Shown here: positions 1 to 64,000 of the stretch, piece after piece
Layout of the letters: each line of letters starts with the position of its first letter
How positions within the stretch are numbered: the stretch's first letter is position 1
NCBI GenBank assembly: GCA_028687915.1
Contig: JAQTZF010000001.1
Coordinates: 866,634-930,633, forward strand
Length of the DNA: 64,000 nucleotides
Reading direction: 5' to 3'
Source: Candidatus Daviesbacteria bacterium
Lineage (GTDB): Bacteria; Patescibacteriota; Microgenomatia; Daviesbacterales; UBA10151
The notes under the pieces: generated by a model
Database searches by the model: none
Told to the model about the DNA's origin: nothing
Seen by the model: the letters and a program-made list of their open reading frames with translations, nothing else
Position numbers and translations under genes: made by a program

Positions 1-218
1 ATAGGAGGACCTGCCTTTAAACTTTTTAAAATCTGCAGCCCATCAAGTTTGGGAAGCATGATATCCAGCATAATAACATTCCATCCACCCTGTTTAATTT
101 TTGCCAAAGCCATTTCCCCATCAATAGCAGTCTCAACAGTATACCCTTCCTGTATTAATAACTCTTCGTAAAACTCCCGTATAAATTGGTCATCTTCAAC
201 TATCAGAATCTTTGTCAT
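1..218 (-). CDS. Response regulator receiver domain protein (partial; C-terminal part lies outside the window)
   Basis: RC of 1..218 translates MTKILIVEDDQFIREFYEELLIQEGYTVETAIDGEMALAKIKQGGWNVIMLDIMLPKLDGLQILKSLKAGPP, with CheY-like D-D...D and K residues. ATG at 216..218. Strong paralogue of 27937..28314. Confidence 0.6.
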   Translation of the reverse strand, partial: MTKILIVEDDQFIREFYEELLIQEGYTVETAIDGEMALAKIKQGGWNVIMLDIMLPKLDGLQILKSLKAGPP

Positions 219-257
219 AGCTTAATATATAACATAAAATTAGGTTAAGAAGTAGAC

Positions 258-872
258 TTATCTCTTCTTCTTAATAACCATAAAGCCAATAATTAAGATA
301 ATTGTAGTTAAAATTGCAGCATTCTTTGTATTATTCAACCTGGTCTCCTCTTCACTGATAGATTCCCCTAAGATTGATTGTCGCTTTAACTTAAAGGCAG
401 CGCCGATATTATAAACCCCTCCCCTGCTACCACCTAAATCTAGTGAGTCAGAACTATCAGTTTCCCTGGGTGCAGCAGACCCATCTACAAAAGAAACTGC
501 AGCTTGTCCTAATGATTTACCAATAAATCCAATAGTAGCAATATTAGCGTTTCCTCCAACACCGCTAAAATTTCCTCTTGAAATTTTAATTATTCCATTA
601 CCATATTCACTCTCAGCCTCAATAGAGAATGCAGAAGAGTCATACTTAATCCAGCTAACTTCTAATTTATCAGAAGGATATTTTAAGAAAGCAGATACTG
701 CATTTACCTTATCATTTCCAGCTTTTAGCTTTACCTGTACCGTGTATGTTTTTCCGATAGAAATGTTTCCATCGGCAGGAGATAAATAAAGGGTGTTGGC
801 AAAAGCTGACTTTACAGGTAAAAAAATAAACAAAGTAACTGCTATCAATACAAAAATTAATTTATTCAACAT
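258..872 (-). CDS. Membrane-anchored cohesin-domain-like protein (signal peptide, beta-rich domain, C-terminal TM + KKKR)
   Basis: ORF track. N-terminal hydrophobic signal. Domain paralogous to the N-terminus of 18869..20095 (VNAVSAF..YP.DKL.V...GSAF.I.AE..YG.G.IK.SRG). The C-terminal TM helix followed by basic residues resembles cohesin/anchoring scaffoldin modules. The cohesin call is by motif resemblance only. Confidence 0.55.
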   Translation of the reverse strand: MLNKLIFVLIAVTLFIFLPVKSAFANTLYLSPADGNISIGKTYTVQVKLKAGNDKVNAVSAFLKYPSDKLEVSWIKYDSSAFSIEAESEYGNGIIKISRGNFSGVGGNANIATIGFIGKSLGQAAVSFVDGSAAPRETDSSDSLDLGGSRGGVYNIGAAFKLKRQSILGESISEEETRLNNTKNAAILTTIILIIGFMVIKKKR

Positions 873-876
873 ATAT

Positions 877-1035
877 TTACCGGGTCCATGATCTGAGCAA
901 CATCGAAAGGTCTGTAATATCTACTCTGCCGCTGCCGTTCAAATCAGCCGCACTTCCCCCTCCTTGTCCCCACATTCGAAGGAACATGGATAAGTCTGTT
1001 ACGTTAACTCTGCCATCATGGTTTATGTCTGCACT
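877..1035 (-). other. Dockerin (type I-like, two 22-aa Ca-binding repeats) coding segment at the 3' end of the 1543-aa gene
   Basis: Seen in translation: two DxNxDGRVNxTDLSMxLR repeats. Confidence 0.65.
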
Positions 1036-4000
1036 ACGACCACCTCCACCGCCGCCGGATGATCCACCGCCACCTCCACCACCAGATGAACCACCACCTC
1101 CTCCTCCTCCTCCTCCGTCACTTGATGAAGGAGGAGCTGTTGGAGCAGCAGTTGGGACAACAGTTGCGTCTGCAAGCAGTAAGAAATCTGAGAAGGTAGA
1201 TGTCTGACAAGCTACTATTTTTGCCAATGTATCAAGACTACAATTTGCCAACCGATTTAATGTAGACCCATTAAAGTGATAAATTTCTAAGGTATTTTCG
1301 TCTACACCACCTAATTCATCTGCAGAATAATTAATTTCAACAGTAATAGGATTATTAAATAGATCTACCAATGTAGAAGTATCAGTTAAGGCGTTGAAGT
1401 TATAAGCATGATTTCCAACAATTACTTTTCCTGCGGGTAATGATACAGCTGTTTGCAAAGCTGCTTTCTCTAATCTCTTGATTTGGAAGTGAGCTAGGTT
1501 TGCACTCGAAGAAGCAAAGGCTGGACGGGCAGATAACCGTACCTGTCGCCCATTACCTTCTGTCAAATCAACTGTTCCACCTGAAGCTGTGGCTACTGGA
1601 GCATCTGTAAAAGCCAAAATTGCTGCATTCCCACTACAACCCTTGGTATGCAAAATGTTATTTCCCAAAGTGGTAATCGCTGTAGACTGATCATCAGATA
1701 CCAAACGATAACTGTAAGTAGAACATTTGGCCAAACCAGGAATAGATATTTCATGATTTGTGGTTCCCGCTGGATCTACTTTAGCAGTAGATTTATCATA
1801 AGACCCTGGTAAACCATATTCAATTTGAGAAGAACCTTCTATATTAGTCGACCATCTAATAGTTGCTGCATCTGAAGTTACTTCTACATCTGGTAATGTA
1901 ACAATAGTTAATTTATTAGATGGTGTCACTTCCAACCTTGGATCAACAGAAGTAACACTGGTATTATCATCAAGTAAAGTTGCTCTAAAGTAATAGGTTG
2001 GAGCAAGTAAAGTAACTCCAAAAATACTGACTGGTCGATATTCAGCAATCCAGCGGGTTTGATATAAAGTAGAGTCAGATAAAGTAATAGGATCTGGATC
2101 AGCTGTTACTGCGCTATCACCAATTGGTCCAATACCGGCTTTTCTTACATTCCAACCCACACGTTTGCCATTACACTCACCCTTAGTGGAAACAGCAAGA
2201 TTTACCTCAGATCCTTCAGTTACTTTAGCAGCTGGGGCACTCCATGAAGCAGAAGTTAAGGCACAGGGCTCCGGAGCAGGGGTAGGTGTTGATGTAGGTA
2301 TTACAGTTGGAGTTGGGCTAGCTGTAGGAGTTGAAGTCATGGTTGGAGTAGCAGTTGGAACTCTAGTTGGGGTAGGAGTGTTAGTTGGGGCACTTGTTGG
2401 TGTTGATGTTAACGTTGGTATTGGCGTTTGTGTAGGAGTTTGGGTGGGTGTAGGGGTGGATGTTGGTGTATTAGTTGGAGTTGGTGTAGCAGTTGCTGTT
2501 GGTGTTGGAGTTGGGGTTCCACCTGTACCAGAGGTAACAGTGAGTAGTGATTGAGTGGTATTAACAGTATTACCCTGAGTTAAGGTAGCATTAAAGTAAT
2601 ACTGGGGATCTGTAAGTGGTATTAAAGGATTATGTTCAGAAATCCAGGTGGTAGTAGCCAGATTAGAAGAAGACATAATAACAGTTTGTGGGTTTGGTTG
2701 ATTAGTAATTACAGATGGATCATCACCTAATCCATTTCTTCTAACCTCAAAGGTTATACTCTTTCCAGTACAGTCTCCTGTACCATTTACTCTAAGGGTT
2801 ACCTCAGCACCTGTGGTTACATTGTTACTGCTCCAGGAAGCTGTGGATAAAGAACATGCTTGTCCTGTAACAGTATCAGACCACACATAACCTTGGTAGG
2901 CCTTAATAGTTTCAGCTAGCTTGTTCATATAGAAGAAATCACTTCCATCAGTTAGCCAGGGGTAGCTAGTATATTTCTGAAGATTTTGTGGAGTATCATT
3001 TTGCAGCAAAGCTTTTGCCATAAAAAGTTGATAAGAATTGATAGGATATGTTGTCCCATGTTCCCCTCCTACAACATCTTCCATATATGGCATATACCAA
3101 TGTGGCATTAATGTAGTGAATTTATTGACAAAAACCTCAGCATCCTGTTTTGCAAAATCTGCAATTATTCTCAAAGTTTCTGGAACCATATCGTTATAAG
3201 CTGATAATTGAGCCATTTGCAGATATTCATATCCTCTTATTTCCATGGGTATTGGCGGATAAAAACTGGTGCTATCTGCTAAAGAGGTACTAAATTGATC
3301 CTGAACTGCAATTTGCCTGGGGTCATCATATGCTCCTCTCCAGTTATAATTCCAAAGCCATCCTGGCCAATCCCCTGCTCCATACTTAGGCATCCAATCA
3401 GGGTCAGTTGGTAAAGTTTGTAAACCAGAGGAATAAAGGTAGCGCGGATATATTGTCATAGCAATTCTTTGTGTAATAGTTTTAGCGAGCAGCGCTCTGC
3501 CAATATTTTCATCACTATCTCCGTTTGCTTTTGCTAACTTAATAAATCCAATTAATCCATCTAAAAGCCGGTTTGTATTTATTAATGTAGAATGCCCGCT
3601 TACCACTCCTACATTAAATCCTCTAAACCAGGAAGAAGTAGCCCAATCATGCTCTGCCATATCATTATTCAAAGCAGTTTTTGCAGCAGTAAGAACTGAA
3701 GCAGGGATAGAACCAGTTGAAGGCAACTCGTAATAATTAGCTAAGGAATAAAAATTATAAAGAGGAACACGTTTGAGAAATAAATGAGGATTTCGTTGCT
3801 GAAAGGATTGAAAATTATTTCTTCCCCCATCTACACTACTCGGTTCATTGTTCCTGACAGCATAATCAGTACGCTGAGTTCCTAAATTAGGTAAATTATA
3901 TACAGTTTCCGGTCTGTAACTGGAATTAGTTCTTTCTGATTTTATATATTCAATCAAACGGTTTTTGGGAGCTTGAGGGTCAGAAGAATCAGGTAAAGCA

Positions 4001-5508
4001 TGTGCTGCTGCAGTGAGCTGATGGATAATATCAGCTGGATTTAGATAGTAAATATAGCCGGCAGTATAATCATTTAACGGAAGATGTACAGGATAAATCC
4101 AGGGAGAGAAATGACCAGCCTGAATAGTTTTATCAACCTCAGCAACAAGCTTTTGGATTAATTCAGCTGGTGCTCCACTTGGATTAGTAGGGACTCTTTG
4201 GGAATCAGTATATTTCTTAAGTCCTGAGATAGAATAAGAGTAAGTGTTGGTATTATCTATACCAATGATAGGACCAAATTCTGTAGAGTAATTAGCATCA
4301 GTTAGAGTTCCTGTGATATTAGCATGGATTGCATCTTTGGCTAAGGATAATAATGGAGGTAAAATAGCAAAACCTGAGGTAGTAGATCCTCCAGAACAGA
4401 CATTAAGATAATTAATGTTTTCTGTAATTGTTGAAGTATCAGTATTAGCATCATAGTTATATGTTTCTGATACTGTAGTAGGATAACTACATAATCTGTT
4501 TGTCCAGAAGTTAATCTTAGAAATAACATTAGCAGGTAATGTTCCTGTTCCCCAGTTTTCTGTATCAGAAGCTCTTAAGTGTTCCCTGCCAAACAAAGGT
4601 AACATAGAAGTATTACCAGAGTTAGTGCTAAATGTTAAATCTATTCCTCCTTCTGTAGTTTGTTTAATGCTGGTTGGATTATTCTGGAATTTAAGGAGTA
4701 TGGGAGCATCAGCTTGGTAGGCTTGAGAATGAGGTAGAATATTTCTATTATCACTATCATAATATGTAGCTGGAGACTTAGTATCAGCAAAATGTGAATT
4801 ATTTCCATACCAAACTAATACCCAGTTATTATCCAGAGCTGGTAAGGTTAAAGCTGCAGCACCTGAGGCTGGAATAGCCTGAACTTGGATATTTCCACCT
4901 ATTGAGTAAGCAATATATTTAGGTGAAGATGGAGATGCAGTTCTATTATTAACAACAGTTGGATCATAGGATGGTCCACTATAACTAACTATTGCTCCAT
5001 TTAAATTACCAGAAAATAGCCTTAAGGAATTATTTAAGTTTTGGATTAATATAACTGGAGAAAGCCTGGAAACCCAAATATTCAAGTTATTGGTAAAAGT
5101 CATCTGATTATGTGACCAATCAGCTGCTTGATCGCTTAAAGCAGGTGTAGTTTCCGGAATCTTAATTTGCCCTAACTCAATGCCTTGCAGAGGTCCATAG
5201 AGACGGCCCCACCCTATATTAGCTGCTCCACCCTGCAAAGACAAAGATGGTATACCGGAAACCCGAACTGTTGTTATTAAACCAGCTGTTTGATTACCAT
5301 TAACTGTTGAGGACCTAAGTCCCATAGCCCCTGTCTGCCAAATAGACGGATCAACAGTTTGAGCATTAACTTCGCTTAAGCTAAAAGTTAAAAATGCAAA
5401 GTTAAAAATTAACCACAAAGATATTATTTTTAAAATATCTTTACGTCCCGCCTTGGCGGGAGGCAAACTTTGTTTGATTCTTGAATCGTGAATCCTAAAT
5501 CTTATCAT
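877..5508 (-). CDS. Giant secreted modular protein (1543 aa): N-terminal alpha-rich domain, two copies of a ~110-aa two-Cys module, Thr/Pro linker, FN3-like domain, Gly tract, C-terminal type-I dockerin
   Basis: ORF track. C-terminus [20 protein letters not shown] ... [20 protein letters not shown] is a duplicated Ca-binding dockerin repeat (established motif D-x-N-x-D-G-x-V-N-x-x-D). Signal-peptide-like N-terminus. 4-nt start/stop overlap with neighbours. Confidence 0.8.
1036..1125 (-). repeat. Low-complexity Gly/Ser tract coding region ([26 protein letters not shown])
   Basis: Plus strand reads ccaccgccgcc/ccacctccacc repeats. Translates on the minus strand to poly-Gly immediately before the dockerin. 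Confidence 0.8.
2278..2527 (-). repeat. Thr/Pro-rich linker coding region (ACN-CCN repeats; appears as GTNGGNGT on the plus strand)
   Basis: Translation [32 protein letters not shown]... Similar linkers at about 11270..11390, 14330..14380 and 18230..18330. Confidence 0.8.
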
Positions 5509-8500
5509 TATGGATTAACCTCCCTAACGATTAACTCATGAGTGCTAATATGGTAAATCTTCCCATTAGAGATAGAGGCTGGATTAGATCTGCCTTCTAA
5601 CTGAGTCGACATTTGCCGGTTACGGAAACCTGCACCAATTTCTGTCCAGCGGCGGTTAGTAAGATCAAAAGCACCGGTGTAGTTAGCATTGCCTTCCTGA
5701 ACATGGAAAGAAAAAATTGTATTACCGGCACAAGTTGGATTTAAGTTCTCGTCAGCATTACCAAACCCTGCAGGATTATTAAAGTTAGAAAGTGAGAATG
5801 GCTGACCATTTCTACCATAATTATCAAACAACACATCAACTAATCTTTGGCGACCCAAATCTAACCGTCCCCAACCACTCATTAAAAAGCTCACTGGTAT
5901 TACCAAATACCCATCTTTATCAACACAAGGAGCGCTTTGGGCACCACTTAAACTTTGGGCATTCCAGTTTGGAACTGCAGTTGTTTCTCGACCAGTTGTT
6001 TCATCAAGGAGATAAATAATTTTATCTGTATATTTACCAGGATTATTTTGATAATCCTGCATCACAGTATCCTGAACACTCATAGCTAAAGGCACCTGAG
6101 TTAAATTACCAGCAGCAATCGTTGGTCCATTAGTAATATACCAGCTTGCCTGAGGGCTAGCAGCATCCCAAAATTCATTTAAAGGATACCCTGGATTAAT
6201 ACCAGCATTAGCTCTTTTAGCCTGAGGTATTATTACTACTTTTCCCTGGGTAACAACTGGCCAGTATTCTTTGAAAGAGACACCTGGAATTTTCATATCT
6301 GCTCCTTGAGCATTTTTACTTCTCCAAGAAAGAGTACCATCAGCTGTATTAATGGCGTATACATACATATTCATCCCCCCAAGAAAAGCTCTGTTTATAT
6401 TATCAGCTCCTTTATTAAAGGCAGCAGTCATCATAATAGGAGCCCCAGTGTTATAGCTCCAAAGTACATTACCATTATCAGGATTTAGACCATAGAAAAT
6501 ACCATCATGTCCTCCCAGCATTATTTTATTATCAGCTATAAGTGGAGCAGCTGAAAAGCCCTCTTGATTTAGTTTCTTCTGCCAAACCTGATTACCATTC
6601 ATATCAACCGCATATACTGAACCATTTAAAGTAGCAAAGAAGACTTTATTGTCATAAGCTGCAGCTGAGTTTAGGATTGATCCATCAGCTTCAAATTTCC
6701 AAACTACCCTTCCTACATTTGCATTTAAGAGGTTAGGATTTACTGCATCAATCGCATAAAGAGTTGGTTTTTGACCATTAGATCCTTCAGTGCCTACAAA
6801 AACTTTGCCCTGATAAATAATAGCCTGTGTTTGAGGATGAACCCTATCGGGCTGGAATGGATAAGTCCATGAAACCTTAAATCTTTCATGAGGGAGAAGA
6901 GAATAATTAATATTAAAGTTCTCAGCTGAATAACCTGTATGTTGTGGATCTTTCCCAACCTGTGGCCAATCATTAGGATTACCTGGAACAGGTGTTGGAG
7001 TAATATTTGAGGTAACAGTTAACATATTATTTTTGTTATCTAAAGTATTACCTCCGGTTGTTGAGGCTTTAAAGTAATATGTAGGATCACCCAAAGATAT
7101 ACCAAGTAATCTTAATGGGTTAAATTCAGATACCCATGATCCTACTCCCTGCCCCTGGGTATTTAAAGTAATAGCCTGAGGCTGAATGTTTGCTAATATA
7201 TCATCCAAAGCTGTAGATCCATATCTTCTAACCTCAAGGTTAACTTGTTTGTTAGCACAATTAGTATCACCTACTACATTCAGATTAACAGTACTTCCCT
7301 GTGTAGCAGTTAAAGTATTCCAGGCAACAGCGGTTAGATTACATGGAACTGCTCTTAAGTCTACCCAAGTAGTTGTTCCATAAGCTTCAAGAGTTCTTGA
7401 AAGCCTTTCCCAATAGAACAAATCTTCTTTAACCCAAGGAATATCCAAATACTTCCTGAGTTCATCCCCACTCTTTTTAGCTCCCAAAGACTTCATTAGG
7501 AAAATTGACTGAATATTATGTGGATTTACGTACATAATTTCTCCAGCAAAGCTATTCATACCTCTTTGCATATAAGTGATTGGCATAGCTTGATCAAAAA
7601 ACTGTTCATATCTTTGGACATCAGATGAACCGAAGTCAGTAAGCAATCTAGCTACTTCTGGAGTTAGCTCTCGAAGCTGAGGAATGTTAGTATCCATTGC
7701 CCCAGATCTTTGAACAAATTTACCTGCAGTACCATCCTGACCATTAATCCAAGCACTGGTATTTGGATCACTTCCATTCCCATCAGTTGGCCTTAAATTA
7801 TTAAGGTAGCGAAGCCTGGCTTGCATTGCTAAAGTTGCTAAATTAGTGGCCCAAGTAACCTCTGTTTGATCGTTCATATGTTGGGCAATACGGGCATAAG
7901 CAATTAATGCTGATAGCCTGCGGTTAGCGGAATCATACACATTAATACAAGAAGCACCAATACAAGATGGGTCCACTGATGCCAGACCCAACAACCCAGC
8001 GTCTCCACTAGTTAATTCACTAAGAACAGACCCTTTTACTCCATTAGCACCAAAATTGGGATTTTTAATCTGATCCCAATGACTTTCAATCCATGTCCAA
8101 TCATTAGCTTGATAAGCATAGCTCCAAATATTATAAAGTCGGTCAAATGTTTTTCTGGTAGGAACAAAAGTGCCACCCCAGGTAATACCTTCACAAGGAC
8201 TTTGGCTAGTACCGCCTTGGAAATTACAATACCTGAAAGGTCCCGGAGCAAATGGTTGACGAGACTTATTATTATCCTGGGTTACAGTACTATTGGTATA
8301 TATTAGACCATCGTTCCAGGGATAACGTTTTTCTGGTGAAAAAGAATCAATTGGATTCAAATTTGAATTATTCCATTCATTATTTACAAAAGTTTTGATC
8401 TGATTTTGTAGGTTTGATGACAAATAAGGATAAGCCAATGAAAGATAGAAGGCTGTTTCTGATGGTTCTAAGTAATAACCCTTAAAAACTTCCTTACCTG

Positions 8501-11500
8501 GAATAAAAATCCATGGGTTAAGCCTGCCTGTTGTTAAGAAATTATTAACTTCTGTCTCCAAAGAAGTTCTTAAATCAGCTGATTTATTGATATCTATACT
8601 AGTCTTTGTAGGCACTTCCCAAATATAATGCTCAAGCTCAGCTTGAGTTGGAATATTTACAGCTGCTGCTGAAGATGTGGCAATGCTTTGTCGAGGATAA
8701 GGAGTAATAGTTGGTATTGGGGTTGGACTTACTCCTGGCAAGTGACCCTGAACCATAGCCACTATTCCACCGTAGTTAACAATAATTTTATCACCAGAAA
8801 CAGATGGGCCATAAGAAGTGCCACCTGCAAAATCATTAGGCACTAAACCAAAATTAAGAGTTCGGGGATTATGATCTACTAAGTGGTTTGCAAAATTATC
8901 TCTTTCACCAATGATTGATTCTAAATCACCAGTGTTAGTATTTATACTTCCTAACCCTGCCCATTGATTAGTATAAATTTTATTACCAGCTGCGGAAAAA
9001 GCTGTTGTTTCGTCTCCAATCATCCAAATATTGGAGTTAGATTGATTATTACAAGAAACAGTATTACAAAAAACTGGGTTATTGCTTGGGTTCCTCAGAG
9101 TAACATTACCAGTGGCTGGATCCATCTGGCCAAAGCCATTCATAATATACCATTGGTTATCATTATCGTAGTCAGAGTAATAGCTGCGATTTAAAACCCA
9201 AAGTTGCCCAGTGTTGTTAACTACTGGAGGTACTCCAGGATAACCATTACCTGCTGTCCAGAGAATTGGAGCAGTGTAAGATTTTTGGCCATTACTAATA
9301 TTCAAAACATGGAAAGTTTCAAATTGGGGCCTACCGGAAATTGTTTGGCCATTTGTAGCAGTAAAAGTATTCCCTTGTAAGTAATTGCGGATCGTATTTT
9401 GTTCCCTGGTAATACCAGCAGAATCAGTTGCCACCCTCCACTGGAAACAAGGGATATTATTACGATTAAGCCAACCACGACTCGTAGGATAGTCATTACA
9501 ACCAGCGCTAAAGGCAAGTAGTTTTTCTTCCTCGTTTAGAACAGAATTAACATCATCATTTGGAGCTGAACGGAAAATAACTTTATCATTGCTAATTACT
9601 GGATAGTTTCCTCTTAAGCTTTGACCAGCTAACTGAGATGATTCCCAGAGTTTTGTACCTGTAGTATTAAAGGCATAAGCCTTCATGTCTTCTGCGCCAA
9701 AGTAAATAGTTCCATTAGCAAAAGCTGGTGAAGTTAAAATTGCTGTTCCAATATTAGCTTCCCAACGTCTATTGCCATTATTTTTATCAATAGCATAGAA
9801 ATAACCATCACGGCCACCAATGTAAACAGAATCATTTGTCACAACTGGAGTGGCCCAAAAACCACCTTGTCTGCCACTTCTAAAAGTCCACTTAACAGCG
9901 GGCACACCATTTGTAATACTGTTGCCATCAATGGCATAAACATTACCATCTAGGGAGCCTACATAAACCACCCCTCCTTCAACTGTTGGAGAATTTAAGA
10001 TTCCACCAATGAATTGTCCAGATTGAGGATATCGCCAAGCCTGAGCACCAGTATTAAGATCCATTGCATACATTGAGCCATTGGCAGTACCAATATAAAC
10101 TAAGTCCCGGTTATTCGGTATATCACGAGCAATTGGAGGTTGGTAACCAGAAACTACTTCTTCCTTAAATTCTGACCAAAAATCACGATACCAAACTTTG
10201 GTATAAGGTCCATCAGGACCATTTTGGGTTGATCCGGATCTTTGATTATCATGAGCCAAAGTGGGCCAATCAGTAGAGCTAGTTGGAATTCCTCCGGTAA
10301 CAGTAAGTAAACTGCCTTTATTATCAATAGTATTTCCTCCAGCTACATTAGCTCTAAAATAATATTGAGGATTAGTAAATGGAATTAATGGATTATGTTC
10401 TGCTACCCAGGTGGTAGTAGCTGAACCTGAAGAGATATTAGCTGGTTGAGGTTGGATAGTAGCTGGAATATCATCAATTAATAATCCATTTCTTCTTACC
10501 TCAAAGTTAACCGTCTTACCATTACAATTATTATCTCCTGTAACATTTAGATTTATTGTTGATCCAGTAGTAGTGGTTTGAGTACTCCAGGAAGCTGTAG
10601 TTAGATTACATGCTGCTGGGGTTGGTGTAGCAGTAGGAGTAGGAGTTGAAATTAAGTCAGGATCAGCATTATAAACATTAATATTATCAAAGTAGGCTCT
10701 CAAACTATGTGAATGCCACCAATCTTGCACACCAACCGCTATTTGAGGTAGGTAAAAAGTCCCTGTTGAAGAATCTGTTATTTGAGCTACTTGAGTACCA
10801 TCAATCCAAAGGCTAGCAATAGCCCCTGTACCACTCCAGTCATAACTCCATTTCCAAGTCTGCCAGGTATTTATAACAGGAGCATTGGTTAAATCAGCAC
10901 TAATATTATTACCATTTAGTCCTCTAATATTAAATTGATATCTAGAAGTAGTTTGGTTATATGAAACCCACATAGTCCCACTATAAACTGGTGCCTGATC
11001 ATACCAAGCTAGAAAAACAGCTTGAGTAGTTAAATTAGATCTTAAATTAACATCAAGCTTGCCCCATAATTGCTTAGAAGCAGGACTTGAGACAGTTCTT
11101 AAAGCTACAGCTCTCATGCCTTCGTTAACTGCTGGTACAAAAGCATCCAAGCCTAACGAGCCTGATCTGGCAGCACTAGATGAAGCAACTAAAGTAGATC
11201 CTGTACCTAAAATAGAAGTACTAGTCCATTTGCTTAAGTTATTTCCCTCAAAATCATCATTAAAGATGGCTTGTGCAGATCCTGGTGTAGGAGTAGCAGT
11301 TGGAGTTGGTGTAGGAGTTGGTGTGGCTGTAGCTGTTGGAGTAGCTGTTGGGGTTGGTGTTGGTGTTCCACCTGTACCAGAAGTAACAGTTAATAAATTA
11401 GCTTTATTATCTATAATATTACCACCTTGAGTAGAAGCTTTGAAGTAATACTGTGGATCAGTAAATGGTATTAATGGATTATGTTCTGCTACCCATAATC

Positions 11501-12896
11501 CTGTTCCTGTTCCCTGAGCATTAAGAACAATAACTGCTGGCTGATTAGTAGCTGGAATATCATCTAAGGCTGTTGAACCATTTCTTCTTACTTCAAGATT
11601 AACTTGTTTGTTAGCACAGTTTGTATCACCTGTAACATTTAGGCTTACTGTTAATCCAGTAGTAGTGGCTTGAGTACTCCAGGAAGCTGAGGTTAAATTA
11701 CAAGGAGCTGAAGTTGAGGAAGGTGCTTCAATAGCAGCTACTAACTTTTGCATATAGAGTAAATCACCTTTTCTATCTGGTTTATCTAAGTAGCTTTTTA
11801 GCTGAGTAGCTGAATTACCTTCAACATATGCTTTAAGCATAAAATAAGTCCAGGAAATCTCTGGTGATGCATAAGAACTTTCACTCCAGCTTATAGCAGA
11901 AGAATTTAACCAACCCATGGGCACATCAGTTAGGATCTTAGAGGCATAAGCTCCAGCTTGAGCAGCAGCATTATCTTTAAGAAAACTTCCTACTTCCCTG
12001 CTAAAGAGTAATCCTACAGGATTTCTTTGGAACATAAAAATTGGAGTAGTATAACCATAATCTAAAGGATTATCCAAATTAAAAGCATTAGGGAATTTTG
12101 TTTTAGCATTGGTCAAAAACTGATTAAAATTAACACCACTGGCAAAACCAGTTTCAGCAAAAGCTAAAGCGTCATTATAATCAGCTGTATTTCCTAAATG
12201 CTGGGCAATTCTGGCAAAACCAATAGCTCCTGATAAATCACTATATGTAGTAATACCCGCAGTCTTAAGGTTTGTATAAATAGTCCTTAAGTCATTGTAG
12301 CTGCTTGTAGCATATGCCCAATCTCCGGTGTTTTGTGAATAAATCCAAATTGCATAAAGAGCAGCTGGATTTACTCTCGGTGCTACCCAGGTATTTGAGG
12401 CAGGCGGATCTTTATGCCAATAGCTAAAATTCTCATTAGGATTGGGAATAAAATACTCTCTTCTTGCCCCAGGTAACTGAGAAATATTACCTGCTGCATT
12501 TCCATTTGGATTAGTAACTGGATAAAAAGAACTTGAATGTGGAGGATAACTGCTAATTTCATTTTTTAAATAATTGCTAACTGCAGTTTTTAAACCAGGA
12601 GATAAATAAGGATAGGCTGCACTTAGGGTATAAATTGTCTCAACTGGGGAGGAGTAAAAAATCAAAGGATTGCCTCCTAAACCTATAAAATATAGTGTTG
12701 GCGCCATATGTCCAGCACTAACCATTTCTTGAACTTTTACTTCTAATTCGCTTTGTAGATCCTGAGTATCAGCTGTAATACTTACTGGCTGAGGGATATT
12801 GTTAGTGTAATTTTCATAGGCAGCTTCAACTTTACCAATTCCAGAGAAGATAAATAGTAAGAATAAAATTCCTAGTTTTAAGAATATGTTTTTCAT
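5508..12896 (-). CDS. Giant secreted modular protein (2462 aa): duplicated [alpha-rich N-domain - two-Cys module - PQQ-like beta-propeller] architecture plus a LamG/concanavalin-like region
   Basis: ORF track. Signal peptide. Repeated 'YAIDxxxGxxxW' blades typical of PQQ-type beta-propellers at about aa 880-1180 and 2020-2300. Three copies of the ~110-aa CNLTSASW...PQYYF module. AYPYLS-containing N-domain occurs twice. Confidence 0.8.
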
Positions 12897-15800
12897 CTAA
12901 TAGTACCTTTCACTGCCATAATGGTGCTGTAATATAAGATATAAAAAGTATCCCCCACAATTGGTGTTGGGCGTTTAATATCATTACAGTCACTATTAAC
13001 TTCAGAAAAAGGTGTATCAATACCCCCAGATGGGTTTATACAAATCCATTCAGTATGTCCTGGATAAAGGACAATTGGTGGATTGCCAAAAATTCCTCCG
13101 CTTGTAGTGTTATAACTGGAAAAAGGTAAATTAGTCTTGTTTATAGTATCCAGTCCTATATCGCCTCTACCAGAGCTTACATAAACAATATCTCCACTAC
13201 GCATGAGTGCTGAAGACTCATCAGAAATTAAGGGGGCTTTATAATTTCCGCAAGTATCGGCACGAGTTCCTCCACCTGGCACACAGGTATCAATTGGCAA
13301 AATATCGTTATCTGCTGATGTTAGCTCGCCCACATATAAAGCAGAATAAGTGGTAGCTCCAGAAGTAGATAGCTCGCCAAAAGACCTCCTATAAATTACA
13401 TCAGCATTGCCATTTGGCAGCAACACTGGTTGTGCATGAGGTGCTTGGCTACCACCAGAACCATAAAGAATAGGTGCAGGTAACTCTGCTCCAGTATTCT
13501 GATTAACTACATGAACTGGTTGGTTATAAGGATGTGCTTGGAGATAAGATAAGATCATTGATCTCTGAACAGACCATGGCTGGTTATAAATCAATGGGTT
13601 AGCAGTACCATTAAATAAATATGTTCCCTCAGTCAAAGATGCACCCTTCTCGCCATAAAGCATTGGAGTGAAAAGAACTTTACCATTTCCAGCAACTGTC
13701 CATCTGTCTCTAAATCCTTGCCCAGGGATTTTAATATGCCAGGCTTCAGAGCCATCTGATATATTCAGGGCATAGCCCACAGAATCCATACCACCAAAGA
13801 AAACTCTATTATTATCAATAGCAGCTGTATCATAAATTGGTGCACCAATATCATGCTTCCACACTTGAGCTCCGGTACTTCCGTTAATGGCATACATATT
13901 GCCATCAGAAGAACCAATATAAACAATCCCATTTGCAATAACCGGGGCTGTTTTAACAGTGCTGCCAGTAAGAACTTTCCAAGCTAAAGAACCATCATTG
14001 GCGTTCACTGCATAAATATTATGGTCAGTTGAACCAAAGAAGACCCTGCCATTATCATAGGCTGCAGAATTTACCAAACCGCTACCAGTTTTATAAGACC
14101 AAACAGTATGACCATCAGTGGTACTTAAAGCATAAAGAGAGCCATTATTTGATGGCAAGAAAACTAGATTTTGAGCAATAACTGGTTGAACTCTGGAGGA
14201 AACTGGGAATGGTTTATCCCTTTTCCAAAGCACTGCTGAAGATGAAGTTGGCGGCAAAACTGTTTGGGCAACATAACCTGAGTGATTAGCATCTTTTTGA
14301 ACTTGAGGCCAATCAGTAGATGATGCTCCTGGGGTTGGTGTTAAGGTTGGGGTTGGAGTTCCACCTGTACCAATTGTAACTGTTAACAATCTTGGATTTG
14401 ATTCAATAGTATTACCTCCAGTGGTTGTAGCTCTAAAGTAATATTGAGGATCACCCAAAGGCACACCAAATAATCTTAATGGGTTAAATTCAGCTACCCA
14501 TGATCCTGATCCTTGTGATTGAGCATTAAGAGCAATAGCTGCTGGTTGAGTGTTAGCCTGAATATCATCAATTGTTGATCCATTTCTTCTAACCTCAAAA
14601 TTAACTTGTTTATTTGCACAATTCGCATCTCCTGTAACATTTAAGTTAACTATTGTTCCAGTAGTAGTAGTTTGAGTATTCCAGGCAGCAGAAGCAAGAG
14701 TACAGACAAGAGACAATGTGGTATTTTCAACCTTAACAGCTATGTCTTTATCTAAATTTAAGACAGTAAGATTAATGTTACCAGTTTGATCTACTATAGA
14801 AGTATCTGTTTTTAGTGTGGTACCTGTGTAAGTATCAACCCAGGTTACTGTATAAGAACCAACAGGCATACCAGGAATAGTTACAGTTCCTGACTGAACA
14901 GCTATTGCTGTAGGATTATTTACCACATTACCCCAGGTATGTGTTTTATTATCTATCCAAACATGAGCTTTCCCATTTACTGTATCTTTTTGTCCCCAGG
15001 CTCTGATATTAGTATTATTTGAGGTAGCTCCAATATCCTGATAATTACCATTGGATAAAGGAATATCTTTAATAAAGTTATAATAAATTCCATACTGAGG
15101 TCTTAAATCTCTACCTGCTGGATAAATGTGTTCTCCACCATACCAATAAGATTCAATTAAACCACCTGAATTAATTCCTCCCCAAATATATTTATGTAAC
15201 CAAATTCCTTGGGTATCATTATTAAAAAGTGTTGTAGCAGCCCAATTACTATCAACAAAACCAGTTTCTCCTCTCATGACAGGTTTATTGACTCCAAATG
15301 GTTGTTTTGCTCCAATTTGTTGGCTAATTTTATTAGCTTCCTCAGCTGAGTCGTAATAATCAGCAATTGTGCCAATATTTGTCCCTGCGCCATTAGTAGG
15401 CTTATCAACCCGAAGATCAAGGTTTGTCCCCTGAAGAATATATTGATGAACGTCTGCATAATCTACATCAGAATAGTTGTTATTACCCCAAAAACCAGTT
15501 GTGGGAAAACTGTGCCAGTTAGATGTGGTCACTAAGTGGGAATTGGGACCAAATTGATGCATATACTTGCCTAGATTATTAGTTAATGTATAGTGAAGTC
15601 CATTATAAGGATCTCCCTCATTGTTTAGCTCCCAGGAATGAACATTGGGAGAATAACCCCATCTGGCTTGTAAATATCTCCACCAGGCTTGTTGTAACCA
15701 ATAAACCTTTGTTGGTTGACCCCAATTACCGTAATACCATTTATTACCCATAAATGGACACTCTGCTGGGTCATTCTTTGGATCAGAATCCCAACATTCT

Positions 15801-18800
15801 TGAACATTGGGAATAACTTTTCCATCATAATTAATACTATTAGCAATAATCTCATTTTTTTCCTGAATTACTAACTTAAAATAAACATTATCCTTCTCAG
15901 CTTCTTCTAAAACTTTATCAAAAGCATAGGCCATTTTTTGTTCCATATACTGATGGTGAGCCATCCAGGATTTTTCAATAACATTTGGTCCTAAACTACC
16001 ATCTGGGTTAACTTCGTTAACATCAACTCGGTCAATTTGTACAAATGCACCGCTTCCAGTTAAAGGAGTTAAATTATCAATATTCTCAATGGTTAAGTAG
16101 AAATTCAACATAAAATCACGGTTAGCATCACTGGTGAATTCTCCAGTTAAAATTGACCATTGTGGATTACCACTACCATCTTTTGGAGAGGTAGAAGCGT
16201 AATTACTAACCACATTACCAGTACCTGGATTAAAACAATATGTTGGAGGATTATCAGTTGGACCCCATAACCAAAACCCAGTCTTTGCTACGAGGCCATA
16301 AGGCTTTGTTGGATCTTTAGGAGCAGGCAAATTCTGGGGCATTAAGTATTTGATACTAACTCTATACTTAGTGTTTGGCTTGAGTGCTGGTGAATCTTTA
16401 AGCCATCCAGTAAAAATACAAGGATTCCAATATTGCTCTAGTTCCATAGAAACATCGCTTCCTGGGGCACCAGGTAACCTGGTATCAATTGAGGAAAAAG
16501 GTATATAACCCCCATACCACCCACCAGTATGAGAATTCCAGGGATTCCAAGCTGAAGAGTTAATACTCCATCCAGACAACCATACCCTAAGTAATTGAAT
16601 TCCATTTTGACCAAATTTTGGTAAGTTAGTCTTACTACTGGTAATAGGATTCTCAGAAGGTATGCTAGTATTCAGGCTTAATCCCGGGAAATATGTACCA
16701 TCCTGGTACTCAAAGTATCTTGTGTCTGTTTTGGAGACTTTAACAAATCCATGGTTATTAGGATCAGCAGCAGAAACAATAAATGTTTGGGTGGAAGAAG
16801 TGACTTTTCCACCAGCATCCTGAGCAGTTAATCTGTACTGCCAGGTACCTTCCTGAGTTGGAGAAAACCTTAATTTCCAGGAATAGTTTGTGGTTGGATA
16901 AATCCAGTCTCTGCCACCTTTAACCTGATAATCAAAGTCCTGGTAGTAGAAAGCTGGTTGAATAGAAGCTTTAGCCCAGTCAGTTTCTCCTGGAGCTAGG
17001 AACTCTCCATTAACAGTAATACCTTCTTTGGGAGTAACACCTGCAGGAGGTGTTTCATCATATGGCATCTGTAAGTTGGTAGCTACAGTATTGTTAATTT
17101 GGAAAGTAGATTCAAATTTCTCATATTTAGGTACTTGGGAATTAGTGTAAGTAGAAATATTATCTGAAATGTTACCAATCTGAGGACCACCCCCTGCTAA
17201 CCCTGTAACGGTTAACAAGTTCGCCTGAGTATCAATTGTATTTCCTCCCTCAGCACTGGCTGTAAAGTAATATTGAGGACTGGTGAAAAGAATCAAGGGA
17301 TTATATTCAGTTACCCAAGAACTGGTCCCTGTACCACTACTACTCAAAGTTATTCCCACAGGATGAATAGCAACATCATTACCTCCAGTGGTTGATAAAC
17401 CATTTCTAACAACCTTTAAGCTTACTTGTTTATTAGCACAACTACTGTTCCCTGATATTACCAAACTCACAGTACTGTTTTGAGGAGCTATTAGTGATTG
17501 ACTCCCTGGAACACTCCAGGAAGCAGATGTTAGCTGACAAGCGACAGGTGTTGGAGCAGCAGTAGGTGTTGCAGTAGGCGTTGTGGTTACAGTAGGGGTT
17601 AATGATGATTCACTCCATCCACTAATTCTTGCCATCATCACCCAAAAAGCCTGAGCTACCCTTTGTGATCCTGCAGCAGTTAGATGTCCTCCATCAGAAG
17701 AATAAGCAGGATACATAGCTTCCAGACCACCTGAGGTAATAGCATTACCTGCTGGATCATGTGATTCAATAGCAGCCAGATCAAAAAGAATTATATTGTG
17801 GGTAGCTGCATAAGTTCTTAAATTATTATTAAAAGCATCTCTTGAGGGATCACCTGAGGTCATAATGGGCATGGTCCACCAGATAAACTTTTTGGTAGGA
17901 TAGGCAGCCATTAAAGCTTCCATATGGGTTCTGTAATAATTCCAGTCAGCTCCCTGATCTATATAGCAAAACTTTTGTGAGAGAACATCCATTGTGCTTG
18001 CTTGTAGGGCTACCTGAACATCAAAATCATCCACCTTTGCCTGCCAGCCAGGATTACCTCTGGCCTGAAAAGACCAGTTGGTTCTGTTGTATTTGGTGTT
18101 TTGAGCAGTGAGAGCATTTAAACCATCATTAATATTTGATCCCACTGAGGCATGTCTGAACATCATTCTTAAAGCTGAGGCTTGAGTAATTACAGTATCA
18201 GGCAAGTTATTAAAACTTGTAACATTTTGATGATTAATAATAAATTTTGTACTTGAAACTGTTGTTGGGGTAGGAGTGGCAGTTGGAGTAGGAGTAGATG
18301 TGGGGGTTGCAGTTGCCCGTGGGCTAATAGTTGCAGTGGGTGTGGTTACAGGAGCAGCAAAAACCTCCAAAGATGCTAACTGATAATTTGATTGGCTGGA
18401 ACCTGTATTTGCCCTTATTAATAAATAACGTCCTGAACCTAAAATAGATGAGTTAAAATCTCCATTAATCCCGCTTCTTACCACTGTAAAACCTACACCA
18501 TCATCAGATAATTCAATATTATAATTTGTGGCTAGATTATTACCCCATTTTACTGTAACCGTCCCAATTGAAACAGTCGAACCCAAATCAATACCCAACC
18601 ATTGAGCCCCCCCAGAACCAGAAGTCCAAAAAGTAGACACATTCCCGTCAACTGCATTAACAGGACTAGATCCGGCTGCAGTGGAAGAAACACTAATAAT
18701 AGGCTTATTTAAAGCTAAATCCCCGGCAATTTGGGCATTAGCATTTTGAGTAGACTTAATAATTCCAAATAAAGCAACTAGAGTAAAGAGGATAATACTA

Positions 18801-18850
18801 AAACTTAAAAAAAATTTTCTGATAACCAAGAATTTGTTTTTTATCTTCAT
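12893..18850 (-). CDS. Giant secreted modular protein (1985 aa): F5/8 type C (discoidin) domain, SGNH-like region, two-Cys modules x2, GH5-like (cellulase family A) domain, C-terminal PQQ-like beta-propeller
   Basis: ORF track. N-terminal discoidin-like segment (NAVDGNVSTFWTSG...). 'HSWELNNEGDP' and 'RGETGFV' resemble the GH5 acid/base NEP and nucleophile motifs (assignment by motif only). YAV/YAI propeller blades at the C-terminus. ATGA start/stop overlap with 5508..12896. Confidence 0.75.
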   Translation of the reverse strand: MKIKNKFLVIRKFFLSFSIILFTLVALFGIIKSTQNANAQIAGDLALNKPIISVSSTAAGSSPVNAVDGNVSTFWTSGSGGAQWLGIDLGSTVSIGTVTVKWGNNLATNYNIELSDDGVGFTVVRSGINGDFNSSILGSGRYLLIRANTGSSQSNYQLASLEVFAAPVTTPTATISPRATATPTSTPTPTATPTPTTVSSTKFIINHQNVTSFNNLPDTVITQASALRMMFRHASVGSNINDGLNALTAQNTKYNRTNWSFQARGNPGWQAKVDDFDVQVALQASTMDVLSQKFCYIDQGADWNYYRTHMEALMAAYPTKKFIWWTMPIMTSGDPSRDAFNNNLRTYAATHNIILFDLAAIESHDPAGNAITSGGLEAMYPAYSSDGGHLTAAGSQRVAQAFWVMMARISGWSESSLTPTVTTTPTATPTAAPTPVACQLTSASWSVPGSQSLIAPQNSTVSLVISGNSSCANKQVSLKVVRNGLSTTGGNDVAIHPVGITLSSSGTGTSSWVTEYNPLILFTSPQYYFTASAEGGNTIDTQANLLTVTGLAGGGPQIGNISDNISTYTNSQVPKYEKFESTFQINNTVATNLQMPYDETPPAGVTPKEGITVNGEFLAPGETDWAKASIQPAFYYQDFDYQVKGGRDWIYPTTNYSWKLRFSPTQEGTWQYRLTAQDAGGKVTSSTQTFIVSAADPNNHGFVKVSKTDTRYFEYQDGTYFPGLSLNTSIPSENPITSSKTNLPKFGQNGIQLLRVWLSGWSINSSAWNPWNSHTGGWYGGYIPFSSIDTRLPGAPGSDVSMELEQYWNPCIFTGWLKDSPALKPNTKYRVSIKYLMPQNLPAPKDPTKPYGLVAKTGFWLWGPTDNPPTYCFNPGTGNVVSNYASTSPKDGSGNPQWSILTGEFTSDANRDFMLNFYLTIENIDNLTPLTGSGAFVQIDRVDVNEVNPDGSLGPNVIEKSWMAHHQYMEQKMAYAFDKVLEEAEKDNVYFKLVIQEKNEIIANSINYDGKVIPNVQECWDSDPKNDPAECPFMGNKWYYGNWGQPTKVYWLQQAWWRYLQARWGYSPNVHSWELNNEGDPYNGLHYTLTNNLGKYMHQFGPNSHLVTTSNWHSFPTTGFWGNNNYSDVDYADVHQYILQGTNLDLRVDKPTNGAGTNIGTIADYYDSAEEANKISQQIGAKQPFGVNKPVMRGETGFVDSNWAATTLFNNDTQGIWLHKYIWGGINSGGLIESYWYGGEHIYPAGRDLRPQYGIYYNFIKDIPLSNGNYQDIGATSNNTNIRAWGQKDTVNGKAHVWIDNKTHTWGNVVNNPTAIAVQSGTVTIPGMPVGSYTVTWVDTYTGTTLKTDTSIVDQTGNINLTVLNLDKDIAVKVENTTLSLVCTLASAAWNTQTTTTGTIVNLNVTGDANCANKQVNFEVRRNGSTIDDIQANTQPAAIALNAQSQGSGSWVAEFNPLRLFGVPLGDPQYYFRATTTGGNTIESNPRLLTVTIGTGGTPTPTLTPTPGASSTDWPQVQKDANHSGYVAQTVLPPTSSSAVLWKRDKPFPVSSRVQPVIAQNLVFLPSNNGSLYALSTTDGHTVWSYKTGSGLVNSAAYDNGRVFFGSTDHNIYAVNANDGSLAWKVLTGSTVKTAPVIANGIVYIGSSDGNMYAINGSTGAQVWKHDIGAPIYDTAAIDNNRVFFGGMDSVGYALNISDGSEAWHIKIPGQGFRDRWTVAGNGKVLFTPMLYGEKGASLTEGTYLFNGTANPLIYNQPWSVQRSMILSYLQAHPYNQPVHVVNQNTGAELPAPILYGSGGSQAPHAQPVLLPNGNADVIYRRSFGELSTSGATTYSALYVGELTSADNDILPIDTCVPGGGTRADTCGNYKAPLISDESSALMRSGDIVYVSSGRGDIGLDTINKTNLPFSSYNTTSGGIFGNPPIVLYPGHTEWICINPSGGIDTPFSEVNSDCNDIKRPTPIVGDTFYILYYSTIMAVKGTIR

Positions 18851-18868
18851 ATACTCTTACCAACTTTT

Positions 18869-20095
18869 TTAATTATTACCTGGTGGTGCTTTTGGCATCA
18901 CTTTATATTTTTTTCTTAAAAGTAGAAACATTATTCCCATAACTACAACAGTAACTGCAACCACTCCAAGGAAAATTATCCATTGTGACAATCCAGTTTT
19001 TTCATACCAATTATTTACTGGATTTACCTTAAAACTAAATTCATTTCCTTCTTGTGAAGTAGCAGCACCCAAAACATTAATTTCAAATGTTTTTTCAGAA
19101 CCTGGTACTCTAATAACTACTAGATGTTTATCTGCAGAAACATTTGTAAAAACTACTTCTCCGTTTTCATTTGTTATTCCTCTTTGAGGATCACTGTAAA
19201 GCAAAACTTCAGCATTCTTCAGGAGTGTACCCTTTTCATCTGTAACCTTAACTTTGATTTGAAAACCAGGAATTTGGAATTCTTGGTCTACACTTTGTAC
19301 TTGTGAACCAAAACTATCTATAGATTTAACTCTATAGTGAATTTTATATCCGGGTAACATCATTGCACTTTGGAGCTTAACTTTGTGTTGCTTTAACAAA
19401 GTTTCTGAAGTTGATGATAAAAAGTAATTACCTTTTTCTAAGCCGTATTCCACAACTGAATTTGCCTCCCTGTCAGTCTTCCAGGTAATCGTTGCACTAC
19501 CAGAAGCAACATCTGCTGCTGCTATATCACTTATGAGTAACTGGTCCACACTATTATCAGGTGTAGCTACAGGCTGTCCTGGTTTAGTTGTGGTTTTAGT
19601 ACCAGCCTTAGGAGTTGGCGCAGCTGCTTGGCCACCAACAGTAATTGTTGCACCACCACTTCCACCAAGATTTAACGAATCAGAACTATCAGACGCTCGT
19701 GGGGCAGATGATCCACCAACAAATGATAATGTAGCAGCTCCTGCAGATTTCCCCTTAAAGCTTACTGTGGCAACATTAACACTTCCGGAAACCGCACTCA
19801 GACTTCCCCGGGAAACCTTAATCATTCCCCCACCATAAGAATTTTCTGCACCTATCCCAAAAGCTGAACCAGGATTTACAGATAATACATCAAGCTTATC
19901 CGCTGGGTATGCTAAAAAAGCAGAAACTGCGTTAACAGCATCACCTCCGGTGTTTAGTCTAATAGAAACTGAAATAGTGCCACCAATAGGAACAGTTGTT
20001 TTTCCGGGAGAAACAGATAGAGTGGAAGCAATTATTGCTTGAGGCATTAATAAAAATAATGCAGCCACAATAATAATTAATGAAAATATCCTCAT
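18869..20095 (-). CDS. Membrane-anchored cohesin-like / FN3-like / CarboxypepD_reg-like protein with C-terminal TM anchor
   Basis: ORF track. N-terminal domain paralogous to 258..872. Middle 'ATITWKTDREANSVVEYGL' is FN3/PAP-N-like. 'KVKVTDEKGTLLKNAEVLLYSD..NGEVVF' is a CarboxypepD_reg/Cna-B-like fold. C-terminal TM + RKKYK. Confidence 0.6.
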   Translation of the reverse strand: MRIFSLIIIVAALFLLMPQAIIASTLSVSPGKTTVPIGGTISVSIRLNTGGDAVNAVSAFLAYPADKLDVLSVNPGSAFGIGAENSYGGGMIKVSRGSLSAVSGSVNVATVSFKGKSAGAATLSFVGGSSAPRASDSSDSLNLGGSGGATITVGGQAAAPTPKAGTKTTTKPGQPVATPDNSVDQLLISDIAAADVASGSATITWKTDREANSVVEYGLEKGNYFLSSTSETLLKQHKVKLQSAMMLPGYKIHYRVKSIDSFGSQVQSVDQEFQIPGFQIKVKVTDEKGTLLKNAEVLLYSDPQRGITNENGEVVFTNVSADKHLVVIRVPGSEKTFEINVLGAATSQEGNEFSFKVNPVNNWYEKTGLSQWIIFLGVVAVTVVVMGIMFLLLRKKYKVMPKAPPGNN

Positions 20096-21795
20096 TGAGT
20101 ACCCCCACTTGTTGTACTTTCTATAGTTGCGCTAGAAGTACTGGTTTTTACAACGCTGGTGGGGCTAGGTGTTGCACTGGATGTTGCATTTGCACTACTT
20201 GTTGCAGTCAAGGTTGGAGCAACTGTAGCTGTGGTTGTGGGTGTAGGAGTTATATTGGCAACCAAATAAGCCTGACCTAAAGCATTTAATTTCATTGGCC
20301 AATAACATATCTTATTATTTGACTCAAACAAGCCTACCAACTGAGGATTTGCACCACATGTATCCGTCCAAAACCACTTTTCTACATTAAGTTTATTACT
20401 TGTAAGATATTTCATAGCTGCTTGGGCAAAATCAACGCCTTCATTAGGTGCATTTTTAGAAACACCTAGCCTGCTGATCCAAATTGGAACACCTTTCCAA
20501 CCGATGACAGCGTCCATGTAATTACGCACATTTGTTAAATAATTCTCTAGATCCTTTGATCCAGACCATTGTTTTTGATCAGTCGCCAAATATCTAACTG
20601 CTAAGATATCAATCGGCGGCTCAACCTCAAAAAAAGTTTTATAAGACGCTCTAAAAGTGTCTAACGTCCTTTTTGGACTATACCCGTTTTTAGCATCAAA
20701 AACAACAGGAGAACCCATTATTCCACCTGGCAAAACCTTAGCAGAGGGATCTATACTCTTAATCTTAATATAAAATTGATGATATAGTAAAGCATAAATG
20801 TCTAATGAAACAGGATTCATAAAAGGCTCAGAGTAAGTTTGTTCAAATCCCATTCCGTCATCCACCATCCAGACTGCTCCACAACGTGATAGAACTAAAT
20901 CTGATAATCCCTGGCCTTGCTCATCACCCAAGAGTACAACACTTGCACTTTCATACCAGACAACACTTCCCTTTCCAATATTAGTAAGCGCTAACTGAAA
21001 GCCTGATACTCCGGCAGGAACTTTACCATAACCCATGACGTAGCTCCATTTATTTGGTTTAACATTTGATAAATCTGCTGCACCAAATTCATTGAAAGGT
21101 GCTTGGCTATTTTGAATTACTACCTTTGCATCAGCAGAGGTAGGTGCTTTTATCCAAACTCCAAAAATAATAAATTGACCTTCTTTTACCGGTGCTTTAT
21201 AAGCTTGTGAAATCTGTGTACCTGACTGGTCTTTATTATTTGTTAGTTTTATACTTGTCCCCTTACTGGATGTACTTTTAGACACTTCTTCTACATCTAT
21301 AAAGACACTCCCTGCTGAATCTGCAATAGTCCAACCCACGGGAACCTGGCCAGGCAAACCTTTAAAGTCAGCGTTACTTAAGTTATTTTCCATCAACAGG
21401 CGAAGCCCCAAAGGATCTCCCAAATTTTGTGTGTATTTCCCAATAGTAAATACAGATTTTTTGGGACCTAAATTTAAATCATTAGTGGAATAAAGAGAAG
21501 TTCCTAAAGTTGCTATTGCCTGTTCCAAATCGCCACCTGTAAAAATAAAGCCTCCACGATTAGAAGGAACTTCAATATGATTTGTACACGCAGCAGCTTG
21601 AGTTTTTTGCTTTGGAAATAAGCGCTCTAGAATTGAATTTTTAAAGGAAAATAACAAAGCAACCAACAAGAACACTATTAACCCTACAGCAAATAATGAG
21701 ACAGCTAACTTAGCATTACTTTTCTCCTGATTAAATAAACGCGCAAAAGGATTTCCTGAAAAACTTAATTTGGGCATGTTAAAGTCCTCTTGCAT
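20092..21795 (-). CDS. Membrane-anchored secreted protein, possibly glycosyl-hydrolase-like, with Ser/Thr-rich C-terminal tail
   Basis: ORF track. N-terminal TM. AAGAGGA RBS 7 nt upstream of the ATG. First gene of the operon. Functional call is weak. Confidence 0.55.
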   Translation of the reverse strand: MQEDFNMPKLSFSGNPFARLFNQEKSNAKLAVSLFAVGLIVFLLVALLFSFKNSILERLFPKQKTQAAACTNHIEVPSNRGGFIFTGGDLEQAIATLGTSLYSTNDLNLGPKKSVFTIGKYTQNLGDPLGLRLLMENNLSNADFKGLPGQVPVGWTIADSAGSVFIDVEEVSKSTSSKGTSIKLTNNKDQSGTQISQAYKAPVKEGQFIIFGVWIKAPTSADAKVVIQNSQAPFNEFGAADLSNVKPNKWSYVMGYGKVPAGVSGFQLALTNIGKGSVVWYESASVVLLGDEQGQGLSDLVLSRCGAVWMVDDGMGFEQTYSEPFMNPVSLDIYALLYHQFYIKIKSIDPSAKVLPGGIMGSPVVFDAKNGYSPKRTLDTFRASYKTFFEVEPPIDILAVRYLATDQKQWSGSKDLENYLTNVRNYMDAVIGWKGVPIWISRLGVSKNAPNEGVDFAQAAMKYLTSNKLNVEKWFWTDTCGANPQLVGLFESNNKICYWPMKLNALGQAYLVANITPTPTTTATVAPTLTATSSANATSSATPSPTSVVKTSTSSATIESTTSGGTQ

Positions 21796-21861
21796 TTTTA
21801 TTTACCTTAGATTATCGAAACATATTATTGGGAATTGTGCAAGATATACTATAAGTACTGA

Positions 21862-24084
21862 CTATATAATGGCTTTTTGTAACTCTTTAGCTTCTCCCAC
21901 CGGCTTTTTAGTATAATGCTCAGCATTTGCCAAAACATCCGGGGTTAAGACTGGAAGAGAAAAAGTAAAAGTAGCTCCTTTTCCATTACCTTCAGAAGTA
22001 GCCCAAATTTTACCATGCATAAGGTCAATCAAACTTTTTGATATAAACAATCCAAGTCCAGTTCCACCTGATGTAGCTGCAGCTGCATAAGAACTATCAA
22101 GCCTACCAAACTTTTGGAATAATTTAGGCAAATCTTCTCTGGAAATTCCTACCCCACTATCATGAATAGATGTTTCTACAACTTTACCGTCTGTAAAGAA
22201 TTTTACTGAGACTGTGCCATCAACAGGAGTAAATTTTAAAGCATTTCCTAAAAGATTTAATATAACTTGAGTCACTTTATCCGGATCAGCAAAAACAGAT
22301 GGAATTTGTCCTTTAACTACATCAACTTTAATATTCTTTTCACCTGCTTTTGGTAAGACCATAGAAATAATTTCATCCGATAATGTTTGAATATCAAATT
22401 CTTTTGGTTTAATTTCAATACTTCCGGATTCAATACGGGATACATTCAGCATGTCATTAACCAAATTAATTAACCTTTCTGTAGAAATATATGCCCGTGA
22501 TAAATACTTCTCCATTTTAAAAGTAAGCTGGGTATCAGGCCTCTTTAAAGCCATCCAAAGATAGGATCTAATTGCAGTCATCGGGGTTCTTAGTTCATGG
22601 GAAGCAATACTTACAAAGTCATTCTTTAATCTATCTAATTCTTTTAACCTTGAATTAGCTTTTTGCAAATCAATTGTTGCCTTTTTTACTTCTTCCTCCA
22701 AAGTAATATTAAATCTCTTTATTTTATCGTAAGACTGTGCATTTTGAATGGCAACAGAAAGTTCCGGTGATAAAATATCAAACACTTTTAAGTCCTGATC
22801 ACTATACATTTCACCAGAGGCTTTTTCACCTAATATTAAAAACCCAATAATATCATCATTAATATGTAAAACCTTTGCCAAAGAAACTCCTATACTTCTC
22901 ATTGATTCTTTTAACTCCCCTTCTTCCAAATCATCAAAAATAACTATCTTATGCATATCCAGAGAAAAAGTAAAACGGCAATTTAAAGCATCTAACTTAT
23001 CTTCAAATCCTTCAGAAATTACCTGATAAAGATCTCCCTCAGACTTTAAAATTAAAGCCCCTTTGGTAATTCTCATCTCCTTTAAAATTGCCTGCAAAGT
23101 TTGATTAACCAAAGGTCTTATTTCAATATTGGTACTCATAATATGAGATAGGAGCGAGAGTAATGTGTTTGCATCATAAGTAACCTTATAAAAGAATCTA
23201 TCAGTAATCTTTTCGATAGATTTTAAAAGAGGTTGAAAAGACAGAGCAATAATTAGTGTTAAAACTGTAGAGCTTGCTAAGTTACTTGCATTACCTTGTT
23301 GCTTTAAAACTACAACTCCCATTATCAACATTCCGATTACATAGAAAAAAGCCAAAATTAAAACGAGGATTACATAACTAACTGCTCTTGCTACAACAAG
23401 ACGGATGTCCATCAAACGATGCTTTGTAATAGCATAAAAAATCGATCCTTCCAAAATAACAAAAGAAAACATTCCCAAAGAAACAAATTTAGTATTTTTT
23501 AAAATAATCACCATAAAAACATTAAAAATACTAATAAAGATAAGTGTCATTACAAATCCGAGTGTCAAATATTTAAAACCCTCTCTTTCCCTACCACTAG
23601 TTGAAAAAAGTCTTTTAATTAGGACAAATGCAATGATAAAAACATGAATAATTTGGCTAATCAAAAACAAAACAATCAATGGACCAGGATCAGTTAGGAC
23701 CTCTCCATTAACATACTTTACTCCCACGAAAAGAAGGTCAAAAATAGATGCATAAACTAAAATCCCAACAAGACAAAAGTCTGCGAATAATAATATTTTG
23801 TTAAAACTGAATTTATCTTTTGGGAAAATTATTACAAAAAAAGCCATCAATGGTGTTACCATCGATGCAAAAACCATGGTAAATTTAACCCATAAAAAAA
23901 TATTCGCAGGCGACGTTGTTAGTCTTGAACCTAAACTTCCTAAAGCCGAAGCAGCAGATGTTAAGGTAATAAGCAAAAAGAGACGATTCGTAAGGGACTT
24001 AGAATTATTGAAGTAAACTAACAATCCAAGTACTGCAAGTGAACTGGGTATCACAAAAAATAAGAGCAGATCTAAAGTGGGCAT
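21862..24084 (-). CDS. Sensor histidine kinase with multi-TM N-terminal sensor region, HisKA and HATPase_c domains
   Basis: H-box 'SHELRTPM'. N/G1/G2 boxes 'NLLGNALKFT', 'DSGVGI', 'GGTGLGL'. About 7 predicted TM helices at the N-terminus. Confidence 0.85.
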   Translation of the reverse strand: MPTLDLLLFFVIPSSLAVLGLLVYFNNSKSLTNRLFLLITLTSAASALGSLGSRLTTSPANIFLWVKFTMVFASMVTPLMAFFVIIFPKDKFSFNKILLFADFCLVGILVYASIFDLLFVGVKYVNGEVLTDPGPLIVLFLISQIIHVFIIAFVLIKRLFSTSGREREGFKYLTLGFVMTLIFISIFNVFMVIILKNTKFVSLGMFSFVILEGSIFYAITKHRLMDIRLVVARAVSYVILVLILAFFYVIGMLIMGVVVLKQQGNASNLASSTVLTLIIALSFQPLLKSIEKITDRFFYKVTYDANTLLSLLSHIMSTNIEIRPLVNQTLQAILKEMRITKGALILKSEGDLYQVISEGFEDKLDALNCRFTFSLDMHKIVIFDDLEEGELKESMRSIGVSLAKVLHINDDIIGFLILGEKASGEMYSDQDLKVFDILSPELSVAIQNAQSYDKIKRFNITLEEEVKKATIDLQKANSRLKELDRLKNDFVSIASHELRTPMTAIRSYLWMALKRPDTQLTFKMEKYLSRAYISTERLINLVNDMLNVSRIESGSIEIKPKEFDIQTLSDEIISMVLPKAGEKNIKVDVVKGQIPSVFADPDKVTQVILNLLGNALKFTPVDGTVSVKFFTDGKVVETSIHDSGVGISREDLPKLFQKFGRLDSSYAAAATSGGTGLGLFISKSLIDLMHGKIWATSEGNGKGATFTFSLPVLTPDVLANAEHYTKKPVGEAKELQKAII

Positions 24085-24131
24085 ACATTTATTATAAACA
24101 TAAAGACTACTTGAATTATAGTTGTCTTCTA

Positions 24132-25625
24132 CTATACCCTACTTTTCCCAGAAACGGCCACAAATTTCCCTGGATCATATTTTTTAAATACAAGTCGAGG
24201 TTCTGATTTTATCCCGACGCTACTTAAAACGTTTGCATATTCAGAATTAATGCTTCGTAAATTATCCACGATAATTGCTTTGATCTCCCTTTTATGATTA
24301 TCTGTTATCCTAATACCCTCTCTTAGCTCTAATGCAATACTAAGATAAACATCTGCATCATTTGTTTCTAATTTTTCTGCTATAAATCTACCAGTTAAAT
24401 ATTTTTCTAATTCAGGACGCTCCATTACAAAAGTTAATTGTTCGGGATAAATGTTTGCACCAAATAAGATAATTGTTTTATCAATCCTACCATTTACTGC
24501 TAAAACTGGTAAATTAGGTATACTAAAGTGTTTATCCACTAATAAGTATTTATCCTTTGTACCTTCTGGCAAGACGGATAATAGTTGCTCTGGTGTAAAA
24601 ATTTGTCCATGATCTTTAGTATCATATCGAATGATTGGGATATTACCCATAGCAGTTATAATTATGTTATTATTAACCACTTCAATGTACCTTGATGGAG
24701 GAATATATTGTAATAACGAAGGTAGATCTATCCGACCGAATGTTTTTTGTGCCAAAACTTGATCTTCATGAAAAAGTATCCTTAGATAATCAATAAAAGG
24801 AGTTGAAATTGCTGCTACTCCAACTTCCGACATACCTAAAACAGCCGCGACAGACCGATGAGGTTCAGCTAACCCAAGGTGCTTAATCATAAATTGACGC
24901 CAATTTTCACTATACTTTTCTCCCCCGGAAAGTATTTTTATTTTATATGATTTGAATTTTATACCCCTTCTTACTCCTTCTTGAACTAAATCTCTTAAGG
25001 ATGATGAATAACCTCCAATTATTATTTGATCGAATTGATCCGCCAATCCTTGGAAAATATTAAAAAATAATTCAGAATTTGTTCCAGGTGATATTATAGA
25101 AATCTTCAAACCTTTTTCAGACATCATTTTTGTTGCTGAATGAACCATTTCACCTGCAGTCCAAGGTCCCATACCATAACAATTAATAAATAAAGTACTT
25201 ATTTCTCCTAAATCAAAATATATCTTATATAACAACTCCATCCCTTTATAACTAGCTAAATCTTGTATCTTTGTTTTAGGCCAAAATGATGATTTTCCTG
25301 TGGAGCCAGAACTATAATGAATAACCGTTGAGTTACCCAAATCACCTCCGACAACTAAGTCGCCTAAAGAATACTTTTTAAAATAATTTTCTTTATTTGT
25401 TGTGGGGATTTTCTTAAAGTCCTCAATTGTATTTATTGTTTCTGGCTTAATGAAATTTTTTTTCAGAAAATCTTTGTATGCTGGAACTGTTTTTGCAGCG
25501 GTTTGAAAATTCTCTAATGCTTTTTGTTCACCAATTTTTTGCCAAACTTCAGTTGGAGTTTTGACAAAACCTTCTAGATCAGAGCTACTTTCATATTTAA
25601 AATACTCAGAAAAGATATCATCCAT
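24132..25625 (-). CDS. Acyl-adenylate-forming ligase, phenylacetate-CoA ligase / coenzyme F390 synthetase-like family
   Basis: ANL-superfamily A3-like motif 'SSGSTGK' and 'GMSE' (YGxTE-like) motif. Length 497 aa. Confidence 0.6.
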   Translation of the reverse strand: MDDIFSEYFKYESSSDLEGFVKTPTEVWQKIGEQKALENFQTAAKTVPAYKDFLKKNFIKPETINTIEDFKKIPTTNKENYFKKYSLGDLVVGGDLGNSTVIHYSSGSTGKSSFWPKTKIQDLASYKGMELLYKIYFDLGEISTLFINCYGMGPWTAGEMVHSATKMMSEKGLKISIISPGTNSELFFNIFQGLADQFDQIIIGGYSSSLRDLVQEGVRRGIKFKSYKIKILSGGEKYSENWRQFMIKHLGLAEPHRSVAAVLGMSEVGVAAISTPFIDYLRILFHEDQVLAQKTFGRIDLPSLLQYIPPSRYIEVVNNNIIITAMGNIPIIRYDTKDHGQIFTPEQLLSVLPEGTKDKYLLVDKHFSIPNLPVLAVNGRIDKTIILFGANIYPEQLTFVMERPELEKYLTGRFIAEKLETNDADVYLSIALELREGIRITDNHKREIKAIIVDNLRSINSEYANVLSSVGIKSEPRLVFKKYDPGKFVAVSGKSRV

Positions 25626-25628
25626 AAT

Positions 25629-26807
25629 TTACTTTAACAGATGAGTATCTAAATTTAATATAGCAGAGCCTAAATTAATTTTTTCTCCTATTGCTATCTT
25701 TTTAATAATATAAGATATTACTGTTCCTGATAAAAAAGCAGTGCTTCCTAATTGTGGAGGTCCTGCTAATTCTCTTCCTATTAAAGGTACTGATTCCCGT
25801 AATCTTTTAGGAGCTAAACTTCCTCCATTCATTTTCATAAATATCCGAGCCATATCATTAAATCCAAATTCTGGCGATCTTAATCTATCGAAATCTTCTT
25901 CATCTAACTTTCCGTTAAAGAAAGCCTGTTTATCATCAAGATCATACCTTTCGACATCTAAACCTATAGCATCAGCCATATCAGCAGCCATAACAACAGG
26001 GATTTTTCTTCTTTTAGCTTCCTCGCGGATCTTAACTTTCATGGGGAAGTTATCGATTTCATCGACTACCGCATCAAGGTCAGAGAAGAAGCTATCCATG
26101 TTAGTTTCTGTAAGCCCATCAACAAATAGCTTTAAATTAGCATACGGATTAACTTCATATATCATCTGGGCCAAATATATTGCTTTATTAATACCCACTG
26201 CATCAAAAGACGCTCTTATTCTATTGGTATTAGTGGCGGATATGACATCAAAATCTGCAAGATGCATAACCTCACATCCTCCGTTTACAGCAATTGTATA
26301 TGCAGCACTTTGACCAATACTAAGTCCTGCAATTCCAACTTTAAATTGTCTAAATTTTTCTTGTTCTTCATGAGTTACCAAACCCTTATTCCTTGCAGTT
26401 CTCAGTTCTTCATGAAGATTTTTAGATAAAAAATGAACTAGCTTATATTTCCAAGGAAAGTAAACCCAGGTCCCAGTTTGAACCAGCGGCTTATCATTAA
26501 ATAAACTTTTCACAAAATCGTTATATGCAGGAATTTCCTTTACCGACTTATATTGAAATTTATGAGAAGCATTTCTACAAAAATATAATTCTTCCAGCAT
26601 ATCTTCATATTCATCTATTACTTCTGTAATATTTAGCTGGAATGCTTGTTTGGTTAGTTGTTGTATTTCCTCTTCTTTTTCCATATCAAAAATCCGAGGA
26701 AGAGGGAGATCTCTTAAAAGCTCTTTTCGTTTGGAACTTTTATTTTTTAAAAATTCGTCTAGTGGTAGATTTTTCATTATTATTACTGTTTTAGACTCAT
26801 CAATCAT
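25629..26807 (-). CDS. ThiF/MoeB/E1-like adenylyltransferase-fold protein with ~150-aa N-terminal extension
   Basis: Nucleotide-binding 'VGIAGLSIGQ' (GxGxxG-like) and 'DFDVISATNTNR' matching the ThiF D-x-D-x-V-E-x-S-N-L-N-R-Q signature. No C-terminal CxxC pair seen. Confidence 0.6.
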   Translation of the reverse strand: MIDESKTVIIMKNLPLDEFLKNKSSKRKELLRDLPLPRIFDMEKEEEIQQLTKQAFQLNITEVIDEYEDMLEELYFCRNASHKFQYKSVKEIPAYNDFVKSLFNDKPLVQTGTWVYFPWKYKLVHFLSKNLHEELRTARNKGLVTHEEQEKFRQFKVGIAGLSIGQSAAYTIAVNGGCEVMHLADFDVISATNTNRIRASFDAVGINKAIYLAQMIYEVNPYANLKLFVDGLTETNMDSFFSDLDAVVDEIDNFPMKVKIREEAKRRKIPVVMAADMADAIGLDVERYDLDDKQAFFNGKLDEEDFDRLRSPEFGFNDMARIFMKMNGGSLAPKRLRESVPLIGRELAGPPQLGSTAFLSGTVISYIIKKIAIGEKINLGSAILNLDTHLLK

Positions 26808-26889
26808 CTTAGCAATACAATTAATTAGTGTAAATAGATACTTTTCGGAGGGTATAGCTATCAGAGAACTGATTAGTTAAAATTAATGG

Positions 26890-27339
26890 ATGAATAATGA
26901 CAAAACAAGAACTGATGGTTTTGAGTGTATTAACTGTCATAAGATGGTTAGAGACAAAGCACCCGGAACAGTAAATAGAAACCATTGTCCTTTTTGCTTA
27001 ACATCAAAGCATGTTGATCTTAATATTGCCGGAGATAGAAAAGCTACCTGTAAACAGGTGATGCAGCCAATTGGACTCACCTTTAAAGAAGCAGGACTAG
27101 ATAAATGGGGTAAACAAAAACAAGGAGAACTGATGGTAGCACACCAATGCCTGGGCTGCACAAAGATTTCCATAAATAGAGTTGCAGGAGATGATGATCC
27201 TAAAAAGATATTGGAAATTTTAGAAAGTTCAAAAGATTTAGATGAAGACTTAAAAAAGCTATTAATGCACTCTGGTATTAAATTACTTACCGATGCAGAT
27301 CTACCTGAAATTAAAACTCAATTATTCGGTAAAGAATAG
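26890..27339 (+). CDS. RNHCP-domain zinc-ribbon protein
   Basis: Literal 'RNHCPFC' motif plus CINCH...C and CLGC pairs. Start reading MNNDKT. Confidence 0.6.
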   Translation: MNNDKTRTDGFECINCHKMVRDKAPGTVNRNHCPFCLTSKHVDLNIAGDRKATCKQVMQPIGLTFKEAGLDKWGKQKQGELMVAHQCLGCTKISINRVAGDDDPKKILEILESSKDLDEDLKKLLMHSGIKLLTDADLPEIKTQLFGKE

Positions 27340-27352
27340 TATATAATAAATA

Positions 27353-27958
27353 ATGAAGCAATTTGGAAAATTGATTATTATTACCGGAGCCACAGTTTCC
27401 GGCAAAGATACAGTAGTTGCTGCTCTTCTAAAAGCCCACCCTTCCTGGAAAAAAGTTGTTACTACCACTACCAGACCTATCAGACCTGGGGAAATAGATG
27501 GTGAAGATTATTATTTTATAAGTGTAGAGGCTTTTCAGGAAATAAAAGAAAAAAATGAATTTCTTGAAACAGTAGAATATGCAGGTAATAACTACGGTAC
27601 AACCAAATCAACCCTTGATCCTGTTTTTCAAGGTCATAATCTAATTTGGAGAATTGATGCCTCCCGCTCTTCTGAAATAAATAAATTATTTGATCATTGT
27701 TTTGATAAAGAAACAGCTCAAAATATTAAAGCTAATACTAAGGTGATTTATCTTAAATTACCAGATGATGCTACCAGACAAAAACATTTCTTAAAAAGAG
27801 GTATGGAAAAATCTGATATAGCAAAAAGAATTAAACAAGACGAAATAGATTGGGACTTAGGAAAGTTTGAAAATATAGTTATAAATTATGATGGACAATT
27901 AAATAAAACAATCGAAGAAGTGGAAAGAATAATTAATTATTCGTGTTCAACAATATAG
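27353..27958 (+). CDS. gmk: Guanylate kinase-like protein (atypical P-loop)
   Basis: 'TTTTRPIRPGEIDGEDYYFIS...YGT' matches the Gmk signature T-T-R-x-x-R-x-G-E-x-D-G-x-D-Y-x-F. The P-loop reads GATVSGKD (Asp instead of Ser/Thr after Lys). Confidence 0.6.
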   Translation: MKQFGKLIIITGATVSGKDTVVAALLKAHPSWKKVVTTTTRPIRPGEIDGEDYYFISVEAFQEIKEKNEFLETVEYAGNNYGTTKSTLDPVFQGHNLIWRIDASRSSEINKLFDHCFDKETAQNIKANTKVIYLKLPDDATRQKHFLKRGMEKSDIAKRIKQDEIDWDLGKFENIVINYDGQLNKTIEEVERIINYSCSTI

Positions 27959-28314
27959 TTTTTAATTTCCATCAGGAATTGATCCGGAGTAAGTTCTGGT
28001 TTATGTAAAAAGCCGGCAGCTCCCAAGGAAATAGCTTCATTAATAACCTGCATTTGATCCAAGGCAGAAAGCATTACAATAGGACCATTTTTTGGAGGAG
28101 GGTTTAATGCTTTAAGCCTTCGTAATACCTCTAAACCATCAATCTTTGGCATCATAATATCAAGGACAACTAAATCATATCCTCCGGCAGTTATTTTTGC
28201 TAAAGCTGATTCACCATCAACAGCAGTTTCTACCTGATAACCTGCACCAATAAGAAGCTCCTCATAAAGGTTGCGTAGTTCTGCATCATCATCAACTAAT
28301 AATACTCTCGTCAT
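27937..28314 (-). CDS. Standalone CheY-like response regulator receiver
   Basis: MTRVLLVDDD...DLVVLDIMMPKIDG...LSA...K; 125 aa with no output domain. TGA stop. Confidence 0.85.
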   Translation of the reverse strand: MTRVLLVDDDAELRNLYEELLIGAGYQVETAVDGESALAKITAGGYDLVVLDIMMPKIDGLEVLRRLKALNPPPKNGPIVMLSALDQMQVINEAISLGAAGFLHKPELTPDQFLMEIKNYIVEHE

Positions 28315-28321
28315 TTGTATA

Positions 28322-28687
28322 TTATGATACTTTTTTCTTTTTTGAGCAAGTCAGACAAAGTGTTGCTGTTGGTAAAGCCTCTAGCCTGTTTATTTCTATT
28401 TCCTGACCACATTTTTCACACTTTCCATAAGTACCCTTTTTCATATTAGTTAAAGCATTTGAAATACGGGCGGAAAAATTTAATAAATCTCCTTTTAGAG
28501 AACTTAATCTTGCATGAACTTCTGCCATCCAGGAATCTGTACCAGATTCAGATGCTTCAGGTGCTAAATCTTTATTCATAAGTGGATCATCTTGATCTAT
28601 TTCAGCTATCTGTTTTTCCACAGATGCCTTCTTCTTTTGTAAGACTTTTTTAATTTTAATGATAGTTTCTTGGGGTAGATTTGACAT
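28322..28687 (-). CDS. DksA/TraR-family C4 zinc-finger protein
   Basis: C-terminal CxxC-x17-CxxC (CEKCGQEI...CLTCSKKKK) plus a coiled-coil N-terminus. Confidence 0.65.
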   Translation of the reverse strand: MSNLPQETIIKIKKVLQKKKASVEKQIAEIDQDDPLMNKDLAPEASESGTDSWMAEVHARLSSLKGDLLNFSARISNALTNMKKGTYGKCEKCGQEIEINRLEALPTATLCLTCSKKKKVS

Positions 28688-29573
28688 TTAATTTCCTCTT
28701 AATTTTATTTGGAAGCAGCAGTAAGCTGGTTCTTGTTTTACCCAACTTAATCTTCCATTGTATTTTTGAATTATAACAATGTTTTATAAATCTTTGTAGT
28801 AGCAAATTACGCTTTTTACTGGTACTAAATGAATCTATTATAGAAAATATATCATCTGTTGGCGCTCTTTTTGCCCTTAAATAAAAGATAACAAATCCTA
28901 TTATAAAAAGAGCCAAAGGAGCTAACTGTCCCTGCCAATCCCCTTCTCGAAAATAATCAGCAAAAAACCTTTCAGCACCTAAAAGCATAAAGGCAATAGC
29001 CATAATTTTACCATTAAAGTGAAACCTTGTAGCTGACTTCCATAACCAGAAAAAGAACATTAAATAGATTAGAGCTTCAAAAAAAGGAACAGGCAGTCTT
29101 TTGCCAATTAACCCTACTACTGAAACTGCAATTGGCAAAGAAGAAGTAACTCCGTAGCCGCAACCTCCTAAAGTACAGCCAATACTGCCAAAAACCAATC
29201 CCATCATTAAGCCAACTGTAGCAAGATCAGCAATTTGCCAAAAATTTAGCTTTGCTCTTGCAGCTAGTAATTTAAGAGTTAATGCTCCCCCTATCAAGCC
29301 ACCCCATAAAGATAAGCCTGGATAAAGATTAATTAAAAAAACATAAGAAATATTATTAAAATAATTTAAGTTAAATAATACAAAATATATTCTGGCAAAA
29401 ATTAAGCCGCCAAAAAAAGTTAACAAACCTAAATCTAAGATCTTAGCTTGATCTATATCATATGCCTTAGCAATTCTCCAGGAAACAAACATGGCTGCTA
29501 AAAAGCCTAAACCTAAAAATAATCCAAATGAGGATACAGGTACAGGACCAATACTGAACAATATAGGTAACAT
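28656..29573 (-). CDS. lgt: Prolipoprotein diacylglyceryl transferase-like membrane protein (start trimmed to the internal Met)
   Basis: Polytopic membrane protein with an Lgt-like N-terminus 'MLPILFSIGPVPVSSFGLFLGLGFLAAMFVSWRIA'. The track ORF extends to 29789, but the upstream part looks non-coding. ATG at 29571..29573. Confidence 0.5.
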   Translation of the reverse strand: MLPILFSIGPVPVSSFGLFLGLGFLAAMFVSWRIAKAYDIDQAKILDLGLLTFFGGLIFARIYFVLFNLNYFNNISYVFLINLYPGLSLWGGLIGGALTLKLLAARAKLNFWQIADLATVGLMMGLVFGSIGCTLGGCGYGVTSSLPIAVSVVGLIGKRLPVPFFEALIYLMFFFWLWKSATRFHFNGKIMAIAFMLLGAERFFADYFREGDWQGQLAPLALFIIGFVIFYLRAKRAPTDDIFSIIDSFSTSKKRNLLLQRFIKHCYNSKIQWKIKLGKTRTSLLLLPNKIKRKLNVKSTPRNYH

Positions 29574-29637
29574 TATTAGAATGATACCAAATTTTGACTT
29601 ATTCTTCTCCCCCTTGTTATACTGATTAATAGATTTT

Positions 29638-30078
29638 ATGACTGCAACCGCACACGCATTAATTGGAGGAGCTGTTGCCTCAACAATTTCAAATCCTGAA
29701 CTTGGTTTAAGCCTTGCTTTTATTTCACACCCATTATTAGATTTAATTCCCCATTGGGATTTTGCTAATAACTGGAGAGCAAAAGACAAATTTATCTTAT
29801 TTATAGAAGCCTCAGCTGATCTAACTTTTGGTGTGTTGTTATCATATATATTATTTGGCCAAAACGTGAACCTATGGTATTTTTTTGGTTGTATTTTTGT
29901 AAGTGAAGTTTGGGATATTATAGAGGCACCTTATTGGTTTCTTAACTGGAAATTCCCCCCAATATCATGGATTTATAATGTTCAATCAAAGATGCAAGGA
30001 AAGGCTGCACTACCCTGGGGAATTATCACTCAAATACTTACAGTTGCATTAGCCACACTAATTTTACAGAAAATATAA
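29638..30078 (+). CDS. Hypothetical small membrane protein
   Basis: ORF track; hydrophobic segments; no overlap with the trimmed lgt. Uncertain. Confidence 0.35.
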   Translation: MTATAHALIGGAVASTISNPELGLSLAFISHPLLDLIPHWDFANNWRAKDKFILFIEASADLTFGVLLSYILFGQNVNLWYFFGCIFVSEVWDIIEAPYWFLNWKFPPISWIYNVQSKMQGKAALPWGIITQILTVALATLILQKI

Positions 30079-30639
30079 TTACTTTACTCTCTCGATATAC
30101 TGACCGTTTCTGGTATCAACCTTTACCCTATCTCCAACTTTCATAAACATAGGTACTTTTACCTGTAAACCATTATCCAATGTGGCATCTTTATATACAT
30201 TTGAAACTGTATTTCCTTTTTCACCGGGGCCTGTATCTGTAATTTCATAAATTAAAGTATTGGGAATCTCTAATCCTAAAGCAGTTTCATCAGCCACAAT
30301 CAAAATAACATCCATACCATCTTTTAAGAATTTTGCCTGTTCTGATACTGTTTCTTTTGGTACTGAAAATTGTTCAAAACTTTCAGGATCCATAAAGTTA
30401 TAGATTTCTCCATCAGAATATAAAAACTGAGCTTTTTTCTTTTCTACTCCAGCTTCTTCTACTCTTGCTCCGGTAATAAATGATTTTTCAGAAGATGCCC
30501 CGGTTTTTAAATTGCGGATTTTAACTTTAATGTTTCCAGACCCTCTACCCATTTTAATGTGCTCATAATTAACCACCTGCCAAAGCTGGTTATCTTCTTT
30601 ATATACAACACCATTTCTTAAATCGTTAACGTTTATCAT
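30079..30639 (-). CDS. efp: Elongation factor P
   Basis: 'MINVNDLRNGVVYKEDNQLWQVV..KMGRGSGNIKVKIRNLKTG' is the canonical EF-P N-terminal KOW domain. 186 aa. Confidence 0.9.
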   Translation of the reverse strand: MINVNDLRNGVVYKEDNQLWQVVNYEHIKMGRGSGNIKVKIRNLKTGASSEKSFITGARVEEAGVEKKKAQFLYSDGEIYNFMDPESFEQFSVPKETVSEQAKFLKDGMDVILIVADETALGLEIPNTLIYEITDTGPGEKGNTVSNVYKDATLDNGLQVKVPMFMKVGDRVKVDTRNGQYIERVK

Positions 30640-32141
30640 TGTAAGATTAATTCTACCAAAGTTTTTATTCCTACTCCAGTGGCTCCAGGAGCACTATATG
30701 GAGTTGGCTTTAAATCCCAGGCTGTTCCAGCAATATCAAGGTGAATCCAGGGAGTAGTTTCTTCCACCACTGTTTCAATAAATTTAGCAGCAGTAATAGA
30801 TCCTGCAGTAGATGGGCTGGATCCTCCATGACCAATATTGGTAATATCAGCAATATCAGATTTGATCATATCTTTATATTCTTCCCCTAAAGGCATCTGC
30901 CAAAACTTTTCACCAACTGTTTCTCCTAATTTTACTAATTTTTCTGAAAATTCTTTATTATTAGTAAAAACACCAGTGATTTTATCACCCAATGCCACAA
31001 CCATTGCTCCTGTCAAAGTTGCTAAATCAATTAATTTTGTAGCATTTAAATCCTTTTGAGCATAGGTCAAAGCATCCATTAAAACCAATCTTCCTTCTGC
31101 ATCAGTGTTTATTGTTTCAACTGTTTTTCCAGAATAGCTTTTAATAATATCTCCTGGTTTTAAGGCTTTTCCTGAAGGTAAATTCTCTGTTAATGCTAAA
31201 ACTGCAGATACATTAACCCTTGGCTTAAGCTCACCAATAATCTGCATCAGCCCTAAAACATTAGCTGCACCACACATATCATATTTCATTTCATGCATAC
31301 CTGAACTTGGTTTTATAGAAATTCCACCACTGTCAAAAGTTAAACCCTTGCCTATTAAACCATATTTATCTTTGCTTCTTGCGTTTCCTGTATACTCTAA
31401 AGCAACCACAAAAGATGGTTCATCTGAACCTTTGGCAACTGCAGCAAATGCACCCATTCCCTTCTTTTGAGCCATTTTTTCATCAATCACTGTTATTTTT
31501 AATTTAAAATCATGGGCAATCTTTTTAGCAGTTTCCACAAAGTAAGCAGGAGTTGCCTCATTTGGGGGTAAGTCACCATGTAATCTGGCCATGTTAATAC
31601 CAAGGGATACAACAGATGCTTTTTTGATAGCAATCTTATCCTCTCCTCTGGCTTTTTCTAAGAAAATTTGTAAACCGCCTAATTTTGTAGGTTCTTTTCC
31701 TGTTTTAAATCTGGTAGATGGATCATGAAATGCTATCTCTGCCCCTAAAACTAATGCATAAACTACAACATCTGAAGCTAATTTGTCTGATTCAGGTGGA
31801 ATTAATGTTGCATCTTTAAATCTATCAATTAAATATTTAGAAACAGTTCCACCAAAATTTTGACAAGTTTCAAAATCAAATTTATCCTTCTCTCCTACTC
31901 CAACCAATAAAAAGCTTTGTTCAGCATTAAAAAGAAGCTGAATTTCATTGGGGGCTCCAAATTTAGGGTTATCTTTTAAGAAATCTTTAATTAACTGATT
32001 TTCAAATTTTGGGGATTCATTTATAAAAACTGGAATGGCTATTATCTTTGCTTCCTTTAAAGACTCTTGGTCTGTGGATAATTGAATTCTCATGAAGCTA
32101 ATATTACGCTTATACGTGCGTGATGTCAATTGTAGGCACAA
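30636..32141 (-). CDS. pepA: Leucyl aminopeptidase (M17 family)
   Basis: M17 signature 'NTDAEGRLVLMDALTYA'. 501 aa. TGA stop. Confidence 0.9.
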   Translation of the reverse strand: MCLQLTSRTYKRNISFMRIQLSTDQESLKEAKIIAIPVFINESPKFENQLIKDFLKDNPKFGAPNEIQLLFNAEQSFLLVGVGEKDKFDFETCQNFGGTVSKYLIDRFKDATLIPPESDKLASDVVVYALVLGAEIAFHDPSTRFKTGKEPTKLGGLQIFLEKARGEDKIAIKKASVVSLGINMARLHGDLPPNEATPAYFVETAKKIAHDFKLKITVIDEKMAQKKGMGAFAAVAKGSDEPSFVVALEYTGNARSKDKYGLIGKGLTFDSGGISIKPSSGMHEMKYDMCGAANVLGLMQIIGELKPRVNVSAVLALTENLPSGKALKPGDIIKSYSGKTVETINTDAEGRLVLMDALTYAQKDLNATKLIDLATLTGAMVVALGDKITGVFTNNKEFSEKLVKLGETVGEKFWQMPLGEEYKDMIKSDIADITNIGHGGSSPSTAGSITAAKFIETVVEETTPWIHLDIAGTAWDLKPTPYSAPGATGVGIKTLVELILQ

Positions 32142-32146
32142 CTATT

Positions 32147-32232
32147 TGGTGCCGAAGGAGGGAGTTGAACCCTCAAGGCCTTGCGGCCAGTAGTTTTTGA
32201 GACTACCGCGTATACCATTCCGCCACTTCGGC
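32147..32232 (-). tRNA. tRNA-Leu (anticodon CAA), class II with long variable arm, CCA encoded
   Basis: Minus-strand read GCCGAAGTGGCGGAATGGTATACGCGGTAGTCTCAAAAACTACTGGCCGCAAGGCCTTGAGGGTTCAACTCCCTCCTTCGGCACCA. Acceptor 7 bp. Anticodon stem GTAGT/ACTAC with loop CTCAAAA. Variable arm GGCC/GGCC. T-arm GAGGG-TTCAACT-CCCTC. Confidence 0.85.
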
Positions 32233-32336
32233 AAGCTCAGTGCTGTAGCACTCAACATAAGGCAAATTATACCTAATTCCGGCATGTTTGTCATGGTAGC
32301 TTGATCTAAGTATCCTATAGGTATATAATTTCGCCT

Positions 32337-33137
32337 ATGTCAGTTAATCAGGAAATGCAAAAATTATTTGTTGCTGAAATAGTTGATAAACATAAAAATC
32401 TAATTAGCACACAACCTGATAGATTATCCACAGTTTCTTGGCAAGATGAAAACGTTGTCAGATCGCATTACGGTTTTCATCCTGAAATCCCAGGATATAC
32501 ATCTGAAGCAGGTCGTTTTCGAAGAAGAGCAGAAGTTGGGATTCAAATAGGTACAGAAGAACCTGTAAATGGTTTCATCAGACAATATGATGAGAGCTAT
32601 TTCTACACTGAAAGTAACAGATCTTTATCTTTAAGATTTGGCCCAAAACAAGGTCAGATGTTCGAAGGGGTATATTTTGATTTTAACTTAGTACTTCTTC
32701 AAAGAAATTTTATATTTTTATTTGATGATAATGGTGATTTAGTAAGTTTTATATTCCGAACACAAAATAATAATCACTCTTATTTATTTGATATTGCTCC
32801 TAAACAACATCAAGAAGATCTTGGAGATCTAAATCAAATGAAGCCTGTTGAAATACATGATACTCGCTACGGTTATATTCTTGAACCTAATCCAGATTCT
32901 TTAACTGTCAGTAGATTTCAAAACAAAAGATTATTAGATAGGATTAAAGTCCGAAGGCCAAATGTAGATAATACCAGAATCATGGAGGAAATTATTCCAC
33001 AAGAACTTTTAGATAACCCTTTTACTGATGATCATGAATTAGACTATTGGCGTATGCAGGACTTATTACCATTTGTTGTTACAGAGTTAGAACAATATCC
33101 GGAAGAAAATCAACAGTCTACTCACCCATATATTTAA
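32337..33137 (+). CDS. Hypothetical protein
   Basis: ORF track; contains an 'HPEIPGY' motif shared with 50824..51558. Confidence 0.55.
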   Translation: MSVNQEMQKLFVAEIVDKHKNLISTQPDRLSTVSWQDENVVRSHYGFHPEIPGYTSEAGRFRRRAEVGIQIGTEEPVNGFIRQYDESYFYTESNRSLSLRFGPKQGQMFEGVYFDFNLVLLQRNFIFLFDDNGDLVSFIFRTQNNNHSYLFDIAPKQHQEDLGDLNQMKPVEIHDTRYGYILEPNPDSLTVSRFQNKRLLDRIKVRRPNVDNTRIMEEIIPQELLDNPFTDDHELDYWRMQDLLPFVVTELEQYPEENQQSTHPYI

Positions 33138-33372
33138 ATCTTGGGACTGGTTTGCCTTCTACAACAACATTTTCTAAAAACATCTTTTTGGGCCTTATCC
33201 AAACAGCATTAGTACCAAACTCAGGGCTGGTATACATAGCTTTATAGATTACATATTCTTCCAGTGTTTCACTATGAATAGCTTCACCTATTACTTCATA
33301 AGGCTTTCCTTTATAGTGCTGATATTTACCTAACTTAATTTTCTTCATTTGAATCATTAAATATTTTTTCAA
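33118..33372 (-). CDS. DUF1653-family small protein
   Basis: 'YQHYKGKPYEVIGEAIHSETLEEYVIYKAMY...WIRP' matches the DUF1653 consensus from memory. Confidence 0.6.
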   Translation of the reverse strand: MKKYLMIQMKKIKLGKYQHYKGKPYEVIGEAIHSETLEEYVIYKAMYTSPEFGTNAVWIRPKKMFLENVVVEGKPVPRFKYMGE

Positions 33373-33904
33373 ATTTAGTTATTGCTATGATCGTACTTGG
33401 ATCAGTAACTAAAGCTCTTGCTTCTTTAATATTTTTCCAGCCTATTTCGGAAAATTCTGTATCCAATCTTTCTTTTTCAGGCGCAAAAGAAGCTTTTGAA
33501 ACTGGAACAAAATACCAAATATCATAATGCTTTATACACTTCATCCTTGGATTATTAGTTGAATTAATTATATTAGCAACAGTAATAAGTCTTGGCTCAC
33601 CTAAATTTTGCAAAGGTATTTGTACACCCCACTCCTCCCCCATCTCCCTAAATAATGTTTCTTCAAGAGCTTCCCCTTTATCTACATGCCCACCATTAAA
33701 CAACCATAACCCAGATTTTTTATGATGACCAATAAAGACTTCTTTGCTGCCAGGGTCATATGCTGCGAAGTACACACAAAAATGGGATAGGACATTTTCA
33801 TCTCTAGTTAAGCCCCCTTCTTCCACTCTATCCAAGTAGTCTTTTGATACAGGTAAATCTGCAAATTTTTTAGCGATAATCTTTACTTGTTCAACCAGTT
33901 TCAT
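33335..33904 (-). CDS. NUDIX hydrolase
   Basis: Nudix box 'GGHVDKGEALEETLFREMGEEWGV' (GX5EX7REUXEEXGU). Confidence 0.8.
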   Translation of the reverse strand: MKLVEQVKIIAKKFADLPVSKDYLDRVEEGGLTRDENVLSHFCVYFAAYDPGSKEVFIGHHKKSGLWLFNGGHVDKGEALEETLFREMGEEWGVQIPLQNLGEPRLITVANIINSTNNPRMKCIKHYDIWYFVPVSKASFAPEKERLDTEFSEIGWKNIKEARALVTDPSTIIAITKFEKIFNDSNEEN

Positions 33905-33913
33905 TTTTTAGGA

Positions 33914-35266
33914 TTATTTACCAGCTGGTTCTTCATGAGCTGGAGGTCTGCCTCGTCCTCTTTCCATACCATAAAACTTTACTTTTTCCGGGATAAACAT
34001 TAACTTTATTTCCCCTGTTGGACCATTTCTGTGCTTTTGAATATCTAAAGTTGTATCTTTCATATTATCCGGGTCCTCACGGTAGATAAACATGACAACA
34101 TCAGCGTCTTGTTCAATTGCTCCAGATTCACGAAGATCTGCCAATTGTGGTCTTCTTGATCCCCTTGATTCAACAGCCCGGGATAACTGGGAACAACAAA
34201 GAACAGGCACTTTTAATTCCCTGGCTAAATTCTTAAGCCCCTGAGAAATTTCTGAAACTTCCTGTACCCTATTTTCTTGTCCTCTTCCATGAATTAACTG
34301 TAAATAATCGATAACCAAAAGCTTCAAACCATGTTCCATTTGTAGCCTTCTGGCTTTAGTTCTGATTTCTGCCAAAGATAAACCCGGAGTATCATCAATA
34401 AAAAGTGGTGCTTCTGCCAATTCTCCATAAGCATGGGAAATTTTATCAAAATCACTATCATCCAATTTACCTGTTTTTAACTTCCAGGCTTCAATTTCTG
34501 ATTTTGAAACAATAATTCTGTCCACCAATTCTTCCTGAGACATTTCAAGAGAAAAAATTCCCACAGGAAGTCCTGCTCTAACAGCTACATACTCTGCCAC
34601 ATTTAAAACAAATGATGTTTTTCCCTGTCCAGGACGTGCCGCAAAAATAATCAAATTAGATTCCTGCATTCCTGCTAATTTACTATCCAAATCCTTAAAC
34701 CCTGTAGGTACTCCACGTAATTTTCCAGAAGATTTTTGTAACTCATCCAAACGATCAAAAGAGATAGTTAATAAATCCTTAAGAGGCATGAAATCACGTT
34801 TTAAACTTGCCTGGGAAAGAGAAAAAATTCCCTGTTCTGCACTTTCCAGTAATGTTGCAACAGGAACAGTTTCATCATAGGCAGTCTCAACTAGCTTAGT
34901 AGCCTGAGAAATCAGTCCACGCCTTATGGCATGTTCTTTAATAATCCTGGCATAATGTTCAATGTGAGCAGAAGTTGGAACAATATTTACCAAAGTTGTA
35001 AGATATGCTGATCCACCAACAATATCTAGACATTCCACTTGTCGAAGCTTCTCTGTCACTGTAACTAAATCAATTGGCTCTCGTTTATCATAAAGATCCA
35101 TAATAGCTTCATAGATCTTTCCATGTTGTTCTGAACGATAAAAATGGTAAGAAGAAACCATTTCAGCAATTTTTATAACAGCATCTTTATCAATTAAAAG
35201 TGCACCAAGAAGGGATTGTTCTGCTTCAATATTTTGTGGTGGAAGTTTATTTATTTGATTTGCCAT
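33914..35266 (-). CDS. dnaB: Replicative DNA helicase
   Basis: 'LPPQNIEAEQSLLGALL' N-terminal DnaB motif. Walker A 'ARPGQGKTSF'. Walker B 'LLVIDYLQL'. Confidence 0.9.
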   Translation of the reverse strand: MANQINKLPPQNIEAEQSLLGALLIDKDAVIKIAEMVSSYHFYRSEQHGKIYEAIMDLYDKREPIDLVTVTEKLRQVECLDIVGGSAYLTTLVNIVPTSAHIEHYARIIKEHAIRRGLISQATKLVETAYDETVPVATLLESAEQGIFSLSQASLKRDFMPLKDLLTISFDRLDELQKSSGKLRGVPTGFKDLDSKLAGMQESNLIIFAARPGQGKTSFVLNVAEYVAVRAGLPVGIFSLEMSQEELVDRIIVSKSEIEAWKLKTGKLDDSDFDKISHAYGELAEAPLFIDDTPGLSLAEIRTKARRLQMEHGLKLLVIDYLQLIHGRGQENRVQEVSEISQGLKNLARELKVPVLCCSQLSRAVESRGSRRPQLADLRESGAIEQDADVVMFIYREDPDNMKDTTLDIQKHRNGPTGEIKLMFIPEKVKFYGMERGRGRPPAHEEPAGK

Positions 35267-35282
35267 AATAGTGGTCAGCTAT

Positions 35283-35930
35283 TTAGCTTTTTGCTAATAC
35301 CACAACAGTGGTGGTGTCTGGCAGTTTATCCTTTGTAATTGATAACTTTGATTGAGGTTCAATATTTTCTGCAGCCATTTCTTTTAAGAATGGTTCAACA
35401 TCTCCCAGGTCAAACTTTAAGCCCGGTTCTTTATAATGCATTGGGATTACTATTTTTGGTTCAAGCTGAGCAATAACCTTAACTGCATCTTCACCTTCTA
35501 TGGTAGGACCTCCACCAACTGGAATCATTACAATATCAGACTGATCAATTAAGCTAAGTTGTTCCTCTGTTAAAACATGACCTAAATCACCCAAATGAAT
35601 TATATTAATTCCATCCATAAAGATATGATAGATTGTATTAATGCCTCTTTCACTTCCTTTAACATTATCGTGAAATGTTCTTATACCAACAATAGTAACT
35701 CCTGCTTTTTCATATTCCCCAGGTCCGCTAACTAAAAGAGGATCACCAGTTACAGCTTCTGTATAATTATGATCTTTATGTTCATGTGTTGATAAAGCAA
35801 CATCTGCTGCTAAATCTTTGGAGAGTTTTAATCCGGTAAATTCAGGATCAAATGGATCAATAATTACTGTAGCTGATTTACCTTTTATTTTAAAACAGGA
35901 GTGTCCTAACCAATGAATATCCATGGCCAC
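35283..35930 (-). CDS. MBL-fold metallo-hydrolase
   Basis: 'STHEHKDHN' metal-binding HxHxDH motif. Confidence 0.75.
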   Translation of the reverse strand: MAMDIHWLGHSCFKIKGKSATVIIDPFDPEFTGLKLSKDLAADVALSTHEHKDHNYTEAVTGDPLLVSGPGEYEKAGVTIVGIRTFHDNVKGSERGINTIYHIFMDGINIIHLGDLGHVLTEEQLSLIDQSDIVMIPVGGGPTIEGEDAVKVIAQLEPKIVIPMHYKEPGLKFDLGDVEPFLKEMAAENIEPQSKLSITKDKLPDTTTVVVLAKS

Positions 35931-35985
35931 ATGTTAACATAATATTTGATTTAATCACAAGTAGGATATAGGGTATAATGTATCG

Positions 35986-36477
35986 GTGCATCTGACCCGA
36001 TTAAAAGGAAATACAGTACAAAATGAACCTAAAAATAGGTTTAAACAATATATGAATAAAAAATTAAGTTCAAGCTTTTTTATCTTTTCAATGATTGCTA
36101 TTTTAGTAGTAACCTGTGGCTTTTTTATCAGCTTAAACTTTTTTGTTAATCCCTTACAAAAACAAATAACTGCTCTAAATTACCAGCCTGTTACCAATAA
36201 ACCAGTTAGTCTTACATTAAATTTATCCAATCCTGATGATAACTTATTAGTCTTTGATCCAAACCTGCTAATAGCAGGTCAGTCTGGCTCCGGAACATTA
36301 ATTTTAGTTACAGTAAATGATAACAACCAAACTCTTAATGCTTCTGAAAAAGGAGATTTTTCTTTAACTGTTAAACTACAACCAGGCAGTAACCAGATTG
36401 TAGTTTCTGCTTTTGATGAATTAGGCAACTATAAAAGTGAAGAACGTTCAATCTATTATTCAGAGGAAAAAATATGA
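35986..36477 (+). CDS. Hypothetical membrane-anchored/secreted protein; likely true start is the ATG at 36052 (MNKKLSSSFFIF...)
   Basis: ORF track; N-terminal TM/signal after the MNKK start. Confidence 0.55.
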   Translation: MHLTRLKGNTVQNEPKNRFKQYMNKKLSSSFFIFSMIAILVVTCGFFISLNFFVNPLQKQITALNYQPVTNKPVSLTLNLSNPDDNLLVFDPNLLIAGQSGSGTLILVTVNDNNQTLNASEKGDFSLTVKLQPGSNQIVVSAFDELGNYKSEERSIYYSEEKI

Positions 36478-37184
36478 TAAAAAAACTTATTCTTTATTTT
36501 TGTTATTTATTCTTAATTCTTAATTCTTTAATCTTTATCCCTGTTGCCAAAGCAGCAGACTCCTCCCCCAGTGCCAGTATTCAATCAAAATTAAAAGCTC
36601 TTCAGGAAGAGATTGCATCCCGGGCTGCAAATATTAAGAATGAAGTTAGTAAGAAACTTTTTAACAGGGCTTATGTAGGAACTGTTAAAAACAAAGATAC
36701 TAATTCTATAACAGTTACCCTTAAATCAAACTCAGGAAATATTAATACAAATGAATTTACAGAATATGTAATTAAATCAAAGACACTAATCGGTAGTAGT
36801 GGCTTAAAAAATATTACAACCTCAGACTCCATAGCTGCTTTAGGAGATATTGATGATAAGGGTGTTTTAACAGCTAAAAGGATTATTAAACTAACAAAGC
36901 CTAATAACCCCAAAAAAGTAATCTATGGTAAATTAACTTCTGTTGCTACATCATCAGCCACTTTAAAAGACTTCCAGGATAATCAATTTTCAATTACTTT
37001 TGATAAAAACACAGACTATCAGGTTGAAAAATCAAAAGGCATCTTTAATGATATAAAAGTAAATACACTGATTATTGCTGTTACAGAGCAAACAACCCCG
37101 GATACACTCTTAACTAAATTTGTTTATATTCTTCCTGGTGGATTAAAGATTAAGAATTCTACTTCTTCTGCTAAAACCCCTTAA
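36474..37184 (+). CDS. Hypothetical secreted protein (signal peptide)
   Basis: ORF track; ATGA overlap with the previous gene. Confidence 0.6.
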   Translation: MIKKLILYFCYLFLILNSLIFIPVAKAADSSPSASIQSKLKALQEEIASRAANIKNEVSKKLFNRAYVGTVKNKDTNSITVTLKSNSGNINTNEFTEYVIKSKTLIGSSGLKNITTSDSIAALGDIDDKGVLTAKRIIKLTKPNNPKKVIYGKLTSVATSSATLKDFQDNQFSITFDKNTDYQVEKSKGIFNDIKVNTLIIAVTEQTTPDTLLTKFVYILPGGLKIKNSTSSAKTP

Positions 37185-38317
37185 AGATATTCTTCCATTT
37201 TCTCTTCTTTTAATTTCTCAATTACTTTTTTAACATCCTGTGTTTTATCTTTATGACAAATTAAAATGGCATCTTTGGTATCAACCACAATAATATCTTT
37301 TAATCCTATTACAGCAATTAATTTTTGATTACCCTGAATTAAACATTCTTCACTGTTTATGTTTACTAATAAATCTTCTACCCCATCAACTACATTGCCA
37401 TTCTCATCTTTTTTCTTGGTATCATAAATTACTTTCCAATCCCCCACATCATTCCAACCAAAATCCCCTGGAATAACCACAAGGTTATTAACTCTCTCAG
37501 ATACAGCCACATCAATTTGAACATTCTCTGCATCTTCATACACCTTTTGTGTGACTCCTTTTGATTCTTTTGTATCTAAGGATTGAAAAATTTGTTCTAA
37601 GCCACGATTCAGGCCCGGTGCATGTTTAGCGATTGCATTAGCAAGTGCTTCAACCGACCAACAATAAAGGTTTGCATTCCACAAATATTTACCAGAATTC
37701 AAAAATGTTTGGGCTGTTTCAATGTCTGGTTTTTCCTTAAATCCATCACACTTATAAACAAAATGTTTTGCAGTGGAGTAATCCTTTAAAGCCTGTCCTG
37801 TCTTTATATAACCCAAACCTGTATGGGCAAAGGTAGGCTTAATCCCAATTGAAACCAGATGGTTATCTGCTGCCGCCACCCCTAAAGCTAGCTCAATAGT
37901 ATTACAAAAAGCTTCTTCATCCTCAATTAATTGATCTGCAGCCAAATTAACCACCACTGCCATCGGATCTATCTTTCGAATCACAGTTGAGGCTAAACCC
38001 ATAGCTAAAGCAGTGTTTTTGCTCATAGGCTCAGCAATAATATTTTCTTCCAGCAACCCTGGAAGCTGCTCTTTAATATCTTTGACATAATTTTCTAAAG
38101 TTATCAGGTAGATTCTTTCTTTAGGAATAAGGGGTTTAATTCGATCATATGTTTGCTGAACCATGGTTCTTTTACCATAAAGCTTTAGCAAATGTTTAGG
38201 TGTTTTCTTGCGGGATTTTGGCCACAATCTGGTCCCTCCACCGCCTGCAAGAATCACAGCATAAAAATGCTCATTCATATAAGAGATACTATACATAACT
38301 TCTTTTAGTAAAAACAA
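37181..38317 (-). CDS. Mannose-1-phosphate guanylyltransferase-like nucleotidyltransferase (probable true start at 38278, MNEHFYAVILAGG)
   Basis: 'AVILAGGGGTRLWPKSR' NTP-transferase motif. Confidence 0.8.
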   Translation of the reverse strand: MFLLKEVMYSISYMNEHFYAVILAGGGGTRLWPKSRKKTPKHLLKLYGKRTMVQQTYDRIKPLIPKERIYLITLENYVKDIKEQLPGLLEENIIAEPMSKNTALAMGLASTVIRKIDPMAVVVNLAADQLIEDEEAFCNTIELALGVAAADNHLVSIGIKPTFAHTGLGYIKTGQALKDYSTAKHFVYKCDGFKEKPDIETAQTFLNSGKYLWNANLYCWSVEALANAIAKHAPGLNRGLEQIFQSLDTKESKGVTQKVYEDAENVQIDVAVSERVNNLVVIPGDFGWNDVGDWKVIYDTKKKDENGNVVDGVEDLLVNINSEECLIQGNQKLIAVIGLKDIIVVDTKDAILICHKDKTQDVKKVIEKLKEEKMEEYL

Positions 38318-38364
38318 TAGGCTTTTTTGCTCTAATACTAGTTTTTATGAGATAATAACCTAAT

Positions 38365-39627
38365 ATGAAACAAATTATTTCACCAGTAAAAGGCACCCGA
38401 GACTTTTATCCGGAACAAATGGCTTTCCGGAACTGGCTCTATGAAAAAATTCAAACTTTGAGTCAAAAATATGGATATCAGGAATATGATGGACCTGTTT
38501 TAGAATATCTTGACCTTTATACAAATAAAACAAGTGAAGAAATATTAAAAACACAGGCTTTTACCTTACAGGACCGCGATGGACGCTCTCTAATCCTGCG
38601 CCCGGAGCTTACCCCTACTTTTGCCCGAATGGTTGCCCAAAAAGCTGAGCAATTACCCAAAGAAATACGTTGGTTCTCTTTTGGCAGAGCCTGGAGATAT
38701 GAGCAACCACAAAAAGGACGAGGCAGAGAATTTTTTCAGTGGGAAATTAATCTTTTAGGACCGGAAAGTCCGGAAGCTGATGCTGAAATTTTGGCGATAG
38801 CAGCAGATTACCTAAAATCCCTGAATCTTACTTCAAAAGAAGTAGTTATCAAGGTTAGTGATAGGAGCTTTATGCAGGAAGAATTAAAATCCTTTGGTTT
38901 AACAGAAGAACAAATTATGCCTGTTTTTAGAATTATCGACCGCAAAAATAAAATTTCTGCAGAACAATTTAATCAGGATCTAGCCAAAGAAGGTATAAGT
39001 TTAGAACAAGCCAAAAAAATTGAAAAACTTTTAAGTGAGAAAAATTTCTCTAAATCACCATGGCTTTCTAAGATTTTTGAATCCTTAAAGTTATATGAAG
39101 ATATTTTTGAGTATTTTGAATTTGATCCTACTATTATCCGTGGTTTTGATTATTACACAAAAACTGTTTTTGAAGCCTGGGATAGAGGTGAAGGATTTAA
39201 AAGAGCCTTATTTGGAGGAGGAAGATTTGATAATTTAACTTCACAAATAGGTGGTCCAAAAGTCCCTGGTGTGGGTATGGCTCCTGGTGATTATGCTGCT
39301 CAGGTAATTTTAGAGGAATATGGGAAAATGCCAAATATTTCTCCCAAAACTGCTGCTGTTTTAGTAACTGTTTTTAATCCTGAACTATCTTCAGAATCCT
39401 TAAAATTAGCAGCTAAGCTGCGAAAAGCTAATATTAATACAGAACTTTGGGCAGAAAATGAAGCTAAACTGGATAAACAGTTAAAATATGCTGATCAAAA
39501 AGGTATTCCTTATGTAATTATTATTGGCCCGGAAGAAGCAGAAAATAAAACATATACCTTAAAAAACTTATCAGCTAAATCTCAGGAGGTATTATCTCTT
39601 GATGAAATCACCCGCAAATTATCCTAA
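38365..39627 (+). CDS. hisS: Histidine--tRNA ligase
   Basis: Class II motifs and HisRS-specific 'RGFDYYT', 'GGGRFDNL'. Confidence 0.9.
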   Translation: MKQIISPVKGTRDFYPEQMAFRNWLYEKIQTLSQKYGYQEYDGPVLEYLDLYTNKTSEEILKTQAFTLQDRDGRSLILRPELTPTFARMVAQKAEQLPKEIRWFSFGRAWRYEQPQKGRGREFFQWEINLLGPESPEADAEILAIAADYLKSLNLTSKEVVIKVSDRSFMQEELKSFGLTEEQIMPVFRIIDRKNKISAEQFNQDLAKEGISLEQAKKIEKLLSEKNFSKSPWLSKIFESLKLYEDIFEYFEFDPTIIRGFDYYTKTVFEAWDRGEGFKRALFGGGRFDNLTSQIGGPKVPGVGMAPGDYAAQVILEEYGKMPNISPKTAAVLVTVFNPELSSESLKLAAKLRKANINTELWAENEAKLDKQLKYADQKGIPYVIIIGPEEAENKTYTLKNLSAKSQEVLSLDEITRKLS

Positions 39628-39636
39628 TATAAATAT

Positions 39637-40668
39637 ATGACTTCTCAAATTTTTACAAAAAGCTGGCCCTATACAGCTATAATTTTAGCTCATCTTATCT
39701 GGGGTGTTAATTTTGTAGTAGTTAAATTAACTATTCAGGAAATTCCCCCAATGTCCCTGGCTTTTATTAAATTCACTGCTGCAGCACTACTTTTATTACC
39801 ATTCTTAATTATTTCCGGAGATGCTCCCTGGACTAATTTACGAAGGTTATTTAAATTTTTACCCCAGGCAAATAGCCCTAAAAAAGACTCTATAGATTTA
39901 TTGGAAGGACAAACACAAAAGTTTTTTGATCGCCGCGATACTCTTAAAGTAATTGCAGTTGGAGTTTTAATGATCACCTTAAACACAGCTTTTTTCTTTT
40001 TGGGGCTTGAGAGAACTACAGTCTCATCAGCTTCAATTTTAACCTTAGTTATTCCTATAATTTCTATTCTAATAGGATGGGCTGTTCTTAAGGAAAAAGT
40101 ATATGTAGTTAATGTTTTTGGTGTTTTGGCAGGTCTTTTTGGTACTATTGCTGTTTTAGGTATTCCCCTAATTTCAATTGGTGCAGGTTTATCAACAAAC
40201 ACTATGATTGGAAATTTTTTAATTATTTTAGCTGCTGTATGTTGGGTAATAGGAGCTTTATTTTCTAAACAGCTGTTACAAAAATACTCCACCTTAACAA
40301 TATCTTTCTTAATTTTTTGTGTTGGGTCTGTAACTTTTTTAATTCCTGCTATAAATGAATTTATACAAAATCCTACCTGGTATCAAAATGTTACATATTT
40401 AGGCATGTTTGGTGTTATATATATGACTTTAGCCTCTTCTATTTGTGGCTATTTCTTGTTTACCTGGAGTTTAGATCAAATTGGTGTTGCCAAGGCTGAC
40501 TTTTTCCAATACTTAGAGCCGGTAGTAGCTATTAGCTTAGGCATACTTACACTTGGTGAAGAACTCCGTTATTCATACGTTTTGGGAGCAATTTTAATCA
40601 TGCTGGGAGCCTATTGGAGTACATTAGCTAAAACACAGCATAAGCATCCCAAATACCACAGGCATTAA
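39637..40668 (+). CDS. EamA/DMT-superfamily transporter (10 TM)
   Basis: Duplicated EamA-like hydrophobic halves. Confidence 0.7.
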   Translation: MTSQIFTKSWPYTAIILAHLIWGVNFVVVKLTIQEIPPMSLAFIKFTAAALLLLPFLIISGDAPWTNLRRLFKFLPQANSPKKDSIDLLEGQTQKFFDRRDTLKVIAVGVLMITLNTAFFFLGLERTTVSSASILTLVIPIISILIGWAVLKEKVYVVNVFGVLAGLFGTIAVLGIPLISIGAGLSTNTMIGNFLIILAAVCWVIGALFSKQLLQKYSTLTISFLIFCVGSVTFLIPAINEFIQNPTWYQNVTYLGMFGVIYMTLASSICGYFLFTWSLDQIGVAKADFFQYLEPVVAISLGILTLGEELRYSYVLGAILIMLGAYWSTLAKTQHKHPKYHRH

Positions 40669-40767
40669 TTAAGGCTAGCTTCTTAAAAGAAATTCTGCTA
40701 TAATTACTACTTATAAGCAGAGCTTGAAATTTTTTAATTTTAAGTTTTGTGATAGAATCAAAAAATT

Positions 40768-41094
40768 ATGAAAGCAAATATACATCCAACTTGGAATACC
40801 GACGCCAAAATCACCTGTGTTTGTGGTAATACTTTTACTGCAGGTTCAACACAAGAACAAATTAGGGTGGAAATTTGTTCTGCTTGTCACCCATTTTTTA
40901 CTGGCCAACAAAAGTTTGTTGATACACAGGGACAAGTTGAAAAATTCAGCAAGGCCTTAGAAGTTTCTAAAGCTAAAAAAGAAAGCAGAGAAAAGATCCT
41001 TGAAAACAGAGCTATGAAAGTTGCTGTTGAAAAAACAGAAAAACCATCACTCAGAGATCTTCTTATGCAAGCCCGCAAAAAATCCGCTTCCTAG
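40768..41094 (+). CDS. rpmE: 50S ribosomal protein L31
   Basis: '[10 protein letters not shown]...CVCGNTF...[12 protein letters not shown]' zinc-ribbon L31 signature. Confidence 0.9.
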
Positions 41095-41178
41095 CTCCAC
41101 TGTCATCCTGAACAGAGTGAAGGATCTAGATTCTTCTGGTCCGCTGGACCATCAGAATGACAATAGTATAATTAACCA

Positions 41179-42120
41179 ATGGACAACTATCTTGAACAAC
41201 AAATTAAAGACATTGACCTTAAACTTGAAGAAGCCAATAAACTTCTACAAGACCCGGAACTTTGTGACTTAGCCAAAATGGAAATTGAGGAACTTTTAGC
41301 ACAAAAACAAGAATTAATTGATTCTGCTTCCACCCCTATGCAGTCAGATAATGAAGAAGAGGAAGACTTTGAATCTGATATTAATCCAAACATTGCCATC
41401 CTGGAAATTAGATCTGCTGCCGGAGGAGATGAAGCCGGACTTTTTGCCGGAGATCTACTTCGTATGTATACCAGATTTATTCAAAACAATAATTGGAAAA
41501 TGGAGGAATTAAACCGTTCAGAAGGAAAATTAGGGCAAATTAAGGAAATTGTATTAAAAATTAATGGTAAAGGTGCCTATGATAGCTTAAAGTATGAATC
41601 CGGCGTTCATCGTGTGCAACGCGTGCCTACCACAGAATCCGGAGGCAGAATCCATACTTCTACAGCCACTGTGGCTGTGTTACCGGAAGTTAATCCCACC
41701 CAAATAAATATTAATCCTGCAGATATAGAATTTGATTCTTTCAGGTCTGGCGGAGCTGGAGGACAAAATGTTAATAAGGTTAATACTGCAGTAAGAATTA
41801 AACATATTCCAACAGGGATTGTGGTAACAGCCCAAACAGAAAGGTCACAACTTCAAAACAGAGAAAATGCTATGAATTTACTTCGGGCAAAGCTTTGGGA
41901 TATTGAAAATGCAGAGAAAATGAGCCGGGTTGGTGGACAAAGAGCTATTCAGGTAGGATCCGGTGAAAGATCAGAAAAAATCAGAACATATAATTTTCCT
42001 CAAAATAGAATTACAGATCATAGAATTGGTAAATCATGGCATAATTTAGAAACTATTTTAGAGGGTAATCTACAACCTGTAATTAAAGCACTACAGGAAA
42101 GTGAGGAAGAATTAACCTAA
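41179..42120 (+). CDS. prfA: Peptide chain release factor 1
   Basis: GGQ motif '[11 protein letters not shown]'. Tripeptide-anticodon region '[14 protein letters not shown]' is RF1-like PxT, not SPF. Confidence 0.75.
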
Positions 42121-42130
42121 TTTCTAAAGA

Positions 42131-42158
42131 GCATAAGCTCGCAAGCTTCGCTTATTAC
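42131..42158 (+). terminator. Possible intrinsic terminator hairpin after prfA (ATAAGC-TCGCAAGCTTC-GCTTAT)
   Basis: Inverted repeat seen in sequence; weak T-tract. Confidence 0.3.
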
Positions 42159-42224
42159 TCTAATTTCTAAGTTAAACATTATTTAGATCAATTAGAATAA
42201 TTAGGTCAATTAGAAATTCATTCT

Positions 42225-42929
42225 ATGAACACACCAAAAGCATACACTCAGGGTTGGATAGAATTTTACAAATTAAGGTTTAAAGTAACCCCCGACGTTT
42301 TAATCCCCCGCCCTGAAACAGAGCTTTTAATAGATGAAGTACTAAATTATATTAAGGAAAACAAAAAAGAAAATATTATAGTTTTGGATGTGGGTACTGG
42401 TTCCGGTGCCATTGCCATATCAATTACCAAAAATCTTTCCGCCTCTCAAACAAACACACAAATTATAGCTACAGATATCTCTAAAGAAGCTTTAAAAGTA
42501 GCGAAACAAAATGCCAAATTACATGGAGTTTTAGATAAAATTACTTTTATTCAAAGTGACCTTTTATCCGACTTAGATCCTTCGACTCAAGAGTCCACCG
42601 GACTCTTTCCCACTCAGGATGACAATTTAATTATAGTCACCAACCTCCCCTATATTCCCACAGAAAGAATTCCCTATCTTGATTCATCAGTCAAAGATTT
42701 TGAACCTTTTATTGCTTTGGATGGTGGTGAAGATGGTTTTGAACTTTACAGAAAATTATTTTCCCAAATAGTCAAAAAAGGCTGGAAACCTAAACTTTTG
42801 GTAGGAGAAATAGATTACACTCATGGAGAATTAGCAATATACGAAGCCCAAAAATATTTTCCAAAGTCAAATGTAGAGGTAATTAAGGATCTTGCTCACC
42901 TGCAAAGAATTTTAAAAATCACGTTCTAG
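42225..42929 (+). CDS. prmC: Release factor glutamine N5-methyltransferase (PrmC/HemK)
   Basis: SAM motif 'VLDVGTGSGAIA' and 'VTNLPYIP' (NPPY-type). Genomic linkage to prfA. Confidence 0.8.
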   Translation: MNTPKAYTQGWIEFYKLRFKVTPDVLIPRPETELLIDEVLNYIKENKKENIIVLDVGTGSGAIAISITKNLSASQTNTQIIATDISKEALKVAKQNAKLHGVLDKITFIQSDLLSDLDPSTQESTGLFPTQDDNLIIVTNLPYIPTERIPYLDSSVKDFEPFIALDGGEDGFELYRKLFSQIVKKGWKPKLLVGEIDYTHGELAIYEAQKYFPKSNVEVIKDLAHLQRILKITF

Positions 42930-42972
42930 ACTTTTATTTTTTCAAAAAGTATAATCTCTTAAGCTTTAATTT

Positions 42973-43698
42973 ATGGCAAACGATAAACTTAGTTACGACA
43001 GAGTGATGTTAAAAATATCCGGAGAACTTTTCGGGGATGATGAGGGTCATGGTATTAATTTTTCAGCCTTTGAAAAAATTGCTCAGGATATTATAAATAT
43101 CAGAGAAAAAACTAAAGTTGAGTTAGCTTTAGTTGTAGGAGGGGGTAATATTTTCCGCGGTAGATACAAATCAGAACAAGTTGATGAAGCCACAGCAGAT
43201 TATATGGGTATGATGGCCACAGTTATTAACGGAATGGGGTTACAAGAGGCTTTGGAGCGCCTCGGAGCACCAACCAGAATGATGACAGCAATAGAAATAA
43301 AAGCAGTAGCAGAGCCGTATATTCGCAGAAAAGCATTAAGACACCTTACTAAAGGCAGAATTGTTATTTTTACTGCGGGTACAGGCAACCCCTTTTTTAC
43401 TACAGACTCAGGTGCAGCTCTTCGGGCAGCAGAATTAAATTGTGATGTTATTTTAAAAGCCACCAATGTTGATGGTGTTTATACAGAAGATCCTAATAAA
43501 AATCCTGATGCCAAGTTACTAACTAATATAACTTATCAGGAAGCAATTGAGAAAAATTTAGAAGTAATGGATGCTACAGCTTTTGCATTATGCAAAAGAC
43601 AAAACATTCCAATCATTGTATTTAATATTGATAAGTTAAATGACCTCGACCAAATATTAACTGGTCATAATTTTGGAACTTTGGTTTCAGAAAACTAA
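42973..43698 (+). CDS. pyrH: UMP kinase
   Basis: 'RVMLKISGELF', 'VVGGGNIFRG', 'GNPFFTTDS' signatures. Confidence 0.9.
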   Translation: MANDKLSYDRVMLKISGELFGDDEGHGINFSAFEKIAQDIINIREKTKVELALVVGGGNIFRGRYKSEQVDEATADYMGMMATVINGMGLQEALERLGAPTRMMTAIEIKAVAEPYIRRKALRHLTKGRIVIFTAGTGNPFFTTDSGAALRAAELNCDVILKATNVDGVYTEDPNKNPDAKLLTNITYQEAIEKNLEVMDATAFALCKRQNIPIIVFNIDKLNDLDQILTGHNFGTLVSEN

Positions 43699-44975
43699 AT
43701 TTGTTCGTCAAGCACTTCCAGTGCTTTCTCCAATTGATTATCTTTTAAAGGATCTTTCTCATCTGCTTTATATTCAATAGCAACATCAGGAGTTAATCCT
43801 ATTCCATGAATCCATCTGCCTGATGGTGTTAACCATTTAGCTGTTGTGATATGTATTCCTGTACCCTGAGGTAAATCTTCTGTTGATTGAATTGTACCTT
43901 TACCAAAAGACTGTTCCCCTACCAACCTTGCTCTTTTATTATCCTGCATAGCTCCGGCTAAAATTTCTGAAGCAGAAGCAGAACCTTTATTAATTAGGAT
44001 TACCAAAGGAATTTTTAACATTCTGCCTTGTCTGGTTACCACCAGTTCCTGTCTTTGACCCACCGAGTTTTCTTGCAAAACAATCGGTCCGGAACCAATA
44101 AATTCAGAACCAATATTTACAGCTGATTCTAGATATCCACCCGGATTATTTCTCACATCAACAATTACTCCCTGAGGTGGATTAGATAAAGCTGATGTCA
44201 CAGCTTCAGCCCATTCCTTATCAGTTTTTTCACCAAATCCTGATAAACGGATATAAGCAACTCCCCTTCCTTGTGGTGTAGTTTTCATATTCAAATCCAC
44301 AGTTTTTACAATAATGGTATCCCGGGAAAGTGTCACATCACGGGGCTTATCTGCACCTTCGCTAAAAATTGATAAAGATACTTTGGTTCCTTTTGGACCC
44401 CTGATTAAATTAACAGCGTCTGGTAAGGATAAATTATTTACATCTTTTTTATCAATGGAAAGTATTAAATCCCCAGCTTTTATACCAGCCTTTTCTGCCG
44501 GAGTATCTTTTAACGGTGCAATCACAACCAATCTTTTATCCTTGTTATAGCCAAGCTGCATTCCCACACCTTCAAAAGAACCCCCTAATTGTTCTTTGGT
44601 ATTCTTTTGAGATTCAGGTGGTAAAAATACAGTATATGGATCCCCTATTGCAGCTACCATTCCCTGAATTGCACCATAATATAATTTCTGTGGATCAATA
44701 GCTTTTTTATCTATATATTTTTGTGAAACTAAATCCCAAACTTTCCAAAAAAGAGAAAAGTCCATATTTGTTCTTACTTCTGATGAGCTGTTTACACCAA
44801 AAGAATTTAAAGAAATCTCTCTTTGACCAATTTGGTAGCCTAAAATAAAAATCAGTAAAATTATGGCAATATAACCTAAACCTGTTTGGGGAATTTTTAG
44901 AAAGCTTTTTAAGATTGAATCTTTTTTAGTTATTAGTGGATCCATTAAATTAATATTTCTAGATTTTGATAGCAA
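43695..44975 (-). CDS. ctpA: C-terminal processing (S41) peptidase with PDZ domain
   Basis: 'GVGMQLG', PDZ 'AGIKAGDLILSID', catalytic 'GSASASEILAGA'. Confidence 0.85.
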   Translation of the reverse strand: MLSKSRNINLMDPLITKKDSILKSFLKIPQTGLGYIAIILLIFILGYQIGQREISLNSFGVNSSSEVRTNMDFSLFWKVWDLVSQKYIDKKAIDPQKLYYGAIQGMVAAIGDPYTVFLPPESQKNTKEQLGGSFEGVGMQLGYNKDKRLVVIAPLKDTPAEKAGIKAGDLILSIDKKDVNNLSLPDAVNLIRGPKGTKVSLSIFSEGADKPRDVTLSRDTIIVKTVDLNMKTTPQGRGVAYIRLSGFGEKTDKEWAEAVTSALSNPPQGVIVDVRNNPGGYLESAVNIGSEFIGSGPIVLQENSVGQRQELVVTRQGRMLKIPLVILINKGSASASEILAGAMQDNKRARLVGEQSFGKGTIQSTEDLPQGTGIHITTAKWLTPSGRWIHGIGLTPDVAIEYKADEKDPLKDNQLEKALEVLDEQI

Positions 44976-46084
44976 ACCCTCACGCTTTTTTTATTTGTTT
45001 TTACGGTCACCAGTATGGAATTTATTCCAGAAGGCATCTTTGATGAAACTTTATCAATTGCTTCCACCATTCCCTGATCCCCAAAACTGTCCGGACCAAT
45101 GATTCTAACCCTTTGGTTTAACTGAAGTTTCATAACCTTCAATCCTGGTCCTAAATCCTCAGTAGGATTTTTCGCTATTTTTGTCTTGCGTATGTAGATC
45201 ATACAATTCTGCGAAGCACTTGGCAAGATTAAACGATTTAAGTTGCCATCTAAAATAGAAAAATTACCGTGATTTTTTTGTAAAAGAGAGAAGATATCAT
45301 CACCCATATGTGCAGAACCAAAGCCTTCTGTAATTAATATGCTAAAACCAATATCTGCCCAATGACGGTTATAGATATTCCATCCTCCGGCTAAGGATTT
45401 ATAGTTTTTAGCATTAATGCCACCGGAAATTATACCAGCTATTCCATACTCTGCTGCTTTTTCCAGGCCATCTGCAAAAACAATCTCTCCTCCTACAATA
45501 ATCTGGCCTTTCATGGTTTGCTCCAGTTGCCTTGAACCAATCAAAACTTCTTTTGATCCAATTACATTTAATACCCCTTCTCTTTCTTTACCTGACCCAA
45601 GCATCCCGTAAATAAAACTTGCCATGGTACGGATAGTAATCACCCCTTTTGTTTCATCAACATCATCTATAATTCCCCACACACCACAAGCCAACTTTAT
45701 GGTTTTGGGGAATAATTTAATCCTTAAAGTTCCATTTTTCTCATCATAATAATCTAATATTCCGTCATCAGGTGATAGTAATATTTTTTCTCCCAAACCA
45801 AGAACCCCTTTTTTGGAAGCCAAAAGTTCACCTGTAAAAATATTACTGCCTAAAGGACGGCTAAGAAATTTAATGCCATCACTACCACTTATACCCAATT
45901 CTTTTGCTAAATTAACTACTCTAAATCCGGCACTGGTTTTACCTTCAGCTAAGATTGCATTTGGAGCTACTTCATCTCCAACTTTTACGTTCACTTTAGT
46001 AATAGCTGAAGGTAAAGTCCGTTTGATATGAGTTATCTGATCTGTAACTATTCTGGTACGTGCATTAAGTAAAATTTGATCCAT
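44945..46084 (-). CDS. Hypothetical protein
   Basis: ORF track; no motif recognised. Confidence 0.5.
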   Translation of the reverse strand: MDQILLNARTRIVTDQITHIKRTLPSAITKVNVKVGDEVAPNAILAEGKTSAGFRVVNLAKELGISGSDGIKFLSRPLGSNIFTGELLASKKGVLGLGEKILLSPDDGILDYYDEKNGTLRIKLFPKTIKLACGVWGIIDDVDETKGVITIRTMASFIYGMLGSGKEREGVLNVIGSKEVLIGSRQLEQTMKGQIIVGGEIVFADGLEKAAEYGIAGIISGGINAKNYKSLAGGWNIYNRHWADIGFSILITEGFGSAHMGDDIFSLLQKNHGNFSILDGNLNRLILPSASQNCMIYIRKTKIAKNPTEDLGPGLKVMKLQLNQRVRIIGPDSFGDQGMVEAIDKVSSKMPSGINSILVTVKTNKKSVRVCYQNLEILI

Positions 46085-46087
46085 AAG

Positions 46088-46696
46088 TTAACTTATCCTT
46101 GCATCAACCATCAAACCTAATTGACCTGTAACAACTTCAATAGAAAGAACTTTTTTATCCATTAAGGTGGCACTCGCAGAGGTAAAAGTAATATCAGCTC
46201 TGGATTGAGTAATTGGAATAGTAGCCATGGCGCCAGCTTTTATTTGATATTGTTTTCCCCCCACTCCAATTGTAACTATACTCCCTGCTCCTAAATTATC
46301 AGGCCGAATTAAAGTTCCCAAATTTTTTGGACCTAAATTTAATGATTTCAACCAAAAAGCAGTAATACCTGGCGGAAGTATAGCATCAATAAATATGGTC
46401 ACTAGCTTTTGGATATCCGGGAAATATTGTAAAAATCCCTCCGGGATTTCAATCTTTTTTAAATTCTTGTTATAAAATTTATCCTGATTTTTCTCTATTA
46501 CTTTACGAATAATAGCAAAATTAAAAGCTAGGTCTTTTGCAGCCTGAGGAATAACTTGAGGGTATAACATTCTGTTCCCAATTTTATTTTCAAGAATAAT
46601 TGCATCTTCTGGTTGAGGTAACCATTGCTGAATGTCAGAAACAGAGACTTCTTCTAATTTAGAAAAATAATCGAGTATGACAGTATCGTTAGGCAT
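46088..46696 (-). CDS. Hypothetical protein
   Basis: ORF track. Confidence 0.5.
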   Translation of the reverse strand: MPNDTVILDYFSKLEEVSVSDIQQWLPQPEDAIILENKIGNRMLYPQVIPQAAKDLAFNFAIIRKVIEKNQDKFYNKNLKKIEIPEGFLQYFPDIQKLVTIFIDAILPPGITAFWLKSLNLGPKNLGTLIRPDNLGAGSIVTIGVGGKQYQIKAGAMATIPITQSRADITFTSASATLMDKKVLSIEVVTGQLGLMVDARIS

Positions 46697-46714
46697 TAAA
46701 CACAGTATAACGTG

Positions 46715-47086
46715 TTAGACTCTGACAGTAAATGGAAGTAAAGCTAAATGTCTGGCTCTTTTAATTTCTTTGGTGATTCTTCTTTGATGTTTAGCACAAG
46801 ATCCTGATCTGGTTCTGGTAACTATTCTACCGCGGTCATTAATAAATCTACGTAAAGCTACAATATCAAAATAATGTGGTTCTGTTTTATTACTACAAAA
46901 TTGGCAAACTTTTTTAAGACGTGGAGCAGATTGTCTTCTGGATTCTTCACCACTTTCAGATACTTCCTGTTCTGCAACTTTTGTAACTTTTTCAGCTGCT
47001 TCTTTTTTAGGTGCAGCAGATTTTTCCCCAGAAACAGGTGTAGTACTGATTATTCCTTTAGATAATATTTTTCTTGTTGTTGCCAT
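46715..47086 (-). CDS. rpsR: 30S ribosomal protein S18 with N-terminal extension
   Basis: 'CQFCSNK...IVALRRFINDRGRIVTRTRSG.CAKHQRRITKEIKRARHLALLPF'. Confidence 0.85.
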   Translation of the reverse strand: MATTRKILSKGIISTTPVSGEKSAAPKKEAAEKVTKVAEQEVSESGEESRRQSAPRLKKVCQFCSNKTEPHYFDIVALRRFINDRGRIVTRTRSGSCAKHQRRITKEIKRARHLALLPFTVRV

Positions 47087-47141
47087 ATAAAATAGGTACG
47101 AATGGGATTATATCAAGCTTAGAGTATTAAGGCAAGGGTAA

Positions 47142-47666
47142 TTAAAAAGGAAGGTCTTCATCTGCAACTGATTCATTTGGTGCCGGAGTTGCTTCTTCTT
47201 GTGGTTTTGTCTCTGCTTCAGCCTTGATTGGTTCAGAATCAGCTTCTTTTTTTTCTGATACTTCTGGTAAAGATACATCTCCCACGGGTGCACCCGAAAC
47301 CTTTTCTGATACAAAACCTGTATCTCCCTCACCTTTTGGAGTAATTAAAATCATATCCTCTAAAACAATTTCTGCATCTCTTCTTTTATTTCCATCCTGA
47401 CCTGTCCATTCACGATATTGTAGTCTTCCTGATACAAAAACCCGTGAACCTTTTTTCATTAATTGGTTGCAAAGTTCTGCTAATTTTCCCCAGGCAATAA
47501 CTTTATGAAAATCTACTTCTTCTTTTTTTTCTCCTTCAGAGGTAAATGTGCGGTTTGTGGCAATTCCAATTGTAGCAACAGCTGTGCCAGATGGTGTATA
47601 ACGAAGTTCGGGATCTCTAGTTAAATTTCCAATTAATTCTACTTTATTCCAAGACCTGCTGCCCAT
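47142..47666 (-). CDS. ssb: Single-stranded DNA-binding protein (start trimmed to MGSRSWNKVELIGNL)
   Basis: OB fold 'NKVELIGNLTRDPELRYTPSGTAVA'. Acidic tail ending 'DEDLPF'. ATG at 47664..47666. Confidence 0.85.
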   Translation of the reverse strand: MGSRSWNKVELIGNLTRDPELRYTPSGTAVATIGIATNRTFTSEGEKKEEVDFHKVIAWGKLAELCNQLMKKGSRVFVSGRLQYREWTGQDGNKRRDAEIVLEDMILITPKGEGDTGFVSEKVSGAPVGDVSLPEVSEKKEADSEPIKAEAETKPQEEATPAPNESVADEDLPF

Positions 47667-47682
47667 ATTTTTACTTTCTTTA

Positions 47683-47955
47683 TTATTTGATTCGAACAAT
47701 CAAATGACGAATAATATCTTCTTCTAGTTTAATAAACTTGTCAAGCGGATCGATCATATTTGGTTCAACCTGAAAGAAATAATGAGCATAATAACCTTTA
47801 CCTAATTTTTGGATTGGATAACTAAGGTCTCTTACACCCCATAATTCTTCTTTAACATCCTCGCCCATTTTTTTGGTCACAGAATCCAAAAGCTCTTTAC
47901 GAACCTTTTCATCCATCTCGGGTCTGGTCACAATTGTTAATGCATATTTATTCAT
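47683..47955 (-). CDS. rpsF: 30S ribosomal protein S6
   Basis: 'MNKYALTIVTRPEMDE...' Conserved rpsF-ssb-rpsR order. Confidence 0.85.
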   Translation of the reverse strand: MNKYALTIVTRPEMDEKVRKELLDSVTKKMGEDVKEELWGVRDLSYPIQKLGKGYYAHYFFQVEPNMIDPLDKFIKLEEDIIRHLIVRIK

Positions 47956-47969
47956 ACTGAGGAATTGTA

Positions 47970-48683
47970 CTAGTTGCTGGCCATAATTTCAATAGCCGAA
48001 GCTATTTTGATTGCCAGGCAAACAGTACTGAGTGAATATGCTTCAGAGCATTCCAGGTATTTTATAGCCATTTCTGAAAAACCTAAGCGGGGACGCCATT
48101 CTGATGTAATAGCAATAACATTTCCAACACTATCCAACACAGGACCCCCACTGTTACCAGGTTCTACCCGGGCACTAACTAAAATTGAACTTGAGCCTAA
48201 ATAATTAATCTGACCAATAGATGCAACTGGACTTTTAGAATTTCTGGCGGCTAAATATTTATCTGGATATCCAAATGCAATTACTCTATCCACTTTAGCT
48301 AAATCATCAGATATATTTAATGACTTTACTCTTAGATTTATTCCTGTTACAGGTAATACAAAAAGATCTTCTTCATCGCTATCTAAGCAGGGAAGTTTTT
48401 TAGGATCAAAAACCAAACTTCTTCCTTCCGGAAATATAATTCGTCTCCTGTCAAACTTACCATCACGGTTTAGAAAGCAATGTCTTGCAGATAAAAGATA
48501 TTGTCTATCCTTATATATACTTAAGCAACAGCCTCCAAACAACCCTTCTTCTCCCATAACCCTACCTACTGAGTTCGAGGCTTCCCTTAACTGAGGTGGT
48601 AAGTCTTTTGTTTCAAAAAAATAACCTTCCTGAGGAGACACTGGTTCTGTTAAAGAAAATGTTGGATGTTCTTGTGTAATCAC
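47970..48683 (-). CDS. Trypsin-like (S1) serine protease
   Basis: 'LLSARHC' (His) and 'GNSGGPV' (Ser) catalytic motifs. Confidence 0.75.
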   Translation of the reverse strand: MITQEHPTFSLTEPVSPQEGYFFETKDLPPQLREASNSVGRVMGEEGLFGGCCLSIYKDRQYLLSARHCFLNRDGKFDRRRIIFPEGRSLVFDPKKLPCLDSDEEDLFVLPVTGINLRVKSLNISDDLAKVDRVIAFGYPDKYLAARNSKSPVASIGQINYLGSSSILVSARVEPGNSGGPVLDSVGNVIAITSEWRPRLGFSEMAIKYLECSEAYSLSTVCLAIKIASAIEIMASN

Positions 48684-48722
48684 AGCTACCTATTATACTA
48701 TAAGTTATCAATAGCTTCAAAC

Positions 48723-50540
48723 CTAGGACTCGTAGCTTTTAGCCTGGACCACAAACATTTTGGCATATTTACCATTAAGTTTCATAAGTTCTGTATGAGT
48801 TCCACTTTCTGAAATCTTTCCTGCTTCTACCACCATTATTTTATTAGCATTCTTAACTGTAGAAAATCTGTGAGAAACTAAAATTAAAGTCCTGTCTTTA
48901 TATAGTTTTTCCAGCTGGTTAAAAATTTCAAACTCTGCTTCCGGATCTATGGCACTGGTTGGCTCATCCATAATTAATACTGGTGCCTGCATATAAAATG
49001 CCCTGGCAATAGCTACTTTTTGCCACTGTCCAATTGATAAATCCTCCCCATCTTCAAATTGCCTGCCTAAATATTGGTCATATCCTTTGGGGAATTTTTC
49101 AATTAAATCTGATACTCCGGCTAATTTTGCTGATTGTTTCATTAAATCATTATCTTCTTTTAATGTATCCCCTAAAACTATATTTTCTCTGGCTGTAAAT
49201 TGATATTTCACAAAGTCCTGAAAAAGAGTTCCCAAAAACTTATACCAATTATTTAAACTTAAGTCTTTAATATTTACCCCATTAATTAATATTTCCCCGC
49301 TATCTGCATCATAAAAACGACAAAGTAATTTAATAATAGTCGTTTTCCCTGCCCCATTTTCTCCCACTAAGGCAATACTTTCACCGGGATTAATTGTAAA
49401 TGAAACATTATCCAGTGCCTTACGTGTCTTGGTATAACTAAAACTTACATTTTTAAATTCAATTACAGGAGGTTTAATTTCATCAAAAATAACAGGGTTT
49501 TCTTTTTCTTTAATTTTCTTGGGAAGACTCATGACTTCCAGGAAATTATCCACAGACAATTTATTAGAATAAACCCAGCCAAAATATCCTGCTACATTTC
49601 CAGCCTGAATGTTTAACTGATCAATCATGGTTATAACTAAAGCAAAACTACCAATGGTGAATGATCCTGAAATAACTTCAGGAAGTTTTAATGAAGCAAT
49701 TACCAGAAGAACTATAGTTTCTAAAATTAAAGGTGCAATAGTAGTCCAAACATAATTATTAAGAGGTTTTTCATAAAGACCTAAAAGATATTCCTGAATA
49801 CCTTTATATTTATCCAATAAAAAGTTTTTAGCCTGAAAAATCCTTATTTCAGATAAAGAAGTTCTTTCTGAAAACAGAGTCTGAAAATACCAAAGTTTTC
49901 TCACCTCAGGTATCCCGGAACCATAAAAGGACCATTCTATATCTCCATATCTTGTCTTTAAATAAAGCCTTGGTAATACTGTTATTGTAATAACAAAAGG
50001 CACCCACCATAAAATTGGTAATAAAATTATGTAAGCTGCCAAAAAGCTAATAAGACCAGTGATAACATAACTTAAAGCCCTTAAAAAATCAGGTACCCTC
50101 CAGGCAACAGTATCTCTGGTTTTAGCAATCAAATTTTGAGTCTCAAAGTTTTCCAGATCAGCCATATCCAAATCAGCCATTTTGGAATAAAAAAGAAAAG
50201 TTAAATAATTTTGTAATTTATAACGAAAAAGGTAGTCACAATATGTTTGATATAAAACGTTATACAATACATCCTGAACAAAATTAACCACATACCTTGC
50301 CATCAAAACTACTATTAATATTAAAGGAATTGTCTTCGTACCTAATTGTTGTGAAACCTGTAAATAATCTATTAAATATTTTGTGCTTAATCCTGCTGCT
50401 GCCGGGCCCAAAGCACCCAAAGCTGCTGTACCGTAATACATTACTGTAATCCGTGCATCCATCTGCCAGGCAATAGCCAGCATCTTTTTTGCATCAATAA
50501 AGATTTCTTTTAATTTGGTAGTAATCCTAATTTTTTCCAT
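48723..50540 (-). CDS. ABC exporter, fused permease/ATP-binding protein
   Basis: Walker A 'GENGAGKTT', signature 'LSIGQWQKV', Walker B 'LIMDEPTSAID'. 6 TM N-terminus. Confidence 0.85.
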   Translation of the reverse strand: MEKIRITTKLKEIFIDAKKMLAIAWQMDARITVMYYGTAALGALGPAAAGLSTKYLIDYLQVSQQLGTKTIPLILIVVLMARYVVNFVQDVLYNVLYQTYCDYLFRYKLQNYLTFLFYSKMADLDMADLENFETQNLIAKTRDTVAWRVPDFLRALSYVITGLISFLAAYIILLPILWWVPFVITITVLPRLYLKTRYGDIEWSFYGSGIPEVRKLWYFQTLFSERTSLSEIRIFQAKNFLLDKYKGIQEYLLGLYEKPLNNYVWTTIAPLILETIVLLVIASLKLPEVISGSFTIGSFALVITMIDQLNIQAGNVAGYFGWVYSNKLSVDNFLEVMSLPKKIKEKENPVIFDEIKPPVIEFKNVSFSYTKTRKALDNVSFTINPGESIALVGENGAGKTTIIKLLCRFYDADSGEILINGVNIKDLSLNNWYKFLGTLFQDFVKYQFTARENIVLGDTLKEDNDLMKQSAKLAGVSDLIEKFPKGYDQYLGRQFEDGEDLSIGQWQKVAIARAFYMQAPVLIMDEPTSAIDPEAEFEIFNQLEKLYKDRTLILVSHRFSTVKNANKIMVVEAGKISESGTHTELMKLNGKYAKMFVVQAKSYES

Positions 50541-50823
50541 ATAAATTATAATAACATTATTTCTGAGGCTATGTAATGCTTAGAATAATTAAATTAACTC
50601 AGAAGGGTTGTCGTTTAAAGATGTTGTTGGATTGCAAATTGTTCTTCAATATAAGCTTCAATCTCCGCTTCTACACGGCGTACATTCCCTCTCCAAAATT
50701 TTTCTATTTTTTCGCTTAGCATAGCTTACCGGAAGTATACTATGAGCCCACCACAAATACAACCATATAATCTATGCTTTTTTTGACTTTTAGCTTTAAA
50801 TTAGATAAAATATATCTTATAGT

Positions 50824-51558
50824 ATGAAAGATGCTGAACTAACCACCTCAAAGCTGGAACAACATCAAAAAATAACCCGTCAACCAAATAATCTTATGCT
50901 GCCTACACCCGAAAAATTACAAATTATTAATCTTTTAGAAGCTAACCTTAAAGAGCGAGACTATTTTGCTTCCCAAGTAGATAGATGCAAAGGAAAGTTA
51001 CATGTTTTGACTCATCCTTTTTATCATGAAGAATTTAATGGATATCCAGAAATACCAGGTTATGCCAAAGCGAGAGATATACTCATTAAATCTTGTATTA
51101 CACATGATATACCCTTAGTCATCTTTGAAGAATCATCTAAATGCCGAACTCTCTCATTAAAAATTCCAGAGATTCCAGGAATTTTATATGTAGTAAAAAC
51201 GGAAGGAGCTTCAAATTATTTAGAATATGATCATTATCAAAATCAAAAAAAACTCACTGCATTGTTTAAATGGGCCGGAGTATCTCGTATTGTAGCTGGA
51301 GGACAATATATGTTTCTTAGAAAATTTCCCCAAGATGTAAAAAACCCTCATGATAGACGTACACTTAATGATTTAGGATTCTTAAAACATTTAAGACCTA
51401 ACGCGAAAAAATGGATTGATCAAAGGATAATTCCTGAAAAATGTGCTGGAGGAATAGCTAGTAACTTTTTAATATCTGGTTTTGATGTTTCTCTTTCCCC
51501 TGTGTCTTCCCCTCATAACTTTTACCTAGGACATTGTAAAATAGTTCAAGGAAGCTAA
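50824..51558 (+). CDS. Hypothetical protein
   Basis: ORF track; 'YPEIPGY' motif. Confidence 0.5.
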   Translation: MKDAELTTSKLEQHQKITRQPNNLMLPTPEKLQIINLLEANLKERDYFASQVDRCKGKLHVLTHPFYHEEFNGYPEIPGYAKARDILIKSCITHDIPLVIFEESSKCRTLSLKIPEIPGILYVVKTEGASNYLEYDHYQNQKKLTALFKWAGVSRIVAGGQYMFLRKFPQDVKNPHDRRTLNDLGFLKHLRPNAKKWIDQRIIPEKCAGGIASNFLISGFDVSLSPVSSPHNFYLGHCKIVQGS

Positions 51559-51584
51559 TAAAGATTAAAAGTTAATTTTATTTC

Positions 51585-51644
51585 TGGTAATATCTGGCAA
51601 TATTAGGAATTATTTGGTAATATTAGGCAATATATGGCAATGTC
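51585..51644 (+). repeat. Six tandem phased 10-bp direct repeats (consensus TGGYAATATT) overlapping the start of the wHTH ORF
   Basis: tggtaatatc/tggcaatatt/aggaattatt/tggtaatatt/aggcaatata/tggcaatgtc read directly from the sequence. Confidence 0.85.
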
Positions 51645-51870
51645 TGTTAATTCTTTGTTTATCAAGCAAGCTGCTGTTTTAGAAGTAATCGAAGAATATA
51701 ATTTAATTAACTTTTCCACTTTAAAAAGACAATTTTTAGGCATCAATGATAGAACCTTAAGATATCATCTAAAAAGATTAGTAGATTTAGGCTTTATCAA
51801 AAAAAGAGGTACAACTAAAGGCGTATATTACGAAGCTCTAGCCTCACAAGGACCAACCTTGCAAGGCTAA
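51634..51870 (+). CDS. Small winged-helix DNA-binding protein
   Basis: 'STLKRQFLGINDRTLRYHLKRLVDLGFIKKRG' wHTH recognition-helix/wing pattern. 78 aa. Confidence 0.55.
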   Translation: MAMSVNSLFIKQAAVLEVIEEYNLINFSTLKRQFLGINDRTLRYHLKRLVDLGFIKKRGTTKGVYYEALASQGPTLQG

Positions 51871-51934
51871 TATTAAAGTTTAATATTTTTTACTGCTTGA
51901 CAGTAACCCATAATAATATTATCCTCCTTTTTAT

Positions 51935-52336
51935 ATGGTTGACAATGCAGAAATAGCAGTCTTCAAAGAATCGCCTTTAAAAACTGAAGGAATTTGTTCA
52001 TCAATGAGTGTGCTACTAAATAGCTTAAGAGAAAACCCTGCTATTATAGGGACTTCTTATCATTCTTATTATAAAGAAGACTCGGTTAGCCAGATTTTAA
52101 GCTTAACAAGTAAACCACTAGATATACGGAGAATGCTATTTTTGCCTGATGGTATTTTAGTTGATAGTGATTTATCCGAATACTACTTGAAATCTTTAGA
52201 ATCTAAAACACCTTATGTAGGAAAAATACAGGCTTTTTTTCATAACCAACCAAATTTTTTTCTTGAAATTACATATTCGAGTGTTGAAGATAGAGGCTAT
52301 CCAAAAGGTGAAGAACTTCTTTATCAGCGCTCTTAG
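51935..52336 (+). CDS. Hypothetical protein
   Basis: ORF track. Confidence 0.5.
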
Positions 52337-52345
52337 TTCGCTAAG

Positions 52346-52440
52346 AATTCAACCACGTCTCCATCCTGCATAATATATTCTTTACCTTCAGTCCTTAACC
52401 AGCCTTTAGTTTTAGCTGCAGCAAGTGAGGCTATAGCCAC
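52346..52440 (-). pseudogene. Diverged duplicate of the ychF 3' end (encodes ...[32 protein letters not shown]), not attached to an ORF
   Basis: About 75% nt identity to 52996..53090. Translated 27/32 identical to the YchF C-terminus (TGS domain). Upstream frame is closed by stops. Confidence 0.7.
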
Positions 52441-52461
52441 AAAAGGCGTCCCCTTTCAAGG

Positions 52462-52983
52462 CTAAGGAAGATTTAAGTCATCAAACATTTTAAAAGCATC
52501 TGGGTGAGGAGTGCCCCCTGCTTTAAGTAAAGCTAAGTTATATTCCCTAAAAACAGGGATCCTTTTTGTAAGGGTATCTAGGGTGGTACCGTTTATAAGC
52601 ATCGTTGTTTCCATATCATCATCCACTTGTCTTGAAAGTTTTGTTCTCTTTATAGCCAGAGCTAATTTATCGTCAATAAAACCAGATTCTCTTTGAGAGA
52701 GTTCGATACTAATAGTGGGTTTATCATTATTTTCACCTACAAGATTTTTAAGTTTTTCAATAAGCACAGACATCATACCATCGGGATGTATATCCTCTAT
52801 GGTTGGAGAACGCTGTAAAGCATAATCCAATACTGTGGTTTTTATCCGTTCTAAAAATAAAAAAGTGTGTAAATATTTTAACGTTCCAACTTCTAGTTGT
52901 AGCTTTAAAATCTTTTCAGCAGATTCCCCGCTTGTTAGTTGTTCTGCTTCGTCAATAAAATCACCGTCATCAAAATCAACCAC
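52462..52983 (-). CDS. Hypothetical protein, inserted between ychF and its duplicated 3' end
   Basis: ORF track. Confidence 0.55.
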   Translation of the reverse strand: MVDFDDGDFIDEAEQLTSGESAEKILKLQLEVGTLKYLHTFLFLERIKTTVLDYALQRSPTIEDIHPDGMMSVLIEKLKNLVGENNDKPTISIELSQRESGFIDDKLALAIKRTKLSRQVDDDMETTMLINGTTLDTLTKRIPVFREYNLALLKAGGTPHPDAFKMFDDLNLP

Positions 52984-52993
52984 TTTATTCTCC

Positions 52994-54100
52994 TTAACTA
53001 CTCACTAAAAACTCAACAACATCACCATCCTGCATAATATATTCCTTACCTTCTGTTCTAAGCCATCCTTTTGTTTTAGCAACAGATAAAGATCCTGCTT
53101 CTATTAATTTTTCATAAGGGATGACTTGAGCCCTGATAAAACCTTTTTCAAAATCAGTGTGAATTACTCCAGCTGCTTGTGGTGCTTTACTTCCTCGCTT
53201 TATAGTCCAAGCCCTAACTTCTTTTTTTCCCTGGGTAAGAAAAGATATTAATCCTAATAGCTCATATGCTTTTACAATTAATCTTTCCAACCCTGTTTGT
53301 TCTATCCCCAACTCATGTAAATATTCCTTTTTTTCTTCATCACTATAATCTGCCAGTTCTTCTTCCAACTTTGCACAAATCACTACTGCATTGTCATTCT
53401 GAGTGATTAGCGAAGAATCTCGCAGCTTTTCTGCATACTCATTTTCTGAAACATTGTAAACATATAACAAAGGTTTAATTGTGAGCAATGGCAAAGTTCT
53501 AAACCATTCTTTCAGCCTTTCATCTCCTATATGATAATTACCAAGTATTTTCCCCTCTCCTAAGTCATCCTGAACTTGTTTCAGGATCTGAAGTTTCTCA
53601 GATTCCAATTGATCCTTAGCTACTTTTGCCTGCTTTTCCTGAGCAGCAACTAATTTTTCCACCACAGATAAATCTGATAAACCTAGCTCTGTTTCTATTA
53701 TTAATTTATCTGCATCAGGACTTTCTGATCCTTCCCTAATCACATTTTCATCATTAAAATCTCTAACTACCTCTATAATTGCATCAACTTCCCTAATATG
53801 TGATAAAAACTGGTTCCCTAAACCTGCACCAGTTGCAGCACCTTTAACTAAACCTGCAATATCTACAAACTCAACAACCGCTGGAACAATTGGAGGCAAA
53901 CCTTCCATTTTTTCTTCTTTGCTGACTAGCTGAGCAAGCTGATCTAGCCGACTGTCCGGCACCGAAACCACCCCAACATTTGGTTCAATGGTAGCAAAAG
54001 GATAATTTGCAGATAAAGCCACCCTCTTTTTCAAAAGGGCATTAAAAAGGGTACTCTTCCCCACATTTGGCAAACCAACAATCCCAACTTTCAAACTCAT
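52994..54100 (-). CDS. ychF: Ribosome-binding ATPase YchF (Obg-family GTPase)
   Basis: 'GIVGLPNVGKSTLFNAL' G1 motif; C-terminal TGS domain. Confidence 0.9.
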   Translation of the reverse strand: MSLKVGIVGLPNVGKSTLFNALLKKRVALSANYPFATIEPNVGVVSVPDSRLDQLAQLVSKEEKMEGLPPIVPAVVEFVDIAGLVKGAATGAGLGNQFLSHIREVDAIIEVVRDFNDENVIREGSESPDADKLIIETELGLSDLSVVEKLVAAQEKQAKVAKDQLESEKLQILKQVQDDLGEGKILGNYHIGDERLKEWFRTLPLLTIKPLLYVYNVSENEYAEKLRDSSLITQNDNAVVICAKLEEELADYSDEEKKEYLHELGIEQTGLERLIVKAYELLGLISFLTQGKKEVRAWTIKRGSKAPQAAGVIHTDFEKGFIRAQVIPYEKLIEAGSLSVAKTKGWLRTEGKEYIMQDGDVVEFLVSS

Positions 54101-54230
54101 GAGGGAATTATATCCTAAATTAAAAAATTAATGTAATAAGTTATTTTCACACTATAGGCGTACCTGTTAATGTACCTTTAGGGATGTGACAAAAGAAGCA
54201 AAACAGACAATTTTAATCTTGATCTAGCCG

Positions 54231-55739
54231 TCATTTAAGAAAAAATTTATTAAAACCTTGAATATATTTTAATAATCTTTTTTTACTCCTTGGTTTCACT
54301 ATACCTTCTTTAAAATCGCCTTTAATATATTTAATCTCTGCTATACCATCCTTAATTTCTACATTTTCTTTATCTCTAATATCTTCTTTAATATTTTTCC
54401 TAAGATAAAATTCCTTACCATATTCCTCAACCAACTCATCATAATACTTATCGCCATCGCCTCCTTTATCAAAAAATGCTCCTGCCTTTATTCCTAGATG
54501 TTTTGATATTGCTAAGTAGCTTCGTATTTTTGAAAAACCACCTACCCCATAACCGTAAAATTCAAAATTAAGAGGAATTCTTTCCTCTGTGCATAATTTC
54601 TCTAAAAGAGATTTATCCTCTTGCCCTTCGACAAATACTACTTTATTTGCAAAGAAATATTCTTTAGCCACTACATCTAGCTGATAAGGTTTCTTCCAAT
54701 CTTCATTTATAATTGTTTTAAGAGGCTCAAAATCTCTATTTAGATTAGCTAAACTTACTTGTCCAGATGAATCTTTAAATACCCGTGCTATATTCGCCCC
54801 GTTTTTTAAATCTTCCCAATTTACAAAATAAGGAGAATGGGTTGCTATAATAATCTGCATTTCTTTGGATTTCTCTGAAAGAAAATTAGCAAGTTTCTTT
54901 TGAATTTGCGGGTGCAATCCTAATTCAGGTTCATCAATCAGGACAATATGATCAGAAGAATTTATAAAAAAGATACTTAATATCTTAATTAAATTAATTA
55001 CTCCCCCACCCAAATAACTCCCTCTGTGCTGTATTTTATTTTTGGTTTTATATGTAAAAATATATTTATCTCTAGATTTTCTTGATATTGTCCATGAATA
55101 AAAATGAGGTATAAAACCTCTAACAGCCTTATTAAAGGCATCTCTTGTTTCTTTTTGCTCATATATAGCAGCCAATATTTTTCCAAATTCGTCATTTAAA
55201 ATTGAAGAAGCATACGATCCTCTATCAGCTTTGTATATTCTTTCTGTAACCTCATAATGATAATTTTTATCTTTTACATCCTCATCATATAATTCAAATT
55301 CATCTTCCCATATTCTTCTAGATGAAAGATACCTTATATGGTACGGACTTACAGAAAATAAGGTGTTATCAACGGTCTCCTTTACTCCCCACTTATTTCT
55401 TTTTTTATAAATCCAATCAAAAGAGTCTCCCTTACAATCTTTAAGGCATATCCGCGTTAATTCGTTATGGTGTTTTTCATCTGTTTCTAAGGTTCCATAC
55501 CTCTCTTCAAAATTTGCTAATGCAGTGAGAATAGTAGTCTTTCCAGAATTATTCTCACCTATAATAATAGTTAAACCACTCCCTAATGTGCCATTAGGAT
55601 GAGCAAACTCTACTACTTGTTCTGATAAAAAACCTCTAAAATAAGCTATGGAGAGTGCCTCTAAAAAGTTATGCTCCTCGTGTATTTTTTGATCCAGCAT
55701 GTTGCTCATTTTCAAGAAAATTTTACCATATCTCTTCAA
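54231..55739 (-). CDS. OLD-family ATP-dependent nuclease (ABC-type ATPase + Toprim), standalone (class 1-like)
   Basis: Walker A 'GENNSGKTT'. 'LIDEPELGLHPQ' (Walker B / D-loop). 'IATHSPYFV' H-loop. C-terminal 'VVFVEGQEDK' and 'DKGGDGD' resemble the Toprim E and DxD motifs. Confidence 0.65.
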   Translation of the reverse strand: MKRYGKIFLKMSNMLDQKIHEEHNFLEALSIAYFRGFLSEQVVEFAHPNGTLGSGLTIIIGENNSGKTTILTALANFEERYGTLETDEKHHNELTRICLKDCKGDSFDWIYKKRNKWGVKETVDNTLFSVSPYHIRYLSSRRIWEDEFELYDEDVKDKNYHYEVTERIYKADRGSYASSILNDEFGKILAAIYEQKETRDAFNKAVRGFIPHFYSWTISRKSRDKYIFTYKTKNKIQHRGSYLGGGVINLIKILSIFFINSSDHIVLIDEPELGLHPQIQKKLANFLSEKSKEMQIIIATHSPYFVNWEDLKNGANIARVFKDSSGQVSLANLNRDFEPLKTIINEDWKKPYQLDVVAKEYFFANKVVFVEGQEDKSLLEKLCTEERIPLNFEFYGYGVGGFSKIRSYLAISKHLGIKAGAFFDKGGDGDKYYDELVEEYGKEFYLRKNIKEDIRDKENVEIKDGIAEIKYIKGDFKEGIVKPRSKKRLLKYIQGFNKFFLK

Positions 55740-55943
55740 AATCCAATCAAAACGTATATAATCTACGAAATGGCTGTTTTATTTTATTGTATATTAGTAT
55801 TTTTCGCTGATTCCGTAACTTGGAGTTGGGGTTGGTTCTTTGTATCGTTACTTTTTTCAGCAGACCAAGGTAGAACAATTTATAAATTCACAACAGATAG
55901 GTCTCTTGAAGGAAAAGAGGTTAACTAATATTTAAAATTAGGA

Positions 55944-56267
55944 TTATGATTTATTCATAATGTCGCTATTAGTTTCAATCTGATATTTAGCTCTCTCGCC
56001 AATATCATTTCCTCCTTCAAAATAACCTTCTTTATATCCTTCTCTCTTAATTAAATTATAAATGGAAACAAGACCAACGAGAAAAGCGCTGCCACTCAAC
56101 CAAGAAAACTTTGTGATTATATCTCCGATAAATAAGATTAAAGCTCCCAAAAAAATAATTATTAGAATGTAATCTGAAAAGAAAAAGTATGTCTTTTTTC
56201 TAAACTTAAAATCACTTTCTAACTGTTTCCTAAATTCAGAATGTGAAGTCATAGTTAAATTATACAA
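55944..56267 (-). CDS. Small two-TM membrane protein
   Basis: ORF track; hydrophobic. Confidence 0.45.
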   Translation of the reverse strand: MYNLTMTSHSEFRKQLESDFKFRKKTYFFFSDYILIIIFLGALILFIGDIITKFSWLSGSAFLVGLVSIYNLIKREGYKEGYFEGGNDIGERAKYQIETNSDIMNKS

Positions 56268-56292
56268 TTAAATACTACGTCTTCTTGAGAAT

Positions 56293-56970
56293 TTAATCTA
56301 GTTTTGTTAAAAACTTTTCAATTTCTTTCATCACAATATTAGTTTCTTTTTCTGATTTCCTAAAATTATGATCCATGTTGGGCTGTCTAACTACATGAGG
56401 ATTATTTGCGTTATTCACTACCCTTTCAGTCTCACTTGGCGGCACATCTTTATCATCCAGTGCTATAAAAATCATAAGGGGTTTGTGAATATCCTTTACT
56501 TCTTCTACTGCTGAATATTGCATTCCATCAATCGCAAAAGTATCTGGGATATCAAAGGCCCTAAGCTTTTCTGGATTATCTGGCAAATCCCTGTCTGAAT
56601 GTCTAAATTCCTTACCTTGCCAATTTAAAGATGCATCTATTCTGTCAGCTGCCGGACAAAGTGCAACTATTTTAGTTACCTCTTTCATTCTATTTCCCAC
56701 AATTATTGCAACATATGCACCTAAGCTGTGACCAATTAATATAATTTCCTCTGGATTTTTACTTGAATAAAATTCAACCAAATCTGAAACTTGTTTAATA
56801 TAGCTGGTAATTGTGTAATTATTAACATCCCCTGTCTTCCAAAGAGAACAAGGATCTATTCTTTCTACTGTGTATCCTAGCTCTTCAAGCTTTTTTGCAA
56901 AAACCTTCATGTGTAGATACTCAGGTGAATCTAAATAACCAGGTAGTAATAAAGCAACTTTCAAAGACAT
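56293..56970 (-). CDS. Alpha/beta-hydrolase (esterase/lipase-like)
   Basis: Nucleophile elbow 'LIGHSLGAY'. Begins MSLKV with a 5' module copied from ychF. Confidence 0.7.
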   Translation of the reverse strand: MSLKVALLLPGYLDSPEYLHMKVFAKKLEELGYTVERIDPCSLWKTGDVNNYTITSYIKQVSDLVEFYSSKNPEEIILIGHSLGAYVAIIVGNRMKEVTKIVALCPAADRIDASLNWQGKEFRHSDRDLPDNPEKLRAFDIPDTFAIDGMQYSAVEEVKDIHKPLMIFIALDDKDVPPSETERVVNNANNPHVVRQPNMDHNFRKSEKETNIVMKEIEKFLTKLD

Positions 56971-57053
56971 GAGGAAATTATAGGATTTTTAGTCAATTTA
57001 ATCCAGGGATTAACTTTCTTGCTAGAAGCTTTTAAGGCTTTTTAGTTTCTTTT

Positions 57054-57650
57054 TCAAAAAAGAGATTGAAATACTCTACTTATTAAGGACTTTTTGGGGG
57101 CAACTGCTATCGCTTCTACCATATTACGGGTAAAAACCAAACGCTCCATTTCATCTGGCATAAATGATCGGGCATCAATAATTTTTGAACGTCCTTCGTT
57201 ACCAATTACTATAAACTTCTCCACAACAGAACTAAAAGAATAATCTAACGGAGAAGCACCACTTAAAAATCTTGCTATAATCTTGGGGCTATCTGTTTGT
57301 TCTGATTGAAAATTAAAGCTGACCACTCCCCCTTGAGACTCCCGACTCCTTGTAGTATAAACTTTAAGAAGATCATCTGGAGCAAGTTGAATCTCCCCTT
57401 TGGCCAAAGCATCCCTTATCTGAGCTGCAGCTTTTGGATTAGTGATTTCAAAAGGACCAGAATGGTCATACCACACCACATCATTTAACAGAGATCTCAC
57501 CTTTTCTCTTTCGCTATCAAGACAATTTTTTCTGGCTGCTTTTTCTTCTTCAGTTTTACGCTTGATAACAGCTAATTGTGCTCCTGCTTCTTCCGCAGTT
57601 AAAATTTGATCCTCTGTATATCTCTCTTTCATGAAAGTATTATAAGACAA
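57054..57650 (-). CDS. Hypothetical protein
   Basis: ORF track. Confidence 0.5.
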   Translation of the reverse strand: MSYNTFMKERYTEDQILTAEEAGAQLAVIKRKTEEEKAARKNCLDSEREKVRSLLNDVVWYDHSGPFEITNPKAAAQIRDALAKGEIQLAPDDLLKVYTTRSRESQGGVVSFNFQSEQTDSPKIIARFLSGASPLDYSFSSVVEKFIVIGNEGRSKIIDARSFMPDEMERLVFTRNMVEAIAVAPKKSLISRVFQSLF

Positions 57651-57711
57651 CTTCTAAATAAATCAACAAATAGTTTTTAACTTTCTTGCCAAAGGTCAAA
57701 ATTCTAGGAAC

Positions 57712-58695
57712 TTAATCGTATACAGATGCAGGAACACTATTAAGCTCTCCTCTGGTATACCCTAATTGGTAGCCCATTATATGGCTAAGCATTTGTAAGC
57801 GAGCATAGCTAGACAAGTCTTCTGCTTTTGAAGCGCCTTTAGCAAAATTTAAAACTGCTTCAGCATGAGATGTAGCCAGAGATCTAGCCATATCAAACGA
57901 GGCTTCTAATGCCTGAGCAGGACTCCAACCCTTCATAGAGGTTAAATCAACTTCAGTAGGATAATTCAATTCTAGTAAACTTCCAACCTGACCTTTATAA
58001 AGTCTATTATCCACCTCACCTACTTTAGAGGCAAAAATAAAAGGAGATCCCTCTCTAAGGGCATAGCGGTGATGCACCCTACTTTCTTGATATTTACCTA
58101 ATTCGCCAGTAATTACAATTATTGTTTGTTTTGCCTCATCTATAATATTGACATCCCCATCAACAAATATAATTCCACTTCCAGTTGTTTCTATTTTTTT
58201 TACATCACCTTCTACAAAGACAGATCCTCCCCTTAAGCCACTGATCTTGTCTACATTACCCCTGAAAACCAATCGTCCATCAGAAAGGCTTTGTCCAATC
58301 CTGGTTTCATAAAATGAAGGGCCAATCCCAGGGTCTTTTCTCACTCTTTTTTGGGTTTCAATTTTAACTTGTTCAGGGTCTCTGAGATCCACCAGTTCCA
58401 AATGATCACCATCTTTTGCCAACATATTTGCTAGACCACTTGCAAGATACTCAAAATGCCATGATTGAATTCTGGCTGGACCTGGCCTAAGACAATCAGC
58501 TATTATTTCTTTGTGATTTGGATCCTTTTTGAATGTATCTGCTAAAGCCTGTACACCATGTTGGAGTGCTCTTTCATACGCACCCCAGCCCACTAAACTG
58601 GCATTTAAAGCTGAAAGGTAAAAACTTTCATCGCGGGAAGTAAACTTAGCATAATCTGGGGCTTTTGGTTTCCTACCATCAATTTCAATTATCAT
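57712..58695 (-). CDS. Hypothetical protein with internal short Gly/Asp-Val repeats (VFRGNVDKISG / VFVEGDVKKIET / IFVDGDVNIID)
   Basis: ORF track. TTGACT-17-TAAATT promoter-like element upstream. Confidence 0.5.
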   Translation of the reverse strand: MIIEIDGRKPKAPDYAKFTSRDESFYLSALNASLVGWGAYERALQHGVQALADTFKKDPNHKEIIADCLRPGPARIQSWHFEYLASGLANMLAKDGDHLELVDLRDPEQVKIETQKRVRKDPGIGPSFYETRIGQSLSDGRLVFRGNVDKISGLRGGSVFVEGDVKKIETTGSGIIFVDGDVNIIDEAKQTIIVITGELGKYQESRVHHRYALREGSPFIFASKVGEVDNRLYKGQVGSLLELNYPTEVDLTSMKGWSPAQALEASFDMARSLATSHAEAVLNFAKGASKAEDLSSYARLQMLSHIMGYQLGYTRGELNSVPASVYD

Positions 58696-58801
58696 AAGAT
58701 ATTGGGCAAGAGTATGCTTAATTTAATAGTATTTACTAAAGAAGTCAAGAGATTAAAATCATAGAGCTTTTTGGGGAATCTAATCCAGGGATATTAACTG
58801 A

Positions 58802-59287
58802 TTAAGACATGGATTCTTGTGGATCAAGCTTTTCCAACATTGCTTGGATTTTTCTGGCTGCGGAATCATTTGGCCCCCGAAAAAGTTTAGCTCCTCCGGA
58901 AACTGCAAATCTTTTATTCCAATAGCTAAAAGCGTTTTGAACCTTCCCCAAGACAAACCTGGCCTCTTCCTCATCACCCAAAGCTAACCTAAAATCACCA
59001 GGAAAATTATCTTTATTGGCTATAAATTTCCAATGGTAACCACCCCTATCAAACTCAAATTCATATTGATCTTTGCAATCCTCAGGCACTTCTTCTAATT
59101 TCTCTTTTAATTCAGGAGTTGTCCTCAATGTTTCTCTCACCCTCCAATAATACCCTGCTGTAATACTATCAATGGCTGGTAATTGTTTCTCCTGCCACCT
59201 CCTAACAACCTCTAAAACCATATCTTGCTCAAAACCAAAGACTTGCTCTACTTTATCTTCATCAGGTCTATCTTTTTCAGGTGACAT
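58802..59287 (-). CDS. Hypothetical protein
   Basis: ORF track. Confidence 0.5.
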   Translation of the reverse strand: MSPEKDRPDEDKVEQVFGFEQDMVLEVVRRWQEKQLPAIDSITAGYYWRVRETLRTTPELKEKLEEVPEDCKDQYEFEFDRGGYHWKFIANKDNFPGDFRLALGDEEEARFVLGKVQNAFSYWNKRFAVSGGAKLFRGPNDSAARKIQAMLEKLDPQESMS

Positions 59288-59337
59288 TTTAAAATTTTAA
59301 GTCTTTTGGGGAATTTAATCCAGCAGGTTATATCTTA

Positions 59338-60168
59338 TTAAAACGGTATTATGATAGGAAAATAACCATCGGAATAGTTTGGATAACTCCAATAAGTACT
59401 ATCTCCTGAACTCATTCTTTTACCAGTTCCTTCTTTTATTAATTCGATAATTTTTTCCCTCGATAAGACTTTTGTTTTATCAACAGTACCAAGCATTACT
59501 GTTTTTCCTTTAACATCTTCTTCTTCAGCTATTTTTCTTAGCTGAGGTTCTGTTAATAAAATTTGATTATCTTTCATTGGACCTTCTTCAACTTTAACCA
59601 TTAGTCTTGGAATATCGTGTTGACCATAAACTCCTTTTCTTCTACCAGAAATAACTGAAACTTTTGTCCACAACGCATTAGTGGTCACAACATAACCTTC
59701 GTCTTCGAATTGACCCAATTCAACCCTCCATCCCTCTCCCTCAGCAACATCAAAACAAATTCCTTTTTTCATTTCTCCTAAATAAGCTGCCAATGTTTTT
59801 CCGACAAAAGGATGATCAAGAATCTTCTTTTCCAACTGAGCATACTTTTCATCTTCTTGAGGTGTACCAGGAACCCATCTAAAAAAATCTTTACATCCAA
59901 TAAAACGTTCGAAAGAATCTTGAAATAAAAGGCCGTCATATCGACCCATCTGCATAACGTTGATATCGCCTCTTTCATAGTATTTTCCACCAGTTTCTTT
60001 TTTGTCTCCATATATACTTAATACCTGAGCCACATTTGGTGTATGAAAAGTAATTACGTCTGAATAACCGTGCTGTCCTTCGAATATTGTAAATGTATAA
60101 GGTGTTTCTATTATTTCTTGCTTTGATTTTGCCAGAAGATGGGGACGGTATATATGTTCAATTGCCAT
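59338..60168 (-). CDS. Hypothetical protein
   Basis: ORF track. Confidence 0.5.
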   Translation of the reverse strand: MAIEHIYRPHLLAKSKQEIIETPYTFTIFEGQHGYSDVITFHTPNVAQVLSIYGDKKETGGKYYERGDINVMQMGRYDGLLFQDSFERFIGCKDFFRWVPGTPQEDEKYAQLEKKILDHPFVGKTLAAYLGEMKKGICFDVAEGEGWRVELGQFEDEGYVVTTNALWTKVSVISGRRKGVYGQHDIPRLMVKVEEGPMKDNQILLTEPQLRKIAEEEDVKGKTVMLGTVDKTKVLSREKIIELIKEGTGKRMSSGDSTYWSYPNYSDGYFPIIIPF

Positions 60169-60456
60169 AGACGTAACAGATTATAGGATTAGTGTCCTAT
60201 ATTGTCAATTTTTTACTAAAATTCTGTAGTCAGCCACAATTTATTTATGATCTCCTCCATAATAACTATCAGATACAGTGTATGCTTCATCTTCAAACTT
60301 ATTTTTTCTATACCCATTTTTTAAAAGTTCATACAGATATAGAAATGGGTAAATTACAGGATATTTCTCGCATTGAAAGCAGCGCGTTAAAAAATCGCAG
60401 CGAGGTTATCAGCCATTACTATTTTAATGTTTTGGTTTATATGTTATAAATAATTA

Positions 60457-61293
60457 ATGCCCAAAGAAAAAGGATCTGTCCACATTTTAGTCTTAGCACT
60501 TCTGGCTTTGGGAACACTTGGCCTTATAGGTTCTTCCAGCATTACCACTACACAAAAGTTTTCTGATTCTTCTCAGGTATTGGGAGAAAATGAATCTATT
60601 CAAAAAGCAGCAGAACGGGCAAAAGAAGAAGCTCAAAAAGTGGCTGAACAACAAAAAGAAAATAATCAGGCAAGTTTTCAATCCGAAAGGAATAAACAGG
60701 AAACAGAAATTCAAACCTCAAACGGTCAAAAAATAAAGACTAAAGTAGAAGATAATGGTTCAGTAAAAGTGGAAATTGAACAGGGTAAACAGAAACTAAA
60801 ATTTCAGGCAGAACAGAAAAAGTCTGAGCTTGAGATTGAAGATGAAGAATCCACTGATTCAGCTGATGAAGATTTAAAAGAAGTCAGGTCTATCTCCAGC
60901 TTTCCCCTAAAAATTAGTACCAGTACAGGCCAACTGATAATGACCAAAAATGGGGTTGAAAGAGTTTTGACTGTTTTACCGGCAAAAGCTATTCAAAATA
61001 TGTTAAGAGCTCACCTTAAAAATGGTTTAGGACCCAAATTCTTTGAAGCCACACCTTCCAGTGAACTTATCTCCACTGCATCTGCTGAAATAACAGTCTT
61101 AAATAATCAAATTTCACTTGAGGAAGAAAATGGCCAGGCTGTTTATAAAATTCCAATGAAAAAACATCTTAAATTACTAGGTATAATTCCTGTTACTACA
61201 GATCTAACCAGTTTTGTCTCAGCTGAAACAGGTTCAGTAATCAAAGACCAGGAATCACTTTTATCCAGATTTCTGGGCCTACTTTCCCGATAG
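60457..61293 (+). CDS. Secreted coiled-coil/charged-repeat protein
   Basis: Signal peptide 'VHILVLALLALGTLGLIGS', then a K/E/Q-rich region. Confidence 0.55.
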   Translation: MPKEKGSVHILVLALLALGTLGLIGSSSITTTQKFSDSSQVLGENESIQKAAERAKEEAQKVAEQQKENNQASFQSERNKQETEIQTSNGQKIKTKVEDNGSVKVEIEQGKQKLKFQAEQKKSELEIEDEESTDSADEDLKEVRSISSFPLKISTSTGQLIMTKNGVERVLTVLPAKAIQNMLRAHLKNGLGPKFFEATPSSELISTASAEITVLNNQISLEEENGQAVYKIPMKKHLKLLGIIPVTTDLTSFVSAETGSVIKDQESLLSRFLGLLSR

Positions 61294-61296
61294 TCC

Positions 61297-62004
61297 TTAA
61301 AAAAGCTGGCCCTGAACAGCAAAGTCATCTGGATTAGATGTAATAATCTCTTTTCTGGTAATTTCTAACTTCCCATTTTTTCTTAACGGATAAGCAATAG
61401 TCACATGATTCCCCTGTATTTCACCATAATGTTCAAAATAATGAACTTCTCCTAAATGAACAGCTAAAGGAATATCTGGATGATGTCTGATAAAATCTGC
61501 TGCATTTGTAATATTAGCTCTTAAAGCTATCAGCTCTTCTAATTCCTCTGAGGTTAAATCTCTATTTAATATAAACCTTGATGTTTCCTGCCTTAAACGT
61601 TTTTCTTTCTCCGGATCTGTAAAAATATGGACTAATGCTTCTTCATTATGTGCTTTGTCATACTTTTCAAAATCTGAAAATACCCTCCATCCAGGACTTT
61701 TTTCTTTAATTAAATCTACGGTTACCGCCCTGCCCAAATCCCATGAATGAATCGCATAACCTTCAGATCCATCATATACCAATAAATCTCCGGCCAAAAA
61801 TCTAATGTAACCGCCATCGACTCTTGTTAGATCTTCATCTTTAAAACGTTTAATATCCTCATGTATACCATGCCTGTTTGCCACATCACTATGATATGTG
61901 GATCCTAATCTTTCTCCTGGTTGTGTAACATACAGACTGTTATCAAGACGAACAAACTTCACTTGATATACCCGCTCTGCTTCTGGTCCGTTATAAATTG
62001 CCAT
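61297..62004 (-). CDS. Hypothetical protein
   Basis: ORF track. Confidence 0.5.
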   Translation of the reverse strand: MAIYNGPEAERVYQVKFVRLDNSLYVTQPGERLGSTYHSDVANRHGIHEDIKRFKDEDLTRVDGGYIRFLAGDLLVYDGSEGYAIHSWDLGRAVTVDLIKEKSPGWRVFSDFEKYDKAHNEEALVHIFTDPEKEKRLRQETSRFILNRDLTSEELEELIALRANITNAADFIRHHPDIPLAVHLGEVHYFEHYGEIQGNHVTIAYPLRKNGKLEITRKEIITSNPDDFAVQGQLF

Positions 62005-62064
62005 TTTGGGGATTATATCTGATCAAATCCCAAAATTCTAGTTAGGGGAGATTAATCCATTATT

Positions 62065-62235
62065 TTAAAGTTTTAATAACTCTAAAGCTTTATAAAGTAC
62101 CACACCAGGCCAAAAGAGAGCTTTAATAATTCCAAGTATTCCTTCCTGAAAATTTGCAGCATGTTGAAGAAAATATACTAAAGCTCCTATTACACCAATT
62201 CCATATATAGCACCAGAACCAGCATTGTTTTTCAT
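62065..62235 (-). CDS. Unlisted small hydrophobic protein (56 aa: MKNNAGSGAIYGIGVIGALVYFLQHAANFQEGILGIIKALFWPGVVLYKALELLKL)
   Basis: Not in the ORF track. Strong RBS GAGGGGGGTGATAAT upstream of the ATG (RC of 62236..62252). Flanked by copies of the stop-adjacent motif. Confidence 0.45.
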   Translation of the reverse strand: MKNNAGSGAIYGIGVIGALVYFLQHAANFQEGILGIIKALFWPGVVLYKALELLKL

Positions 62236-62296
62236 ATTATCACCCCCCTCAATAAAATTTTAAAACTTTTCTAAAATTTAATCCAGAGGATTATCC

Positions 62297-63523
62297 TTAC
62301 CGACCCCCAGGTGGAGTAAATTTGGAACATTCATCTTTGTGTTGATCGCAATATTTATCACATTCTGCCTGAGACTTACATCCTCCAGGCCCTACTGCTC
62401 CTTCTGGCATTGGCCCACGATCACCACCGCCACGGTCATTTACCCGCTCTGATGAACCCCCAGGGCTTTCAGCTCTTATCCCAAAAAAGCTCAGAATCAT
62501 ACTAATTAATTTTTGGAAAAAGTTTCTGTCATCCTTTATTTCAGAATTTCTATCCCCGCTCCCTAAACCGCCCGCTTCTCCTTTATTATAATTTGGCTGA
62601 CCTCTAACTTCTGTTTGAACCTGTTTGCCAATTTTGGCCTCAAATTTTTGGGCATAATCAACCAAAGTCTTCATGGATTCCTTGGAACACCCTCCACCAC
62701 CTTGTTTGCCAGATTCTGTGATAGTTTTTTCCATACCCTGGTGTGTTTTTTCAAATACTTCACAATTTGTTGTTTTGGTATTGTAAATAGAAACTCTTTT
62801 GAGGTTTTTTAGGTTGTTAAGACAGGATAGATCTCCTGTAATATCAGGGTTTCCCGGATATTCATCTGCTATCCCCAATTCCTGCAGATTAGTTAAATTC
62901 TTAAGTGCACAAATATCTCCTTTAACATAAGTGCCACTCAAATAAAGAGCTTTTAAGTTTGGCATGTTGGCAAAAACACTAATATCTCCTGAAATATTTG
63001 TATGAGTCATAGCAAAATTTTCCAACTTAGTCAGATTTTTTAAACAAGCAATATCACCGGTAATTTTGGGATCAAAAGCAAATTTAATAATTCTAAGCTT
63101 AGTTGCATTAGCCAAAGAACAGATATCACCACCGACGTCTGGATTTGAATAAGGAGTCAGTACTTCAAGATTTATGAGGTTCTTTAAGTTTTCTATATCA
63201 CCCTTTACAACTCTGTCTGTGGAATCTAGATACTGTAAACAAGTCATATCTTTAAGTTGAGACATATCTTTAAGTAAGTCTATATTAGTAAGCTGCTGAA
63301 AAGTCTCATTAGGATAATACCCCTGATATGTTTTATTAGGATTAGTCCAGGTTGTTAAAGAGCCGGAAGAACAAGGCCCTATTTTTTCTCCTAAAACATT
63401 TTGAAGTTTGGAAGTTGGCAAAGATTGCTGTTGGGGAATACTTATCCCAATAGAAATAAAAAGGCTAAGCAGGATAGTAATAGCTATTACAATCAAAAGG
63501 TGAGCAGAGCCTTTTTCCCTCAT
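62297..63523 (-). CDS. Secreted leucine-rich-repeat-like protein with Cys-rich C-terminus
   Basis: Repeats of 'NLxxLxxLxxxxTxIxGDIxxLxNLTxL'. Signal peptide. Confidence 0.6.
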   Translation of the reverse strand: MREKGSAHLLIVIAITILLSLFISIGISIPQQQSLPTSKLQNVLGEKIGPCSSGSLTTWTNPNKTYQGYYPNETFQQLTNIDLLKDMSQLKDMTCLQYLDSTDRVVKGDIENLKNLINLEVLTPYSNPDVGGDICSLANATKLRIIKFAFDPKITGDIACLKNLTKLENFAMTHTNISGDISVFANMPNLKALYLSGTYVKGDICALKNLTNLQELGIADEYPGNPDITGDLSCLNNLKNLKRVSIYNTKTTNCEVFEKTHQGMEKTITESGKQGGGGCSKESMKTLVDYAQKFEAKIGKQVQTEVRGQPNYNKGEAGGLGSGDRNSEIKDDRNFFQKLISMILSFFGIRAESPGGSSERVNDRGGGDRGPMPEGAVGPGGCKSQAECDKYCDQHKDECSKFTPPGGR

Positions 63524-63565
63524 AAATAAACTATTTCATATCTATAATGAAAAATCAATAAACTT

Positions 63566-63595
63566 TTATAAAAGCTTGATTAAATTTGTTATAAT
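63566..63595 (+). promoter_or_regulatory. Sigma70-like promoter (TTGATT - 18 nt - TATAAT)
   Basis: ttgatt at 63566..63571 and tataat at 63590..63595, directly upstream of the plus-strand ORF. Confidence 0.4.
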
Positions 63596-63601
63596 ATAAG
63601 A

Positions 63602-64000
63602 GTGATAAGAGGATTACTTATTTCTCTAATTGTAGTTATTATCTTTTTAAGTTTAATCTTATTGGTAGTAGTATTCCGTAACCCAGCTCCACAAGTTATA
63701 ATAGTTACCCCCACACCAACACCTACTCCAATTATTACCATAACACCATCAGTTACCTCTACTCCAAGCAGCAATATAATTATTACTTCTCCCCTTCCTA
63801 ATCAATTAGTTTCCAGCCCCATAACAATTTCAGGTAAAGCTGTGGGAAATTGGTTTTTTGAAGCTGTGGCTCCGGTAAAGCTTGTTGATGGAAATGGAAA
63901 TATTTTATCTCAGGGACAAATCGGGGCTCAGGGAGATTGGCAAACAAATAATTTTGTTCCCTTTATAGGAGAACTTACCTACTCTACTCCTAATACAAAT
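63602..64000 (+). CDS. Membrane-anchored Gmad2/Ig-like domain protein (partial, 3' end beyond window; start codon uncertain, GTG at 63602 or a downstream TTG)
   Basis: Translation VIRGLLISLIVVIIFLSLILLVVVF...TPTPTPTP...PITISGKAVGNWFFEAVAPVKLVDGNGNILSQGQ... is Gmad2-like by memory. Confidence 0.45.
   Translation, partial: MIRGLLISLIVVIIFLSLILLVVVFRNPAPQVIIVTPTPTPTPIITITPSVTSTPSSNIIITSPLPNQLVSSPITISGKAVGNWFFEAVAPVKLVDGNGNILSQGQIGAQGDWQTNNFVPFIGELTYSTPNTN

Follow-up and report, generated by a model that had tools for sequence, protein, structure and literature searches.

Organisation of the locus

The region analysed here (the window) is a 64-kb stretch of a 1.09-Mb contig from Candidatus Daviesbacteria. 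It contains an adjacent pair of intact genes for adenylate-forming enzymes, both on the minus strand. One encodes an E1-like (ThiF) protein (25629..26807; longest open reading frame 392 aa), a homologue of the ATP-dependent cyclases of the TrzS/OxzB/TyzB type, and the other a PaaK-like ligase of the ANL superfamily (24132..25625; 497 aa). Downstream of these lies a gene for a 7TM sensor histidine kinase (21862..24084, minus strand; 740 aa; Pfam HisKA_7TM, HisKA and HATPase_c). On the other side are an RNHCP gene (26890..27339, plus strand) with a guanylate kinase gene next to it, and a gene for a receiver-only response regulator (27937..28314, minus strand; 125 aa; Pfam Response_reg).

The initial annotation of this sequence described the two enzymes as back-to-back between the kinase and the RNHCP gene, and the gene layout agrees with this, although the distance from the E1 stop to the ligase ATG is 3 nt (TAA-ATT-ATG) and not the 4 nt given there. 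Translation of the E1-like protein probably begins at Met11 (26777), giving a product of 382 aa, because the NCBI protein has this length and homologues align from that Met. The kinase gene starts 47 nt past the end of the ligase gene, and this interval contains no terminator-like site; promoter and terminator scans gave counts no better than those from shuffled sequence. The RNHCP and guanylate kinase genes were rejected as members of the system as they are not conserved neighbours, RNHCP being present beside the pair only in the closest relative (L094) and in one of 79 other loci.

The E1-like protein

The sole Pfam domain in the E1-like protein is ThiF, restricted to aa 143-275 (E 3.9e-21), so that the N-terminal extension noted earlier is real. 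The extension is also conserved, lying within a match of aa 37-390 to the NCBIfam 'Rv1355c family' profile NF005901 (positions 13-339 of 722). This is by far the top family for the protein (265.6 bits, E 8e-79; the runner-up scores 84). The full-length cutoff of 476 is not reached because the protein corresponds to just one half of the fused profile. A Rhodococcus member of the Rv1355c family is 33% identical over 283 aa (E 1e-52) and has motifs in common with it. This family has a characterised relative, described between 2021 and 2025, which the initial annotation had missed.

In an alignment of 20 sequences the invariant residues are R136/R139/N140, G161-L-S-x-G165, D185/D187, N193/R196, K208 and D252; the protein thus combines an intact adenylation site with a ThiF-like domain homologous to those of TrzS, OxzB and TyzB. 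Judged by its DN motif alone, D252 would be the counterpart of TrzS D217 and ThiF D127, and the D217A variant of TrzS is cyclase-dead. No Cys is invariant in the same alignment and the polypeptide stops directly after the adenylation domain, which bears out the earlier remark that a catalytic-Cys domain is lacking.

The AF2 model (pLDDT 91) has AclA (9egb), ThiF, PaaA, MoeB, MccB and TcdA as its top Foldseek matches. AclA is the nearest solved structure, and a literature search returned nothing on its function. By sequence the E1-like protein groups with OxzB, TyzB and TrzS, which convert N-acyl aromatic amino acids to oxazolones; no other ThiF-like enzymes are known to have a small molecule as substrate.

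The PaaK-like ligase

A Pfam scan of the ligase gave no match. Against the TIGR02155 PaaK model it scores 65.7 bits, where the cutoff is 646.3, and it is therefore not a PaaK equivalog; its best PDB sequence match, 4r1l, reaches only 41.7 bits. The motifs on which the initial annotation based its assignment are nevertheless present (SSGSTGK at 105-111 and GMSE at 264-267), together with further ANL motifs. Invariant positions are S105-S-G-S-x-G110, E236/E240/W242/R243, G264, Y334/D338/G340, G379-R380 and the C-terminal K494. The P-loop, the aromatic/TE motif, the ribose-binding Asp, the hinge, the C-terminal catalytic Lys and the two-domain fold that define the ANL superfamily can all be recognised. 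The AF2 model (pLDDT 85.5) retrieves PaaK1/2 in Foldseek at E 7e-21, then BT_0428, ClxA and HCL, and there is also weak similarity to FlxY. The ligase therefore has a PaaK-like fold and belongs to an ANL subfamily for which there is no Pfam model. Homologues in cyanobacteria and actinobacteria stand alone, in a context that is uninformative and contains no catabolic genes.

Conservation of the operon across Patescibacteria

The two genes belong to an operon that is conserved across Patescibacteria, the gene set being present in at least 381 species-level genomes. The usual order in 79 related loci is ligase, E1-like, Acg-type flavin oxidase and then 7TM kinase. Conservation of the gene neighbourhood had been named as a check on the original observation. 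Ligase and E1-like genes are same-strand neighbours in 72 of the 77 loci that could be evaluated, all from different species, and because of this the pairing is not due to chance. A gene of the kinase family is found downstream, in the same orientation and no more than 6 kb away, in 49 of 62 loci; the kinase is the most conserved partner of the pair, a point that had previously been overlooked.

In 64 of the 79 related loci the next gene encodes a nitroreductase-fold protein of about 340 aa, which matches the C-terminal half of NF005901 (158.6 bits) and the Acg family. Since this gene corresponds to the other half of the Rv1355c profile, the Patescibacteria genes are a split TrzS, comparable to TyzB plus TyzC (PMC10404671). 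At 28 of 61 evaluable loci the gene just ahead of the ligase, in the same orientation, encodes a deaminating enzyme, and two such genes are never found together. The enzyme is a ScyB-like amino-acid dehydrogenase at 12 of these loci, a FlxA-like aromatic ammonia-lyase at 8 and a HisC-like aminotransferase at 8. Methyltransferase-like genes, as expected for a tailoring enzyme, are inserted ahead of the kinase in about 14 loci.

The sensor kinase and the response regulator

The kinase consists of an N-terminal 7TM domain, a faint GAF-like middle region, HisKA and HATPase_c. The GAF domain reaches only E of about 0.05 in the window kinase and is clear in its relatives. Residues F36, N50, R67, F87-P88, P116, F119, F140, G176, N188 and Y217 of the sensor domain are conserved across 52 kinases. 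A covalently bound chromophore, in the style of photoactive yellow protein or rhodopsin, was considered and rejected as the 52 sensor domains have no conserved Cys or Lys. The adjacency of the kinase establishes linkage and not the identity of a ligand.

The receiver-only regulator is probably the partner of the kinase, a tentative assignment. A receiver of 125-128 aa directly follows the kinase in three relatives (L087, L088 and L093), receiver-only genes lie beside the kinase in some 16 further loci, and in the nearest relative, L094, the receiver lies upstream of the E1 gene exactly as in the window.

Genes for ThiF and oxidase proteins adjoin signalling genes in other organisms as well: c-di-GMP genes in M. 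tuberculosis, a GGDEF gene on a Rhodococcus plasmid and the PAS-LuxR gene cfaR in Streptomyces scabies.

Components absent from the window

Two of the three components that define known oxazolone systems, the flavin oxidase and the N-acyltransferase, are absent from the window. In those systems a flavin oxidase of the nitroreductase superfamily is fused or adjacent to the cyclase. No such oxidase was found in the 64-kb window by tblastn with five diverse oxidase queries, and when the oxidase of the closest relative was used as query, none of the 48 database matches came from the 1.09-Mb contig. In L087, L088 and L093, too, the 8-10 kb around the E1 gene contain no copy. The window and its nearest relatives lack the flavin oxidase gene, which has been lost in the lineage of the window.

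The position neighbouring the cyclase is occupied by the PaaK-like ligase, and not by an N-acyltransferase that resembles acyl-homoserine-lactone synthases, as OxzA, TyzA and TrzA do. No acyltransferase family recurs in the clusters of open reading frames from 80 loci. A tblastn search with two candidate acyltransferases from actinobacterial loci, these queries being putative TrzA homologues only, gave no match.

Discussion

We propose, with a probability of roughly 55%, that the operon encodes a variant of the oxazolone (azlactone) biosynthesis carried out by OxzAB, TyzACB and TrzAS, one that is primed by a ligase and linked to a kinase. The proposal is founded on homology, on intact active-site motifs and on gene order and its conservation; from these we infer which substrates are used, that the ligase acts as acyl donor, what the product is and that the kinase is linked to the pathway. 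The PaaK-like ligase would adenylate a carboxylic acid, which in many relatives could be supplied by the adjacent aromatic-amino-acid dehydrogenase, ammonia-lyase or aminotransferase. It would then acylate the amino group of an amino acid, acting as an amide-bond synthetase in its own right or by way of a CoA thioester, and would so take over from the acyl-CoA-dependent N-acyltransferase that the known systems use. The E1-like protein would adenylate the carboxylate of the N-acyl amino acid, allowing the amide oxygen to close the 5(4H)-oxazolone ring; ring closure of this kind has been shown for TrzS, TyzB and OxzB. In most relatives the adjacent Acg-type flavin oxidase would subsequently desaturate the C-alpha/C-beta bond. 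In the lineage of the window the product would be a saturated oxazolone, or a derivative of it, because the oxidase gene has been lost. The 7TM kinase, predicted to be co-transcribed, and the receiver-only regulator would have a functional connection with the pathway, the simplest being detection of its product or a precursor.

Evidence in favour of oxazolone formation comes from the Rv1355c match, which includes the N-terminal extension, from the invariant ATP-site residues, and from the frequency of the oxidase (64/79) and the ligase (72/77) beside the cyclase. The single upstream deaminating enzyme (28/61 loci) also counts for it, as the known natural oxazolones are all derived from aromatic amino acids. 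PaaK-like enzymes adenylating aromatic acids for non-catabolic uses exist, and ClxA is among the top structural matches of the ligase. Against the proposal stand the absence of the oxidase and the N-acyltransferase from the window and an identity of only about 33% to members of the characterised family, which are fused actinobacterial proteins. The ligase could also supply a CoA thioester to an unlinked enzyme, or act on something unrelated. The 2-oxo acids expected from a dehydrogenase or aminotransferase and the acrylic acids expected from a lyase are chemically different ligase substrates. In addition, desaturation by the TrzS flavin oxidase requires O2, and many Patescibacteria live anoxically.

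These results favour the second half of the original suggestion of a "conjugation or small-molecule adenylation" system. Kinship with oxazolone synthetases, and the deaminating and methyltransferase genes in the operons of relatives, point to a small molecule. The conjugation half, and with it the idea of a surface protein or a nucleotide as target, is not supported: a beta-grasp partner, a conserved Cys, an E2 and a JAB protein are lacking in the window, and none of these recurs in the 79 loci.

The alternative that survives best, although we consider it unlikely, is that the kinase-linked pathway makes a small molecule other than an oxazolone. Here the E1-like protein would activate another carboxylate to give a lactam, lactone, thioacid or amide, and the ligase and flavoenzyme would carry out steps with no counterpart in OxzAB, TyzACB or TrzAS. 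ThiF-like enzymes do turn a common acyl-adenylate into many products (PMC12596934), and such a pathway would be in keeping with the missing acyltransferase, with the missing oxidase in the window, with the modest identity to TrzS-family proteins and with AclA being the nearest solved structure. It is opposed by the Rv1355c profile spanning the whole E1-like protein including its N-terminal part, by the other half of that profile forming the next gene in 64 of 79 loci, and by published analyses in which a ThiF protein paired with an FDO-A-type oxidase predicts oxazolone formation.

We regard as improbable a role in RiPP modification of the MccB, PaaA or thiazole/oxazole-microcin type, in which the E1-like protein would bind and adenylate a precursor peptide and the nitroreductase-fold enzyme would oxidise it. 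Microcin B17-type synthetases contain an E1-like protein plus a nitroreductase-fold dehydrogenase, and the present combination resembles them; Foldseek aligns about 350 columns with MccB and finds PaaA too, and a Wolfebacteria contig (L002) carries a 51-aa open reading frame, a C39 peptidase and an ABC transporter downstream. However, the superposition on MccB is poor (rmsd ~12 A, TM 0.42-0.46), and the L002 genes are missing from its sister contigs L001 and L003; YcaO, protease and exporter genes are not recurrent. When all non-nested open reading frames of at least 30 aa around the E1 gene were clustered across 80 loci, no conserved small reading frame or precursor emerged, including among the 79 relatives, and the core genes are too tightly packed to hide one. 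The amino-acid deaminases of the operon point instead to free acids as substrates.

Two further explanations are more doubtful still. In the first, the E1-like protein would modify tRNA or another nucleic acid in the manner of the ct6A dehydratase TcdA, with the ligase and kinase as functionally unconnected neighbours. TcdA is indeed the top PDB sequence match of the E1-like protein (68.6 bits), and a housekeeping role would account for its wide conservation in reduced genomes. The match is confined to the Rossmann core (aa 130-258), as against a TcdA of about 270 aa, and with the NCBIfam TcdA model, whose cutoff is 304, the score is 44 bits. It is with Rv1355c-family proteins that the E1-like protein has its N-terminal hairpin and C-terminal PQLG motif in common, and strict co-linearity with ligase, oxidase and kinase over deep Patescibacteria lineages argues against chance. 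In the second, the ligase would be an ordinary catabolic aryl-acid CoA ligase, similar to phenylacetate-CoA ligase and serving amino-acid fermentation, beside an unrelated E1-like gene. PaaK is its nearest family and fold, and the upstream dehydrogenases and aminotransferases would suit a catabolic route, but its score is ten times lower than the PaaK equivalog cutoff, and neither paa nor fermentation genes are found with it. The ligase is also tied to the E1-like gene at a spacing that suggests translational coupling, and its lone cyanobacterial and actinobacterial homologues have no catabolic context.

Least probable of all is a ubiquitin-like conjugation or sulphur-carrier (ThiF/MoeB-type) system with its carrier encoded elsewhere in the genome: the ThiF fold, the intact adenylation site and the limitation of our view to 64 kb would allow it, but the protein lacks the catalytic or persulfide Cys, CxxC zinc site and rhodanese domain of canonical E1 and ThiF/MoeB systems, E2, JAB, ThiG and MoaE are unseen among the neighbours, no beta-grasp gene recurs in 79 loci, and, as first reported, no ubiquitin-like small reading frame is nearby, none of those of at least 20 aa in 23900-27400 or of 25-130 aa in 19000-32000 (about 5 kb to either side) ending in G or GG.

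Returning to oxazolone biosynthesis, a bolder extension is that Patescibacteria keep a self-contained chemical signalling circuit, with an oxazolone made wholly of parts derived from amino acids by the ligase, the E1-like cyclase and, in lineages that have it, the flavin oxidase, the 7TM kinase as its dedicated receptor and the receiver-only protein as output. In lineages without the oxidase, such as that of the window, a reactive saturated azlactone would be formed. We put this forward as speculation that is unlikely to hold in full. If true, no natural oxazolone would have had a receptor assigned before, and Patescibacteria would have a quorum- or host-sensing system. These organisms, which are ultra-small and for the most part episymbiotic, would have kept the circuit widely despite having very little biosynthetic capacity. 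The physiological role of oxazolones is a matter on which the literature names signalling as one speculation.

The operon would also offer another route to N-acyl amino acids, through an ATP-dependent ligase often accompanied by a dedicated aromatic-amino-acid deaminase. Patescibacteria are said to lack fatty-acid and acyl-CoA metabolism, and a ligase route would suit such organisms. Natural versions without the oxidase, as in the window, pose the question of a cyclase acting alone. More generally, the gene set gains a functional hypothesis, in bacteria most of whose conserved genes are without an assigned role, and an ANL subfamily lacking a Pfam model is brought to attention.

Comparison with known systems

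PaaK and ClxA (PDB 2y27, 2y4o and 9s45) have the same two-domain ANL fold as the window ligase and every core motif in common with it. The latter is about 70 aa longer, is only 15-19% identical to them, scores far under the family cutoff and has no Pfam model, and its context, in contrast to that of PaaK, is biosynthetic and not catabolic. The logic of FlxA/FlxY in flexirubin formation is similar, in that an aromatic amino acid is deaminated and the resulting acid is then activated, and a FlxA-like lyase (583 bits) lies directly upstream of the ligase in eight related loci. The window itself has no lyase, and the E1-like cyclase and flavin oxidase have no counterpart in flexirubin-type pathways. 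TAL and pCL of photoactive yellow protein form a further pair of ammonia-lyase and acid ligase.

CqsA/CqsS and LuxM/LuxN are pairs of an autoinducer synthase and a membrane histidine-kinase receptor. They likewise link a small-molecule synthase to a multi-pass membrane sensor kinase, a likeness of working only: the enzymes are not homologous, and the window kinase is a candidate receptor.

The connection between oxazolone natural products and ThiF-nitroreductase enzymes dates only from 2021, and that with Rv1355c only from late 2025. The product that defines these systems is an N-acyl 4-arylidene-5(4H)-oxazolone, a compound whose ring is destroyed by acid and alcohols. The first oxazolone synthetase was OxzA/OxzB of Pseudoalteromonas rubra (bioRxiv 10.1101/2020.06.11.147165), and according to a review no ThiF-like enzyme other than OxzB is known to have a small-molecule substrate (PMC12596934). 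It has in common with the Patescibacteria genes the pairing of ThiF and nitroreductase and, as we propose, a small-molecule substrate, and its authors also suspected a signalling role. OxzB differs in being fused and partnered by an acyltransferase, in using fatty acyl chains and in having no linked receptor gene. In M. tuberculosis, TyzA/TyzB/TyzC (Rv2336/Rv2338c/Rv2337c) make N-acyl tyrazolones (PMC10404671). The cyclase and flavin oxidase, TyzB and TyzC, are likewise encoded by separate adjacent genes, with ATP-dependent cyclisation preceding desaturation. TyzB, at 318 aa, lacks the long N-terminal region, and its partner TyzA, resembling acyl-homoserine-lactone synthases, takes acyl-CoA in a system with neither ligase nor kinase.

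The closest system is TrzS/TrzA (Rv1355c/Rv1356c), also of M. tuberculosis, which synthesises N-acyl tryptazolones (PMC12856293). The ThiF-like cyclase half of TrzS matches the window E1-like protein over its whole length with ATP-site motifs in common, the flavin-oxidase half corresponds to the next gene in Patescibacteria relatives, and both systems lie beside signalling genes. The Patescibacteria proteins are split and not fused, the window has no oxidase at all, and the PaaK-like ligase stands in the place of TrzA, no TrzA-type N-acyltransferase recurring in these loci. The hosts are Patescibacteria and not a mycolic-acid actinobacterium, and in them a 7TM histidine kinase is co-linear with the biosynthetic genes. 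This genomic tie to a membrane sensor kinase and a regulator, which the known systems do not have, makes the idea of oxazolone signalling directly testable.

Organisation of the locus

The source contig is 1.09 Mb long and belongs to a Candidatus Daviesbacteria genome (Patescibacteria/CPR); database entries from it are 100% identical to the E1-like protein and to the ligase. Three co-directional reading frames on the minus strand encode, in order, the E1-like protein (25629..26807, 392 aa), the ligase (24132..25625, 497 aa), which starts 3 nt past the preceding stop codon (TAA-ATT-ATG), and a histidine kinase (21862..24084, 740 aa), which starts 47 nt past the ligase stop. The E1-like protein probably begins at Met11 (26777), the residue at which the alignments to all close homologues start and which gives the 382 aa of the NCBI protein, and the first 10 codons of the longest reading frame (26777-26807) are probably untranslated. 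A promoter-like TTTACA-17-TAAGAT with a TG lies at 26834-26806, such matches being no more frequent than in shuffled sequence. Upstream of the E1-like gene, RNHCP zinc-ribbon and guanylate kinase genes (26890-27958, plus strand) separate it from a response regulator consisting of a receiver (27937..28314, minus strand).

Downstream of the kinase, three large secreted or anchored proteins are encoded at 12893-21795 (minus strand): one (1985 aa) combines F5/8 type C with PQQ-like beta-propeller domains, one (408 aa) carries a signal peptide, a carboxypeptidase-regulatory-like domain and, at its C-terminus, a TM anchor, and one (567 aa) has a tail rich in Thr/Ser and no Pfam match. None of them is a conserved neighbour of the operon in other loci.

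The E1-like protein and the ligase

On the E1-like protein Pfam recognises ThiF at aa 143-275 only, which agrees with the N-terminal extension described in the initial annotation. The best NCBIfam family is NF005901, the 'Rv1355c family' (265.6 bits, E 8e-79), with aa 37-390 corresponding to positions 13-339 of a profile of length 722; as this alignment begins at aa 37, the extension is part of the family match. Residues of the ThiF/MoeB ATP site are all kept (Arg finger R136/R139, G161-L-S-x-G165, D185/D187, N193/R196, K208 and D252). The alignment contains neither an invariant Cys nor an added C-terminal domain, and the view that a catalytic-Cys domain is missing therefore stands.

In relatives a nitroreductase-fold protein, which also matches the Acg family, aligns to NF005901 positions 374-713 (158.6 bits). 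Because the two proteins cover positions 13-339 and 374-713 of one profile, the Patescibacteria pair is a split form of the Rv1355c architecture. Compared directly with a 730-aa Rhodococcus 'Rv1355c family protein', the window E1-like protein shows 33% identity across 283 aa (E 1e-52), and the two share a WxYxPW hairpin, RxxRN, GLSxG, LADFD..N.NR, the DN-motif Asp, VERxDL and PQLG; a Patescibacteria nitroreductase-fold protein is 22% identical to the C-terminal half of the same protein (E 5e-16). Among solved structures, the one closest to the E1-like model is 'AclA from Tenacibaculum discolor in complex with substrate' (PDB 9egb/9egc/9egd, released August 2025). No description of this structure was found in the literature searched, and the AclA substrate could bear directly on what the E1-like clade acts on.

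The ligase has the complete ANL motif set, including the SSGSTGK (105-111) and GMSE (264-267) motifs noted initially, RY..D.G, GR and an invariant terminal Lys494. Pfam gives no match. The confident model (pLDDT 85.5) is structurally closest to PaaK1/2, BT_0428, ClxA and 2-hydroxyisobutyryl-CoA ligase, and in sequence the protein differs widely from true PaaK, scoring 65.7 bits with TIGR02155, whose cutoff is 646. Cyanobacteria commonly encode homologues of about 500 aa with 33-36% identity to the window ligase, and such proteins are also present in actinobacteria; those in Stanieria (L004), Trichormus (L090) and an actinobacterial MAG (L089) are stand-alone genes with no Pfam domain. Together with the window ligase they constitute an ANL subfamily not modelled by Pfam. 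Taken as a whole, the Pfam, motif, structure-model and small-ORF checks upheld the initial description of the locus apart from the length of the intergenic gap, which had been given as 4 nt, and the E1-like start codon.

Conservation of the operon in Patescibacteria

A pattern scan with one genome per species gave 381 loci with a relative, of which 80 were kept for comparison; all 80 bear CPR/Patescibacteria titles or come from unclassified or oddly binned MAGs. By tblastn mapping, the ligase gene lies beside the E1-like gene on the same strand in 72 of 77 evaluable loci, immediately upstream in 64 and downstream, as in the window, in 4. A nitroreductase-fold gene of about 340 aa (such as L001:7139-8185) is present in 64/79 loci and, with the first query set, falls within 4 kb downstream of E1 in 51/68 evaluable loci, while a HisKA_7TM kinase follows within 6 kb in 49/62. 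The canonical order is ligase, E1-like, nitroreductase-fold gene and 7TM kinase, with gaps of 10-40 nt in typical loci. The kinases form one family, sensor-domain residues being conserved across 52 sequences, and about 16 loci have receiver-only response regulators next to the kinase gene. Among the ORF families around related loci there is no recurrent YcaO, protease, exporter, E2 or JAB gene and no conserved small ORF. One Wolfebacteria contig (L002:7945-10148) has, downstream of the operon, a 51-aa ORF together with genes for a C39-type peptidase and an ABC transporter, as is typical of loci for bacteriocin export; its sister contigs L001 and L003 have peptidase M15 and D-Ala-D-Ala ligase genes there instead.

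In 28 of the 61 evaluable loci (L009, L023, L010 and about 25 more), one of three deaminating enzymes, never two together, is encoded directly ahead of the ligase in the same orientation. These are a Glu/Leu/Phe/Val-type dehydrogenase (12 loci; best NCBIfam match tryptophan dehydrogenase ScyB, 305.7 bits), an aromatic amino-acid ammonia-lyase (8 loci; best match flexirubin tyrosine ammonia-lyase FlxA, 583 bits against 454 for HutH) and a HisC-like class I/II aminotransferase (8 loci). None of the three is found in the window. All three deaminate an amino acid to a carboxylic acid, the kind of compound that ANL ligases use, which suggests a small molecule; the best family names, none reached at its curated cutoff, suggest an aromatic preference. 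In about 14 loci (such as L025:12161-13174, L065:4218-5147 and L029:13671-14423), methyltransferase-like ORFs come after the oxidase or ligase gene and before the kinase gene. The family of about 300 aa has sub-threshold Pfam methyltransferase matches only, and the L029 protein is a clear SAM methyltransferase.

An oxidase-less form in the window's subclade

The operon is widespread in Patescibacteria, and the window holds a reduced, oxidase-free form of it. No flavin oxidase was found in the 64-kb window, nor is any homologue from the 1.09-Mb contig among 48 database matches, though relatives at 56-100% identity were readily found. L094, the locus of a relative with 79% identity, has the exact window layout, including the upstream receiver, guanylate kinase and RNHCP genes. 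Three further relatives, L093 (71%), L087 and L088, have a DksA-type zinc finger followed by E1, ligase, kinase and receiver, with no oxidase within 8-10 kb, and in L086 a divergent oxidase (6986-7957) is present upstream. From comparison with these five loci, we conclude that the oxidase-less form is stable in the subclade and that the window receiver is the orthologue of the kinase-adjacent receiver in relatives. We also conclude that the RNHCP and guanylate kinase genes are a local insertion; it is absent in L093, L087 and L088, and RNHCP occurs within 10 kb in only 1/79 other loci. Ahead of the operon (28322-30639, minus strand) lie genes for a DksA/TraR-type zinc finger, prolipoprotein diacylglyceryl transferase and EF-P. 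This local arrangement, conserved within the subclade, is shared by the window, L093, L094 and, in part, L087, and the zinc-finger gene directly abuts E1 in L087 and L093.

Possible function and alternatives

We favour, with a probability of roughly 0.55, a new variant, primed by a ligase and coupled to a kinase, of the oxazolone synthetase systems that were defined recently. What the analysis shows is the homology, the motifs and the gene order of the operon; the substrates, the part played by the ligase, the product and the kinase ligand are our inference. The ligase, standing in for the acyltransferase, would activate an acid, often amino-acid-derived, and N-acylate an amino acid, either directly, like some ANL enzymes, or via a CoA ester. 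The E1-like enzyme would then adenylate the carboxylate of the N-acyl amino acid, the amide oxygen closing the oxazolone ring, and the flavin oxidase, where present, would add the exocyclic double bond; the window lineage would end at the saturated oxazolone. Kinase and receiver-only regulator would couple the pathway to signalling. Such organisms are reported to lack fatty-acid synthesis, and an ATP-dependent ligase replacing an acyl-CoA-dependent acyltransferase would suit them. Neither Cys nor Lys is conserved at any position of the sensor domain across 52 kinases, so covalent attachment of a ligand is unlikely; the 7TM domain may sense a ligand non-covalently.

The strongest rival, which we consider rather unlikely, is that a related small-molecule pathway yields some other product; the window lacks two of the three canonical components, and the characterised family is only modestly similar in sequence identity, both of which would fit it. 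A RiPP system, which could still act on very short peptides, seems much less probable, as no precursor of 30 aa or more, YcaO or exporter recurs, and it would leave the deaminases unexplained. We give little credence to a TcdA-like role for the E1-like protein, as the similarity is confined to the Rossmann core, and as little to a purely catabolic ligase, which would not account for its strict coupling to the E1-like gene. Ubiquitin-like or sulphur-carrier conjugation, raised in the initial annotation, can practically be set aside, since every defining feature that could be tested is absent and, as had been noted there, no Ub-like small ORF is seen (none ending in G or GG within about 5 kb).

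Relationship to known oxazolone synthetases

In Pseudoalteromonas rubra the ThiF-nitroreductase fusion OxzB converts N-acyl-tyrosine, made by the acyltransferase OxzA, to oxazolones (PMC12596934; bioRxiv 10.1101/2020.06.11.147165), and a 2025 review of ThiF-like chemistry stated that, apart from OxzB, no ThiF-like enzyme was known to take a small molecule as substrate (PMC12596934). Mycobacterium tuberculosis makes N-acyl tyrazolones with the acyltransferase TyzA, the ThiF homologue TyzB, which performs ATP-dependent cyclisation, and the flavin-dependent oxidase TyzC, which carries out O2-dependent desaturation (PMC10404671). In December 2025 Rv1355c was shown to be TrzS, which cyclises and then desaturates N-acyl-tryptophan from TrzA (Rv1356c); D217A is cyclase-dead, R540A fails to desaturate, the closest structure to the oxidase is Acg, and the saturated oxazolone built up under limiting O2 (PMC12856293). 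The Oxz, Tyz and Trz papers make no mention of a ligase, a histidine kinase or Patescibacteria.

Links to signalling occur elsewhere. The M. tuberculosis ThiF-oxidase genes neighbour c-di-GMP enzymes (PMC12856293), a setting echoed on Rhodococcus qingshengii plasmid pLP1 (L091:2826-7028), where a fused gene of the Rv1355c family has a gene for a GGDEF-domain protein as its neighbour. Also adjacent is a divergent 252-aa hypothetical protein with no Pfam match, which may be a TrzA-like acyltransferase. In Streptomyces scabies cfaR-orf1, the ThiF-nitroreductase protein ORF1, encoded beside cfaR, raises the activity of the PAS-LuxR regulator CfaR about ten-fold and increases production of coronafacoyl-isoleucine, for which the authors proposed protein modification in 2015 (PMC4380410). 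ORF1 more likely belongs with the enzymes of the oxazolone-synthetase type, and coronafacoyl-isoleucine is in its own right an N-acylated amino acid. Set against these systems, the Patescibacteria locus is real and not ordinary, and it is not categorically new.

Follow-up and report, generated by a model that had tools for sequence, protein, structure and literature searches.

Self-regulation has been described for two Fic proteins that carry a DNA-binding domain. CccR from Yersinia pseudotuberculosis is a Fic toxin with a C-terminal helix-turn-helix (HTH) that represses its own promoter, and its operator consists of two inverted 10-bp boxes, AGATAATCAT-N26-ATGATAATCT, placed near the -35 and -10 positions (PMC9755527). 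SoFic from Shewanella oneidensis, an anti-phage protein of the class II Fic type with a winged HTH (wHTH), binds as a dimer to the 100 bp that immediately precede its own start (bioRxiv 10.64898/2026.07.09.737422). The DNA binding of a related enzyme, CbFic2, is not sequence-specific. On the precedents of CccR and SoFic, autoregulation by Fic-wHTH proteins can be regarded as established. In a different wHTH family, the OmpR/PhoB type, whose members have a receiver domain and are controlled by phosphorylation, the proteins bind head-to-tail to direct repeats with a spacing of 10-11 bp that lie on one face of the DNA, comprise several units and overlap the promoter, as in the F1-F3 sites of ompF and in the pho boxes.

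Here we describe an array of 10-bp direct repeats (units U1-U6, Table 1) at the start of a small wHTH gene in a genome of Candidatus Daviesbacteria. By the window we mean the whole 64-kb stretch of DNA that was analysed. As judged from its sequence and from comparison with the systems above, the array most likely serves a small DNA-binding gene, derived from a Fic toxin or defence gene, both as promoter and as self-repression site. The units follow each other at exactly 10 bp throughout and without a single indel, as can be read directly and as confirmed by Tandem Repeats Finder (period 10, 6.4 copies, 74% matches, 51583-51646), in agreement with the preliminary description of six phased TGGYAATATT repeats overlapping a start codon. 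The phase never slips, but the copies vary: two of the six units match TGGYAATATT exactly, one has a single mismatch and three have two or three mismatches. What is constant is GG at positions 2-3 together with an AAT/ATT-AT core. The overlap with the start codon is as described: the ATG of the 78-aa ORF is located at the junction of U5 and U6, and because it begins at the final base of U5, U6 encodes M-A-M-S.

Table 1. Positions of the array, its units and features discussed in the text. Positions without a locus name refer to the window.
Feature	Position	Strand	Sequence, basis or remark
Array, six 10-bp units U1-U6	51585..51644	+	Sequence, Tandem Repeats Finder, shuffle test, relatives; proposed multi-site operator
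U1	51585		TGGTAATATC
-35-like hexamer CTGGCA	51594..51599	+	18 bp upstream of TAATAT; putative, weak, 4/6
U2	51595		TGGCAATATT
U3	51605		AGGAATTATT
U4	51615		TGGTAATATT
U4, extended -10-like (TGn + TAATAT)	51615..51623	+	TGGTAATAT; equals family unit -2; putative
U5	51625..51634	+	AGGCAATATA; final unit ahead of the ORF; ends with the A of the ATG
U6	51635		TGGCAATGTC
78-aa stand-alone wHTH gene	51634..51870	+	Homolog of the wHTH at the C-terminus of SoFic-like Fic proteins; proposed binder of the array
AT-only hairpin	51869-51887		-3.1 kcal/mol, z 0.17
244-aa ORF	50824-51558	+	
133-aa ORF after the wHTH gene	51935-52336	+	
ychF 3'-end duplicate (scar)	52333..52440	-	79 nt, 83.5% identity; not in the regulatory element
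173-aa ORF	52462-52983	-	
ychF	52994..54100	-	Pfam; conserved convergent neighbour, marks the locus as chromosomal
502-aa OLD/Gabija GajA-like ORF	54231-55739	-	ATPase-TOPRIM
MITE-like insert, L004	2141-2205		e.g. GTCATCCTGAGCGAAG...CGAAGGAT (MITE-like inserts)
MITE-like insert, L013	2146-2205		
MITE-like insert, L038	2143-2187		
MITE-like insert, L012	1677-2205		
ORF after small wHTH gene, L166	4286-5173		
ORF after small wHTH gene, L168	4273-4629		
ORF after small wHTH gene, L169	4256-4552		
ORF after small wHTH gene, L003	3341-3700		
ORF after small wHTH gene, L002	3247-3774		
ORF after small wHTH gene, L011	3219-3554		

The window was shuffled 200 times with preservation of dinucleotides, and a unit was counted if at least five of seven core positions matched. 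The longest phased run was 2-4 units in the shuffles, never five or more, compared with six in the window; the array exceeds chance expectation. No second array was found within the 64 kb. The left part of the window has tandem repeats of another sort (1039-1166, 2324-2518 and 11283-11367), with periods of 6, 12, 18 and 36 bp (GTTGGT, TCCACC and the like); they apparently sit inside large ORFs, which would code for low-complexity protein repeats.

The 78-aa gene product had been described as a small winged-helix protein, and this assignment holds. Pfam returned HTH_20, HTH_12 and HTH_24, all below threshold, and an AlphaFold2 model (pLDDT 84) has the wHTH topology H-b-H-H-b-b, with wHTH proteins of the ArsR/MarR/BlaI/TubR type as its top structural matches in the PDB (TM approximately 0.7); a sequence search of the PDB with a profile of the small proteins gave marginal generic wHTH matches only. 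The protein is identical to a hypothetical protein in a Candidatus Daviesbacteria MAG (CPR/Microgenomates), and 18 other small relatives of 68-82 aa share 61-78% identity with it.

Relatives were collected by a back-translated pattern scan with one genome per species, giving 44 loci, nearly all from Microgenomates (Daviesbacteria, Levyibacteria, Shapirobacteria, Blackburnbacteria and Gottesmanbacteria); many of the records bear placeholder names such as 'uncultured Gammaproteobacteria', and such labels are unreliable. A short gene is present in a few of these loci, and in most of them the match is the C-terminal domain of a Fic-wHTH protein of about 330 aa. These long relatives match the Pfam Fic family (E 1e-16 to 1e-19), the PADLOC SoFic model (E 6.7e-55) and the solved SoFic structures in the PDB (E approximately 1e-14), the latter with alignments that reach into the wHTH, and in one long form (L006) both the catalytic HPFLDGNGR and the inhibitory SARIEG motifs are intact. 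The 78-aa protein is 45-62% identical to the long forms over their C-terminal 60-70 residues and aligns with positions 295-353 of the 361 in the PADLOC SoFic profile (E 1e-3). Since it matches the C-terminal domain of Fic-bearing relatives, the window's gene is a stand-alone wHTH of the SoFic-like class II type. A Fic domain or the catalytic motif HxFx(D/E)GNGRxxR was not found in the 78-aa protein with Pfam, the inhibitory helix motif (S/T)xxxE(G/N) is absent from it, and it does not have the N-terminal dimerisation helix of known Fic-wHTH regulators.

The small wHTH genes are under purifying selection, with dN/dS values of 0.06-0.32 where dS was measurable, dS being saturated in most pairs. 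They are also each other's nearest relatives, and together with the purifying selection this points to a single ancient loss of the Fic domain, after which the genes were maintained for a long time, with no recent decay. Loss in the window's lineage is the simpler assumption, given how much more widespread the Fic-wHTH architecture is, and one small form (L002) still starts with MSIP-, compared with MxIPP at the Fic N-terminus. When 71 domains from long and short forms were compared, conservation in the protein was highest in two blocks, the beginning of the recognition helix (eRTLRYdLKkL) and the wing (K.GtTkGvyY), and it runs parallel to the invariant core of the DNA units.

When the relatives were inspected for the array, as the preliminary description had proposed, 40 of the 44 loci proved to have a phased array with the core GGnAAnAT, which precedes the start on the coding strand, before long and short genes alike. 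The period is exactly 10 bp over the 5-8 units found in the window and its relatives, the units are without exception direct repeats on a single strand, and no reverse-strand units were found in 41 loci. The array usually adjoins the gene start and is displaced by insertions of 15-530 bp in about 10 loci; the four loci where it is missing comprise two decayed genes (L018 and L045) and two genes at contig edges (L039 and L044). An entire group of uncultured bacteria has thus kept the same array before related genes. The short form retains array and wHTH despite the absent Fic domain, and in the closest relative, L166, the array is noticeably degenerate.

In the reverse direction, the DNA pattern GGNAANATNNGGNAANATNNGGNAANATNNGG was searched on metagenome contigs and gave at least 120 loci. 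Among the matches listed, at least 34 have a Fic/wHTH gene directly downstream, most of the others are perfectly homogeneous satellites of another kind, two Fic-type arrays lie at contig ends (L064 and L085), and one (L120) is left without explanation. Other arrays lie beside remnants: in L143 (7-75) the array and the first six Fic codons are fused to the last wHTH codons, in L113 (3934-4060) and L137 (8898-9040) only the last approximately 20 wHTH codons are left, in L154 (about 6840-7134) the array stands by itself approximately 260 bp from ychF, and L049 is probably a deletion remnant. Because the search from protein to array and the search from array to protein agree, array and wHTH family are linked both ways. 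Internal deletions that leave the array and a few terminal codons recur in Fic-wHTH genes (L143, L113, L137, L154 and, at 324-620, L089), which suggests repeated loss of the toxic middle of the gene.

Within the main family the GGnAAnAT core hardly varies. A distant Fic-wHTH subfamily with 23% identity is represented by L068, with recognition helix NIETAKKSLQAL and wing KQGTTKGAWYE. At 602-651 this locus has its own phased array upstream, built from AGGTAwAAT units, and a deletion remnant of the same subfamily (L089) likewise has its own phased 10-mer array; these variant arrays are single cases, from which the phased layout may recur in more than one subfamily. Outside the CPR, a tblastn search of PLSDB with the long form gave homologs that were all below 35% identity, and upstream of those covering the wHTH (Fusobacterium and Marinobacter) a phased array was absent.

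To describe the anatomy of the array, 55 non-redundant loci were aligned by register. In the three units closest to the -10, conservation of the core GG..AA.AT reaches approximately 90-100%, compared with 83-96% in one unit further out; the next unit beyond is weakly conserved, and the one after that shows no consensus. This conservation of the DNA core contrasts with saturation at synonymous sites in most gene pairs. Reading toward the ATG, the unit consensuses are tGGcAAtATc, tGGcAAtATT,.GGcAAtATt, TGGTAAtATt and agg.aA, and the fourth base is T in 94% of the 55 loci at unit -2, compared with C in 50-60% at the other units. Unit -2, U4 in the window, resembles an extended -10, and a -35-like consensus, yTGGCA (4-5 of 6 matches), spans the boundary between units -5 and -4 in the family; in the window the two elements together fit the consensus at 8 of 12 positions. 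This -35/-10 assignment is plausible and weak, its single basis being position-specific conservation across the family, and a simple consensus scan called no promoter in the array. The gap between the hexamer and the ATG is exactly 6 nt in 24 of the 55 loci, the geometry of a leaderless transcript, and 10 nt in 15 of them, the window included. As the offset of the ATG from the array is 5, 7 or 9 nt, no single geometry applies to every locus. The AGG located 6 nt upstream of the window's ATG could be a weak Shine-Dalgarno site; in the family unit -1 (agg.aA) the distance from AGG to ATG is variable.

Taken by itself, this anatomy could mean that the array is a promoter only, in which tandem extended -10-like elements or phased A/T tracts recruit RNA polymerase or bend the DNA for it and the wHTH protein does not bind, as each unit, like TGGTAATAT, resembles TGnTATAAT and the unit-specific conservation fits -35 and -10 roles. 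We consider this unlikely. Five or six phased copies with an invariant GG are more than a promoter requires, the array was found upstream of no other gene, neither within the 64-kb window nor in the regions flanking approximately 160 loci, and it tracks one wHTH family only, even after the Fic domain has been lost.

The overlap of the array with the ATG, and the fact that the RNase R winged-helix domain is the top Pfam match of many family members, could also be taken to suggest control at the mRNA level, with the protein binding GGnAAUAU repeats in the leader or over the start codon in a TRAP- or CsrA-like manner. This is very unlikely in our judgement. Most of the array would be untranscribed if TGGTAATAT is the -10, and the period equals one turn of the DNA helix. 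Moreover, MITE-like palindromes in four loci (L004, L012, L013 and L038) sit right after TGGTAATATG, and here the array has been displaced by 45-530 bp and has not eroded. That arrays stay intact at such distances from the ATG favours a promoter or operator at the DNA level over a translational operator. In three of five insert cases (L013, L038 and L009, the last with a short non-MITE insert) the array's own ATG is in frame with the Fic ORF. A search of positions 51300-52000 with the covariance models of Rfam 15 at E up to 1 gave no relevant match, and RNA folding of the array was no better than that of shuffled sequences (z +0.85); an RNA element was rejected on these results.

The reading that we regard as probable is that the array is a multi-site autorepression operator laid over the wHTH gene's own promoter. 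The promoter would consist of U4, TGGTAATAT, as extended -10 and of CTGGCA, 18 bp upstream, as -35, and its transcript would be nearly leaderless. Five or six sites, one helical turn apart, would lie over this promoter, and the wHTH product would bind them side by side, occlude RNA polymerase and thereby stop its own transcription. The layout may have been inherited from the SoFic-like Fic-wHTH proteins of Microgenomates, where the array would hold a toxin or defence gene at a low level; with the Fic domain absent in the window's lineage, a stand-alone repressor would be left with its operator. From the sequences and the described relatives we infer the binding of the protein to the units, the repression and the positions of the -35, the -10 and the transcription start. 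Several points count against the model: the weak consensus fit of the -35 and -10, which the promoter scan did not call, the variable offset of the ATG, the degenerate array of L166, the non-specific DNA binding of CbFic2, and the different mode of binding that direct repeats would require of a protein lacking the dimerisation helix. The cooperative operator and autoregulation envisaged in the preliminary description have gained indirect support, in so far as the array is co-inherited with the wHTH family and CccR and SoFic provide the precedent.

Compared with CccR, the likeness lies in the family, Fic plus C-terminal HTH, and would extend to autorepression through 10-bp boxes if the putative -35 and -10 of the window's gene are correct; in our own comparison AGGTAATATT agrees with the CccR box AGATAATCAT at 7 of 10 positions. 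The architecture differs, however, as CccR has two inverted boxes 26 bp apart whereas five or six direct repeats follow each other at 10-bp spacing here, and as CccR is an N-terminally dimerised protein whereas the window's protein has neither Fic domain nor dimerisation helix. The long relatives match the PADLOC SoFic model and the PDB chains through the wHTH, and SoFic binds its own promoter, but the SoFic upstream fragment carries irregularly spaced ATGTCGAT and ATCGACAT motifs and no phased 10-mers (the Marinobacter homolog has TCGACA motifs similar to those of SoFic), and the window's gene is the wHTH alone. Direct repeats would imply a binding mode unlike that of N-terminal-helix dimers on inverted or irregular sites. 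The array shares direct repeats and a 10-11 bp period, here exactly 10 bp, with the OmpR/PhoB sites, a likeness that concerns its possible working and not family membership; neither the 78-aa protein nor the long forms have a Pfam match to Trans_reg_C or a receiver domain.

The wHTH protein is a candidate binder, and the units might instead be read by another protein, such as a global regulator of the host or a phage protein, in which case the array would be an infection sensor for a defence gene. SoFic-type genes are indeed anti-phage systems (PADLOC; PMC12259885). We give this possibility little credence, in view of the strict co-inheritance of the array with the wHTH, the parallel conservation of recognition helix and wing, and the binding of homologs to their own promoters.

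The preliminary description had further suggested an iteron-like replication or partition origin of a mobile-element remnant, and thus an iteron- or centromere-like site on which the small wHTH protein would polymerise, as in TubR-tubC or Rep-iteron systems. A small wHTH protein with a short array of direct repeats is a combination common to these systems and the window, TubR and AspA are among the many wHTH proteins with a similar fold, and there are sub-threshold matches to RepC/RP-C (E 2e-4 and 4e-3). The suggestion found no support, and such an origin is extremely improbable. Genes for Rep, ParA or TubZ, or for a partner NTPase, were not found nearby, and the array is placed at a gene start in a syntenic chromosomal locus that lies beside ychF in many genomes; in most relatives it precedes the gene of a Fic enzyme. 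DnaA boxes were not found within approximately 1.3 kb, the nearest boxes with one mismatch being at 50284 and 54588. No AT-rich unwinding element, a feature the preliminary description had proposed to look for, stands out near the array in a fine AT profile, and the GC skew has no turn. With box search, AT profile and skew all negative, a replication origin was rejected. The same pattern gave 33 matches in IMG/VR, all of them homogeneous satellites and none with a Fic/wHTH gene; as no Fic-type array was present in these viral contigs, a phage or mobile association was also rejected. In five of the IMG/VR phage contigs (L177, L184, L185, L190 and L196) a row of 3-5 perfect AGGTAAAATC 10-mers runs up to an ATG (…AGGTAAAATATGGAAGAAGAA), a similar layout before an unrelated gene.

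The chromosomal setting is conserved. In at least 21 genome loci ychF is convergent with the adjoining Fic-wHTH or small wHTH gene, and rpsF-ssb-rpsR is close to the wHTH gene in the window and in L166; the wHTH locus is a conserved chromosomal position. The array had been placed within an island bounded by a ychF scar. The scar is real, but the segment it bounds (52441-52993) holds only the 173-aa ORF, and the array lies approximately 700 bp outside it, on the side that was ancestrally next to ychF. Scar and 173-aa ORF have the appearance of a small insertion in which the C-terminus of ychF was carried along or duplicated. The 173-aa ORF, between the scar and the intact ychF, has no family match and a homolog at the same place in L045.

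Other genes of the neighbourhood may be noted. Downstream of the window's wHTH gene follows a 133-aa ORF, with the scar just past it; all small wHTH genes checked except that of L119 are followed by a different, unrelated ORF on the same strand before ychF (Table 1), and the long Fic-wHTH genes mostly abut ychF directly. These ORFs could be variable cargo under control of the array, or mark an insertion hotspot. The AT-only hairpin after the wHTH gene was considered as a terminator and discarded, a z score of 0.17 not being evidence. Upstream, the 244-aa ORF has no match in Pfam, NCBIfam or PADLOC; homologs of it adjoin the small wHTH gene on the downstream side in L011 and on the upstream side in L045. 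Just beyond ychF the 502-aa protein matches PADLOC Old (E 4e-26) and GajA (E 2e-23), and the neighbourhood thus holds defence-type genes.

In the literature searched we found no description of a phased array upstream of CPR Fic genes. Undescribed there are the 5-8 direct repeats phased at one helical turn, their conservation across Microgenomates, and a lineage that has kept the array without Fic. Among the defence families of groundwater bacterial genomes, SoFic-type genes are reported to rank second in frequency (PMC12259885), and work on CccR, SoFic and the AS1 antitoxin has only begun to address how Fic toxicity is restrained. The array provides a precise candidate operator sequence for the CPR branch of the SoFic family. 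Conservation of non-coding DNA over phylum-level divergence is unusual, and the array is a rare concrete handle on promoter architecture, and on possible leaderless initiation, in uncultured CPR bacteria. The locus also illustrates that a repeat array beside a gene scar need not signal a mobile element.

A wider and tentative proposal, which we find possible yet doubtful, is that several CPR Fic-wHTH subfamilies share a phased operator of 5-8 sites on which the wHTH proteins polymerise head-to-tail over a near-leaderless promoter, and that the window's gene belongs to a long-lived Fic-less lineage of repressors with a role of its own. If this is true, the head-to-tail mode of binding would differ from the two-box palindrome of CccR, and the role of the Fic-less lineage could be the control of the variable downstream gene, or titration or a decoy function against Fic-wHTH proteins. 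The stand-alone wHTH is a natural separation-of-function variant, in which the DNA-binding half is maintained and the enzyme is absent.

Follow-up and report, generated by a model that had tools for sequence, protein, structure and literature searches.

A motif confined to one accessory-gene island

What might account for a short motif that recurs at gene junctions, always on one strand, within a few kilobases of a Daviesbacteria genome? In the window (the whole 64-kb stretch of DNA that was analyzed), the core CTGGATTARATT was found in four exact copies within 5.3 kb, all on the minus strand (56995-57006, 58777-58788, 59312-59323, and 62275-62286). The extended motif, a 20-mer with the consensus CTGGATTAAATTCCCCAAAA and referred to here as X, had five matches in the window at up to 4 mismatches, every one on the minus strand and between 56.3 and 62.3 kb, compared to about 1.2 matches in block-shuffled controls even with up to 5 mismatches allowed. 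A 21-mer at up to 3 mismatches had two matches in the window and none in 100 shuffles. The motif first noticed in a sequence-only reading is therefore real, and its confinement to this part of the window was also recovered, but a sixth copy, X6 (56282..56301, minus strand; CTAGATTAAATTCTCAAGAA), had been overlooked. Four of the five copies listed in that reading are exact, whereas the fifth, X4 (62041..62060, minus strand; ATGGATTAATCTCCCCTAAC), is degenerate (5/20 mismatches); X4 is at chance level on sequence, and only its position and strand speak for it. The junctions involved are not consecutive as had been stated, since those at 57651-57711, 60169-60456, and 61293-61297 carry no copy, and the 'CCCC(AAAAG)' tail that had been counted as part of the motif is complete in two window copies only, with GACT at that point in X1 and TTAG in X5.

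Every copy in the window lies in an accessory-gene island (55944..63523, minus strand) of 10 unrelated genes, one of them on the opposite strand, with an OLD-family nuclease gene and ychF (52994-54100) downstream of it. The window and two related loci (L002 and L132) have the island at a syntenic position 5' of ychF-S6-SSB-S18, with a different gene content in each, and its cargo across genomes comprises OLD nuclease, DCD, NYN, Schlafen-like, Fic, and toxin-antitoxin genes. Among the matches listed, X recurs in related genomes and metagenome contigs only as arrays within this hypervariable island and was found solely in the island within the window, a 192-kb contig, and a 115-kb contig, long contigs being the level at which this restriction is shown. 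The strand of X is constant within each array; genes on the opposite strand are bracketed by X, and none has X on its own strand. X is identical at 19 to 20 of 20 positions across genomes with saturated synonymous divergence and unalignable adjoining bases, and all 20 bp are shared even by genomes in which orthologous proteins have just 68% identity. Between the hydrolase orthologues of the window and L027, the stretch from X to the ATG is nearly identical, and the 161/164-aa gene has retained X upstream in the window and L002 despite a different core promoter.

A selfish or neutral dispersed repeat, functionless and multiplied within the island through gene conversion or the duplication of modules, would fit the limitation of X to one island and one subclade (four further loci with ychF synteny hold one copy, in L178, or none, in L179 and in L180/L181, which lack the island) and the duplicated module that has carried X along (L132 1552-1855 = 5839-6148). 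We regard this as very unlikely, given identity that persists where synonymous sites are saturated and adjacent bases cannot be aligned and given the nonrandom spacing of X to −10 boxes and start codons described below. REP/BIME, Correia/NEMIS, and BOX elements and DNA uptake sequences are palindromic or have inverted termini and occur genome-wide on both strands, and some of them, Correia elements for one, contain promoter elements. X shares with these its being a short, conserved intergenic repeat but is asymmetric, unstructured, and limited to one island and to a single strand per array. A MITE- or REP-type repeat was rejected on these grounds, all copies of X being direct. No inverted repeat conserved across X copies was found, and terminal inverted repeats were likewise absent; the earlier suggestion of a miniature repeat element survives only loosely, in the sense of a dispersed junction repeat.

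Position of X relative to −10 boxes and to start and stop codons

Five window copies (X1, X2, X3, X5, and X6) are followed by a well-spaced −10 box. X1 (56987..57006, minus strand; CTGGATTAAATTGACTAAAA) precedes the gene of a 225-aa alpha/beta hydrolase in the layout TGGATT-N17-TATAAT(56977-56982)-N6-ATG(56970). X3 (59304..59323, minus strand), the copy with the consensus sequence, has the layout TGGATT-N17-TAAAAT(59294-59299)-N6-ATG(59287), a putative class I leaderless promoter of a 161-aa gene, in a spacer of only 50 nt. X2 (58769..58788, minus strand; CTGGATTAGATTCCCCAAAA) lies 13 nt past the stop codon of the 161-aa gene and is followed by TATGAT at 58758-58763; a separate canonical promoter, TTGACT-N17-TAAATT (58720..58748, minus strand), stands 3' of X2 and 5' of a 327-aa gene (ATG 58695). 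X5 (62267..62286, minus strand; CTGGATTAAATTTTAGAAAA), 10 nt past the stop codon of a 408-aa LRR gene, is followed on the same strand by TAAAAT (62257-62262), the ribosome-binding site GAGGGGGG, and the ATG (62235) of a 56-aa membrane protein. X6 extends over the stop codon (56293-56295) of the gene for the 225-aa hydrolase and is followed on the minus strand by TAGTAT (56272-56277) and then by TATAAT(56259-56264)-N6-ATG(56252). Another promoter-like module, Y (62002..62040, minus strand), reads TAGAAT(62035-62040)-N17-TATAAT(62012-62017)-N7-ATG(62004) and is a putative leaderless promoter of a 235-aa gene; a degenerate Y-like module without X (57678..57706, minus strand; TAGAATTTTGACCTTTGGCAAGAAAGTTA) marks the joint of the 327-aa and 198-aa genes.

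Across 35 copies of X, a TAnnnT box was present 16 to 18 nt after TGGATT in 19, compared to 12% of background intergenic positions (binomial p = 2.4e-9); the other 16 had no recognizable −10 box at the right spacing. The logo of these copies shows T at +29 to +31 in 23 to 27 of 35 and A at +25 in 20 of 35. The distance from the start of X to the ATG was exactly 36 nt in four cases spanning three unrelated genes (window 59323, window 57006 and its L027 orthologue, and L126 890), and at X1 and X3 as well as in L027 and L126, 6 nt separate the −10 box from the ATG. Only 3 of the 6 positions of TGGATT agree with TTGACA, and a generic sigma-70 scan calls none of the X sites. TGGATT is nonetheless a plausible −35 hexamer because housekeeping genes of the window (ychF, a release-factor gene, hisS, and others) have TATAAT-N6-8-ATG, a leaderless layout common in this Daviesbacteria genome, and −35 boxes that include TTGATC, TTGATT, and TGGACC; TGGATT also differs by a single base from the TTGATT upstream of the 198-aa gene (57666-57639).

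We give a roughly even chance to the reading that X supplies the −35 element and the spacer, the upstream half of a promoter cassette specific to this lineage, and that its copies double as joints for the shuffling of gene modules. TGGATT would be the −35 hexamer and AAATTCCCCAAAAGnnn a conserved 17-nt spacer, and a full cassette would be completed by a TAAAAT or TATAAT −10 box after X and a start codon 6 to 8 nt further on. With the −10 box at that distance from the ATG, RNA polymerase would start at or beside the ATG, giving a leaderless mRNA. Leaderless-mRNA promoters of the sigma-70 type have been described in Actinobacteria, Deinococcus, and others. The full cassette resembles them in its −35-like hexamer, 17-nt spacer, TAnnnT −10 box, and start codon 6 to 8 nt on, but ordinary promoters have no conserved spacer or −35 flanks, are not bound to an island, and do not lie between convergent genes. 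Of the suggestions made in the sequence-only reading, a protein-binding site coregulating a family of hypothetical genes comes nearest to this evidence (−35-like hexamer, excess of well-spaced −10 boxes, fixed 36 nt), except that there is no such family, as all-against-all BLASTP of the genes showed no paralogy.

In four cases, a complete TTGACA-N17-TAxxxT promoter is present 29 to 40 nt 3' of X, and X is thus not the −35 element there. Since the 20 bp are conserved beyond the needs of a −35 element, even beside a second complete promoter, a further sequence-specific protein probably reads X; this second reader would be a regulator or a specialized sigma factor. No candidate for either was found in the window. 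An alternative is that X is not itself a −35 element but an operator for an island-specific DNA-binding regulator (repressor, silencer, or activator) that coregulates the accessory genes of the island and overlaps, precedes, or follows differing core promoters. The conservation of all 20 bp between genomes with 68%-identical orthologues and unalignable flanks is consistent with an operator, as are the retention of X with class I, Y-module, or canonical TTGACA core promoters, the variable distance from X to the promoter (29 to 40 nt), and the imperfect 12-bp palindrome GGATTAAATTCC seen directly in the sequence. However, no regulator gene is consistently linked to X arrays, −10 boxes are overrepresented at exactly 17 nt, which favors TGGATT as a −35 hexamer, copies between convergent genes would regulate nothing obvious, and the longer TAATCC-N2-3-GGATTA dyad is present in only two window copies and absent from other genomes. 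We consider an operator unlikely, although the most credible of the alternatives.

Proximity to stop codons, the feature by which the motif had been noticed, is genuine: the distance from the upstream stop codon to the C of CTGG is 10, 4, 14, 13, and 47 nt in window copies, roughly as had been reported, and among the 22 copies preceded by a co-oriented gene, 15 are placed between −9 and +14 nt relative to the stop codon of that gene. The leading proposal of that reading was a 3'-end signal of the upstream transcript, acting in termination, in processing, or as a roadblock, and would be in keeping with this proximity, with the finding that copies between convergent genes still adjoin the stop codon of a co-oriented gene, and with the lack of hairpin terminators at these junctions. 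It is nevertheless the least probable of the explanations weighed here, and hardly a credible one. Six copies lie between divergent genes, so that none has a co-oriented gene 5' of it (L002 9942, L027 4611, L126 890, L131 700 and 2107, and L132 3318), X is unstructured, and X-N12-TAAAAT of L178 comes directly after a perfect terminator hairpin and T-tract, so that a canonical terminator is already present 5' of X; short gaps from stop codon to promoter (39 to 55 nt) also occur where housekeeping genes have ordinary promoters. An adjacent stop codon is not a constant feature of X. The earlier description of X as not hairpin-forming was borne out, in that X-bearing spacers folded no better than shuffles (z = +0.07 and +0.16) and no terminator-like hairpin was found at the X junctions of the window. 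An intrinsic terminator was rejected for want of a GC-rich hairpin with a U-tract at the window junctions, and Rfam 15 covariance models gave no relevant match in the window, L001, L002, or L027. X lies near stop codons because of compaction and because open reading frames (ORFs) run into X, both strands of which contain TAA; in the promoter cassette reading, the intergenic DNA of this small genome would be pared down to the promoter, and ORFs of either strand would reach or enter X. About six copies (L131 3770 and 1322, L132 2670, L126 64, L002 10663, and others) are placed between convergent genes, where a promoter would drive antisense transcription only, a point against the promoter reading.

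X at homology breakpoints and module boundaries

Homology between loci begins or stops at X in four locus pairs. The block shared by window 56293-57006 and L027 3050-3763 begins exactly at the first base of X (X1), and further blocks are window 58769-59299 = L002 9989-10520, L131 2853-3735 = window 60413-61295, and the duplicated L132 module given above. The same genes are flanked by X on both sides in genomes in which their neighbors differ. Modules without an ORF lie between X copies (L002 9154-9345, L002 10501-10682, and L027 3947-3752), an 'empty' junction consists of X-13 nt-X (L132 6137/6162), and a Logan contig from the source sample stops exactly after the 12-mer of X1. X stands in a single orientation at most module boundaries of the hypervariable island, and in the promoter cassette reading, recombination between its copies would insert, delete, or swap gene modules; 20 bp is short for RecA-type recombination, which counts against X as a recombination joint. 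The analysis shows that X is conserved, regularly spaced, enriched for a −10 box, restricted to the island, uniform in strand, and located at homology breakpoints; that X acts as a promoter, is bound by a protein, and recombines is inferred.

These observations can also be read in terms of site-specific recombination. X may be the crossover core of a previously unrecognized integron-like cassette-capture system in bacteria of the candidate phyla radiation (CPR), served by a recombinase elsewhere or by the recombination machinery of the host; the 20-bp unstructured site would also give each incoming cassette a promoter, with no adjacent IntI, and its integron-like traits would be the direct site array, the fixed locus, variable cargo that may face either way, cassettes without an ORF, and empty junctions. 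We find this quite unlikely, and a little less probable again is the narrower proposal that X is a core crossover site at which circular one-X modules integrate into chromosomal X through a recombinase encoded elsewhere, building an integron-like array. Such integration would account for the shared direction of all X copies of an array regardless of the orientation of the genes between them, for opposite-strand genes bracketed by X but never with X on their own strand, for genes that keep their flanking X copies where neighbors differ, for the ORF-less modules and the empty junction, for variable content at a fixed chromosomal position, and for the end of the source-sample contig after the X1 12-mer. 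Against it, no tyrosine or serine recombinase was found in or beside the examined arrays, Phage_integrase had no match among the scanned ORFs of the window or among the genes that L002, L027, and L132 carry in their islands, and large serine recombinase elements located at ychF in related genomes lack X. X also has none of the inverted arms that known core sites possess, whole spacers can be as short as 50 nt, and about half of the copies have a correctly spaced −10 box, for which a pure recombination site has no need.

attC sites are imperfect inverted repeats of 57 to 141 bp with paired R''/L'' and L'/R' repeats that fold into a hairpin and with the R' core GTTRRRY, recombined as folded single strands by IntI, and CALINs are clusters of attC sites without an integrase. 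The X arrays are like integrons and CALINs in being co-oriented site arrays at a fixed chromosomal locus that part accessory genes, unrelated and for the most part co-oriented, with ORFs ending in or beside the site, ORF-less cassettes, and toxin-antitoxin or defense-like cargo. X is, however, 20 bp long and unstructured, and X modules carry their own putative promoters. An attC array was rejected, as there was no significant fold and no conserved inverted repeat, the spacer at X3 is too short at 50 nt, and GTTRRRY was not found at or beside X in the logo of 35 copies. Nor did the scanned window ORFs and the L002, L027, and L132 island genes include an intI gene, which a complete integron would have next to its array.

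Promoter cassettes of T4-type phages and implications for CPR genomes

Among known systems, X comes closest to the PeSL (promoter-early stem-loop) cassettes that T4-type phages carry in their hyperplastic regions (Arbiol et al. 2010, PMC2839356; Comeau et al. 2014, PMC4122927). A PeSL consists of a sigma-70-like promoter and a stem-loop terminator; mini-circles were shown experimentally, and shuffling by recombination between PeSL copies has been proposed (PMC2839356; PMC4122927). Both are short conserved motifs that bear a promoter (a putative one in X) at the joints of small, unrelated, nonessential genes in hypervariable regions, and in both, insertions, deletions, and replacements between relatives break at the motif. 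PeSLs differ in being phage elements, whereas X belongs to a bacterial (CPR) chromosome. X has no stem-loop except in the one composite case, L178, with its hairpin directly before X, half of its copies lack a −10 box, and its promoter activity and recombination are deduced from sequence.

CPR bacteria have tiny genomes with few recognizable regulators, and to our knowledge almost no promoters have been mapped in them by experiment. X is a concrete candidate promoter or operator for an uncultured Daviesbacteria lineage and a candidate mechanism for the turnover of defense-like and accessory genes in streamlined genomes. If X joints recombine as proposed, the idea of a 'mobile regulatory cassette' would extend from T4-like phages to cellular chromosomes.

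Distribution of motif X

The 12-mer core of motif X, the conserved 20-mer found at gene junctions, had exactly four exact matches in the 64-kb window (56995-57006, 58777-58788, 59312-59323, and 62275-62286), every one on the minus strand (CTGGATTARATT). The 20-mer consensus CTGGATTAAATTCCCCAAAA matched five times at ≤4 mismatches, all on the minus strand within the interval 56.3-62.3 kb, whereas shuffles that preserve composition gave ~1.2 matches even at ≤5 mismatches. The sequence-only reading had counted five copies at consecutive junctions. Four of these carry the exact core, and that at 62041-62060 has 5 mismatches and is not above chance by sequence alone. A sixth copy, missed at that time, is X6 (CTAGATTAAATTCTCAAGAA, 56282-56301), which runs across the hydrolase stop codon. 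Nor do the copies occupy consecutive junctions, as three inside the region are without one. A sequence resembling X but interrupted by an insertion (GGATTAAATTATTCCCCAAAAC, 45702-45723) within a conserved 379-aa gene is probably a chance match (nhmmer E = 0.16). The heptamer TGGATTA was over-represented in the window (33 versus ~17 expected), many surplus copies, unrelated to X, falling in three very large adjacent minus-strand genes at 877-18850. The products of these genes are 1543, 2462, and 1985 aa long and contain PQQ/beta-propeller, F5/8 type C, and dockerin domains.

The window is bacterial chromosome of low GC content (35.8%), with a gene set that includes dnaB, hisS, a release-factor gene, ychF, and S6-SSB-S18. 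Most of the ten genes of the X-bearing island (55.9-63.5 kb) had no Pfam match, and the 161-aa protein is entered in the database as hypothetical, from a 1.1-Mb contig of a Candidatus Daviesbacteria metagenome-assembled genome. When the 10 island proteins were compared with one another by BLASTP, none were related at E < 0.01, and a paralogous gene family or duplicated untranslated regions were rejected as the source of X. Between the island and ychF lies an OLD-family nuclease gene (54231-55739; AAA_15/AAA_21 ATPase plus TOPRIM). The X islands, those of related genomes included, carry OLD nuclease, DCD, NYN, Schlafen-AlbA2, Fic, HigBA-like, MazE-like, and DUF6941 genes, toxin-antitoxin genes among them, and with such cargo the region resembles a defence or accessory island. 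Exact-protein look-ups for other contexts of the window genes returned only contigs of the same organism.

For the 161-aa protein, the sole homologue found (68% identity) comes from a second Daviesbacteria genome (L002), where its neighbors differ from those in the window (Fic, DUF6941, DUF4926, and MazE genes), with one X upstream of the gene and another 5 nt past the stop codon. Scanning metagenome contigs for the exact 20-mer yielded 10 loci, 8 of them real arrays, including ~10 copies within 6 kb in contig L132 and six in contig L131. The other two (L124 and L133) were rejected as chance matches within coding sequence, of a PEP synthase gene and a sucrose-synthase-like gene, in which FGEFNP is encoded on the opposite strand. 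Among the matches listed in a degenerate-pattern scan of species-representative genomes, only a Microgenomates genome (L027) was informative, with 3 copies in 900 bp; all others were single, and nearly all were T-rich variants from unrelated lineages such as SAR11 and SAR86. A phage origin was rejected after a scan of viral contigs gave 40 single T-rich matches and no arrays. So was a tRNA-like or att-of-tRNA origin: reading of the sequence gave no resemblance, and no tRNA gene adjoins the island (the sole one in the window is at 32150-32232, away from it). X was confined to the island on each of three long contigs, of 64, 115, and 192 kb. Not all members of the clade have X, with one copy in genome L178, none in L179, and neither X nor any island in L180 and L181.

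Promoter-like geometry

Across the 35 copies analysed overall, the conserved block is CTGGATTAAATT-CCCC-AAAA-(G). Because metagenome loci were picked by the exact 20-mer, the apparent conservation of positions 13-20 is inflated, and CCCC/AAAA was still present in further copies found in those loci by the 12-mer alone. Past the block, A at +25 and T at +29 to +31 are kept, forming a TAAAAT box 17 nt after TGGATT. TAnnnT at a spacing of 16-18 nt followed 19 of the 35 copies, compared to 12% of background intergenic positions (P = 2.4e-9); nearly half of the copies lack a convincing -10 box. In four cases, in front of three unrelated genes, the distance between the start of X and the ATG is exactly 36 nt, which puts the ATG 6 nt past the -10 box. 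The minus-strand layouts in the window are TGGATT-N17-TAAAAT-N6-ATG(59287) for X3, TGGATT-N17-TATAAT-N6-ATG(56970) for X1, and TGGATT-N17-TAAAAT, a GAGGGGGG ribosome-binding site, and ATG(62235) for X5. X2 has TATGAT at 18 nt spacing and then a separate TTGACT-N17-TAAATT promoter, and X6 has TAGTAT at 17 nt spacing and then TATAAT-N6-ATG(56252).

TGGATT matches TTGACA poorly. Housekeeping genes across the window have TATAAT-N6-8-ATG with -35 boxes that include TTGATC, TTGATT, and TGGACC, so that TGGATT would sit at the proper -35 place. Many of these genes lack a Shine-Dalgarno sequence and have a TATAAT-like box whose distance to the start codon is 6-8 nt (for example 54100-54120 [ychF], 41150-41178, 38340-38364, 32310-32336, and 24085-24105); a strong GAGGGGGG site occurs in a few genes, such as that starting at 62235. 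Judged from this layout, this Daviesbacteria genome appears to make common use of leaderless mRNAs. A sigma-54 -24/-12 promoter was rejected, since TGG is present, the TTGC element is absent, and the spacing is 2 nt off the consensus. A palindromic operator, TAATCC-N2-3-GGATTA, was likewise rejected, being found at X1 and X5 only in the window and absent from the copies of other genomes.

A position immediately after stop codons had been proposed for X, possibly as a termination signal. Where the upstream gene is co-oriented, proximity held for 15 of 22 copies (-9 to +14 nt from the stop, 4 copies overlapping it); it failed as a general rule, as six copies follow a divergently transcribed gene and thus lack a stop upstream on the same strand. 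Gaps of just 39-55 nt are also seen at housekeeping genes that have ordinary promoters, so stop proximity is what compaction would give any promoter. For ~6 other copies, the 3' end of a convergent gene comes next; opposite-strand genes never flank a copy on both sides. TAA is present in X on either strand, and open reading frames (ORFs) from either side end within it. As the sequence-only reading had noted, X forms no hairpin: X-bearing spacers had no secondary structure beyond that of shuffled controls, and with no terminator-like hairpin at the X junctions of the window in a terminator scan, X as a terminator was rejected, as was a known RNA family (no Rfam match). In L178, a perfect terminator, a hairpin with a T-tract, is directly followed by X-N12-TAAAAT. 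The spacing statistics, the fixed distance to the start codon, the copies in divergent regions, and this L178 composite argue for X as the -35-plus-spacer half of a promoter cassette, a reading to which we give about an even chance.

X at module boundaries

Three features show X to be more than a -35 box: all of its 20 bases are conserved between genomes with orthologues of 68% identity, it is kept upstream of complete independent promoters, and it is found between convergent genes. All copies of an array lie on a single strand, irrespective of the orientation of intervening genes; opposite-strand genes are bracketed by X, which is never on their own strand. The island has the same position in the window, L002, and L132, upstream of ychF-S6-SSB-S18, with entirely different gene content. 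In pairwise comparisons (related-locus genes being simple longest-ORF calls), homology between loci started or stopped at X. The hydrolase module (window 56293-57006 versus L027 3050-3763) begins at the first base of X, homology of the 161-aa module between the window and L002 reaches the last A of the downstream X, and that of a duplicated 88/90-aa module in L132 stops after the 12-mer. The window and L131 have in common a 278-aa module on the opposite strand. Two X copies in L132 are just 13 nt apart. A Logan contig of the source sample (L001/L174) ends exactly after the X1 12-mer, and the next (L182) resumes 120 nt on, inside the hydrolase gene. This gap between independent short-read contigs of the same organism (window 56874-56995) is compatible with population heterogeneity at the joint; simple strain SNPs could explain it equally.

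Hairpin-rich modules of ~130-190 nt without an ORF are flanked by X copies in L002 (9154-9345, 10501-10682, and 3834-3883), L027 (3752-3947), and two metagenome contigs (L125 900-1122 and L127 1330-1422), with a remnant in the window (60364-60412). The L027 module folds with z = -5.2, and none had an Rfam match. Small RNAs, terminator modules, and empty cassettes are candidate identities for this family.

A second conserved intergenic module, Y, reads (C)TAGAATTTTAA-N6-GCAAGA-TATAAT-N6-8-ATG, that is, TAGAAT-N17-TATAAT. It occurs in the window (62002-62040 and 57678-57706), in L002 (9966), L027 (4579), L131 (2834 and 3800), and L132 (1866, 3954, and 4008), and in contigs L126 (1388) and L128 (2010), recurring ahead of unrelated genes in several genomes after X, before X, or alone. 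Where Y precedes X, the transcript would begin at the first bases of X.

Proposed exchange of modules

Site-specific exchange as in integrons lacks support as an explanation of the arrays: X has neither an attC-like structure nor a GTTRRRY core, no recombinase was found in or beside any array examined, and large serine recombinase elements at the ychF 5' end in three related genomes are without X, a result that also counted against a phage origin. The recombinase genes of these prophage-like elements (~560 aa; L175 8380-10059, L176 1180-2886, and L177 8440-10116) overlap the start annotated for ychF by 23-116 nt (59 in L175). HTH_17 genes accompany them, joined in L175 by a terminase-like (GpA_ATPase) gene; on these grounds, the ychF 5' end looks like an integration site of prophage-like elements. 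A source-sample Logan contig also ends ~60 nt inside ychF (window about 54041-54100).

In the hyperplastic regions of T4-type phages, recombination between the promoter and terminator motifs of PeSL (promoter-early stem-loop) cassettes shuffles ORFs and releases mini-circles (PMC2839356, PMC4122927). X would follow the same module-joint logic but is chromosomal and without a stem-loop. The best-supported addition to the promoter-cassette reading is that X may also be a module joint; as with promoter activity and any X-binding factor, we infer that modules would be exchanged at this shared sequence.
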